In this document: piece after piece, positions 1-32,000 of the stretch
Numbering within the stretch: position 1 is the stretch's first letter
How the letters are laid out: each line of letters begins with the position of its first letter
Assembly: GCA_015231755.1 (NCBI GenBank)
Contig: JADGAZ010000017.1
Coordinates: forward strand, 16,891 to 48,890
Direction of reading: 5' to 3'
DNA from: Magnetococcales bacterium
GTDB lineage: Bacteria > Pseudomonadota > Magnetococcia > Magnetococcales > Magnetaquicoccaceae
Length of the DNA: 32,000 nucleotides
Position numbers and translations under genes: made by a program
The notes under the pieces: model-generated
What the model saw: only the letters and a program-made list of their open reading frames with translations
Told to the model about the DNA's origin: nothing
Database searches by the model: none

Positions 1-2
1 GG

Positions 3-326
3 GTGGGGTGGACTCATTCCTGTGGCACGGCCATGACCGCTTCGACTTTCGCCGCCTGCCTGGATGGAACCTTCGCCTTTGGGCGTCCGGTGCGGGTGTT
101 CAACGCCGGGGGGCAGGTGATCTGCACCGCGTTGTGGGGTGGCGAGGCGGGAGGCCATTCCGGGTTGCTGGCGGGCAATGCCACGTTCGAGTGGGATGGT
201 CTGGTCCGGTTCGATATGAGCGATGCGGCCAATCCGTTGCGGCATGTGCGGCGTGTGCGGGACCGGGATGAGGAGATCCGGGCCTATGAGCGGTTCAAGG
301 CGGCCTGCGCGACGGAAAACCATTGA
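3..326 (+). CDS. 3' end of an unidentified protein-coding gene (5' end lies outside the window)
   Basis: Longest of three overlapping frames at the window edge. It stops at TGA 324-326 and is followed immediately by an A8-hairpin-T8 terminator. No family recognisable by eye. Confidence 0.4.
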   Translation: MGWTHSCGTAMTASTFAACLDGTFAFGRPVRVFNAGGQVICTALWGGEAGGHSGLLAGNATFEWDGLVRFDMSDAANPLRHVRRVRDRDEEIRAYERFKAACATENH

Positions 327-373
327 AAAAAAAGAGGGGGTCTGGGGGATTCATCCCCCAGGACCTTTTTTTT
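326..373. terminator. Rho-independent terminator, bidirectional in form
   Basis: A-run 326-333. Stem GGTCTGGGGGA (339-349), loop TTCA, stem TCCCCCAGGACC (354-365, one bulged G), then T8 at 366-373. Confidence 0.75.
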
Positions 374-383
374 AAAAAAATAA

Positions 384-992
384 CTTCACCACCAATCCTT
401 TTCTTCAAAAACCATCTTTTCGCTTTTCTTTTGCTTCTTTCTTCCACTCCTCTCGGTCCGGGATTCCATCGCGGATCTTTTTCCGGAATATTATCTGATC
501 AAGGTCAACCGTTTTGACAACATCGCCCGGGATACCCTGGACGAGTGGATCTGTTTTTTGAAGAACGCGGAGGTTCGGGACGAGTTCACGGCCCGTGGTT
601 TGCGGGATGCCAAGTTGCATCTGGACCTGTTGCAACTGCCGGAATCGGAACGTTTGGCCTATGAATCCTACCAGGATGATCTTCATGATCAGGCCAGCAT
701 GGTGGAGTCCACTTACGGCATCGGCAAGCTGGAAGGGATCCAAATGGGCAAAGAGGCGGGCAAACAGGAAGGCAGACAGGCCGGAAAGGCCGAAACCCTG
801 ACGCAGTTGTTGCAGGCCCGGTTTGGCGTGCTGCCGGAATGGGTGCAGGAGTGGGTGAACGGGGCCACGGTGGAGGCGTTGGACCTCTGGATTGGTCGGA
901 TTTTTTTTTGGCGCAGGAGCGGTCCGAGGTGTTTCAGTAATCCGCCCAGTGCAGCAGCATGGCATCCAGCAGAGGGGTGCCCGCCGGGGTGA
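384..992 (+). pseudogene. Remnant of an Rpn-family / PD-(D/E)XK nuclease (transposase-like) gene; only the C-terminal half with the DUF4351-type tail is present
   Basis: The in-frame translation from ~492 reads YLIKVNRFDNIARDTLDEWICFLKNAEV. It continues ...GKQEGRQAGKAETLTQLLQARFGVLPEWVQEWVNGATVEALDLWIGRI, the characteristic C-terminal pattern of this family. The N-terminal nuclease domain is absent: the frame opens at 384 right after the upstream terminator, and the first ~30 codons are low-complexity. A T9 tract (901-909) changes the frame of the last codons. Confidence 0.55.
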
Positions 993-2094
993 GACGGAGG
1001 TATTCCGCATCGACTTGCACCAGATCGTGTTTCAGCAGTGTGTCCATCTTGTCGCCGTAATGAGCCACGGGATCGCTGCCGGTGATCTGTCGATAGCGAG
1101 CGCGGCTCATGCCCTTTTGCAGGCGCATGCCCATCATCAGACACTCCAGGCCGGCTTCAGCGGAGTCTACCGGAAAGGGCGGCGCAAAGGATCCGGTGTG
1201 ATATCCCGTCACGTCAGCCGGATTTTCCGTGCGCCAGGTTTGTCCTGTTGCGTCGGTCCACTTGCCGTGGGCCCCCGCGCCCAACCCCAGATAATCCCCG
1301 AACTCCCAGTAATTCAGATTGTGGCGACACTCCTGGCCTGGAAAGGCAAAATTGCTGATCTCATAGGGCAGATAGCCGTGATCCGACAGGAACCGGCGGG
1401 TGAACTGGAACAGGGCCAGGGCGTGTTCATCGTCCGGCAGGTGGAGTTGTCCCTGTTGGGCCAAACGGTGAAACGGGGTGTCGGGTTCCACCGTCAGGGC
1501 ATAACAGGAAAGATGACCGATTCCCCACCGGCACGCCTCCTCCAACTCTTGTTGCCACTGCGACAGGGTGTGCCCGGGAGTGCCGTGAATCAGGTCCACG
1601 TTGATGCGGGGGAATCCGGCCTGGTGCAGCCCCTCCAAAGCGGTCAGGGCCATGGCCCGGTCGTGGGGGCGTCCCAGGAGCTTGAGGCGTTCGTCCGACA
1701 GGGCCTGCACCCCCAGACTGATCCGGTTGACGCCGGCTGCGCGCCAACCGGTGAGCTTGTCGGACAGGCAGGATTCGGGATTGGCTTCCAGGGTGATTTC
1801 GCAATCGGGTTCCAGGGGCCAGCACTGGCGCACGGCATCCAGAATGGCTTGAATCGAACCCGTCTGCAACATCGACGGGGTGCCGCCACCCAGAAAGATC
1901 GATCGCAACGGCCTGGAGTCGTGGGCCAGCCAGCCGCGCCTGTGGTGCAGTTCCTCCCCTAGGCGGGCTGTATAGCCGGTTTCGGAGACCGGCAGGCCGG
2001 GCACCGAATAAAAGTCACAATACGGACACTTGCGCACACAAAAGGGAATGTGGATGTAACAAGACAGTCCACAATCGGTCTGCAATCCTGTCAC
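934..2094 (-). CDS. hemW: Radical SAM family heme chaperone HemW (HemN-like, oxygen-independent coproporphyrinogen oxidase family)
   Basis: 386 aa. N-terminal CxxxCxxC radical-SAM motif (IPFCVRKCPYCDF), GGGTPS motif and HemN-type C-terminal domain. Its start overlaps the rph stop by 4 nt, the usual rph-linked position of hemW/yggW. Confidence 0.9.
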   Translation of the reverse strand: MTGLQTDCGLSCYIHIPFCVRKCPYCDFYSVPGLPVSETGYTARLGEELHHRRGWLAHDSRPLRSIFLGGGTPSMLQTGSIQAILDAVRQCWPLEPDCEITLEANPESCLSDKLTGWRAAGVNRISLGVQALSDERLKLLGRPHDRAMALTALEGLHQAGFPRINVDLIHGTPGHTLSQWQQELEEACRWGIGHLSCYALTVEPDTPFHRLAQQGQLHLPDDEHALALFQFTRRFLSDHGYLPYEISNFAFPGQECRHNLNYWEFGDYLGLGAGAHGKWTDATGQTWRTENPADVTGYHTGSFAPPFPVDSAEAGLECLMMGMRLQKGMSRARYRQITGSDPVAHYGDKMDTLLKHDLVQVDAEYLRLTPAGTPLLDAMLLHWADY

Positions 2095-2825
2095 GATGCG
2101 GTCATCTCACCCAGAAAAGTCTTTCTTTGCATGGCGATCAGATCGCTGATTCCCTTGCCCGCCAGTGAGGCCATGGCATTGAAATCATTCAGGGTGAAGG
2201 GGGCTGTTTCGGCGGTGCCCTGGATTTCGATGAATTTCCCGCTGCCGGTCATCACGAAATTCATGTCGGTTTCGCACTCGAAATCTTCTTTGTAGTTGAG
2301 ATCCAGCAGTGGCTCACCCTTCACCATGCCGCAACTGATCGCCGCCACAAAGTCGGTGATGGGCAAGGATTTGATCATGCCCTGTTTTTCCAGCCAGCGA
2401 CAGGCATCCATGAAGGCGATGAAGCCTCCGGTGATGGAGGCGGTGCGGGTGCCGCCATCGGCCTGCACCACGTCGCAATCCACCCAGACGGTGCGTTTGC
2501 CCAGTTTGGTCAGGTCGGTCACGGCCCGCAACGACCGACCGATCAGACGTTGAATCTCCAGGGTGCGTCCACCCTGGCGACCCTGACTGGCCTCGCGGGT
2601 GGTGCGATCATGGGTGGCCCGGGGAATCATGCCATATTCAGCGGTGACCCAGCCGCGATTCTGGCCTTTCATCCAGCGGGGTTGCTGCTCTTCCACCGAA
2701 GCGGTGCAGATCACCCGTGTTTGCCCAAAACTGATCAGGCAGGATCCCTCGGCCCGATGGTTGAAAGGGCGAGAGATTGTGACAGCCCGCATTTCATCGG
2801 GCTGGCGTCCGTCGTGTCGGCTCAT
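2091..2825 (-). CDS. rph: Ribonuclease PH
   Basis: 244 aa, collinear with RNase PH throughout (RPFNHRAEGSCLISFGQTRVICTAS, GWVTAEYGMIPRAT, QGRQGGRTLEIQRLIGRSLR, DCDVVQADGGTRTASITGG). Confidence 0.97.
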   Translation of the reverse strand: MSRHDGRQPDEMRAVTISRPFNHRAEGSCLISFGQTRVICTASVEEQQPRWMKGQNRGWVTAEYGMIPRATHDRTTREASQGRQGGRTLEIQRLIGRSLRAVTDLTKLGKRTVWVDCDVVQADGGTRTASITGGFIAFMDACRWLEKQGMIKSLPITDFVAAISCGMVKGEPLLDLNYKEDFECETDMNFVMTGSGKFIEIQGTAETAPFTLNDFNAMASLAGKGISDLIAMQRKTFLGEMTAS

Positions 2826-2953
2826 GAGGAGGTGCTTTCCAGGGGGTAAGTTGATGATGAGAAAAGAAAAGAGTATCTGGGAGTATTTGGTTTCAGCCAG
2901 AATCGATCATTGTAACACGCCCAGGAGGCCATCACAATCCTTGCATCCCAAAC

Positions 2954-2990
2954 AAAAACACCTGGAGGAGTCGTTCCCCCAGGTGTTTTC
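2954..2990 (-). terminator. Rho-independent terminator downstream of dsrK
   Basis: Stem AACACCTGG (2957-2965) pairs with CCAGGTGTT (2979-2987). On the minus strand the stem is followed by TTTTTGTTT. It lies 32 nt past the dsrK stop. Confidence 0.7.
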
Positions 2991-3021
2991 AGTGAATGGC
3001 TGACACGCGGTCAGGTTTGGA

Positions 3022-4521
3022 TCAGACCACGCCTTTTTTGGCGCCCAGTTGGATGGCGTTGCTCACCAGTTGATGCACACCGCCCACCACGTCCATGGAG
3101 ATGCCGTACATCGGCAGCACTTTGGAGAACTGGGCTTTGCAGATGGCGCAGATCAACGCCATGAAATTGACCTTGTCGGATTCCATCACCCGTTTCAAGG
3201 CGGTGACACGGGGCAGAGCGCCGCGAATGCGCAGATCCATCAACTCGTCGGTCAGCAGGCCGCCACCGCCGCCGCAGCAGAAGGTTTTTTCGTGGATGGT
3301 GTCTTCGTCCATGTCCACGAAATGGTTGCAACTGGCCCGGATCAGATCCCGCGGAATCTCGAACTGTCCACCGGCTTTGGGACCCATGCGGGTGGCGCGG
3401 GCCACGTTGCAGGAGTCGTGGAAGGTGACCCGGTAGTTGTCGTTGGCCTCCTTGTCCAGGGACAAGGCTCCCCGTTGCAACAGGTCATGGGTGAACTCGC
3501 AGATGTGTTGCGGGGCGGGATAACGGGGATCGAGAAAATCCAAGGGTCCGTTGAGGGTGTTCCAGAAGGAATAAGCCACACGCCAGGCATGGCCGCACTC
3601 TCCCACCACCAGACGTTTGACCTTCAGATCCCGGGCCTGTTCCACCACCCGTTTGGCGATTTTTTTCTGATGTTCATACGAACCGATGAACATGCCGAAG
3701 TTGGCCGCCTCGGAGGCGTAGGAACTGATGGTGAAGGAAATGCCCGCCTGATGAAACACCTTGGCGTACCCCATCAAGGACTGGATGTGGGGTTCGCTGA
3801 AAAAGTCGGCGGAGGGGGCGACCAGCAATACATCCGCTCCGGGTTGATCCAGGGGCAGACGCACATCGTGACCGGTGCTGTCGAGGATTTCTTCTTCCAG
3901 GAATTCCAGGGTGCCTTTCAGGGCGGGCTTGGGAATGCCCAGATTGTTGCCGATCTGGTGAACCTTGCCGATGATCTCCACCGAATATTTGTGACCCACA
4001 CCGATGGCGTTCATGATTTCCCGGGCCGCCATGGTGATTTCCGCCGTGTCGATGCCGAAGGGGCAAAAGACCGAGCAGCGACGGCACTGGGAACACTGAT
4101 GGAAGTAGGTAAACCATTTTTGCAGCGTCTCTTCGTCGAAATCGACGGCGTTCACCAAACCGGGAAACATTTTGCCCGCGGGGGTGAAATAACGCCGATA
4201 GACGCTGCGCATCAGTTCGGCCCGCTGCACCGGCATGTTGTTGGCGTCCTGGGTACCGAGATAGTAGTGGCACTTGTCGGTACAGGCGCCGCACTTGACG
4301 CAGATGTCGAGATAGACCTGCAAGGAGCGGTATTTTTTCAACAACTCCCCGAGCTTTTCCACGCCCTTTTGCTGCCAGTTTTCCACCCGTTCCCCGGGGA
4401 ATCCCATGGGCTCCATGTGCTTGGGCATGCCGGGATAGGGGGCGAGGTGGGCCATGGTTCCGGCTTTCAAGTCCGGTGTCTTGATGTCATCCGCGACCGG
4501 AGGAACGTGATATTCAGCCAC
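3022..4521 (-). CDS. dsrK: DsrK, HdrD-like iron-sulfur subunit of the DsrMK(JOP) complex
   Basis: 499 aa. Two ferredoxin-type clusters (CVKCGACTDKCH, CSQCRRCSVFCP) and CCG-domain signatures (HDSCNVARA, FCCGGGGG). Sits immediately downstream of a NarI-like membrane protein and dsrC. Confidence 0.85.
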   Translation of the reverse strand: MAEYHVPPVADDIKTPDLKAGTMAHLAPYPGMPKHMEPMGFPGERVENWQQKGVEKLGELLKKYRSLQVYLDICVKCGACTDKCHYYLGTQDANNMPVQRAELMRSVYRRYFTPAGKMFPGLVNAVDFDEETLQKWFTYFHQCSQCRRCSVFCPFGIDTAEITMAAREIMNAIGVGHKYSVEIIGKVHQIGNNLGIPKPALKGTLEFLEEEILDSTGHDVRLPLDQPGADVLLVAPSADFFSEPHIQSLMGYAKVFHQAGISFTISSYASEAANFGMFIGSYEHQKKIAKRVVEQARDLKVKRLVVGECGHAWRVAYSFWNTLNGPLDFLDPRYPAPQHICEFTHDLLQRGALSLDKEANDNYRVTFHDSCNVARATRMGPKAGGQFEIPRDLIRASCNHFVDMDEDTIHEKTFCCGGGGGLLTDELMDLRIRGALPRVTALKRVMESDKVNFMALICAICKAQFSKVLPMYGISMDVVGGVHQLVSNAIQLGAKKGVV

Positions 4522-4597
4522 GCGAGGACTCCTGATTAAGGGTTGTGATCATCTCGATGGGATCATTGCTGCTGGGTCGGAAAGGTGGCCCGGCGGG

Positions 4598-5317
4598 TCA
4601 ATCCAGGGCTTTGGCCCATGGAGCGACGTGTCTTTTTTCCCTGGGGTTGTCCACCTGATTGCGGGTCGGGCTGAAGAACAGTCCACCGGCATGCATCAGC
4701 TTGCTGAAGGGGAAGATCACCAGCAACGCCCCGACCAGCAGCAAATGAAGCAGAAACATCACATCTCCGGCGGAATTCACGGGAGGCAGACCGGTCACGG
4801 AACTCCACATGGTCATGAGCTGAGTCTTGATGGCCACGATGTTGGGACGCAGCACAAAATCCATCAACAATCCGGAGAAGGCGATGCCCAACAACAAGAA
4901 CAGGATGCCATAGTCGGCGCGGGAGGAGATGTAGCGCACCCGCTCGAACACCAGACGCCGCAGCAACAAGAACGCCAACGCCGCGGCCATGACCACACCG
5001 GCCACGATGCCGATGATTTGCAGCGGACCCACGAAGGCGGGCATGGGATCGACGAAGTAGCGGGCGTGACGGATCAGTACCACGGCCAGAGTGGCGTGAA
5101 AGGCCAGTCCACCGGCCCAGGCCAGCTTGTCGCTTTTGAAGAGGCTGTTGAAGAACACAACCTCGGTGACAAGCCGCCAGATCACACCCAAACGGGTGGT
5201 CGGGGCAGGGGTGGTGGGGATTTTCAGAGGGGCCGGAGAGCGTGCGTAGACGAAGATCCGGCTCAGAAATCCGATCAGAAAAATGGTCGCAACGAAATAG
5301 GCGAGGAAGGTCAACAT
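4598..5317 (-). CDS. dsrM: DsrM, NarI-like dihaem cytochrome b membrane subunit
   Basis: 239 aa. About five hydrophobic helices with conserved His (FHATLAVVLIRHARY, FLLHLLLV). Position between dsrC and dsrK. The overlapping 257-aa frame (4563-5336) is Arg/Gly/Pro-rich shadow sequence. Confidence 0.8.
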   Translation of the reverse strand: MLTFLAYFVATIFLIGFLSRIFVYARSPAPLKIPTTPAPTTRLGVIWRLVTEVVFFNSLFKSDKLAWAGGLAFHATLAVVLIRHARYFVDPMPAFVGPLQIIGIVAGVVMAAALAFLLLRRLVFERVRYISSRADYGILFLLLGIAFSGLLMDFVLRPNIVAIKTQLMTMWSSVTGLPPVNSAGDVMFLLHLLLVGALLVIFPFSKLMHAGGLFFSPTRNQVDNPREKRHVAPWAKALD

Positions 5318-5354
5318 CCGGCTTTTCCCATGTCATAAAAAGGGATGACGCGCG

Positions 5355-5391
5355 AAAAATGGTTGCCGATCCGTGGGATCGGCAACCATTT
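5355..5391 (-). terminator. Intrinsic terminator/attenuator between dsrC and dsrM
   Basis: Perfect 16-bp inverted repeat AAATGGTTGCCGATCC (5357-5372) / GGATCGGCAACCATTT (5376-5391) with a 3-nt loop. On the minus strand the GC core is followed by ATTTTT. A second GC hairpin, CCGCCCG...CGGGCGG, lies at ~5398-5424. Confidence 0.65.
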
Positions 5392-5462
5392 CGACCCCGC
5401 CCGAAAGCGAACTTCCGGGCGGATGGATGTCACGGAAGCAACAAGCCCGCGAAAATGGGGGA

Positions 5463-5798
5463 TTACACGCACCCGGTCGGCTTGGGGAGTCCCGCGATTT
5501 TGCAGGCCTGCTTGGCGGGTCCGCCGGGATAAAGATCGTAAAGATATTTGGTGTTGCCTTTTTCTTTGCCCAGTTTTTTGCCGATGGCCTTGGTGAGGAT
5601 ACGGATCATCGGGGCGATTTTGTATTCATCATAGTATTCGCGCAGAAAATTGACCACTTCCCAATGGGATTCGGACATGTCCACGCCTTCAGTTTTGGCG
5701 AGGTAGCCGGCAACATCCTGGCTCCAGTCATTCAGATTGGCCAAATAGCCGTCCTCGTCGGTTTCATAGGTGCGGCCGTTCAGTTCAAAACTCGGCAT
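5463..5798 (-). CDS. dsrC: DsrC (DsrC/TusE family sulfur-relay protein, two-cysteine DsrC type)
   Basis: 111 aa ending AKQACKIAGLPKPTGCV. Both the penultimate Cys and the Cys 11 residues upstream are present. GAGGAG RBS 7 nt before the ATG. Confidence 0.9.
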   Translation of the reverse strand: MPSFELNGRTYETDEDGYLANLNDWSQDVAGYLAKTEGVDMSESHWEVVNFLREYYDEYKIAPMIRILTKAIGKKLGKEKGNTKYLYDLYPGGPAKQACKIAGLPKPTGCV

Positions 5799-5829
5799 GA
5801 TTGCTTCTCCTCGTGTTGCGATGAAAGGG

Positions 5830-5845
5830 TGCGAAATATTTCGCA
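5830..5845. promoter_or_regulatory. Perfect 16-bp palindrome TGCGAAATATTTCGCA in the dsrC leader / dsrC-ferredoxin divergent region (candidate operator or RNA hairpin)
   Basis: Read directly. It lies 32-47 nt upstream of the dsrC start codon on the minus strand. Confidence 0.3.
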
Positions 5846-6168
5846 GACGTTTGATTCATGACCATTGGCCAACCGTTTGGCCCGCTGGTGCGCCCATGCG
5901 CCCCGTGAGTCGGACATCGTGCAGCCAAGCTTTGTTCCATGGCTCAACTCCCTCGTGTGTCACTTGGAACATTAGCATATCATAATTTTCCAAGACAGCA
6001 AGGCACATTCCCGTTCGGGTCGATTTTCGAGGGAGCCGATCAAGGACGATTCTGGGTGCGATCCTCCGGGAAAAAAATCTCTTTTGATTGACTTTCAGGG
6101 ATTTGGCAACCAAAATCAACCCCAAATATTCACTCAACCCAAAATTTCCGTGGGAGGGAAGCTGGACG

Positions 6169-6477
6169 ATGGAACTCAAGCATCACTTGTTTGTTTGCAT
6201 GAATCAACGGCCTGCCGGTCATCCGCGTGGTTCCTGCGGCGGTTCCGGGGCCGGATCGGTGTTCGAGGCGCTGGGGGCGGAGATCGAAAAACGTGGCCTG
6301 TTTGCCCAGGTCATGGTGACGGGAACCTTTTGCATGGGGCCTTGCGACAAGGGACCGACGGTGGTGGTCTATCCGGACGGGGTCTGGTATGGGGGCGTCA
6401 AGCCCAAGGATGTGGCGGAGATTTTTGACGAACATCTGATCAAGGGTGAACCGGTGAAACGGTTGCGTTTCATGTAG
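6169..6477 (+). CDS. Thioredoxin-like [2Fe-2S] ferredoxin
   Basis: 102 aa from the ATG at 6169 (GGAGGGA RBS at ~6153-6159). Cys spacing is C-X12-C-X31-C-X3-C (FVCMNQ...GSCGG...TFCMGPCDKGP), matching the thioredoxin-like Fd family motif. The ORF-track start at 6088 adds 27 unsupported residues. Confidence 0.85.
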   Translation: MELKHHLFVCMNQRPAGHPRGSCGGSGAGSVFEALGAEIEKRGLFAQVMVTGTFCMGPCDKGPTVVVYPDGVWYGGVKPKDVAEIFDEHLIKGEPVKRLRFM

Positions 6478-6505
6478 TTTTTTTCCCGGGTGGGGAAAAC
6501 AAAAG

Positions 6506-6556
6506 GGTGCCCCGGTGGTGCGACTGTCACGCAAACAGGCGGGTCGCCGGGGCACC
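6506..6556. other. GC-rich extended hairpin in the ferredoxin-asmA spacer
   Basis: GGTGCCCCGG (6506-6515) pairs perfectly with CCGGGGCACC (6547-6556). An inner GCGAC/GTCGC pair extends the stem. There is no T-run on the plus strand; a T-rich run follows only in the minus orientation. Confidence 0.3.
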
Positions 6557-6673
6557 GGAACGTCGGATGGTTTGTTCCACGCCGGATCGCGCCCTTGGTG
6601 AAATCAGGTACAGCGCGTGTGACCCGGATCCCTTCAGGACAGACCCAGTGTTCCATTTGTCGAGGATCGCTTC

Positions 6674-8968
6674 ATGAATCGAACGCTCAAGCGGTGGCTC
6701 CAGTGGACGGTTGGCGTGTGTCTGGTGTTGTTGATCACACTGTTGACCGTTCCTGTATGGATGCATCCCAATCAATACCGGGCACCGATCATCTCTTTTG
6801 TGAAAGGACTCACCGGTCGCCAGTTGACGATTCAAGGCGACGTGCGGTTTGCCCTGTTTCCCAATCCGGAGTTGATTCTGCGGGATCTTGCCCTGGCGGA
6901 TGACCCGGCGTTCGGTGCGGATCCCATGGCGCAGGCCCAGGCTCTGGAGGTCGGGGTGCGGTTGTTGCCCTTGTTGACCGGTCGTGTCGAAGTGGATCGG
7001 GCTGAAGTCAAGGGGCTGACCTTGCGGCTGGTGCGGGATGGTCAGGGGCGGTTCAACTGGGAGCAGAGCCTAGTTCCACAGGCGGGGCAGTCGGTGGACA
7101 ACACCCGTGCGGCGGGCCTGCCGGAGTCGGCGGTGGATCGTTTGTTGTCTGTGTCGGCGGTGGGGGTCGAACTGACCGGCGCGACTTTGCTGTGGCAGGA
7201 CCGTTTGAACCATGTGGATGGGCGTCTGGAGGGCGTCGAGTTGAAGACCGGTCCGATCCATCCGGGTCGTCCTGTGGCGGTGACTTCGGCGTTTCGTTTT
7301 GTCGAGGCGGCCAGCCGGCTCAACGGTCGCGCCGAGATGAAATATCAACTGCGGGTCGCTCCCGGTGGGCGGATGTGGATCGACGGGTTGGAACTCTCGG
7401 TCAACGCCGGGGTGCCGGGTCTGGGCATCCGGGAGGTCAAGAGTCGTTTCGCCGCCGATGTGGCTTTGGATTGGCGGGGATTGCGGGCTACGTGGAACCG
7501 GATGGATCTGGCGGTCAATCTGTGGTCGGATGCGGCCTGGGCCCGGGAGATGAATCTGGGCTTTCAGGGGCGCATGGACATGGATCTGACCAGTGGGCGG
7601 ATGGTGGCGGCGAAGAGTCAATTGACCGTGGCCCTGAAGGCCAACGATTGGCCTCCGGCGGGTGTGCAGGCCCGTCTGGTGTCGGATTGGGTGGCGGATC
7701 CTCGGGATCTGTCCCTGGCGTTGGATGATTTGGCCTTCGAGGGGCCTGCGGGAGCAAAGGTCAAGGGGGCGCTGCGTTTGCGGGAGCGGTTGTCCGTGGT
7801 GGAAGGCAGTCTGATGGCCGAGCGATTTGATTTCCGGGCCTTGCTGATCGCTTTGGGGCGGACCGTGCCGACGAATACCGAAATGAAGTTTTGTTCCGGG
7901 GCCGAAGGCGAGGTGGATTTCGTCTGGAAGGATCGGGAGTTGACCGTCTCCCGGTTGGCGCTGGGACTGGATGGGAGCCGTGTGACCGGATCCATGGCGG
8001 TGGCCCTGGCGGGGCCGGCGGTGCGTTTCGATTGGGAACTGGATACCTTGGCTTTGGAGCGGTTGCGGTCTTTGTTGCCGGATCGTGGTGTTGCCGGGGT
8101 GGTGATGACCAGCGGCAAGGCGGTGCGGGGCGAGGAGCGGACGGAGGCGGTTGCGGGGCGTTGGCCCTGGTCGTGGTTGAGTCGTGACCTGGTGATCGAT
8201 GGGCGGTTGCATGCGGGAGAGGTGACTTTGGCCGGGGGGCGGTTTGCGGATCTTTCCATGGTGCTGGAGGCCAGGGATGGGGTGATGCGTCTGGATCCTC
8301 TCTCCTGGTCTGCTTACGGGGGGCGCATGGCGGCCCGGGCTGTGGTGGACAACCGGGGTGACGAGCCGCAGGTGGTGGTGGATCATGCCCTGGAGGGGGT
8401 GAATCTGGGACCTTTGTTCCAGGAGTGGGGCGGGTGGAGCGGTTTGGACGGGGTGGGGGCGTGGATGGTGCATCTGGAGGCCCAGGGGAGTACCCGGGAG
8501 GCCTTGACCCGTTCGGCCCGTGGTCAGGCGCAGTTGCGGGTGAACGATGGGGTGGTATCCGGCATGAATGTGGTGGGCAGGATTCGTCATGCCCATGCCT
8601 TGTTCAGCCGTTCTCCATTGCCGACTGCAGGGGCGGAGGAGACGGTTTTTTCCACGGTGACCGCCACGGCGGAGATGCGTGACGGTGTGTTGGTCAACGC
8701 GGATCTGGAGGCCATGGGGTCGGCCTTGCGGGTGTTTGGCGCCGGACAGGTGGATTTCGTCAAGCGGGGGATCGATTATCAGTTGCAAGCCGATGTGGTG
8801 CCTGCCTTGCAGGGGGTGGCATCGGATGTCGAGCGGTATCAGGGGGTGACGTTGCCGTTGTCGTTGCGGGTTCCTTGGGACGGGGTGAAGCGTTTCGAGG
8901 CGGGTGTGCCGGAGTTTCCCCGTGGGGGGACGGTCTTGTTGCGTGAGGATGACAAGCAAGGTTCATGA
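6674..8968 (+). CDS. AsmA-family outer-membrane biogenesis protein
   Basis: 764 aa. N-terminal signal anchor (WLQWTVGVCLVLLITLLTV), then the AsmA N-terminal pattern (FVKGLTGRQLTIQGDVRFALFPNPELILRDLALAD...VEVDRAEVKGLTLRLVRDGQGRFNWEQ). The C-terminal AsmA_2-like region is also present (VNDGVVSGMNV..., GAGQVDFVKRGIDYQL). Confidence 0.8.
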   Translation: MNRTLKRWLQWTVGVCLVLLITLLTVPVWMHPNQYRAPIISFVKGLTGRQLTIQGDVRFALFPNPELILRDLALADDPAFGADPMAQAQALEVGVRLLPLLTGRVEVDRAEVKGLTLRLVRDGQGRFNWEQSLVPQAGQSVDNTRAAGLPESAVDRLLSVSAVGVELTGATLLWQDRLNHVDGRLEGVELKTGPIHPGRPVAVTSAFRFVEAASRLNGRAEMKYQLRVAPGGRMWIDGLELSVNAGVPGLGIREVKSRFAADVALDWRGLRATWNRMDLAVNLWSDAAWAREMNLGFQGRMDMDLTSGRMVAAKSQLTVALKANDWPPAGVQARLVSDWVADPRDLSLALDDLAFEGPAGAKVKGALRLRERLSVVEGSLMAERFDFRALLIALGRTVPTNTEMKFCSGAEGEVDFVWKDRELTVSRLALGLDGSRVTGSMAVALAGPAVRFDWELDTLALERLRSLLPDRGVAGVVMTSGKAVRGEERTEAVAGRWPWSWLSRDLVIDGRLHAGEVTLAGGRFADLSMVLEARDGVMRLDPLSWSAYGGRMAARAVVDNRGDEPQVVVDHALEGVNLGPLFQEWGGWSGLDGVGAWMVHLEAQGSTREALTRSARGQAQLRVNDGVVSGMNVVGRIRHAHALFSRSPLPTAGAEETVFSTVTATAEMRDGVLVNADLEAMGSALRVFGAGQVDFVKRGIDYQLQADVVPALQGVASDVERYQGVTLPLSLRVPWDGVKRFEAGVPEFPRGGTVLLREDDKQGS

Positions 8969-9032
8969 TGCGTGTTGACTGTGAGGAACGCATGGAATGG
9001 GGGATGGGTGTGATGGGTGGACGGGTGGTGCC

Positions 9033-10145
9033 ATGACGTTGCCATTGATCGACATTATTGCCGGAGCGCGACCCAATTTCATGAAGATCGCGCCGATCAT
9101 TCATGCCTTGTTGGCCAGGGCGGAGTCGGAGCGGCGTTTGGGGTTTCGTTTGATTCATACCGGGCAGCATTATGATGCGCGCATGTCCGGGGAATTTTTT
9201 ACCCAGTTGAACATTCCCGCACCGGAGGTCAATCTGGAGGTGGGGTCCGGCACTCAAGCCGAGCAGACGGCGGCCATCATGATCCGGTATGAACGGGTGT
9301 TGTCGGAGCGTCCGTCGGTGTTGTGTGTGGTGGTGGGGGATGTCACCTCCACCATGGCCTGTGCGATTGTGGCGCAGAAGTTGGGCATTCCGGTGGCGCA
9401 TGTGGAGGGGGGGATTCGTTCCGGGGATTGGACCATGCCGGAGGAGATCAATCGCATGGTCACGGATGCCATCACCAATCATTTTTTTACCACCAGTCGG
9501 GTGGCCAACGACAATTTGCGGCGTTTGGGGGTGGAGGAGTCGCGGATTTTTTTTGTGGGCAACACCATGATTGATACGTTGCTGGCCAATCTGTCCCGGT
9601 TGCGGCCTCCGGTATTTTGGGAGGAGTGGGGGTTGGCATCCGGGGGATATTTTCTGTTGACGTTGCATCGTCCGGCCAATGTGGATGGTGAGGTACAATT
9701 GGGGCGTTTGCTGCGGGCTGTCGGGGAGGCGGTACGTGGCATGATGGTGATTTTTCCGGTGCATCCCCGCACGGCCAGGAATTTGGCGGGGTTGAGTGGT
9801 TTGCCGGAGAATGTGCGTTTTGTGGATCCTCAGCCGTATTTGGAGTTCAATTATCTGGCCCGTCATGCCCGGGCTGTGATTACCGATTCGGGGGGGATTA
9901 CCGAGGAGACCACGGTGATGGGGGTGCCGTGCATGACTTTGAGGGATACCACGGAGCGGCCTGAAACGGTGACGGTGGGGACCAATCGGTTGTTGGGGAC
10001 CGATCCGGACCGGATCAAGCCGGCGATGGATGTGTTGTTTGCCGGGGCGTGGCAGCAGGGGGGCATTCCGGAGTTGTGGGATGGTGGGACCGGGGAGCGG
10101 ATTGTGGGGATTTTGGAGGGGTTGTATGGTAGGGGCGGCGATTGA
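9033..10145 (+). CDS. wecB: UDP-N-acetylglucosamine 2-epimerase (non-hydrolysing)
   Basis: 370 aa from the ATG at 9033. Family motifs present: GARPNFMKIAPI, HTGQHYD, LEVGSGTQAEQTA, VVGDVTSTMA, HVEGGIRS, MPEEINR, SGGITEE. The ORF-track start at 8997 adds a Gly/Trp-rich leader that is unlikely to be real. Confidence 0.9.
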   Translation: MTLPLIDIIAGARPNFMKIAPIIHALLARAESERRLGFRLIHTGQHYDARMSGEFFTQLNIPAPEVNLEVGSGTQAEQTAAIMIRYERVLSERPSVLCVVVGDVTSTMACAIVAQKLGIPVAHVEGGIRSGDWTMPEEINRMVTDAITNHFFTTSRVANDNLRRLGVEESRIFFVGNTMIDTLLANLSRLRPPVFWEEWGLASGGYFLLTLHRPANVDGEVQLGRLLRAVGEAVRGMMVIFPVHPRTARNLAGLSGLPENVRFVDPQPYLEFNYLARHARAVITDSGGITEETTVMGVPCMTLRDTTERPETVTVGTNRLLGTDPDRIKPAMDVLFAGAWQQGGIPELWDGGTGERIVGILEGLYGRGGD

Positions 10146-10159
10146 TCACTCTTGAAAAT

Positions 10160-10207
10160 AAAGAGCGGGTCTGGGAGATGAATTTCTAAGACCCGCTCTT
10201 TATTTTA
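10160..10207. terminator. Bidirectional intrinsic terminator between convergent wecB and engB
   Basis: Perfect 13-bp stem AAAGAGCGGGTCT (10160-10172) / AGACCCGCTCTTT (10189-10201). Flanked by GAAAATA on the 5' side and ATTTTAT on the 3' side. Confidence 0.8.
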
Positions 10208-10242
10208 TATGGTTTTTATATCGTTCAATGGTTGGAGCGTGA

Positions 10243-10863
10243 TCAGCCGTCGCCGAGAATTTTTTCCAGATGCTGCCACAATTCGGCCACCCCATCCCCA
10301 TTGAGGGACGAAACCGCCACCGGAGGCGCCATGGCCAAACGGGTGGACTCACGGATCTGCCCGGCAAGCGTCATCAACGCCTGACGCCGGGGATTGGCCT
10401 TGAGCTTGTCGATTTTGGTGGCCACCGGCAAAAAACCAATGCCCCGTTCCTCCAAATAGGCGATCAACTCCAGATCGGAATCCAATAATCCACGACGGGG
10501 ATCCAAAAGCAGAATGACTCCACGCAACGAACGCCGCTCGTTGAAATAGGCCTCGGCCACCCGATCCCACACCAAACGTTGATTGCGCCCCACCTCGGCG
10601 AAACCGTATCCGGGCAGATCGACAAAACGACCCTGAGTGCCAACCAGAAAAAAATTGATCTCCCGGGTTCTTCCCGGGGTGCGACTGACGCGGGCCAGAT
10701 TGCGCCGATTGAGCAACCGGTTCAAAATCGAGGACTTGCCCACATTGGAACGACCGGCGAAAGCCACTTCGGGCAGATCGTCCGGCGGAAATTGCTGACG
10801 CGACACCGCACCGGCAATGAATTGCGACGACAGACCGGCGTGAATCGGAGTGGATGTTTGCAT
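10243..10863 (-). CDS. engB: Ribosome-biogenesis GTPase YihA/YsxC (EngB)
   Basis: 206 aa. G1 GRSNVGKSS, RTPGRTREINFF, DLPGYGFA, G4 TKIDKL. Confidence 0.92.
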   Translation of the reverse strand: MQTSTPIHAGLSSQFIAGAVSRQQFPPDDLPEVAFAGRSNVGKSSILNRLLNRRNLARVSRTPGRTREINFFLVGTQGRFVDLPGYGFAEVGRNQRLVWDRVAEAYFNERRSLRGVILLLDPRRGLLDSDLELIAYLEERGIGFLPVATKIDKLKANPRRQALMTLAGQIRESTRLAMAPPVAVSSLNGDGVAELWQHLEKILGDG

Positions 10864-10944
10864 GGCGTGACTGGCTCCTCACAGGGCCGTTGGACTATCA
10901 TCAAGAGGAATTTCACCACCCTTTATGCAAGAGAACGTCAAGGA

Positions 10945-11952
10945 ATGCAAACCCGCGATCCACTGACCACCCTTTTCGCCATCCGGGAAACCGGTCGGCC
11001 TCCCCTGATTCTGGCCCCCATGGCCGGTGTGACCGATGCCCCGTTTCGCGCTTTGGCCAGCCGGTTCGGAGCGGATTTGACCGTATCGGAAATGATCGCC
11101 TCCCAGGCCATGATCCGAGGCATCGCCCGCTGCCTCAAACAGTCGGCGAGCGGCGATCCGGAAACCACTCTGGCGGTGCAGATCGCCGGAGCCGATCCCG
11201 CGGCCATGGCCCAGGCCGCCCGCATGCAGGTGGATCTGGGAGCGGAGATGATCGATATCAACATGGGCTGCCCGGTGCGCAAGATCGTCGGCACCGGAGC
11301 GGGAGCCGCCTTGCTGCGGGATGAGTCCCTGGCGGGCCGGATCATGGAATCCGTCGCCCGGGCCGTGTCGGTGCCGGTGACGGTCAAGATCCGCCTTGGC
11401 TGGGATCACCACACCCGCAATGGCGTGACCATGGCCCGCATCGCCGAATCCGCGGGTATGCGCGCCATCGCGATCCATGGCCGCACCCGGGCGCAGATGT
11501 ACTCCGGTGTGGCGGACTGGGAGGCCATTGGGGAGATCAAGAGTCATATCCGGATCCCGGTCATCGGCAATGGAGACATCACCTCCCCGGAACAGGCGCG
11601 GGAACTTTGGCATAAAAGCGGAGTCGATGGACTCATGATCGGGCGGGCCGCGCTGGGGCGTCCCTGGATCTTCCGGGAGATCGGCCATTTTCTGGCCACG
11701 GGACAGACCCTGGAGCCTTTGCCGTTGTCGGAACGTGGAGCCGTGATTGTTGACCATTTTCATGCGATGATCGCCCATCACGGTCCCAGGACCGGACATC
11801 TGTTGGCCCGCAAGCATCTGGGCTGGTTCACGCGGGGCTTTCCGGGTGGAGCGGCGTTTCGGGATCGGATCAATCACGCTCCCCATTCAGAGGCGGCACT
11901 GGAAATGTTGGACGCATTCCTCGATACCACATTGGCATCACGGGCGGCATGA
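10945..11952 (+). CDS. dusB: tRNA-dihydrouridine synthase B (NifR3 family)
   Basis: 335 aa from the ATG at 10945 (LILAPMAGVTDAPFR, DINMGCPVRKI, HGRTRAQMYSG, WEAIGEIK, GNGDI, MIGRAALGRPWIF). The 10579 start in the ORF track would overlap engB antisense and is rejected. The stop overlaps the ntrB start (ATGA). Confidence 0.9.
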   Translation: MQTRDPLTTLFAIRETGRPPLILAPMAGVTDAPFRALASRFGADLTVSEMIASQAMIRGIARCLKQSASGDPETTLAVQIAGADPAAMAQAARMQVDLGAEMIDINMGCPVRKIVGTGAGAALLRDESLAGRIMESVARAVSVPVTVKIRLGWDHHTRNGVTMARIAESAGMRAIAIHGRTRAQMYSGVADWEAIGEIKSHIRIPVIGNGDITSPEQARELWHKSGVDGLMIGRAALGRPWIFREIGHFLATGQTLEPLPLSERGAVIVDHFHAMIAHHGPRTGHLLARKHLGWFTRGFPGGAAFRDRINHAPHSEAALEMLDAFLDTTLASRAA

Positions 11953-13025
11953 CCACTTTGACGCGCGATCTGTTTTTTTCCCCGGCCACCCTTTGGGATC
12001 ATCTGACCCTGGGGGTGGTGGGCGTGGACGCTTCCGGCGTGGTGCGTGTGGTCAACGACGCCGCCGAAAAGCTATTCGGAAAACCCCGTGGCCGCTTGAT
12101 CGGTCAGGAGTTGGAGAGCTTGTTGCCCGGTCATCCGGTGGCCATGGATCTATTGACCCGTGCACGGGCGTTGCTCATGCCCTGTCGCATCCGCGACGCC
12201 CGCCTCACCCCCTCCCCGGAACGGATGGTGGCGGTGGCCCTGACCGCCGTGCCCCTGCTCTCCCCGGATGGGGCCTGGATGGGGGCCATGCTGCAAATGG
12301 AGGAACTGGGCAGCACCGTGCGCATCGAAGAGGGCAAACGCATCCACGATGCCTTGGACTCGTTGGGAGATCTGGCCATGACCGTGGCCCACGAGGTGAA
12401 AAATCCCCTGGCGGGCATTCGTGGCGCCGCGCAACTCTTGGAAGGCCGGGCCACAGGGCCGGACGCCGATTGCGTGGAGTTGATCCGTACCGAGGTGGAT
12501 CGGGTCAGCCGACTCCTGGATGACCTGCTGGGACTGGCGGAAAAACAGTTGTTGCGGGAACGGGATCTGAACATTCACGAAATTCTCGATCATGTGGCCC
12601 GGGTGTGCGTCAGTTCCGGAGAGCGGCCCGCCCCGCAATCGGATTACGACCCCTCGTTGCCGCCGGTGCGGGGGGATCGGGATCAGTTGATCCAACTGTT
12701 CTTGAATCTGGTGAAAAATGCCATGCAGGCCGCCGGAGCCGAGGGACGGGTGCGGCTGGTGACCCGTTTTTCCCAGAGAACCCGCATGGAACAGGGCCGC
12801 CGTCGCCGTCACATCGAAGTCGAGGTGCGGGATAACGGATCCGGAGTGCCGGAAGAGATGCGTCAACGGATCTTTTTGCCCCTGGTCTCCACCAAGGCGA
12901 GCGGCACCGGGTTGGGATTGTCGATCTGCCAGAAGATCGTCCAGGCCCATGGCGGCCAACTCGAAATGGAAAGCATGCCCGGCAACACCATTTTCCGGGT
13001 ACTTTTACCGGTGGGATCCCCATGA
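11949..13025 (+). CDS. ntrB: Nitrogen-regulation sensor histidine kinase NtrB
   Basis: 358 aa. PAS-like N-terminus, H-box AHEVKNPLAGIRGAAQLL, N/G1/G2 boxes (LVKNAMQA, DNGSGVP, GTGLGLS). Classical dusB-ntrB-ntrC position, with 4-nt overlaps on both sides. Confidence 0.85.
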   Translation: MTTLTRDLFFSPATLWDHLTLGVVGVDASGVVRVVNDAAEKLFGKPRGRLIGQELESLLPGHPVAMDLLTRARALLMPCRIRDARLTPSPERMVAVALTAVPLLSPDGAWMGAMLQMEELGSTVRIEEGKRIHDALDSLGDLAMTVAHEVKNPLAGIRGAAQLLEGRATGPDADCVELIRTEVDRVSRLLDDLLGLAEKQLLRERDLNIHEILDHVARVCVSSGERPAPQSDYDPSLPPVRGDRDQLIQLFLNLVKNAMQAAGAEGRVRLVTRFSQRTRMEQGRRRRHIEVEVRDNGSGVPEEMRQRIFLPLVSTKASGTGLGLSICQKIVQAHGGQLEMESMPGNTIFRVLLPVGSP

Positions 13026-14536
13026 GTGCAACCCGGACCATCCTGGTGGCCGATGACGACCGGGCCATCCGTTTTGTGTTGGAACAGGCTTTGGTGCGGG
13101 CCGGATTTCTGGTGCGCTGTTTCGATTCCGGCCGGGCGTTGCTGGATTACGCGTCCGGCGGGGCCGGGGATCTGGTGATCACCGATATCATGATGCCCGG
13201 TGGCTCGGGTCTGGACATCATGAAGACCCTCAAATCCAGTCGCCCCTGGCTGCCGGTGATCGTGATCACGGCGCAAAGCACCCTGCGACATGCGGTGCAG
13301 GCCTTCGAGGGGGGAGCGTTCGAGTATCTGGCCAAACCGTTCGATATCCATCAGGTGGTGGAGCTGGTCCAGCGGGCCTTGGAACAGACTCAGCGGGTCA
13401 CGCCACGGGATCGGGATCCGGCCCACGAGATGGACCGCTTTGGTGGAGTGATCGGGGCTTCGCGGGCCATGCAGGAGTTGTTCCGCACCATCGGACGGCT
13501 GGCCAACTCGGACATGACGGTGTTGATTCATGGCGAGTCGGGCACGGGCAAGGAGTTGATCGCCCGGGCGGTGCATGCCAACAGTCCCCGGCGTAACGGC
13601 CCGTTCATCGCGGTGAACATGGCGGCCATTCCCGCCAATCTGATCGAAAGCGAATTGTTCGGGCATGAGAAGGGAGCTTTCACCGGCGCCATCGCCCGTC
13701 ATGTGGGCCACTTCGAGCGGGCCCGGGATGGGGCGTTGCTGCTTGACGAGATCGGCGACATGCCCCTGGAGGCCCAAACCCGGCTGTTGCGGGTGTTGCA
13801 GAACGGCGCCTTCACCCGGGTGGGAGGCGCGGAGACCCTGCGGGCCGATGTGCGCATCATTGCCGCCACCCATCAGAATCTGCCGGCGGCCATTATTGCC
13901 GGACGGTTTCGCGAGGATCTGTTCCACCGGTTGAACGTCACGCCGTTGCATGTGCCTTCGTTGCGCTCCCGGGTGGAGGATATTCCGGTGCTGGCGGAAT
14001 TTTTTCTGGCCCGCGCCGCCCGTCAGATGAACGCCCCCCCCAAACGCTTCACCCCGGAAAGCCTGGAACAGCTCATGGCCTACGACTGGCCGGGCAATGT
14101 GCGGGAACTGGAAAACCTGATCTATCGGCTCATGGCCCTGACCCCGGGGGTGCTGATCCATCCGGAATATCTGCAACTGCCGGTTGCGGGGAGCAAGGGC
14201 GTGGTGGGGACCGGAGCGTCCATGTCCGCGCCATCCGGAGCGGAATCGGGGTCCGGAGGGGCGGTTTCCCTGGAAGATGCGGTGGATCGGGCCATCAGTC
14301 GTTATTTGGTTTCACTGGCTGGCCGGGAGCCGGATGATTTGTACGACGCCATCATGGGTCAGGTGGAACGTCTTCTTTTGGAACGGGTTTTGCGCGAAAC
14401 CCGGGGCAATCAGGTCAAAGCGGCCCGCATGCTCGGGATCAATCGCAATACCCTGCGCAAAAAAATTCAAGAAGCCCGGCTGGGAAACCAGGATATCGAC
14501 GATCGAATCCTTGACACAGAGGCCGAGGCTTTTTAG
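13022..14536 (+). CDS. ntrC: Sigma-54-dependent response regulator NtrC
   Basis: 504 aa. Receiver domain (ILVADDD...DLVITDIMMPGGSG), AAA+ sigma-54 activator core (GESGTGKELIARAVH, ESELFGHEKGAFTGA), C-terminal Fis-type HTH (AARMLGINRNTLRKKI). Confidence 0.92.
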   Translation: MSATRTILVADDDRAIRFVLEQALVRAGFLVRCFDSGRALLDYASGGAGDLVITDIMMPGGSGLDIMKTLKSSRPWLPVIVITAQSTLRHAVQAFEGGAFEYLAKPFDIHQVVELVQRALEQTQRVTPRDRDPAHEMDRFGGVIGASRAMQELFRTIGRLANSDMTVLIHGESGTGKELIARAVHANSPRRNGPFIAVNMAAIPANLIESELFGHEKGAFTGAIARHVGHFERARDGALLLDEIGDMPLEAQTRLLRVLQNGAFTRVGGAETLRADVRIIAATHQNLPAAIIAGRFREDLFHRLNVTPLHVPSLRSRVEDIPVLAEFFLARAARQMNAPPKRFTPESLEQLMAYDWPGNVRELENLIYRLMALTPGVLIHPEYLQLPVAGSKGVVGTGASMSAPSGAESGSGGAVSLEDAVDRAISRYLVSLAGREPDDLYDAIMGQVERLLLERVLRETRGNQVKAARMLGINRNTLRKKIQEARLGNQDIDDRILDTEAEAF

Positions 14537-14563
14537 GATGCACTGCACACAAGGCAGACAGGA

Positions 14564-14878
14564 ATGAATCCAACCCCGTCGGAGTCCGACTCCGACTCCG
14601 AAACCCCTCCATCCCCACCACCCGTTGCACCCCACGGGTTGGGAATGGCCATGCGCATGAGTACCGAACTGGTCTCTGCGGTTTTTGTGGGCGGGGGGAT
14701 CGGTTATCTGTTGGATTACTGGCTCGGAACCAATCCGTGGTTGACCCTGGTGTTTTTTTTCTTCGGGTTGGCTGCCGGGTTTCGTGACATGTACCGTTTT
14801 GCAATGCAGAGTACCCCAGGTCGGAAGGGGGGTGAAGGAGACGGTTCGCCGCTCCGTCGTCCCAAGGAACCACGCTGA
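14564..14878 (+). CDS. atpI: AtpI/AtpZ-family F0F1 ATP synthase accessory protein
   Basis: 104 aa. Two hydrophobic helices (STELVSAVFVGGGIGYLLDYWLGT, PWLTLVFFFFGLAAGF). Position immediately upstream of atpB. Has a Ser/Asp/Pro-rich N-terminal extension. Confidence 0.7.
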   Translation: MNPTPSESDSDSETPPSPPPVAPHGLGMAMRMSTELVSAVFVGGGIGYLLDYWLGTNPWLTLVFFFFGLAAGFRDMYRFAMQSTPGRKGGEGDGSPLRRPKEPR

Positions 14879-14902
14879 AGTCAAAGAGGCCGGAGACCGG
14901 AA

Positions 14903-15700
14903 TTGCTCATGGATGTTTCCTTCATCGCCGCCGCGCATGCCGAGACCGCACACAACGTGGCGACTGCGGCTCCGAAAATGGATCCATTGCACCACTTCCA
15001 GGTGGTGAATTACATCAAGATCGCGCCCTTCGGTTTTGACATTTCCATTTCCAATTCAGTGTTGTGGATGTGGATCGTCGTCGCGGTGGTCTACGGGCTG
15101 TTCCGTCTGGCGATGCGTCATCCCACCCTGGTGCCGGGACGGCTGCAAAGCGTGGCCGAGGCCGGATACCTGTTCGTGGAGACCATGATCAACGAAATCA
15201 TCGGTCACGAAGGCAAAAAGTTCTTTCCGATCATTTTCACCCTGTTTTTCTTTGTCCTGTTTTGCAACTGGACCGGTCTGATCCCCGGATCCTTCACCGT
15301 CACCTCCCAGTTGATCGTCACCGGGACGCTGGCCTTGGGGATTTTCGGGTTTAGCATTGTGCTCGGGGCGTATCATCATGGCTGGAAATTCCTGGGCTTT
15401 TTTGTTCCCCATGGCCTGCCGCCGGCCCTGCTGCCGTTGATGGTGCCCATTGAGATCATCTCCTTTCTGGCCCGTCCGATTTCCCTGTCGGTGCGTCTGT
15501 TCGCCAACATGACCGCCGGTCACACGGTGCTGGGGGTGTTGTTCTTCTTCACCGCCACCATGGCTTGGTTCGGCGCCTGGTTGCCGTTCGGCTTCACGGT
15601 GGTGTTCACGGGCATGGAAATTTTCATCGGTTTCATCCAGGCCTACATCTTTACCATTCTGACGTGTGTTTACATCAACGATTCGCTGCATATGCACTGA
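14903..15700 (+). CDS. atpB: F0F1 ATP synthase subunit a
   Basis: Family pattern MDPLHHFQV..., LSVRLFANMTAGH with the essential Arg, and IQAYIFTILTCVYI. The start is uncertain: TTG 14903, ATG 14909, or the internal ATG of MDPLHHF. Confidence 0.92.
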   Translation: MLMDVSFIAAAHAETAHNVATAAPKMDPLHHFQVVNYIKIAPFGFDISISNSVLWMWIVVAVVYGLFRLAMRHPTLVPGRLQSVAEAGYLFVETMINEIIGHEGKKFFPIIFTLFFFVLFCNWTGLIPGSFTVTSQLIVTGTLALGIFGFSIVLGAYHHGWKFLGFFVPHGLPPALLPLMVPIEIISFLARPISLSVRLFANMTAGHTVLGVLFFFTATMAWFGAWLPFGFTVVFTGMEIFIGFIQAYIFTILTCVYINDSLHMH

Positions 15701-15771
15701 TCGCGAATGTGATGTTTTTTTGTCCCTGGGACTTGGTTTTATTTCGTTTGCATGAGGAGAGACAAAAAATT

Positions 15772-15999
15772 ATGGAAAGCCTTCCCGCCTCTTTCATCGG
15801 AATGGGTTTGGCCGCCACGGGGTTGGGTGGCGCTGGCATTGGGTTGGGGTACATGTTTGGCAAGGCCATCGAGGCTTTCGCCCGGCAGCCGAGTGCCGAA
15901 GGTCAGTTGGCCAAATATGTGTGGATTGGGGCCGCGTTCGTGGAAGCCATCGCCTTGTATGGTCTGGTTCTGGCCTTCATCATCATGGGTAAAGGCTGA
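15772..15999 (+). CDS. atpE: F0F1 ATP synthase subunit c
   Basis: 75 aa from the ATG at 15772 (GAGGAGA RBS at 15755-15761). Hairpin of two helices with the ARQP loop and carboxylate (FARQPSAEG...FVEAIALYGLVLAFII). The 15565 start in the track lies inside atpB and is rejected. Confidence 0.93.
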   Translation: MESLPASFIGMGLAATGLGGAGIGLGYMFGKAIEAFARQPSAEGQLAKYVWIGAAFVEAIALYGLVLAFIIMGKG

Positions 16000-16565
16000 T
16001 GATTGCCTCCGCGCATGCCTCGGCGGGGGGCGCCGCTGCGTCGTCGGGCTTGCCGCAATTCGAGCCCAGTGTTTTCGGGTCCCAGATTTTCTGGACCGTG
16101 GTCTCGTTTTTTCTGTTGATGCTGTTGCTCAAGAAGTATGTTCTGCCAGCGATCATCAATATTCTGGACAGTCGTGCCAGTCGCATCTCGGATGATCTGC
16201 AAAAAGCCGAACAGGCCCGCAAGGAAGGAGAGCGGTTGCTGACCAACTATCAAGGACAGTTGGTCGCCGCCCGTCAAATGGCTGCCCAGACTCTGGAAGA
16301 GGCGCGTCAGGAAGCCATTCGTCACCGTGAGCAGGCTTTGGAAGATCTCAACAAGGAACTGGGCAAAAAGAAAAATGCCGCCCTGGTGGAGATCGAACAG
16401 GCCAAACACAAGGCCATGGAAGAAGTGCGCAATGCTGCTGTGGAGTTGTCCATGCTGGTGGCCGAGAAGTTGATCGTCAAGTCGATCAAGGTCGAGGATG
16501 CCAATCGCATGGTGCAAGAGGCTGTGAAGCAGCTTGGTGAGGGGGGGGAGACCAGGTTGCATTGA
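15999..16565 (+). CDS. atpF: F0F1 ATP synthase subunit b (b'-like)
   Basis: 188 aa. LPQFEPSVFGSQIFWTVVSFFLLMLLL membrane anchor followed by a long charged helix. The start overlaps the atpE stop (TGATG). Only one b-type gene is present. Confidence 0.85.
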   Translation: MIASAHASAGGAAASSGLPQFEPSVFGSQIFWTVVSFFLLMLLLKKYVLPAIINILDSRASRISDDLQKAEQARKEGERLLTNYQGQLVAARQMAAQTLEEARQEAIRHREQALEDLNKELGKKKNAALVEIEQAKHKAMEEVRNAAVELSMLVAEKLIVKSIKVEDANRMVQEAVKQLGEGGETRLH

Positions 16566-16566
16566 G

Positions 16567-16645
16567 CTTTTCCCATCGGGAGGTTACGATCTGCCCGTCC
16601 TTTGGGCGGTCAGTCGTCTCCCGAATGGGGAAAGATTTTGGTTTG
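16567..16645 (+). terminator. Probable terminator structure after atpF
   Basis: CTTTTCCCATCGGGAG (16567-16582) pairs with CTCCCGAATGGGGAAAG (16618-16634): 16 bp, one bulge, one G-U. It encloses a smaller GC hairpin and is followed by ATTTTGGTTT. It begins 2 nt after the stop codon. Confidence 0.5.
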
Positions 16646-16974
16646 CAAGGTTGGGTGTGGTTTTTGGCAGGTTGACCGCTACCGTCTGGTACGGTTTCTT
16701 TGGGCTGGTTCCGCGTTGTCTTCTTTGGGGTTTCTCGCCCCTGTCTCGCAGTTCTTCAGGTTTCCGGGTATCCACTTTAAAGACTAAGGATTCTGGATGA
16801 ACCGGTTGTAAAAAATCTATTTATGAACATTTGTTTGTCGGTCCGTTCCTGGCCTTTTCCGGGTATCGTGTGCCAATGGATTGGCTTGTAAATTGCTTCA
16901 TTCGGAGAAGAACTCCTGCGACCACCGTTCGCGGGGGTCAATGTTTTGTCTTCTCCAGAGGAAAAAGGCATCCC

Positions 16975-19590
16975 ATGGACCGTCACGAACCCATCGATTC
17001 CAAGGATTTAACGGCCTTCAGAAGCCCGACGATGGCAAGCCACGCCCGACGAACCGGCTTGATCCTTCTCGGTTGTCTCCTGCTTGCGGCCTGTGAGCCT
17101 GCATCACACATCAGGCAGTCCAGGGACCATTTTCTGCAACCGACCAATCCCGAGGTGGATATCTCCTCTGGCCCGTCTCCCAAAAAGGACGGAGCGCCAC
17201 TGGCCAGTCTGACGGATTCTTCCAGTCCCGAAGAGGTCTATACCATCACCGTCACGGAAATGCCGGTGCGTGATCTGCTGTTTGCTTTGGCCCGGGATGC
17301 CAACAAAAATATTGACGTTTACCCTGGCATCCAGGGTCGGGTCACGTTGAGCGCCATCGATCAGCCTTTGAGCAAGATTCTCGATCGTGTGGCCAAGCAG
17401 GTGGCCATCCGCTACGAAATCCAGGACAAAACCATCGTCGTGACGCCGGATTTGCCCTTCTTGAAGATCTATCAGGTGGATTATCTGGGGATCGAGCGGG
17501 AGTTGGTCAGCACCAACAAGTTGTCCACCCATCTGTCCACCTCCAAAGGCAATACCCTGTCCAACCCCCTGACCGGGGCGGATAACAACCAGTCCAACAG
17601 CACCTTGACCACGGCTTCCAGCAGCAAGTTCTGGAAAACCATCACCCAGAACATCCAGGCGATTCTGGGCGCGGATGTGGGCATCGAGTTCCAGTCTGCG
17701 CAGGAACCGGGATTGCCCACCGGCGCCCCGGGTGCTGCTGGCATCGGGGCGGGGGGGCTGGGGGCTGCCGCGGCCGGATTGCCCTCGGGTGGTGGTCTGG
17801 GCGGCCTCAACGGCATTATGCCGCCTCAAGGCGGGGTCGGTCCCGTTGGGGTCGGAGCGGTTCCCGGCAGGGGCGCGGAGAACAAGGGTGGATCCTCCAA
17901 GCCGGGTCTGGTTTCGGTCAACACCGAAGCCGGCGTCATGAGCATCGTGGCCACAGCCCAGCAGCACACCCGGATTCAAGAGTATCTGGACAGCGTGTTG
18001 GAAAATGTTCATCGTCAGGTGCTCATCGAGTCCACGGTGGTGGAGGTGGAGCTGTCGGATCGTTTCCAGGAGGGTGTGGACTGGGATCTGATCTTCAACC
18101 GCTCTGCGGGTGTGATCCTGAAAAGTGCTTTTTCCGAAAGCGCCGGCGCCTTGAACGCTGCCAGCCGTACCGCTCAGGGCACCTTGAACTATTTCACGCT
18201 GGGTCACACCGGCGGTCCGGATGGCAATGGGAGAACCGACAAGGGACCCGTGAACGCCACCATCAAGCTTCTGGAGACCTTTGGTAACGCCAAAATTTTG
18301 TCGAGTCCCAAGATCATGGCGCTCAACAATCAGCCTGCCATCCTGAAGGTGGTCAAGAACAGCGTCTTCTTCACTCTGAAATCCAGTACCGGCAACAACA
18401 ACACGGGCAATACTACCACCACGGGCACCGTGGCCTCGCAACCGGTGTTCGATACCGAAATCCACACGGTTCCGGTGGGACTGGTGATGACCGTCACGCC
18501 GCAAATCTCCAAGGAGGGGATTGTCAGTCTCAACGTGCGGCCCACCATCTCCCGCATCAGCCGTTGGGTCTCCGATCCCAACCCGGCCCTGGTGGCCGGC
18601 AACCTTCAGACCGGTCTGACCGACTCCATCAACAACGCCATTCCCGAGATCGAGGTCAAGGAGATGGAAACCATGATGCGGGTACACAGCGGTCAGGTGG
18701 CGGTCATGGGTGGCTTGATGCAGGATTCCATCAGCAACGGCTCGGCGGGTGTGCCGATGCTTTCCAGACTGCCGGGTGGCCTGGGTGCCTTGTTCAGCCA
18801 TCAGGACCAGGGGGTGAGCAAAAGCGAATTGGTGATCTTCTTGCGACCGGTTGTCATGACCCATGGCAGACCCAAAGAGCAGGTGGTCGAACGGCCCCGG
18901 GATCTGCCCAGGGAGTCCCAGCCCGCTGCGGCTCAACCGGCCCAGATCCAGGCCCAGCCCGCCCAGTCCGCCGCTGCGGCCCAACCGGCCCAGCCTGCCG
19001 CTGCGGCCAAGCCTGCCACCGCCCCTGAAAAAAGTGGCGCCGGTAAACCGGTCAACACCAGCGGTGAGAAGGCTAAACCCGCCGGAGAGCGTCCTGCCAA
19101 GGGGAATGAAGCCCGTACCACACCTCCGGTGGAAACGCCGGCTCCGGCTTCCGCTCCGACCAGCGCCGCCGCGACTCCTGCCCAGCCGCCGGCCTCTACC
19201 GCCGCCGCCGCCCAGGGGTCAGCCCCGGTCCCGGCCTCGGCCCCGGCGGCAGGGGGGAACGCCACTCCGGCTCCGGCCTCGGCCCCGCCCATCCAGACTC
19301 CGGCCTCGGCTCCGCCGACTCCTGCCCCGGCAGCGCCTCCGGCCCAGACCTCGGCCCCCCAGTCCAGAGGCAATGCGGCCAACGCCATGGCGGTAGGCTC
19401 TTATCTGGACTTCACCTCTCCGGAAGGACAGGCCAACATGTCGGGGACTGCCGCCTATCCGGCCTTTTCCGGCGGCGTGCCCCAGCATCAGGGGTTTCCT
19501 GTCACCGGTGCCCCCCAGCCCGAGGCACCCCAGCGTTCGCCTGCGGAGCAACCCACGGCTTCAGGCCTGTCCCAGGAATCCAGAATGTAA
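16975..19590 (+). CDS. Secretin (GspD/PilQ superfamily; MshL-like lipoprotein form) with a Gly-rich insertion and a long Pro/Ala-rich C-terminal tail
   Basis: Lipobox LLLAAC. N-domain YTITVTEMPVRDLLFALARDANKNIDVYPGIQGRVTLSAIDQPLSKILDRVAK...IYQVDYLG. Canonical secretin C-domain: GNAKILSSPKIMALNNQPAILKV..., IPEIEVKEMETMMRVHSGQVAVMGGLM..., VPMLSRLPGGLGALF..., ELVIFLRPVVM. The start is taken at ATG 16975 (AGAGGAAAAAGG 8 nt upstream); ATG 17032 is an alternative. Confidence 0.88.
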   Translation: MDRHEPIDSKDLTAFRSPTMASHARRTGLILLGCLLLAACEPASHIRQSRDHFLQPTNPEVDISSGPSPKKDGAPLASLTDSSSPEEVYTITVTEMPVRDLLFALARDANKNIDVYPGIQGRVTLSAIDQPLSKILDRVAKQVAIRYEIQDKTIVVTPDLPFLKIYQVDYLGIERELVSTNKLSTHLSTSKGNTLSNPLTGADNNQSNSTLTTASSSKFWKTITQNIQAILGADVGIEFQSAQEPGLPTGAPGAAGIGAGGLGAAAAGLPSGGGLGGLNGIMPPQGGVGPVGVGAVPGRGAENKGGSSKPGLVSVNTEAGVMSIVATAQQHTRIQEYLDSVLENVHRQVLIESTVVEVELSDRFQEGVDWDLIFNRSAGVILKSAFSESAGALNAASRTAQGTLNYFTLGHTGGPDGNGRTDKGPVNATIKLLETFGNAKILSSPKIMALNNQPAILKVVKNSVFFTLKSSTGNNNTGNTTTTGTVASQPVFDTEIHTVPVGLVMTVTPQISKEGIVSLNVRPTISRISRWVSDPNPALVAGNLQTGLTDSINNAIPEIEVKEMETMMRVHSGQVAVMGGLMQDSISNGSAGVPMLSRLPGGLGALFSHQDQGVSKSELVIFLRPVVMTHGRPKEQVVERPRDLPRESQPAAAQPAQIQAQPAQSAAAAQPAQPAAAAKPATAPEKSGAGKPVNTSGEKAKPAGERPAKGNEARTTPPVETPAPASAPTSAAATPAQPPASTAAAAQGSAPVPASAPAAGGNATPAPASAPPIQTPASAPPTPAPAAPPAQTSAPQSRGNAANAMAVGSYLDFTSPEGQANMSGTAAYPAFSGGVPQHQGFPVTGAPQPEAPQRSPAEQPTASGLSQESRM

Positions 19591-19636
19591 CCGCTTGATC
19601 GCGGACCACCAGGCGTGGGACGTGACACCGTGTTTC

Positions 19637-19665
19637 AAGCCGTCCCTTGTGGACGGCTTTTTTTT
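19637..19665 (+). terminator. Rho-independent terminator after the secretin gene
   Basis: AAGCCGTCC (19637-19645), loop CTTGT, GGACGGCTT (19651-19659), running into a T8 tract (to 19665). Confidence 0.85.
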
Positions 19666-19874
19666 GGAGGCAGGTCAATGGTCGTGAATGGCGCGATGCG
19701 TGTCCGGATTGATATCGGCCCATGCGGGGATCCCGGTTAGGGATGGTTACGATTTTTTACCGGATATTAATAGGATTTCTTGCAAAATTCGGTATACTGT
19801 AAACTTGGTGTGTTTCGCTTGCGCATGCGGAACCATGATTGCGTCCATTTCCTTGCAAGGGATTTTCACGATCC

Positions 19875-22800
19875 ATGGGCAATCTTCTTCGGAATAAACG
19901 GTTGGTGGCGATAGTGGCCCTTGTGGTCCTGGTAGGCGTGGGCGGATATCTGTTGTTCGCGCCGGACACCACGGAGAAAAAGAAGCCGATCGTCGTGGAA
20001 CGGGCCAAACTGGCTCAACCCGAGAAAAAATCCCAGGATTCCGCATCCAAAGCCCAAGGAGCGGATCAAACCGCACCCAAACGGGAAGTGGTCGGCACGG
20101 TGAGCCAGTTCAAGGGGTTGGCGTTCGCCAATTTTGAGAATGTCAAGCGCACCTTGTCCGATGGCGCCCCTTTGTTCCAGGGGGATCAGATCATCACCGG
20201 TCGCGAGGGACGCATCATTCTGAAAATGCGCGATGATGCGGTCGTGGCCCTGGGGCCGGACAGCGAATTCTTGATCCAGGAATACCAGTTCGCCCCCAAG
20301 GAGCAGGCGGGCAATGGTGTGGTGCATATGACTCAAGGAATGATTCGGTTTACTTCCGGCAAGCTGGCGCAGATGAAAAATCAGCCCTTCAAGGTGGTCA
20401 CCCCGGTGGCGACTTTGGGGGTGCGGGGCACCGAAGGTTTTGTCCGTCTGGGTGACGGCAAGGGCAAGGATCGAGAGATCGAGGTTCTCACCTTGCACAA
20501 GCAGATCCTGGTGTGGATGGAAGAGGCGGCGCGACCCGGACCGGTCACCTCGTCTTCCCTGGGTGAGATTTATCGTTCCTGGGGTTGGTCCCTGGTGTCC
20601 GAGGCCCAGGCCGCGGATACGGGCAAACAGCCTTTGTCGGTCAATCAGAACGAACGTCTTTCCGGCAGTCCCAACAAGGCGCCGGAGATCCGCAAGGCCA
20701 CTCGGGATGAGTTGAAAGCCGCCCACGCGTCCACCGCAATCCGCAAGTTGAGCCCCTCCGCCGTGCAGGCCCTGCGCAATCAGGCGGCCAAGGCTTTGGT
20801 GGAGCAGGGCGGGGCGCCGGATCTGGCCACCGCCGAAAAACTGTTGGCTAAATCTCCCGACGCCATCCGGGATCTGGTGGACAAGGCCGAAGCCAAGCTG
20901 GAAAAAGAGCTGGACAAGGCGATCGACAAAAAACTCGATCAGATCGAAAAGCTCGAAAAACTGGACAGCAAGCTGAAAGAGTCCATGGGGGAGGAGGCTT
21001 TCGCCCAGTACAAAAAGGCCGAAGAGCAGCGGGAATCCCAGTCGGAAGCGTTGCAGCAGGAGCGGGATCAGAAACTCAAAAATCTTTTGGGGAATGATGC
21101 CAAGGTCGAAGAGGTCAAGCAACTCGAAGCCGACAAGGAAGCGCGCAAGGACGCTTTGATCGACAAGATGACCGAAGAGATCGCCAAGGCCGAAGCGGAA
21201 AAAGATACCAAAAAACAGGCGGCCCTCAAGGCGGAATTGGACAAGAAACTGGCCGCCTTGGACAAAGAGACCGATCAGACCTTGAAGAACCTCCTCGGCT
21301 CGGACAAGGCCGACCAGATCAAACAGGCAGACAAGCAAAATGAGTCGCGTCAAAGCCAGATCGACGCCGAATTTGCCAAACAGATCGATGCGGTGGTGCC
21401 CGCCGACAGCAAAGAAAACGTCAAGGCCCTTCAGCAGCAGAAGGAGCGGATTCAGTCCGAGCCGACGGTGGATCTCTCCCCCCTGGGGCTGAGTCGGGTT
21501 TCGGAGAGCGTGCAAGCCGGTATTCTGAAGAGCCTCGGGACGGATATGAGTGCGTTCGCCGACGGAATCGTGAGCGCGGTCAAGTCCGGCACCGGGTTGG
21601 AGCAGGCATTGCAGCGTTTGCACGATGCGGTGCAGGCTCGGGATCGGCAGGAGGCCAGTCGTCTGGGGGTGACGGATCTGGACTCGGCCCGGAAGCTCGA
21701 ACAGGAGGCCCGGCAGGCCATCGAACCGTCCACGCCTTCTCCCGAGGTCACACCCGCCACCGAGGCCAAGCCCGTTACCGGGGCCAAGCCCGCCACCGAA
21801 GCCAAAACCGAAGGCAAAACCCCGGAATCGGAAAGCAAGACCGAAGGCAAGCCCACCACCGACACCAAAAAATCCGAAGCGGATGCGGCCAGCAAAGCCG
21901 CCGTACCGGCCCCCGATTCCGGGACCGCCACCACGACCGTTCCCGGTGGTTTGTCACCCTCGGCGCTGGATCCTTCCGCCGGCGGCAATGCGGGCTCTTC
22001 GGGGGCGTCGAACACCACCACCACCACCTCGATTCAAGCCAATCAGTCTCCTGTCATGGAGACCCAAAGCTTTACCATCCAGGAAAACGCTCCGGCGGGT
22101 ACCGTCGTGGGCACGTTGATCGCTTCGGATGCGGATACGGTGGATCAAAACCGCTTGACCTTCACCCTGGGGGGGTCCAGTGCCTTTGCCGTGGGATCCA
22201 AAAGCGGTCAGATCACGGTCGTCGACTCTTCGCTGCTGGACTTCGAGACCACACCCACCTTCACCTTGACCGCTGCGGTGAAGGATGCCCGGAATGCCAC
22301 GACCTCCGCCACGGTGTTGATCAAACTCACCAATGTCAACGAGGCGCCCACCATCACCTCCACGGCTGCCGCCAGCTTTGCCGAAAACGCCACGGGTACG
22401 GTCTATCAGGCCACCGCCACCGATCCGGATAGCGGGGATACCAAGGTCTGGAGTCTGTCCGGCAGCGATGCCTCCCTGTTTGCCATCAACAGCGCCACCG
22501 GGGCTGTGACTTTCAACGCCGCTCCGGATTATGAGACTCCCAAGGACTCCGGCGCGGACAACACCTATGATATCACGGTAGTTGCCACCGACGCCGCAGG
22601 CGCGGCGGGATCCAAGGCCGTGGCCATCACGGTGACCAATGTTAATGAAGCCCCCACGGTTTCTTCGCCGGCCACCGCCAGCTTTGTCGAAAACGGTACC
22701 GGAATCGCCTATCAGGCCACGGTATCGGATCCGGATGCCAACGACACGTTCGCTTGGACCTTGTCGGGCACGGATGCGGCCCTGTTTTCCATCCAGGCCG

Positions 22801-25800
22801 CCACCGGTGCCGTGAGCTTCAAACAGGCTCCGGACTACGAATCTCCCAAGGATGCCGGGGCGGACAACGTTTACGATTTCAGCGTGACCGTGACCGATGG
22901 GGGCAATCTGTCGGCCACCCGTGCTGTCGCGCTCACCGTGACCGCGGGCAACGACGCCCCGACGATCACATCCGGGTCCGCGGTGAGTTTTGTGGAGAAT
23001 GGCACCGGAATCGCCTACCAGGCCACCGCCACGGATCCGGATGTCGGGGATACCCGGAGCTGGACCCTTTCCGGAGTGGACGCTTCTTTGTTTGCCATCG
23101 ACAGCGCCACTGGGGCGGTGACCTTCAAGCAATCCCCGGACTTTGAATCCCCCAAGGATGCGGGGGGCAACAACGTGTATGACCTGAGCGTGACGGTTAC
23201 GGATGCGGGGGGATTGTCCAGCACCAAGGCGGTGGCCATCACCGTGACCCATGTCAACGAAGCCCCATCGGTCCTTTCCGGGACCACAGCGACTTTCCCC
23301 GAAAACGGCACGGGCACGGTCTACCAGGGCATTGCCACGGATCCGGATGCCGGAGACCGGTTGAACTGGAGCCTATCCGGGACCGACGCGGCCTTGTTTG
23401 TCGTGGATGCATCCAGCGGGATGGTGACCTTCAAGCAAAGCCCGAACTTTGAACTCCCCCAGGATGCGGGGGCCAACAACATCTATGATGTGGTCGTGAC
23501 GGTGACCGATCAGGGAGGCTTGACCAGTGCCCGCGCCGTGGCCATCACCGTGACCGATGTGAACGAAGCGCCGACCGTCACGTCGGGCGCCACGGTGAGC
23601 TTTGCCGAAAAGGCCACCGGTACGGTCTATCAGGCCACCGCCACGGATCCGGATGTCGGGGATACCCGGAGCTGGACCCTTTCCGGGGTGGACGCTTCTT
23701 TGTTTGCCATCGACAGCGCCACTGGAGTGGTCACCTTCAAGCAATCCCCGGACTATGAAGCCCCCAAGGATGCGGGGGGGGACAACGTGTATGACCTGAA
23801 CGTGACGGTCACGGATGCGGGGGGATTGTCCGGCACCAAGGCGGTGGCCATCACTGTGACCAATGTCAACGAAGCCCCCATCGCCTTCGACGACACCGCC
23901 ACGGCCACGGAAGCCGGTGGCATCCTCAACGGTACTCCTGGCACCCCGGCCAGCGGCACGGTGCTGGGCAACGATACCGATGTGGATGCGGGTACCACCC
24001 TGACCGTCACCGCCATCCGCACAGGCGGCGTGGAAGGGAGTGGCGTGGCGGGGACGGTCGGTGTCGCTTTGACCGGCGCCCATGGCTCCCTGACCCAGGC
24101 GGCTGATGGCACTTTTGTCTATACGGTGAATGAGAACGATACGGCGGTGCAGGCGTTGGCGGCGGGGCAGAGTCTCACCGATCTGTTCAATTATACGGTG
24201 TCCGACGGGGCGTTGACCGATACCGGGGTGTTGACCATCACCATCCAGGGGGCCAACGATGCCCCGGTGGCCGTGGACGATGCCGGTTCCGCCACCGAGG
24301 CGGGTGGTACGGCCAATGGCACTCCAGGCAGTCCCGCCACCGGCAATGTGTTGACCAACGATACCGATGTGGATGCCGGCGCTACGTTGCAGGTCACGGC
24401 GGTGCGTCTGGGGGCGGTGGAAGGCAGTGGGGCCGCCGGAGTGCCCGGAAGTGCCTTGTCCGGCAACTACGGGGTGCTGACCCTTGCGGCCAGCGGGGCG
24501 TATACCTATGTGGTCAACGAAAGCCATGCCGCGGTTCAGGCCCTCAAGTCGGGCCAGAGTCTGGTGGATGCCTTCAATTATTCGGTTTCCGATGGCGCGT
24601 TGTCCGATCAGGGGGTGCTGACCATCACCATTCAAGGGGTCAACGACGCCCCGGTGGCCCAGAACGATTCCGGAGTGGCCATCGAAGCCGGTGGTGTGGC
24701 CAATGGCAGTACCGGCAGTCAGGCCGCGGGCCATGTGTTGACCAACGACACCGACCCGGAAAACGATACCCTCTTTGTGACCGCCGTGCGGGTGGGCAGC
24801 GTCGAAGGCAGCGGGAGTGCCGGCACCTTGGGCAGTGCCTTGGCTGGCACCTATGGTTCCCTCGTGTTGAACGGTTCCGGTGACTATACCTATGCGGTCA
24901 ACGAAAGCGATGCCACCATTCAGGCGTTGCAATCCGGTCAGAGTGTGACCGATTCGTTCAATTATACCGTCTCCGATGGCGCGTTGACCGATATCGGCGT
25001 GTTGACCATCACCATCCAGGGGAGCAACGACGCCCCCACCATCACATCGGCGGCCACCGTCAACTTTGCCGAAAACGGCACCGGTCCTGTTTACACCGCG
25101 ACGGCGACGGATCCGGAAAACCATGGGATCACTTGGTCGCTTTCCGGTACGGACGCGGCCCGGTTTTCCATGGATGCCACCACGGGTGTGATTCGTTTCC
25201 TCGCGACTCCGGATTATGAAGGGCCCACGGATGCCAATCTGGACCGGGCGTATGAAGTGGTGATCACCGCCACGGATGACGGGGTGGGCAATGCCGCCAG
25301 TTCCATGGCCTTGACCATCAGCGTCACCGATGTCAACGAAGCTCCGGTGGGTCAGAATGACACCGGAACCGCCATCGAGGCCGGTGGAGTGAACAACACC
25401 TCGGCGGGCAGCGATGCCAGTGGCAATGTGCTCACCAACGACCAGGACGCCGATGCCAATACCACCCTGACGGTCACGGCCATCCGCTTGGGTGGGGTGG
25501 CGGGCAGTGGGAGTGCCGGCGTGGTGGGATCCGCTTTGACCGGCACGTATGGCACCCTGACGGTGAGTGCCAGCGGGGATTATCAGTATGTGGTCAACAA
25601 CACCTTGGCGGCGGTGCAGGTGCTGCAATCTGGCCAGACCTTGTCGGAAAGCTTCAATTATACGCTTTCCGATGGGGCCTTGAGCGCGACGGCGGTTCTG
25701 ACCGTCACCATCCAGGGGGCCAACGACGCCCCGGTGGCCGTTGACGACACCGCCAGCGCCACCAGGGCCGGCAACGGTGCTGGGGTGAGTCCCGGTACGG

Positions 25801-28800
25801 CTTCCGGGAATGTCTTGTCCAATGACAGCGATGTGGAGGGTGACACCCTGACCGTGAGCGCCCTTCGCACCGGGGCGGTCGAAGGCAGCGGCACGAGTGG
25901 TACCCTCGGCAGCGCCTTGAGCGGTTCTTATGGCACGTTGACCATGGCCGCCGATGGCAGTTATCTCTACACGATCAACGAGTCCGCCACGGCGGTGCTG
26001 GCCTTGAGTCTGGGGCAGACCCTGACCGACTCCTTCAACTATACCGTCACCGATTCCGGCTGGACGGATACGGCGGTGCTGACCATCACCATCCTGGGGA
26101 ACAACAGCGCCCCGGTGGCGGTGGACGACAGCGCCACCGCCATCGAGGCCGGTGGAACCGGCAATGCCACCGCCGGCAGCAACGCCAGCGGCGATCTGCT
26201 CGCCAACGATACCGACGCCGAATCCAATACCCTGTCCGTCACCGCCATCCGTCTGGGCGCGGTGGAAGGCAGTGGCACGGCGGGAGCGGTGGGTTCGGCG
26301 CTGTCCGGAACCTATGGCACCCTCACGGTGAGCGGGAGTGGTGTGTTTACCTATGTGGTCAACGACACCCTGGCGGCGGTGCAGGCGTTGCAATCCGGTC
26401 AGAGCCTGACGGAAAGCTTCAATTATACCGTTTCCGACGGATCGATGACCGATACGGCGGTGTTGACCATCACCATTCAGGGGGCCAACGACGCCCCGGT
26501 GGCGGCGGACGACACCGGCACGGCCACCGACGCAGGAGGCGCGGCCAACGCCACGGCTGGCAGCAACGCCACGGGCAATCTGCTGAGCAACGATACGGAT
26601 CCGGAGTCCGACGCTTTGAGCGTTACGGCGGTTCGGCTCGGCGCGGTGGAGGGGAGTGGCAGCGAGGTTGCCGCCGGTACGGCGCTGGTGGGCACCTATG
26701 GTACCCTGACCGTCACCGGCAGCGGGAGTTATACCTATGTGGTGGATTCGTCCAACGCCACGGTCGAGGCTTTGACCGTGGGGCAGAGTGTGACCGAATC
26801 CTTCAATTATACGGTTTCCGATGGTCAGTTGACCGATACGGCCCTGCTGACCATCACTATCCAGGGGGTCAACGATGCCCCGGTGGCTGTGGCCGACAGC
26901 GGTACGGCTGTGGAAGCCGGTGGGGTGGCCAATGCCACGGCAGGATCCAACGCCACCGGGAATCTGCTCACCAACGATACCGATGTGGATACCGGTGCCA
27001 CTTTGACCGTGACTGCGGTGCGGACCGGAAGTGTCGCCGGCAGCGGCAGCGCCGGGACAGTGGGTGGCTCTTTGAGCGGTTCTTATGGCGCTTTGACCGT
27101 GACCGGCACCGGTGCCTACACCTATGTGGTGGATGACGCCAATGCCACGGTTCAGGCCTTGCAGGCGGGTCAGAGCCTGACGGAGAGTTTCAACTACACC
27201 GTCTCCGATGGCTCCTTGACCAGCGACGCGGTGTTGACCATCACCATCCAGGGAGCCAACGATGCCCCGTCCGCCACGGACGATACCGGCACCGCCACCG
27301 AGGCGGGCGGCACGGCCAATGGCACCGCGGGCGTCAATGCCACCGGCAATGTGTTGAGCAATGATATCGATGTGGAATCCGATACCTTGACGGTCACCGC
27401 CGTGCGTACCGGCAATGTGGAAGGCGGTGGTACCGCCGGTACGGTGGGCAGTTCCTTGTCCGGTACCTATGGTGCCCTGGTTCTGAATGCCTCGGGGGCT
27501 TATACCTATGTGGTCAATGATGCCTCCTCCGTGGTCCAGGCGTTGCAATCCGGACAAAGCCTGACCGATGCGTTCAACTATACCGTCTCCGATGGTGCCT
27601 TGACCGATACGGCCCTGTTGACCATCACCATTCAGGGGGCCAACGACGCCCCGACCATCACCTCGGCCACCTCCGTCAGCGTGGCGGAAAACACCGTCGG
27701 CACGTTCTACACCGCCACGGCCACGGATCCGGAAGGCGACTCCGTCACCTGGTCGGTCTCCGGCACGGATGCGGATCGCTTCTCCATCGACGCCACCACC
27801 GGTGCCTTGAGCTTCCTCATCGCTCCGGATTATGAAAATCCCACCGATTCCGGGGCGGACAATCTTTATGATGTCACCCTGGTGGCCACGGACAGTGGTT
27901 CCGGCACCCTCGCTGGTACCCTTGCCCTCAGCGTCACCGTCACCAATGCCAACGATGCGCCCACGATCACCTCACCTGCCAGTGTATCGGCCACAGAGGA
28001 TACGCCGGTCTCCATCTCCTTTGCCGTGGCGGATGTGGATTCCGGTACCAATACCATCCAGGCCACCCTCGCGGTTGCCAACGGTACCCTGACCCTCAAT
28101 GCCGGTTCCGGGGTGAGCATCGTTTCGGGAAGTGACGCTTCGGCGGGCATGACCCTTTCCGGCACGGTTTCCCAGATCAATACCGCGGTGTCGAATCTGG
28201 TCTATCAAGGGACTACCGATTTTTCCGGTCAGGAGATCCTGACCCTGGTTGTGGACGACCTGGGCAATACCGGCGCCGGCGGGGCGATGAGTGCCACCGC
28301 CACGGTCACCTTCACTGTCGCCGCGGTCAATGACGCCCCGGTGATCACCGCTCCGGCCTCCGCCACGGTGACCGAAGATGTGGCCGCCACCATCAGCGGG
28401 TTTGCCATCACCGATGTGGACGTGGGCACCGGTACCATGCAAGCCACTCTGTCGGCGACCAACGGTACCTTGACTTTGACCTCCGGCTCCGGGGTGAGCG
28501 TCACCTCGGGGGCGGACAGTTCCGCCAGCATGGTGATCACCGGCACCTTGACCCAGCTCAATACCGCCCTGGGTACCCTGACCTATCAGGGCACGGCCAA
28601 CTACAACGGTTCCGAAACCCTCACCCTCACCGTTTCCGATCTGGGCAACACCGGCTCCGGGAATGCCCAGACTGCCACGGCCAGTTTCACCTTCACGATT
28701 ACCGCGGTCAACGACGCCCCGGTCATCACCCAACCCACCTTGAGTGCGACGGAAGATACCGCCCTGGTGATCAGTGGTCTTTCGGTAAGCGACGTGGATG

Positions 28801-31340
28801 CGGGCACCGGCACCTTGCAGGCGACTTTGGGGGTGACCAACGGTACCTTGACTTTGGCTTCCGGCTCCGGGGTGACGCTGACTTCCGGTGCGGACGCTTC
28901 GGCCAGTATGGTCATCACCGGTACCTTGACCCAGTTGAATGCCGCCTTGAGTGGCATGACCTATCAGGGCACCCTCAACTACAACGGCACGGAAACTTTG
29001 ACCCTGACCGTCTCCGATCAGGGCAACACCGGTCCGGATGGGGCCCAGAGCGCCACGGCCTCGATAGGCTTTACCGTCGCCGCGGTCAATGACGCGCCGG
29101 TGCTGGCCGCCCCCACGTCGGCCACGGTCACCGAGGATGTGGCCGCCGCCATCACCGGTTTTGTCATCACCGATGTGGACGTGGATACCGCTACCATGCA
29201 AGCCACCCTGACGGCGACCAACGGCACCTTGACCTTGACCACCGGATCCGGGGTGACCGTCGCGTCGGGGGCGGACAGTTCCTCCAGCATGGTGATCACC
29301 GGCACCCTGACCCAGCTCAATACCGCCTTGAGTACCCTGACCTATCAGGGCAATACCGACTACAACGGTGCCGAGACCATTACCGTGACGGTCTCCGATC
29401 AGGGCAATACCGGCACCGGTGGCGCCCTGACCGCCACGGCCACTTTGTCTTTCACCATCACGGCGGTCAACGACACGCCGGTCATCACACAGCCCACCTT
29501 GAGCGTCAACGAGGATACCGCGCTGGTGATCACCGGTCTGTCGGTGAGTGATCCGGATGCGGGCACCGGCACCCTGCAGGCCACTCTGGGCGTGACCAAC
29601 GGTACCTTGACCTTGGCTTCCGGCTCCGGGGTGACCCTGACCTCCGGTGCGGACGCTTCCGCCAGTCTGGTCATCACCGGTACCTTGACCCAGTTGAACG
29701 CCGCTTTGAGTGGCATGACCTATCAGGGCACCCTCAACTACAACGGCACGGACACTCTGACTCTCACCATCTCCGATCAGGGCAACACCGGTCCGGATGG
29801 CACCAAGAGCGCCACCGCCACCATGAGCATCACCGTCGCGGCGGTCAACGACGCCCCGGTGATCTCCGGTTCTCCCACCCCCAGCATCAACGTGGATGTG
29901 GCGGGTTCCATCACCGGTCTGTCCGTGACCGACGTGGATGTGGGTACCGCCACGCTTCAGGCCACTTTATCGATGTCCCACGGGACCATCACCCTGGCCA
30001 CCGGCTCGGGTGTGACCATCACCTCCGGAGCGGACGCTTCGGCCAGCATGGTTTTCACCGGCACCTTGACCCAGGTGAACGCCGCCATCGCCACGATGAC
30101 CTATTTGAGCGATTCCGGTTACCTTGGATCCGAAACCGTGACATTGACCATCTCCGACCAGGGGAATACCGGCTCGGGTGGCACCCTGACCGCCACCACC
30201 ACGGTGACCTTTACCATCACCGCTGTGGGCACGCCCACGGATATCACCCTGAGCAACACCAGCCTGTATGAAAACGCCGATCCCGGCTCCCATGTCGGCC
30301 TATTGGGGGCGGTGGATTCGGAGACCGGGGATACCTTCACGTTCACCGTGACGGCGGATCCCGACTCCCTGTTTGACATTCGGACTTCCGGAACCAGTAG
30401 TTATTTGATCGTGCGCAGCGGAGCCACCCCCACCGTGGGCAGCCACTCCGTCACGTTGCAAGTGGCGGACGCCGCGGCCCGCACCTTCAGCAAGAGCTTC
30501 ACCATCACCGTGACGGCGGTGCCGTTCGATCTGGATTCGGCGGCGGATGTGGACAGCGCGGCCACGGTGAAATCCAACGCGGAGACGTTGTTCAAGAGCG
30601 TGATTGCCACCATGAACACCGCGTCTTCTTCCATGACCTTGACCAATGCCAACCTGCGCACCTTGATTCTGGGCAAGCTGGGTCAGCAATTCACCACAGG
30701 CGGGTCGTTCACGTATGGGATCAGCGATGTGATCAAGCGGATGACCGTTGAGGTCATGCCGGCGGACGATCCCACCGTCATCCGCATTCTGGTGCGGGTC
30801 GGGGTGATCAACAGCATGTATTCCCGTCTGCCCTCTTCGGTGCAGAGTGTGTTCGATGGTCTGTTCGACACCTTCGCCCCCTATGCCACGGATTACACCA
30901 CCGATGTGCGCATCCGCTTGGTGCCGATCGTGAGCAACACCGCCAAGACCATTGCTGTGGATACCGCCAACTCCACCGTGGAAGTGCTGCATCTCCAGAT
31001 GCTGCCCAACATCAGCATGAGTTTCACCACGCTGTTGAGCGCCTACAACACCGCGTTGACCAACCTGAAGAGCGACGGCACCTTGACCTTCTTCACCGGG
31101 GGAGGGGGGCATGGTCCTTCGGCCCATGTGCTCTCTTCGGCCCTGGGCACCACGGGGTCTGAGGGGGTCACCTTGCACAGCACCCTCAAGACCACAGCGG
31201 TTGCCAATGGCATCACGGCTCAATATGTCGAAGACGGGAACAGTCAACAGATTCCCACCAGTCAACGGTTTGATTATTACCTGCCGGGTCTGATCACCTC
31301 CATCTCCTTGAGTACCGGCGGCATCACCTTGAGCCGCTGA
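19875..31340 (+). CDS. Giant (~3,821 aa) membrane-anchored repeat protein: TM anchor, FecR domain, charged helical stalk, P/T/K linker, cadherin-like repeats, VCBS-type repeats, ~126-aa repeats and a unique C-terminal domain (putative Ca-dependent adhesin)
   Basis: Single uninterrupted frame of 11.5 kb. ATG 19875 gives MGNLLRNKRLVAIVALVVLVGVGGYLLFAPD. FecR pattern at ~20086-20445: VVGTVSQFKGLAF...LFQGDQIITGREGRIILKMRDDAVVALGPDSEF...FKVVTPVATLGVRGTEGFV. K/E-rich helix at ~20820-21460. Repeats are delimited by V-N-E/D-A-P junctions (see repeat features). The TTG at 19839 is an alternative start. Confidence 0.93.
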   Translation: MGNLLRNKRLVAIVALVVLVGVGGYLLFAPDTTEKKKPIVVERAKLAQPEKKSQDSASKAQGADQTAPKREVVGTVSQFKGLAFANFENVKRTLSDGAPLFQGDQIITGREGRIILKMRDDAVVALGPDSEFLIQEYQFAPKEQAGNGVVHMTQGMIRFTSGKLAQMKNQPFKVVTPVATLGVRGTEGFVRLGDGKGKDREIEVLTLHKQILVWMEEAARPGPVTSSSLGEIYRSWGWSLVSEAQAADTGKQPLSVNQNERLSGSPNKAPEIRKATRDELKAAHASTAIRKLSPSAVQALRNQAAKALVEQGGAPDLATAEKLLAKSPDAIRDLVDKAEAKLEKELDKAIDKKLDQIEKLEKLDSKLKESMGEEAFAQYKKAEEQRESQSEALQQERDQKLKNLLGNDAKVEEVKQLEADKEARKDALIDKMTEEIAKAEAEKDTKKQAALKAELDKKLAALDKETDQTLKNLLGSDKADQIKQADKQNESRQSQIDAEFAKQIDAVVPADSKENVKALQQQKERIQSEPTVDLSPLGLSRVSESVQAGILKSLGTDMSAFADGIVSAVKSGTGLEQALQRLHDAVQARDRQEASRLGVTDLDSARKLEQEARQAIEPSTPSPEVTPATEAKPVTGAKPATEAKTEGKTPESESKTEGKPTTDTKKSEADAASKAAVPAPDSGTATTTVPGGLSPSALDPSAGGNAGSSGASNTTTTTSIQANQSPVMETQSFTIQENAPAGTVVGTLIASDADTVDQNRLTFTLGGSSAFAVGSKSGQITVVDSSLLDFETTPTFTLTAAVKDARNATTSATVLIKLTNVNEAPTITSTAAASFAENATGTVYQATATDPDSGDTKVWSLSGSDASLFAINSATGAVTFNAAPDYETPKDSGADNTYDITVVATDAAGAAGSKAVAITVTNVNEAPTVSSPATASFVENGTGIAYQATVSDPDANDTFAWTLSGTDAALFSIQAATGAVSFKQAPDYESPKDAGADNVYDFSVTVTDGGNLSATRAVALTVTAGNDAPTITSGSAVSFVENGTGIAYQATATDPDVGDTRSWTLSGVDASLFAIDSATGAVTFKQSPDFESPKDAGGNNVYDLSVTVTDAGGLSSTKAVAITVTHVNEAPSVLSGTTATFPENGTGTVYQGIATDPDAGDRLNWSLSGTDAALFVVDASSGMVTFKQSPNFELPQDAGANNIYDVVVTVTDQGGLTSARAVAITVTDVNEAPTVTSGATVSFAEKATGTVYQATATDPDVGDTRSWTLSGVDASLFAIDSATGVVTFKQSPDYEAPKDAGGDNVYDLNVTVTDAGGLSGTKAVAITVTNVNEAPIAFDDTATATEAGGILNGTPGTPASGTVLGNDTDVDAGTTLTVTAIRTGGVEGSGVAGTVGVALTGAHGSLTQAADGTFVYTVNENDTAVQALAAGQSLTDLFNYTVSDGALTDTGVLTITIQGANDAPVAVDDAGSATEAGGTANGTPGSPATGNVLTNDTDVDAGATLQVTAVRLGAVEGSGAAGVPGSALSGNYGVLTLAASGAYTYVVNESHAAVQALKSGQSLVDAFNYSVSDGALSDQGVLTITIQGVNDAPVAQNDSGVAIEAGGVANGSTGSQAAGHVLTNDTDPENDTLFVTAVRVGSVEGSGSAGTLGSALAGTYGSLVLNGSGDYTYAVNESDATIQALQSGQSVTDSFNYTVSDGALTDIGVLTITIQGSNDAPTITSAATVNFAENGTGPVYTATATDPENHGITWSLSGTDAARFSMDATTGVIRFLATPDYEGPTDANLDRAYEVVITATDDGVGNAASSMALTISVTDVNEAPVGQNDTGTAIEAGGVNNTSAGSDASGNVLTNDQDADANTTLTVTAIRLGGVAGSGSAGVVGSALTGTYGTLTVSASGDYQYVVNNTLAAVQVLQSGQTLSESFNYTLSDGALSATAVLTVTIQGANDAPVAVDDTASATRAGNGAGVSPGTASGNVLSNDSDVEGDTLTVSALRTGAVEGSGTSGTLGSALSGSYGTLTMAADGSYLYTINESATAVLALSLGQTLTDSFNYTVTDSGWTDTAVLTITILGNNSAPVAVDDSATAIEAGGTGNATAGSNASGDLLANDTDAESNTLSVTAIRLGAVEGSGTAGAVGSALSGTYGTLTVSGSGVFTYVVNDTLAAVQALQSGQSLTESFNYTVSDGSMTDTAVLTITIQGANDAPVAADDTGTATDAGGAANATAGSNATGNLLSNDTDPESDALSVTAVRLGAVEGSGSEVAAGTALVGTYGTLTVTGSGSYTYVVDSSNATVEALTVGQSVTESFNYTVSDGQLTDTALLTITIQGVNDAPVAVADSGTAVEAGGVANATAGSNATGNLLTNDTDVDTGATLTVTAVRTGSVAGSGSAGTVGGSLSGSYGALTVTGTGAYTYVVDDANATVQALQAGQSLTESFNYTVSDGSLTSDAVLTITIQGANDAPSATDDTGTATEAGGTANGTAGVNATGNVLSNDIDVESDTLTVTAVRTGNVEGGGTAGTVGSSLSGTYGALVLNASGAYTYVVNDASSVVQALQSGQSLTDAFNYTVSDGALTDTALLTITIQGANDAPTITSATSVSVAENTVGTFYTATATDPEGDSVTWSVSGTDADRFSIDATTGALSFLIAPDYENPTDSGADNLYDVTLVATDSGSGTLAGTLALSVTVTNANDAPTITSPASVSATEDTPVSISFAVADVDSGTNTIQATLAVANGTLTLNAGSGVSIVSGSDASAGMTLSGTVSQINTAVSNLVYQGTTDFSGQEILTLVVDDLGNTGAGGAMSATATVTFTVAAVNDAPVITAPASATVTEDVAATISGFAITDVDVGTGTMQATLSATNGTLTLTSGSGVSVTSGADSSASMVITGTLTQLNTALGTLTYQGTANYNGSETLTLTVSDLGNTGSGNAQTATASFTFTITAVNDAPVITQPTLSATEDTALVISGLSVSDVDAGTGTLQATLGVTNGTLTLASGSGVTLTSGADASASMVITGTLTQLNAALSGMTYQGTLNYNGTETLTLTVSDQGNTGPDGAQSATASIGFTVAAVNDAPVLAAPTSATVTEDVAAAITGFVITDVDVDTATMQATLTATNGTLTLTTGSGVTVASGADSSSSMVITGTLTQLNTALSTLTYQGNTDYNGAETITVTVSDQGNTGTGGALTATATLSFTITAVNDTPVITQPTLSVNEDTALVITGLSVSDPDAGTGTLQATLGVTNGTLTLASGSGVTLTSGADASASLVITGTLTQLNAALSGMTYQGTLNYNGTDTLTLTISDQGNTGPDGTKSATATMSITVAAVNDAPVISGSPTPSINVDVAGSITGLSVTDVDVGTATLQATLSMSHGTITLATGSGVTITSGADASASMVFTGTLTQVNAAIATMTYLSDSGYLGSETVTLTISDQGNTGSGGTLTATTTVTFTITAVGTPTDITLSNTSLYENADPGSHVGLLGAVDSETGDTFTFTVTADPDSLFDIRTSGTSSYLIVRSGATPTVGSHSVTLQVADAAARTFSKSFTITVTAVPFDLDSAADVDSAATVKSNAETLFKSVIATMNTASSSMTLTNANLRTLILGKLGQQFTTGGSFTYGISDVIKRMTVEVMPADDPTVIRILVRVGVINSMYSRLPSSVQSVFDGLFDTFAPYATDYTTDVRIRLVPIVSNTAKTIAVDTANSTVEVLHLQMLPNISMSFTTLLSAYNTALTNLKSDGTLTFFTGGGGHGPSAHVLSSALGTTGSEGVTLHSTLKTTAVANGITAQYVEDGNSQQIPTSQRFDYYLPGLITSISLSTGGITLSR
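22041..23867 (+). repeat. Six tandem cadherin-like coding repeats (first divergent, then five units of exactly 306 nt / 102 aa)
   Basis: The junction Asn codons of VNEAP/GNDAP fall at 22338, 22644, 22950, 23256, 23562 and 23868. Unit consensus: F.ENGTG..YQATATDPD.GDT..W.LSG.DA.LF.I....G.V.F...PD.E.PKD.G..N.YD..V.VTD..G.....AVAITVT.VNEAP. Confidence 0.85.
23868..27950 (+). repeat. Nine VCBS-type coding repeats (381-387 nt, 127-129 aa) in blocks of 3 and 6, each block closed by one cadherin-like unit (25026-25334 and 27642-27950)
   Basis: Junction Asn codons at 24255, 24642, 25026, 25335, 25722, 26103, 26487, 26871, 27258 and 27642. Unit consensus: DD.G.A.EAGG..N...GS.A.GN.L.NDTD...G..L.VTA.R.G.VEGSG..G..GS.L.G.YG.L......G.YTYVV......VQAL..GQSL...FNYTVSDG.L.D...LTITIQG.NDAP. 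Confidence 0.85.
27951..30226 (+). repeat. Six tandem ~126-aa coding repeats of an unassigned family, alternating 378 and 381 nt (a two-unit 759-nt super-repeat)
   Basis: Junction Asn codons at 27951, 28329, 28710, 29088, 29469 and 29847. Unit consensus: P.SAT.EDT...I.G....DVD.GT.T.QATL...NGTLTL..GSGV...SGAD.S.SM.ITGTLTQLN.AL...TYQG...YNG.ETLT.TVSD.GNTG.......A...FT..AVNDAP. A terminal cadherin-like unit follows at 30227-30522. Confidence 0.85.
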
Positions 31341-31360
31341 TTTCAGTCCGCTTGAGCCTG

Positions 31361-31397
31361 CAAGAGTCTTCCATGAGCCGATCATGGAAGACTCTTG
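31361..31397 (+). terminator. Perfect 16-bp hairpin 20 nt after the giant-gene stop (terminator-like, no U-tract)
   Basis: CAAGAGTCTTCCATGA (31361-31376), loop GCCGA, TCATGGAAGACTCTTG (31382-31397). Followed by GTCTGG rather than a T-run. Confidence 0.45.
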
Positions 31398-32000
31398 GTC
31401 TGGATCTCCTGCCCAAAAAATCCTGCCCCATCGCACCGTGAACCCCCGAAGACGGGAATGAATGCCCTCAAGCAGCGGGGCGGGTGCGCCGTTTGGTCCG
31501 TGTTTTGAGAATGGTCTGAGTTTTTTTGTGGCGGGGATGTCTGGATCTCATGCCGACGCATGGTTTTGGGGTGTTCACGTTCATTCTTTTTGGAAGTGTT
31601 TGTGTCTGGAATATTGGGGGATTGCGTCATGCAGACGTGAAAATAGGCAAATGATCAGTAATGAGGCTGGCATGAATTGATTTTTTCAAAATGGTTTGAT
31701 TGGATTTTTGGCGTAATCGGTTGAGAGAAAGCAGAAATGGACGATTTGTAGGCTTTTTAACGACAAAATGAATCGGTTTACAGGGTGTGAAAATAGCTAT
31801 ATATTTTTGGGTTATGGAATAAGATCGGGTTGTGATCTGTACTTTGTTGAATCAATACGTCAAGTCGTTATCTGTATTGCCAAAAACATCCTGAAAGAAA
31901 GAAATATTGCTGACAGTGTTTTTGAGACCATCTTTGTACAACAAGGAGCGAGGGATGAGGTGGCTGGCGCCAACCTAAGTCGCTGTTGGGTTGGATCGGG

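Follow-up and report, generated by a model that had tools for sequence, protein, structure and literature searches.

A lipoprotein secretin gene and the gene for a giant repeat adhesin that lies just downstream of it are a real linked pair in the Magnetococcales, one that had not been described. We analyzed this pair in the window (the whole stretch of DNA, 32,000 nucleotides in length) and in related loci. What we found suggests, without proving it, that a very large protein is brought to the cell surface by a route not described before. The interpretation that we favor, tentatively and with somewhat less than even confidence, is that the two genes are functionally linked, that the pair is specific to the Magnetococcales, and that it consists of a tethered giant adhesin and a secretin that is most likely its outer-membrane opening. 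All window features given below with coordinates lie on the + strand.

Secretin gene and its product

The features named in the original prediction were all found where it had placed them. The secretin ORF extended from 16975 to 19590, and its product matched Pfam Secretin (5e-37), Secretin_N_2 and, weakly, STN. Translation probably begins at the ATG at 17032, giving a protein of 852 aa; we favor this codon because it is the same as the annotated start of P0001, an orthologue with 93% identity. Against the MshL equivalog model of NCBIfam (TIGR02519) the protein scored 261.3 bits and passed the cut-off of 250.2. Assignment as the T2SS secretin GspD was rejected (TIGR02517, 136.6 bits versus a cut-off of 351.35), as was assignment as PilQ or SctC, for which the scores were far under the NCBIfam cut-offs. 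Beta- and gammaproteobacterial MshL proteins were 37–41% identical to the secretin; the Magnetococcales, in which the secretin is universal, yielded 49 orthologues with 44–93% identity to that of the window.

Direct reading of the translation gave a lipoprotein signal peptide, MASHARRTGLILLGCLLLAA followed by C, at 17032–17094 with the lipobox LLAAC, whose Cys was almost invariant in alignment A1, a set of 29 secretins that takes in orthologues from loci without an adjoining giant gene. The N-terminal periplasmic domains (17326–17682) comprised an N0/STN-like domain at residues 99–139 (STN match E 0.0016, under the Pfam cut-off) and Secretin_N_2 at residues 145–217 (E 5.5e-8). This region was almost invariant over the 29 secretins, and N0 was equally conserved in the orthologues from loci without an adjoining giant gene. 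The β-barrel/gate domain, PF00263, lay at 18271–18858 (residues 481–676 of the 919-aa ORF), and the protein ended in the Pro/Ala-rich tail that had been noted before, which we read from the sequence as about 230 aa (18901–19587). Within the tail a SYLDFT motif at 19399–19416 was conserved, with Y791, L792, D793, F794 and T795 invariant or almost so in A1. Most relatives of the secretin carry a SPOR domain (PF05036) at the C-terminal end; the tail of the window secretin matched neither SPOR nor any other family even at E≤10, SPOR having been lost in its own clade.

The secretin resembles MshL in scoring over the equivalog cut-off, in being a lipoprotein and in its link to σ54, since a σ54 activator heads the MSHA-like cluster L085 (described below) and a σ54-type promoter candidate precedes the window secretin. 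Unlike MshL, it has a FecR-head neighbor instead of an msh cluster within ±10 kb, and it has an additional Gly-rich insertion, the Pro/Ala tail with SYLDFT and, in most relatives, the terminal SPOR. Liposecretins that pilot themselves (HxcQ, for example) are known, as are secretins whose assembly depends on peptidoglycan through ExeA/GspA or the AMIN domains of PilQ. The points of comparison are an N-terminal lipid anchor and a peptidoglycan-binding module tied to secretin assembly or placement; the difference is that here SPOR is fused to the secretin C-terminus via a long Pro/Ala linker and is lost in the window clade. With its lipobox and the SPOR fused in its relatives, the secretin looks built for autonomy, and the best explanation, held as tentatively as the whole scheme to which it belongs, is an MshL-derived liposecretin that left its MSHA cluster.

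Transcription signals and flanking genes

A σ54-type promoter candidate, TGGCTTGTAAATTGC, with −24 GG/−12 GC spacing, was located at 16882–16896, upstream of the secretin gene. Of 26 Magnetococcales loci, 20 had the pattern TGGC-N7-TTGC in the 400 nt that precede the secretin gene; the chance rate of the pattern is ~0.014 per upstream region (~2 per 32 kb, both strands). Such a promoter was found for the secretin gene only and not for the giant gene. Between the two genes lies an intrinsic terminator (19637–19667), formed by a 9-bp GC-rich stem at 19637–19659 and then T8, in a spacer of 284 bp that is 51% GC versus ~60% in the flanks. The secretin and giant genes are separate transcription units, in agreement with the strong terminator, the AT-rich spacer and the absence of a single operon that had been predicted. 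A perfect 16-bp inverted repeat at 31361–31397, which could form a hairpin 21 nt past the stop codon of the giant gene, is probably the transcript end.

Directly upstream of the pair are atpI-like, atpB, atpE and atpF genes, and farther upstream in the window are genes for an NtrC-like regulator, a PAS histidine kinase, Dus, a GTPase, an epimerase and AsmA, and dsr-like genes. There were no T2SS, T4P, MSHA, Tad or T1SS genes in the 32,000-nt window, a gene content that agrees with the earlier description of an atp operon upstream and no T2SS, T4P, MSHA or Tad partner nearby. As the window holds just 660 bp past the giant gene, the caveat about downstream genes attached to the original prediction stands.

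Giant adhesin gene

The giant gene (19875–31340) encodes a protein of 3,821 aa, identical to library protein P0136 and of the size (~3,800 aa) and cadherin/VCBS content expected. HMM annotation, which had been proposed as a check, matched Secretin, FecR, Cadherin and VCBS in the pair; the matched stretches in the giant protein were 7 Cadherin, 22 Cadherin_4, 11 Big_9/VCBS and 13 tandem-95. At its N-terminus there is one hydrophobic stretch, residues 10–28 (19902–19958), predicted from hydropathy to be a single TM helix and an uncleaved signal anchor; AF2 places the helix at 8–27, and the segment was kept in 17 orthologous heads. Only 9 cytoplasmic residues precede the helix, and A-P follows directly after it. 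Pro at +1 disfavors cleavage by signal peptidase I, in line with the earlier reading of the segment as an uncleavable anchor.

The region following the head, a stalk of residues 276–735 (20700–22079; composition, AF2), consists of helices at 276–341 (277–341 in AF2), a K/E/A/D/Q-rich helical part to ~650, and a T/S/A/P/G-rich disordered linker at 651–735. Every TM+FecR-headed family member had a helical low-complexity region after the head, and the stalk of ~400 aa may serve to span the envelope. The extender (22080–30524), delimited by HMMs and repeat periodicity, contains in order ~6 cadherin repeats (102 aa), ~10 VCBS/Cadherin_4 repeats (~129 aa), ~6 tandem-95-type repeats (~126 aa) and last a cadherin-like one, all of a kind typical of BapA/LapF-class adhesins (NF045619). 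Its length differs widely between orthologues, total protein lengths being 904 to 5,776 aa; in the smallest (904 and 1,091 aa) adhesin repeats are almost missing, and what is left is the head, the C-terminal domain (CTD) and a long, acidic stalk that resembles a coiled coil. The giant protein contained no GGxGxD motif, as had been claimed, no Cys and no HemolysinCabind match.

The FecR/retention-type head

Pfam and Foldseek identified residues 70–275 (20082–20699) as a FecR/CJM-like β-domain, predicted to be periplasmic. The Pfam FecR match had an E value of 1.7e-9, and neither FecR_C nor STN matched the head in Pfam at E≤10. The AF2 model showed a disordered loop, then three strands plus helices. 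Its best structural match in Foldseek was PupR, 6OVK_R (E 1.8e-7, the alignment taking in 172 of 213 PupR residues), and 4M0N was also matched (E 1.5e-6). The PupR match is the CCSSD, which was crystallized bound to the STN-fold domain of PupB, FecR-type domains being known to bind the STN-fold domain of an outer-membrane protein (PMC7186176). The giant protein shares with the FecR/PupR σ regulators a single pass through the inner membrane and a FecR/CJM domain that is predicted to lie in the periplasm. In contrast to them, it has 9 residues before its TM helix and no cytoplasmic anti-σ domain (~80 aa), it carries ~3,500 extra residues of stalk, repeats and CTD, and there was no gene for an ECF σ factor or TonB-dependent transducer in the window or related loci.

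The first part of the head, residues 70–136 (20082–20282), was also homologous to the retention ("plug") domain of LapA/MpIBP, both by profile and by Foldseek: 5IX9, the RIN domain of MpIBP, superimposed with an rmsd of 1.2 Å over 62 residues, and the head profile matched it in PDB with E 7.7e-9. The retention_LapA model NF033682 matched with E 5.5e-6 and 26.6 bits, under its cut-off of 50, over profile positions 2–68 of 145 and in a domain that does not begin at the very N-terminus. In the periplasm, RIN keeps the adhesin lodged in its outer-membrane pore (PMC5550230; bioRxiv 10.1101/198937). This homology ties the giant protein evolutionarily to T1SS adhesins. Over the N-terminal 450 residues, the LapG dialanine site ([T/A/P]AA[G/V]) was missing from the window protein and from 12 of 14 TM+FecR-headed relatives; dialanine-type matches occurred solely in P0152 and P0162, at an unrelated position or inside the TM segment. 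The flexible loop of the head, in which the LapG site is absent, has a conserved AAD[T/L] motif.

The C-terminal domain and its family

The protein ends in a conserved CTD of 271 aa (30525–31337), delimited with alignments A3–A5 and AF2 and common to all orthologues. It has an α/β fold ending DYY(L/F)PG…TLT(R/P), which AF2 modeled with pLDDT 87.9 and pTM 0.86, and it had no match in Pfam, NCBIfam or PDB, the best PDB entry being YceB with E 3e-3 and TM 0.23–0.39. Only 31 representatives were present among 1.84 billion proteins, and in most of them no more than a few residues follow the CTD. Canonical (cleavable) Sec signal peptides are present in family members P0146 and P0147, and members of this type carry 14–23 cysteines; signal-peptide proteins whose genes are not near a secretin can bear the CTD as well. 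The cleavable signal peptides and many cysteines argue against a T1SS. Of 20 family members checked, 19 had no GGxGxD and one had a lone match; HemolysinCabind matched none of the members scanned. The giant protein was also considered as a Type V autotransporter and rejected as such, the CTD model being mixed α/β, unlike the 12-stranded β-barrel translocator at the C-terminus of that class, and having no Pfam match.

Conservation of the gene pair

Co-occurrence of the secretin with FecR-headed giants across genomes had been put forward as a test of the original prediction, and it was indeed observed. A FecR-head gene lay immediately downstream of the secretin gene, in the same orientation, at 21 distinct Magnetococcales loci (the window, L001, L003, L004, L007–L010, L012–L017, L020, L023, L027, L028, L036, L087, L089), with at least six different upstream neighbors (atpF, aat+polA, PPK2, ABC-F, HlyD and others) and a distance, where measured, of 183–494 bp. 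The genes downstream of the pair all differed among the loci where they were visible. In the smallest pair, L089, an 803-aa secretin accompanies a 904-aa partner. For the reverse test, the sole full-length head homologue in the JGI metagenomes (L090) had a secretin upstream. A related secretin was near none of 79 generic FecR loci, and no FecR-head or CTD gene was found near ~55 beta/gammaproteobacterial MshL genes.

The secretin gene was intact without an adjoining giant gene at five loci (L002, L018, L021, L022, L024), two of which, L018 and L022, were syntenic with L003 apart from the giant gene. This persistence, together with the equal conservation of N0, indicates that the secretin has a function or partner beyond the giant gene. 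In addition, polA-aat-secretin-giant synteny was observed in five of the eight loci retaining aat upstream, so that the adjacency is in part no more than inherited gene order.

Within ±10 kb of the secretin there were no pilus or T2SS genes (msh, pilin, ATPase, platform) at ~26 Magnetococcales loci. The closest non-Magnetococcales homologue examined was in a full MSHA-like cluster (L085, Sulfuricellaceae) with the order σ54-activator-mshM-mshL-mshN-mshE-mshG-pilin, in which a SPOR-like module is on a separate MshM-like ATPase and not on the secretin. A look for ABC, MFP and TolC genes beyond the window had been proposed as a check. In the seven relatives whose sequence past the giant gene is visible, no MFP or TolC gene was present there. 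At L027 and L028, genes for a T1SS ABC protein (718–760 aa) and HlyD (MFP) were directly upstream of the secretin, adjoined by the T1SS's own small RTX substrate. An ABC exporter gene ~750 bp downstream of the giant gene at L004 was ambiguous, and the other pair loci had no adjoining ABC or MFP gene, their downstream flanks being visible in only seven relatives.

Discussion

In the scheme that we favor, Sec/SRP would insert the giant protein in type II orientation, with one TM helix and just 9 N-terminal residues in the cytoplasm. The FecR/CJM-like β-domain would remain periplasmic, the helical and disordered stalk of ~400 aa would cross the envelope, and the cadherin/VCBS extender and the CTD would be exposed outside the cell. 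The secretin would probably pilot itself via its lipid anchor, most of its relatives would bind peptidoglycan via the fused SPOR domain, and it would most likely be the outer-membrane opening for the stalk. The FecR-like head may dock beneath the STN-like N0, as PupR/FecR do on the STN domain of the transducer. Passage of the giant protein through the secretin is what we infer from adjacency and domain logic.

The secretins known to us all work together with an inner-membrane platform, an ATPase and a (pseudo)pilus or phage equivalent. None of these is near this secretin, which counts against a conduit role. Sec moves chains N-to-C, and the passage of a folded chain of 3,800 aa across a secretin with a gate is a mechanical difficulty for the conduit scheme.

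A more elaborate version, which we consider unlikely, is a new two-step display, by Sec and then by a stand-alone, self-piloting, peptidoglycan-anchored liposecretin without a pseudopilus, with the CTD as a shared targeting or leading module, the head docked on N0 and the adhesin tethered from the inner membrane. A shared targeting module would explain both the persistence of the secretin without an adjoining gene and the signal-peptide CTD proteins elsewhere in the genome.

The secretin could instead belong, as the outer-membrane component, to an MSHA-, T4P- or T2SS-like machine whose other genes lie elsewhere in the genome, with the giant gene its neighbor for historical or loose reasons (an adhesion island, co-inheritance or insertion beside a stable gene) and the giant protein surfaced by another route or as that machine's Sec-dependent substrate. 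We take this seriously but think it doubtful. It agrees with the MshL equivalog assignment, with the msh-type cluster around the nearest outside homologue examined, with the presence of the secretin throughout the order and after loss of the giant gene, with an N0 that is invariant whatever the neighbor, and with the separate promoters and intervening terminator; moreover, the polA-aat synteny shows that in the Magnetococcales even genes with no functional tie can remain neighbors. It does not account for the lack of any pilus or T2SS gene within ±10 kb at ~26 Magnetococcales loci, for the movement of the pair as a unit through at least six contexts, or for the restriction of the pairing to this head subfamily, and the fused SPOR and lipobox suggest that the secretin does not depend on helpers of the MshM or pilotin type. 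That the FecR-head protein is mainly an envelope accessory of the secretin, comparable to GspB/ExeB, FimV or PilP, serving in assembly, positioning or gating, with head, stalk and CTD periplasmic and the repeats secondary, appears improbable. The minimal orthologues of 904 and 1,091 aa, which keep head, stalk and CTD almost without repeats, would fit such a role, as would the highly conserved N0 and the binding of FecR-type domains to STN-fold domains (PMC7186176), but cadherin/VCBS/tandem-95 arrays of up to ~5,000 aa are a hallmark of extracellular adhesins and too big for the periplasm, the secretin is intact without the gene in five loci, and the CTD is found on signal-peptide proteins whose genes have no secretin gene beside them.

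Gram-negative giant repeat adhesins are thought to reach the surface via T1SS or T5SS, and the giant protein might be a diverged LapA/MpIBP-type adhesin using an ABC-MFP-TolC system elsewhere, with the CTD as a non-RTX secretion signal, the N-terminal module holding the protein in a TolC-like pore and the secretin unrelated. The homology of the head to T1SS retention modules and the T1SS genes at L027 and L028 keep a TolC-type route in consideration, and the BapA/LapF-class repeats (NF045619), the exporter ~750 bp past the giant gene in L004 and the conserved extreme C-terminus are in its favor. We nonetheless regard it as quite unlikely, given the conserved TM helix with its 9 cytoplasmic residues ahead of the retention-like domain, the lack of GGxGxD (19 of 20 members) and HemolysinCabind, the lack of a LapG dialanine site after that domain, CTD relatives whose cleavable Sec signal peptides and 14–23 cysteines are atypical for T1SS cargo, the separate RTX substrate beside the L027/L028 T1SS, and the absence of ABC or MFP genes beside the pair elsewhere, save for the ambiguous L004 exporter and with downstream regions seen in seven relatives. 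The view in the original prediction that the protein is no classical T1SS substrate with RTX repeats is supported by the missing RTX repeats, the conserved TM anchor and the Sec-type CTD relatives. The homology of its head to the retention domain of T1SS adhesins, with which the protein had been contrasted, was overlooked in that prediction.

The giant protein resembles LapA of Pseudomonas fluorescens and MpIBP of Marinomonas primoryensis, likewise giant adhesins, in layout: toward the N-terminus a partly matching β-sandwich, predicted here to be periplasmic, then a flexible segment that would thread an outer-membrane channel, then extender repeats and a distinct C-terminal region (PMC5550230; bioRxiv 10.1101/198937). 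Unlike those adhesins, the giant protein has a TM signal anchor ahead of a β-domain with the full FecR/CJM fold, it lacks RTX, a LapG dialanine site and lapEBC or lapDG neighbors, its CTD is a novel α/β fold common to Sec-signal-peptide proteins, and the linked outer-membrane gene encodes a secretin, not a TolC-like protein.

The pair would join two fields, those of giant adhesins and of secretins. The giant protein keeps a domain partly homologous to the LapA/MpIBP retention domain and has a Sec signal anchor in place of the RTX/T1SS features, and the secretin, genetically tied to it, appears to have parted from its pilus cluster and acquired lipid and peptidoglycan anchors of its own; those secretins that are known to us all belong to multi-protein machines for pili, secretion or phage. 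Should the secretin prove to be the conduit, this would be a new use of secretins and a new way to tether a surface fiber to the inner membrane. If it is not, there is still a new Sec-dependent adhesin family with an unassigned C-terminal fold, a connection at the sequence level of FecR/CJM domains with T1SS retention modules, and in L089 a minimal pair small enough for heterologous testing. The pair may also bear on the attachment or interaction of magnetotactic cocci in sediments.

An orphan MshL-type secretin

The content of the window as originally predicted, a secretin gene next to a gene for a giant cadherin/VCBS protein, was borne out by ORF listing, translation, and HMM scans. By ORF listing and translation the secretin ORF occupies positions 16975 to 19590 on the + strand; its start is more likely the ATG at 17032, because the 93%-identical orthologue P0001 is annotated as beginning there. 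The product, as read from the translation, is a lipoprotein with the signal MASHARRTGLILLGCLLLAA/C. It matched the Pfam models Secretin (5e-37), Secretin_N_2 and, weakly, STN/N0, and passed the NCBI equivalog model for MshL (261.3 bits relative to a cut-off of 250.2); its scores with the GspD, PilQ, and SctC models were far under their cut-offs. The nearest secretins, 49 clusters with 44–93% identity, were all from Magnetococcales, and the second tier of homologues consisted of beta- and gammaproteobacterial MshL proteins (37–41% identity). The C-terminus is a Pro/Ala-rich tail of ~230 aa; most Magnetococcales orthologues end with a SPOR peptidoglycan-binding domain, which the window's own clade has lost. 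Inside the otherwise low-complexity tail lies the motif SYLDFT (19399–19416; residues 790–795 of the 852-aa form), which was invariant in 29 of 29 aligned secretins and which precedes SPOR in most relatives.

The closest outside homologue examined, in a Sulfuricellaceae locus (L085), sits in a complete MSHA-like cluster that encodes a σ54 activator, an MshM-like AAA protein with a weak SPOR match, MshL, a TPR protein, MshE, MshG, and a pilin. The Magnetococcales secretin is therefore an MshL derivative that has become separated from its MSHA cluster. Upstream of the secretin gene we found a σ54-type −24/−12 motif, TGGC-N7-TTGC, at 16882–16896. Of 26 Magnetococcales loci, 20 have this motif ahead of the secretin, namely the window and 19 others at the equivalent position (for example, at 9848 in L001, 9924 in L004, and 9848 in L028). 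Its retention, together with the σ54 activator heading the L085 cluster, makes σ54 control look ancestral to this MshL subfamily. For the giant gene, a search of the upstream sequence gave no σ54 promoter. At 11949–14536, ending 2.4 kb before this promoter motif, are genes for a PAS histidine kinase and for an NtrC-type σ54 activator; as this proximity is common to L001 and absent from more distant relatives, a regulatory link between them and the secretin promoter is no more than a possibility.

The spacer between the secretin and giant genes is 284 bp long (51% GC) and contains a GC-rich 9-bp hairpin followed by T8 (19637–19667). The proposal that the two genes do not form one operon held: they are separate transcription units.

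Conservation of the secretin-giant gene pair

For the conservation scan we used one genome per species, anchored on the secretin, searched the flanks with parts of the giant protein, and clustered the neighboring ORFs. A gene with a FecR-type head lay directly downstream of the secretin, on the same strand, in 21 distinct loci including the window. Besides the window, the secretin-anchored scan gave L001, L003, L004, L007, L008, L009, L010, L012, L013, L014, L015, L016, L017, L020, L023, L027, L028, and L036, and L087 and L089 were reached by other routes. Among these loci identity falls to ~48% for the secretin and to 26–39% for the head. The upstream neighbors of the pair belong to at least six classes (atpF, aat, PPK2, ABC-F, HlyD, and others), and the visible downstream neighbors differ in every case; thus, the pair moves as a unit. 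Some of the conserved adjacency is nevertheless plain inheritance, given the recurrent arrangement polA-aat-secretin-giant, in which polA is kept upstream of aat in five of the eight aat loci.

The giant gene was absent from five loci, L002 (Magnetofaba australis), L018, L021, L022, and L024. In L018 and L022 both flanks are as in L003 and only the FecR gene is missing, the secretin being intact; four further loci stop too early for its presence to be judged. When JGI metagenomes were scanned with the head alignment, one full-length head homologue was found (L090), and it has a secretin directly upstream; the remaining 79 matches were generic FecR proteins, none with a related secretin nearby. 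No head or CTD (the conserved 271-aa C-terminal domain) gene was present at ~55 beta- and gammaproteobacterial MshL loci. Co-occurrence of the secretin with FecR-headed genes across relatives, suggested earlier as a check, was thus found in the 21 pair loci and again in L090, and the linkage is firmly shown to be conserved and lineage-restricted.

Two of the giant genes are split in two ORFs, in L010 at 9358–17575 (2,039 + 674 aa) and in L087 at 1506–11506 (2,830 + 501 aa), which could reflect assembly or frameshift error, or pseudogenisation. In the close relatives L027 (130–9809) and L028 (3765–9809), the genes directly upstream of the pair encode glycosyltransferases, a T1SS ABC protein (718–760 aa), an HlyD MFP, and a small protein of RTX type (Cadherin_5 + HemolysinCabind); together with the pair they are a larger surface-protein island.

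Architecture of the giant protein

The giant gene (19875–31340) encodes 3,821 aa with one hydrophobic stretch (residues 10–28). The protein carries a FecR domain along with repeats of the cadherin, VCBS/Cadherin_4/Big_9, and tandem-95 types, and it lacks both cysteine and the GGxGxD motif. Orthologues are 904 to 5,776 aa long, and their conserved parts are the ends, namely the N-terminal head and the last ~420 residues, which comprise a cadherin-like domain and the CTD. The minimal forms, P0130 (1,091 aa) and P0152 (904 aa), consist of the head, a helical, acidic, low-complexity stalk of ~300–460 aa, one cadherin-like domain, and the CTD. Because these forms have hardly more than the conserved ends, the repeat arrays are lineage-specific extensions; a long stalk is present in all head-bearing members.

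When 1.84 billion representative proteins were searched exhaustively with HMMER, the CTD was found in only 31, in most of which it ends a few residues from the C-terminus. Its high-confidence model has an α/β fold (pLDDT 87.9, pTM 0.86) without significant matches in PDB, Pfam, or NCBIfam; an autotransporter reading was rejected, as the modeled fold is not a barrel. GGxGxD was absent from 19 of 20 CTD family members checked, the remaining one having a single isolated match. CTD proteins are of two kinds, those with a TM anchor and FecR head and those in which a classical Sec signal peptide precedes cadherin domains and ~95-aa repeats that contain Cys (e.g., P0146 and P0147). The latter architecture also occurs in P0142, P0154, and P0143 (L088, 9015–13541); its signal peptide is cleavable, its ~95-aa repeats are numerous, and each repeat has a cysteine pair (motif WYTA…GCSSGSGTCSVTP). 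No secretin lies near the P0143 gene, in the single locus of this kind examined. In a partner variant (L023, 8672–16471; also P0160 and P0163), the N-terminus resembles a signal peptide, the FecR-like domain is divergent, and a long repeat region rich in Ala/Val/Gly replaces the K/E-rich stalk; the variant still has the CTD at its end and adjoins the secretin.

The AF2 model of the head (pLDDT 80.6) contains a TM helix (8–27), a disordered segment (29–66), a β-domain (72–274), and helices (277–341). Foldseek matched it to the PupR periplasmic domain complexed with the PupB signaling domain (6OVK_R; E 1.8e-7, 172 aligned columns), to the Bacteroidales anti-σ factors 4M0H and 4M0N, and to 5IX9, an NMR structure covering the 'cell surface anchoring domain' at the N-terminus of MpIBP (62 residues, rmsd 1.2 Å, 27% identity). 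The head profile also matched residues 12–79 of 5IX9 by sequence (E 7.7e-9), and the NCBIfam LapA retention-module model matched giant residues 72–137 with E 5.5e-6, its 26.6 bits being under the family cut-off of 50. The MpIBP/LapA retention domain is located in the periplasm and exceeds the size of a TolC-like pore, so that the adhesin is held on the surface (PMC5550230; bioRxiv 10.1101/198937). The FecR-type domain of PupR and its STN subdomain bind the STN-fold signaling domain of an outer-membrane transducer (PMC7186176). The secretin N0, a weak Pfam match that is nearly invariant in the clade, is of the same STN fold class as the PupB domain. A role as a classical FecR anti-σ factor was rejected, since the cytoplasmic domain, the σ factor, and the TBDT are all absent. 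The motif A-x-x-AAD[T/L] at residues 244–248 (about 20604–20618), in which A244, A247, and D248 are invariant among orthologous heads, adjoins the sole low-confidence loop of the head (223–242) and recalls the LapG dialanine site of LapA by position but not by sequence.

Proposed mechanism and alternatives

The giant protein combines a Sec-type N-terminus, a periplasmic-type retention/FecR domain, extracellular-type repeats, and a conserved terminal domain. We propose that it would be tethered in the inner membrane, with the head docking under the secretin N0 ring, the stalk traversing the periplasm and the secretin, and the extender and CTD displayed outside the cell. The ~320 helical residues of the stalk could cover ~48 nm, and ~85 more residues are disordered. 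Initial contact with the channel may be made by the CTD, which would explain why some CTD proteins have ordinary signal peptides and why the secretin survives after loss of the adjacent gene. Taken as a whole this chain is tentative, and we hold it at a little below an even chance; the mechanistic claim within it, that a secretin acting alone may serve as conduit for the giant protein, would if true be categorically new.

The analysis covered ±10 kb around each secretin, and the secretin might instead belong to a T2SS-like or pilus machine whose genes lie elsewhere, which we consider a serious though somewhat less likely alternative. In the window itself no secretion or pilus genes are present upstream of the pair. 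It could also be argued that the giant protein is a diverged T1SS adhesin, as its head is homologous to the retention domain and, in L027 and L028, the secretin is immediately preceded by T1SS ABC and HlyD genes. That T1SS, however, is accompanied by a small RTX substrate of its own. This, the conserved TM anchor, the lack of RTX throughout the family, and the Sec signal peptides and numerous cysteines of family members make this reading improbable. The minimal forms P0130 and P0152 would suit a periplasmic accessory of the secretin, but the huge adhesin arrays and the independence of the secretin from the adjacent gene leave such a role similarly improbable.

The proposed display through the secretin resembles LapA/MpIBP in its retention logic, although the pair lacks RTX, a LapG site, and a T1SS signal context. 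The channel is like that of MshL, but the Magnetococcales secretin has no msh cluster within ±10 kb; and an inner-membrane protein paired with an outer-membrane domain recalls FecR/PupR, except that the giant protein lacks the anti-σ domain, σ factor, and TBDT. The pair thus combines features of all three systems while failing the defining features of each. In public annotation the secretin and its partner appear as 'MshL' and 'cadherin/FecR domain-containing protein', respectively. Literature searches on orphan secretins, on secretin with FecR, and on Magnetococcus with secretin, pili, or MSHA returned nothing relevant and no paper on the pairing; an AMIN-domain paper names MC-1 only in a figure legend. 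The 'MAMA002 generic_3' system of a TFF-superfamily supplement, which has its own secretin, was not used, as the code could denote Magnetococcus marinus or Magnetospirillum magneticum.

Other features of the window

Downstream of the giant gene, the last 660 bp of the window (31341–32000; 50% GC) contain no ORF. A perfect 16-bp inverted repeat stands near their start (31361–31397), and an Rfam scan of 16400–32000 gave no match. Upstream of the pair are genes for AsmA, an epimerase, a GTPase, and Dus, the PAS histidine kinase and NtrC-type activator genes, and an Fo-only atp block (14564–16565) with only atpI-like, atpB, atpE, and atpF genes; atpE, a ~75-aa gene near 15770–16000, was assigned by homology to L001. 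As F1 genes are missing after this block, the atp operon is split in the source organism. Still further upstream are RNase PH, HemN-like, and dsr-like genes. The last include a gene for an HdrD/DsrK-like Fer4+CCG protein (3022–4521) with small adjoining ORFs. Next to its counterpart in the syntenic L004 block are genes of the DsrC-like and DsrM-like (Nitrate_red_gam) types, which suggests that 3022–6179 (− strand) is a dsrMK(C)-type module.

Follow-up and report, generated by a model that had tools for sequence, protein, structure and literature searches.

A giant Magnetococcales protein with a FecR-type head is encoded next to a lipoprotein secretin, its possible partner in the envelope

The locus described here raises the question of how a giant repeat protein with a FecR-type head leaves the cell and is held in the envelope. 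It lies in a 32-kb stretch of DNA from a Magnetococcales bacterium, the whole of which we call the window. The known means by which giant adhesins reach and stay on the Gram-negative surface are a T1SS with a retention module that plugs TolC, type 5 systems, and sortase-like C-terminal anchors. We tentatively propose that the head (aa 1-722) is a periplasmic anchoring and stalk module of a giant Magnetococcales adhesin, and that it works with the lipoprotein secretin encoded upstream. The giant gene and the regions of its product are as follows.

19857..19877, + strand: ribosome-binding site (RBS, AAGGGA) and start codon (ATG at 19875), in a conserved context with upstream stops in orthologues
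19875-31340, + strand: open reading frame of the giant protein, ATG start, 3821 aa
19875..19961, + strand: N-region MGNLLRNKR (+3) and 20-residue hydrophobic segment, aa 10-29 (rule-based analysis, orthologue alignment)
19962..20087, + strand: K/P/E/Q-rich disordered spacer, aa 30-71 (pLDDT < 50 for aa 27-67)
20088..20696, + strand: FecR/CJM-type beta domain, aa 72-274 (Pfam, AlphaFold2, Foldseek, family profile)
20703..21455, + strand: helical region, aa 277-527 (AlphaFold2, repeat statistics)
21480..21722, + strand: small conserved helical domain, aa 536-616 (AlphaFold2 pLDDT 81-94, family-wide conservation)
21723..22040, + strand: disordered P/T/S/A/K/E-rich linker, aa 617-722 (composition, pLDDT about 30)
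22041..30521, + strand: repeat stalk of cadherin, VCBS/Cadherin_4/Big_9 and tandem-95 domains (Pfam, NCBIfam)
30522..31340, + strand: family-specific C-terminal alpha/beta domain, aa 3550-3821, conserved in every complete family member

The original prediction placed the FecR region inside the giant reading frame, and this reading holds. A downstream start is ruled out by the RBS and ATG context, which is kept in seven orthologues, and by in-frame stops 6-8 codons 5' of the giant-gene start in four of these seven. ATG 19875 is thus the true start. The full protein has a mass of 383.7 kDa and a pI of 4.08, with no Cys among its 3821 residues. Judged from sequence, this acidic, Cys-free composition would suit passage through the periplasm in an unfolded state and Ca2+ binding outside.

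Most of the protein is the repeat stalk, which matches Cadherin_4 (652.9 bits), Big_9 (377 bits) and Cadherin (189 bits) in Pfam, and VCBS (473 bits) and tandem-95 (305 bits) in NCBIfam. Long repeat arrays are shared with the bacterial cadherin/VCBS/tandem-95 giant adhesins (BapA/LapF-like). The protein contains no RTX, HemolysinCabind or T1SS-type C-terminal repeats by Pfam, and its C-terminus is instead a distinct globular domain. This domain ends in ...IPTSQRFDYYLPGLI.S..L..G.ITL(T/S)(P/R) and is predicted with confidence by AlphaFold2 (pLDDT 82, pTM 0.80). It has no Pfam match, nothing significant in Pfam and NCBIfam together, and no match with E <= 0.001 in a Foldseek search of the PDB. 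A TULIP-like fold was set aside as a hint at most, with YceB as the best match (3l6i, E 0.0095, TM 0.2-0.3) and BPI lower. Weak matches to T2SSF and AAA_15 in scans of the C-terminal domain and the helical region were dismissed as noise.

A Sec-type hydrophobic segment at the N-terminus had been proposed, and the sequence agrees. The N-region with its +3 charge is followed by aa 10-29 (LVAIVALVVLVGVGGYLLFA); no 19-mer elsewhere in the giant protein is as hydrophobic (Kyte-Doolittle 2.77; summed Hessa scale for aa 10-29, -2.4 kcal/mol). AlphaFold2 predicts a helix at aa 8-28, and a Sec-type N-terminus is conserved in about 24 heads. We judged signal cleavage by rules (the -3/-1 rule and hydrophobicity scales). 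The segment had been considered an uncleavable anchor with Pro directly after the only plausible A-X-A-like site. The Pro stands, as Pro30 immediately follows the segment and is invariant among close orthologues. The claim of a single site does not, since besides A29|P30, which is blocked by Pro, G21-V-G23|G and V22-G-G24|Y also meet the -3/-1 rule. An uncleaved anchor is not established, because the argument for it uses one site while V-G-G|Y also fits.

A somewhat unlikely alternative is therefore that SPase I cuts after V-G-G24, leaving Y25 as the mature start. The protein would then be a LapA-like plug with no inner-membrane tether, retained on the periplasmic side of the secretin by the folded FecR-like domain alone. 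V22-G-G24|Y25 does have textbook signal geometry, with an 11-residue h-region and a G-V-G-G c-region ahead of a cut 24 residues into the chain, and the (A/V)-G-(G/A)|aromatic pattern recurs throughout essentially the whole family. Distant members look cleavable: P0039 has a 15-residue apolar run (dG19 +6.5), P0032 a dG19 of +1.4, and P0101 the site A-Q-A|A. The anchoring domains of LapA and MpIBP also reportedly function without a membrane anchor, according to a preprint. Conversely, the apolar run in the window's subfamily is 20-21 residues long (dG19 -2.4 to -3.7) and extends beyond the GG as a conserved YLLL(A/V/M)P. It is followed by the 40-residue disordered spacer, which is typical of membrane-tethered periplasmic proteins; the spacer motif EKKKPIVVERAK is conserved, and the rest of the spacer varies in length across orthologues. 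Canonical FecR-type proteins likewise have their membrane anchor just upstream of the FecR domain (PMC7186176), which argues against a cleaved signal.

The FecR-type domain itself is real. PF04773 matches aa 104-196 with 38.6 bits (cut-off 24, E 1.5e-9), and Foldseek agrees, its matches to PupR and BDI_1681 being to FecR-type periplasmic domains (4m0n, 6ovk_R) at E about 5e-6. AlphaFold2 predicts a confident beta domain at aa 72-215 and 254-274 (pLDDT > 90); the loop between these parts (aa 219-249) is disordered and carries an A.AAD motif. The domain had been described as otherwise known from anti-sigma and sensor proteins, but its first half is also related to a T1SS adhesin anchoring domain. 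In a search of the family profile against PDB sequences, 5ix9_A was the sole significant match (E 1.3e-7), and Foldseek superposes 5ix9 on the beta domain over 62 residues (TM 0.76, rmsd 1.0 A). On this profile and fold evidence, the first ~60 residues of the beta domain share homology with the domain that anchors T1SS adhesins at their N-terminus, although the domain is not a curated member, as the NCBIfam retention module NF033682 scores 23.9 bits against a cut-off of 50.

The head had been described as the inverse of the LapA logic. Because of the homology to 5ix9, its design instead parallels LapA. Like LapA of Pseudomonas fluorescens and MpIBP of Marinomonas primoryensis, the giant protein combines a giant acidic Ca-type stalk of Ig-like repeats with a small N-terminal beta domain, and the flexible segment after this domain could pass through an outer-membrane channel with the beta domain left in the periplasm. 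The differences are also clear. A full FecR/CJM fold lies here behind a Sec-type segment and spacer, whereas LapA-type adhesins have no N-terminal signal peptide and their domain is the extreme N-terminus. RTX repeats and a T1SS signal are missing, as is a canonical TAAG LapG site. No ABC/MFP/TolC-like, LapG or LapD genes were found in the 32-kb window or related loci. The outer-membrane protein encoded next to the giant gene is a secretin.

The beta domain retains a further FecR feature. G185-T186 (nt 20427-20432) aligns with G181-T182 of Escherichia coli FecR, a documented self-cleavage site (PMC8144685, PMC9249621), and G-(T/S) is kept at this position in 24 of 24 heads. With this retained motif, the giant protein might cleave itself.

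The likeness to FecR, PupR and FoxR, which also place a periplasmic FecR (CJM) beta domain behind a membrane helix, raises the alternative of a sensory or signalling head. Surface events such as adhesion or force on the stalk would then be transmitted across the inner membrane, as by FecR/PupR or the FecR proteins associated with CHASE2. The FecR fold and the Gly-Thr motif would suit this role, the closest non-giant relatives adjoin CHASE2 kinases, and the window has a sigma-54 two-component pair 5 kb upstream. However, the two-component genes are not kept beside the pair in other loci. The ~80-residue N-terminal cytoplasmic anti-sigma domain of the FecR-type regulators, or any other cytoplasmic output domain, is absent because just nine residues precede the membrane segment. 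Neither PF16344 nor PF07660 (FecR_C/STN) matches the giant protein, in which helices come after the beta domain and ~3500 residues follow it in all. No ECF sigma factor or TonB-dependent transducer was found among the selected window ORFs (Pfam) or the called genes at other loci. A sensory head is thus highly improbable.

The charged segment after the beta domain had been predicted to form an uninterrupted helix of ~210 residues and ~30 nm. Its K/E/D/Q/A-rich character agrees with the composition of aa 316-530 (K 17 %, A 14 %, E 13.5 %, L 11 %, D 11 %, Q 9 %), but a single rod is not what AlphaFold2 predicts. The region opens with three short conserved helices, after which K/E/A-rich amphipathic helices span aa 328-371, 373-405, 408-441, 445-474, 476-507 and 510-527, with Gly372, Gly406, Gly475 and Pro509 at the breaks. 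The internal LKNLLG.D repeats that had been noted are present in two copies, LKNLLGND (aa 400-407) and LKNLLGSD (aa 469-476). Both are parts of a 69-aa two-helix duplication, whose score of 86 compares with a shuffle mean of 40 +/- 7 and was reached in none of 500 shuffles. Hydrophobic residues recur with a 3-4/7-8/11 periodicity, and the length of the region differs among family members. The six helices of 18-44 residues, predicted with high pLDDT and a pTM of 0.65, therefore indicate a packed helical-repeat region in the model rather than one 30-nm helix.

The earlier picture recalls TolA, whose domain II is an inner-membrane-anchored, K/A/E-rich helix that spans the periplasm. Both proteins have an N-terminal membrane segment and a long Lys/Ala/Glu-rich helical region, but the giant protein has a folded beta domain between the two and six helical segments in place of a rod. 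The small helical domain that follows carries the motifs G..LEQ.LQ and EA..LGV.D.D.A. The linker expected before the repeats is also present, as aa 617-722 are T/A/S/P-rich and disordered by AlphaFold2.

The original prediction missed the genetic context of the head: a dedicated secretin gene lies directly upstream and is conserved family-wide. The features upstream of the giant gene are as follows.

17032..19590, + strand: MshL-type lipoprotein secretin, 852 aa (Pfam, TIGR02519, lipobox)
19637..19667, + strand: terminator-like hairpin and T-run 3' of the secretin gene (9 pairs, 6 of them G-C)
19745..19802, + strand: conserved intergenic element of ~58 nt, near-invariant in 6 of 7 orthologous loci

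The secretin consists of a lipobox (LAAC), an STN-like N0 domain, Secretin_N_2, a Gly-rich spacer, the secretin core and a P/A/Q-rich tail of roughly 240 aa. Pfam identifies Secretin (127.5 bits) and Secretin_N_2, and the TIGR02519 MshL model scores 261.1 bits (cut-off 250.2). STN reaches 19.3 bits, below the gathering cut-off of 28.4, which tempers the reading of N0 as STN; sub-threshold STN and FecR_C matches recur in N0 in four of four orthologues. Secretins adjoining giant genes share 41-60 % identity among orthologues, and related secretins end in a SPOR domain in place of the P/A tail.

We determined how widely the pair is conserved from family members found by an exhaustive HMMER search. 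A word-indexed search returned only seven short FecR proteins for the head and nothing for the C-terminal domain. The giant protein family is specific to Magnetococcales. Among the 14 loci with enough upstream sequence, 13 have an orthologous lipoprotein secretin directly upstream of the giant gene (the window, L001, L002, L004-L009, L012, L014, L018 and L019), and the related loci with this arrangement include Magnetococcus marinus MC-1. The adjacency holds down to about 26-30 % head identity while the outer flanks change. The outer flank is the atp operon in the window and L001, aat in L002, L007, L008 and MC-1 (with polA in MC-1 and L008), and other genes in the remaining loci. L013 has a family member with no secretin upstream, which counts against coupling. 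The closest non-giant FecR relatives also count against it, as they adjoin CHASE2 kinase or TPS genes and no secretins. We rejected a TsaP-like identity for these relatives, which are tandem-FecR proteins without LysM.

The region between the two genes contains the hairpin, which is conserved in the intergenic regions of orthologous loci, and the ~58-nt element, GGTTACGATTTTTTACC.GATAT.AAT.GGATTT...GGTATACTGTAA. A scan of the intergenic region for the sigma-70 consensus found none. A riboswitch leader was rejected, with no Rfam family at gathering score and one pair with a compensatory change in the alignment fold. Because Rfam and covariation support are absent, we read the element at the DNA level, where it is probably the giant gene's own promoter or operator. 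With a hairpin and a separate conserved element between the genes, co-transcription of the secretin and giant genes is therefore not required.

These observations bear on whether the adjacency is mechanistic at all. The secretin could serve an MSHA-type pilus with genes elsewhere as its channel in the outer membrane, with the giant protein taking another route or staying in the envelope and its FecR domain binding another partner. The MshL equivalog score above cut-off, the two intergenic elements and the locus without a secretin favour this explanation, as does the public annotation of the MC-1 pair as merely 'Cadherin' (ABK45748.1, giant) and 'MshL' (Mmc1_3259, secretin). However, the adjacency persists in 13 of 14 loci although the surroundings change. 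The locus shares an MshL-type secretin with MSHA-type IV pilus or type II secretion systems, but neither the window (32 kb) nor the MC-1 locus (27 kb) was found to contain pilin, assembly ATPase, platform or T1SS genes, and the hypothetical neighbour genes at MC-1 have no prepilin motif. The giant protein, for its part, has no T1SS features. We consider a bystander secretin unlikely.

Returning to a head that works with the secretin, an envelope-anchoring role, as in the original prediction, is the best reading given the FecR fold and the T1SS-anchor homology. We infer export through the secretin from several points: the Sec-type N-terminus, this fold and homology, the Gly-Thr motif, the secretin adjacency, the STN-like N0, the low pI (4.08) and lack of Cys, and the absence of T1SS features and of rival machinery nearby. 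Counted against coupling are the MshL equivalog score, by which the secretin could serve a pilus encoded elsewhere, and the conserved hairpin and separate upstream element between the two genes. No energy source or pushing machinery is encoded near the pair, which also counts against secretin export.

In the proposed mechanism, the N-terminal hydrophobic segment would route the chain through Sec with an N-in topology. The FecR/CJM-type domain would then fold and remain periplasmic, like a LapA/MpIBP-type anchoring domain. Two means of holding it, which could act singly or together, are an uncleaved signal-anchor, connected by the 40-residue spacer, and binding to the secretin's STN-like N0 ring. 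PupR has its FecR/CJM subdomain packed against an STN subdomain and requires the two for binding the STN-fold signalling domain of the transducer (PMC7186176). FecR-type regulators have the STN subdomain in cis; here the secretin N0 would supply it in trans. Further along the chain, the helical repeats and the disordered P/T linker would enter and cross the secretin channel, and the cadherin/VCBS/tandem-95 stalk and novel C-terminal domain would be displayed outside the cell. Self-cleavage at the Gly-Thr motif might make the head a joint that is held non-covalently and can be released.

Docking of a non-pilus protein on a secretin has a functional precedent in TsaP. This periplasmic beta-domain protein surrounds the type IV pilus secretin PilQ as a belt and connects it with a further layer of the envelope (bioRxiv 10.1101/2020.05.29.123786). 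The two proteins are set apart by domain content: TsaP has LysM and two FlgT-like beta-roll domains in about 340 aa, whereas the giant protein has no LysM match in Pfam and a single FecR/CJM fold.

Self-cleaving tethers are known from eukaryotes, where GAIN/GPS occurs in adhesion GPCRs and SEA in mucins. If the Gly-Thr motif cleaves as in FecR/FoxR, a beta domain would similarly link the giant stalk to a membrane stub by non-covalent contacts. The folds are unrelated and no homology is claimed; cleavage here is predicted from the conserved motif.

Our literature search found no description of the pairing of the giant gene and the secretin, nor of the MC-1 genes. The Magnetococcales family represents a new combination, in which a retention-domain homologue is kept and the T1SS signal is swapped for a Sec-type N-terminus. 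It is genetically locked to a lone lipoprotein secretin, with pilus and T2SS genes absent nearby. If the coupling is mechanistic, the giant proteins would be an undescribed class of secretin substrate, and a structural rather than signalling role would be added to those of the FecR fold, perhaps together with a self-cleaving release joint.

A fuller version of this proposal is quite improbable as a whole. In it, a giant adhesin exported by Sec uses the secretin both as its conduit across the outer membrane and as a collar to dock on, the FecR domain and the STN-like N0 form a split FecR module, Gly-Thr self-cleavage gives a non-covalent tether releasable by force or signal, and the protein could be the sheath glycoprotein or fibrils of magnetotactic cocci. 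If the secretin does act as conduit and collar, this would be a new mode of displaying giant surface proteins; the self-cleaved tether would be a bacterial counterpart of GAIN/SEA tethers. In magnetotactic cocci, a Ca-dependent glycoprotein (>350 kDa) builds the sheath of the flagellar bundle, and surface fibrils are also present. The giant protein is a candidate by its features (384 kDa, acidic, Thr/Ser-rich, Ca-type), and we treat a link to the MO-1 sheath protein Sap as a lead only. The family may bear on the envelope fibres and sheath of these cocci. The pair is testable because it is present in Magnetococcus marinus MC-1, which is cultured and sequenced.

The gene for the giant repeat protein is directly preceded by a lipoprotein secretin gene, which was missing from the original prediction. 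The architecture of the giant protein and its pairing with the secretin are solid, and from them we infer a mechanism. The features are as follows.

17032-19590: lipoprotein secretin gene directly upstream of the giant gene (lipobox LAAC, Secretin_N_2, secretin core)
19875-31340, + strand: giant ORF, 3821 aa
Residues 30-71 of the giant protein: disordered spacer of K/P/E/Q type that contains the conserved motif EKKKPIVVERAK
Residues 277-616: helical region
Residues 617-722: disordered, T/A/S/P-rich linker (composition and AlphaFold2)
After the linker: cadherin, VCBS/Cadherin_4 and tandem-95 repeats (Pfam, NCBIfam)
30522-31340 (aa 3550-3821): family-defining alpha/beta C-terminal domain, 272 aa

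An exhaustive HMMER search yielded about 20 representative giant proteins (904-5776 aa) with heads that can be aligned from residue 1 onwards. All members with a named source are Magnetococcales, including Magnetococcus marinus MC-1, where the pair consists of ABK45748.1 ("Cadherin") and the secretin Mmc1_3259 ("MshL"). An orthologous secretin gene lies immediately upstream of the giant gene in 13 of the 14 loci with enough sequence, L013 being the one exception. These secretins share 41-60 % identity, are all lipoproteins and often carry a C-terminal SPOR domain. The orthologues of loci L007, L008, L012, L014, L018 and L019 end in this peptidoglycan-binding domain; those of L001 and the window (18900-19590) end in a P/A/Q-rich low-complexity tail of ~240 aa. 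The outer flanks vary: the window and L001 have atp genes, L002, L007, L008 and MC-1 have aat (accompanied by polA in MC-1 and L008), and the remaining loci have different genes. Among the compared loci, no further gene is conserved beside the pair. The secretin scores over the MshL equivalog cut-off, and a rival explanation is that it is a bystander MshL. Compared with pilus and T2SS systems, the secretin is the only component present; neither the window nor the MC-1 locus has genes for a pilin, ATPase, platform protein or T1SS. None of the papers searched mentions the MC-1 genes or a secretin-giant adhesin pairing.

A conserved terminator-like hairpin (19637-19659; to 19667 with its T-run) and a conserved element of ~58 nt (19745-19802) separate the two genes, so the giant gene may have its own promoter. 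The element contains short inverted repeats, such as GATATC in orthologues, has no Rfam match or covariation, and probably serves as a promoter or operator. From comparison of orthologues, the true start of the giant ORF is the ATG at 19875, because its context, with an AAGGGA ribosome-binding site, is kept across seven aligned upstream regions and because the frame is closed by stops 6-8 codons upstream in four orthologues. Translation therefore does not begin downstream of the FecR region, a start that would have refuted the original prediction. The protein has a pI of 4.08, a mass of 383.7 kDa, 16 % Thr and zero cysteine (computed over 3821 residues).

Three positive charges within residues 1-9 precede its most hydrophobic stretch, residues 10-29 (Hessa scale sum -2.4 kcal/mol). 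Pro30 directly follows and is invariant among close orthologues. The original prediction of an uncleaved inner-membrane anchor was right that this proline blocks cleavage between A29 and P30. It was wrong that this is the only plausible site, which leaves its argument incomplete: V22-G-G24 before Y25 also fits the -3/-1 rule. This site, 24 residues into the protein, comes after an h-region of 11 residues and a c-region reading G-V-G-G. The pattern, (A/V)-G-(G/A) before an aromatic residue, is present in essentially all of 21 family representatives. A rival reading is a cleaved signal peptide, with retention by the plug alone. The N-termini of distant members resemble normal cleavable signals: in P0039 the apolar run is just 15 residues (dG19 +6.5), P0032 has a dG19 of +1.4, and P0101 has A-Q-A before A. 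Within the window's subfamily, apolar runs span 20-21 residues and extend past the GG as a conserved YLLL.P. This long run, the long disordered spacer and the canonical FecR anchoring just upstream of the domain favour an anchor, which we consider slightly the more probable of the two.

The FecR-type beta-sandwich proposed behind the N-terminus was confirmed by a Pfam FecR match (38.6 bits, cut-off 24). An AlphaFold2 head model, built from a 9-sequence family alignment (mean pLDDT 74, pTM 0.65), contains a confident all-beta domain at residues 72-215 and 254-274 (pLDDT above 90). Foldseek matched it to BDI_1681 (4m0n) and the PupR cell-surface signalling domain (6ovk_R), with E ~5e-6 and TM ~0.52. 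Its first 62 residues also superpose on the "cell surface anchoring domain" of a Marinomonas ice-binding adhesin (5ix9; TM 0.76, rmsd 1.0 A), and 5ix9_A is the sole significant PDB sequence match of the family domain profile (E 1.3e-7). Residues 72-137 match the NCBIfam LapA retention module at a sub-threshold 23.9 bits (cut-off 50). The beta domain is homologous to FecR and also to the anchoring domain of T1SS adhesins. FecR-type domains, which the original prediction described as otherwise known from anti-sigma and sensor proteins, are not restricted to sensors. The head therefore follows the N-terminal periplasmic plug logic of LapA, not its inverse as had been proposed.

G185-T186 in PVATLGVRGTEGF (20427-20432) is invariant. 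Its exact counterpart in an alignment with E. coli FecR (LTALGTEFTV) is G181-T182, and it also matches the position of FoxR G191-T192. G-(T/S) is kept here in all 24 heads examined. FecR and FoxR self-cleave at Gly-Thr via an N-O acyl shift (PMC8144685, PMC9249621). This suggests an autoproteolytic, non-covalent joint within the anchoring domain; if cleavage occurs, the beta domain alone would hold the N-terminal stub to the giant remainder. A predicted-disordered loop of the FecR domain (20529-20621, aa 219-249; AlphaFold2) carries a conserved W.WSL..EA.AAD(T) motif; its A.AAD is kept by the closer subfamily, 15 heads out of 24. Lying just past the retention-like half, the motif is reminiscent of LapA's di-alanine LapG site, though not canonical.

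The giant protein would be exported by Sec with N-in topology. The anchor and/or docking to the secretin's STN-like N0 ring would keep its beta domain periplasmic. The helical repeats and P/T linker would pass through the secretin, and the repeats and C-terminal domain would be displayed outside the cell. The STN-like N0 domain scores 19.3 bits, under the cut-off, and weak STN and FecR_C matches of N0 recur in 4/4 orthologues. In PupR, partner binding needs both the FecR-type CJM subdomain and the STN subdomain against which it packs (PMC7186176). Unlike FecR-type regulators, the giant protein has no STN subdomain, no anti-sigma domain and no sigma factor or transducer neighbours. That the head is a signalling module, as its FecR homology might imply, is unlikely given a cytoplasmic stub of just 9 residues. 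In function, the giant protein would most resemble a retained adhesin of the LapA type that uses another channel. It differs from those T1SS adhesins in carrying a signal sequence and in lacking both RTX repeats and neighbouring T1SS genes.

The charged region, predicted to be one uninterrupted helix of ~210 aa, is helical in the AlphaFold2 model but divided into six helices (328-371, 373-405, 408-441, 445-474, 476-507 and 510-527), with breaks at Gly372, Gly406, residues 442-444, Gly475 and Pro509. A continuous rod of ~30 nm is thus unsupported by the model. High pLDDT and the pTM of 0.65 in spite of 183 disordered residues imply that these helices pack together. Hydrophobic residues recur every 3-4, 7-8 and 11 residues, as expected of amphipathic packing helices. 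The two LKNLLG.D motifs, correctly read as internal repeats, mark a 69-aa two-helix duplication (score 86 vs 40 +/- 7), and the number of two-helix units differs among orthologues. The P/T-rich linker foreseen ahead of the repeats is also present.

The C-terminal domain was modelled well (pLDDT 82, pTM 0.80; AlphaFold2) and has no Pfam or NCBIfam match and no significant PDB fold match. Its weak top fold matches include YceB, with BPI lower down, a hint of a possible TULIP-like lipid-binding fold. Family C-termini end in DYY(L/F)PGL...G.(I/V)TLT(P/R). The flagellar sheath of strain MO-1 is reported to contain a Ca-dependent glycoprotein of >350 kDa (PMC7175107). The giant protein, at 384 kDa, is in a similar size range, a comparison of size and not of sequence, and a link between the two is speculative.

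The nearest non-giant FecR-domain relatives (~480-700 aa; L015 238-4279, L016 2113-8121) have 2-3 tandem FecR domains and adjoin CHASE2 Ser/Thr kinases or TPS-domain exoproteins. Several pass the threshold of the NCBIfam model for the LapA retention module, so this model largely recognises a generic FecR-like half-domain. At 11949-16565 in the window, an F0-only ATP synthase cluster (atpI-like, a, b', b) is immediately preceded by genes for a PAS histidine kinase and a sigma-54 response regulator; of the other loci, L001 alone shares this arrangement. Antisense ORFs of up to 1394 aa inside the repeat region, such as 23373-27557 (- strand), were rejected as genes, being by-products of GC-rich, stop-poor repeat sequence. 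Two ORFs, of 2038 aa and then 673 aa, make up the giant gene of Magnetococcus sp. YQC-9 (L006 9358-17575). The 673-aa ORF carries the conserved C-terminal domain, and the split probably reflects a frameshift or assembly error in the repeats.
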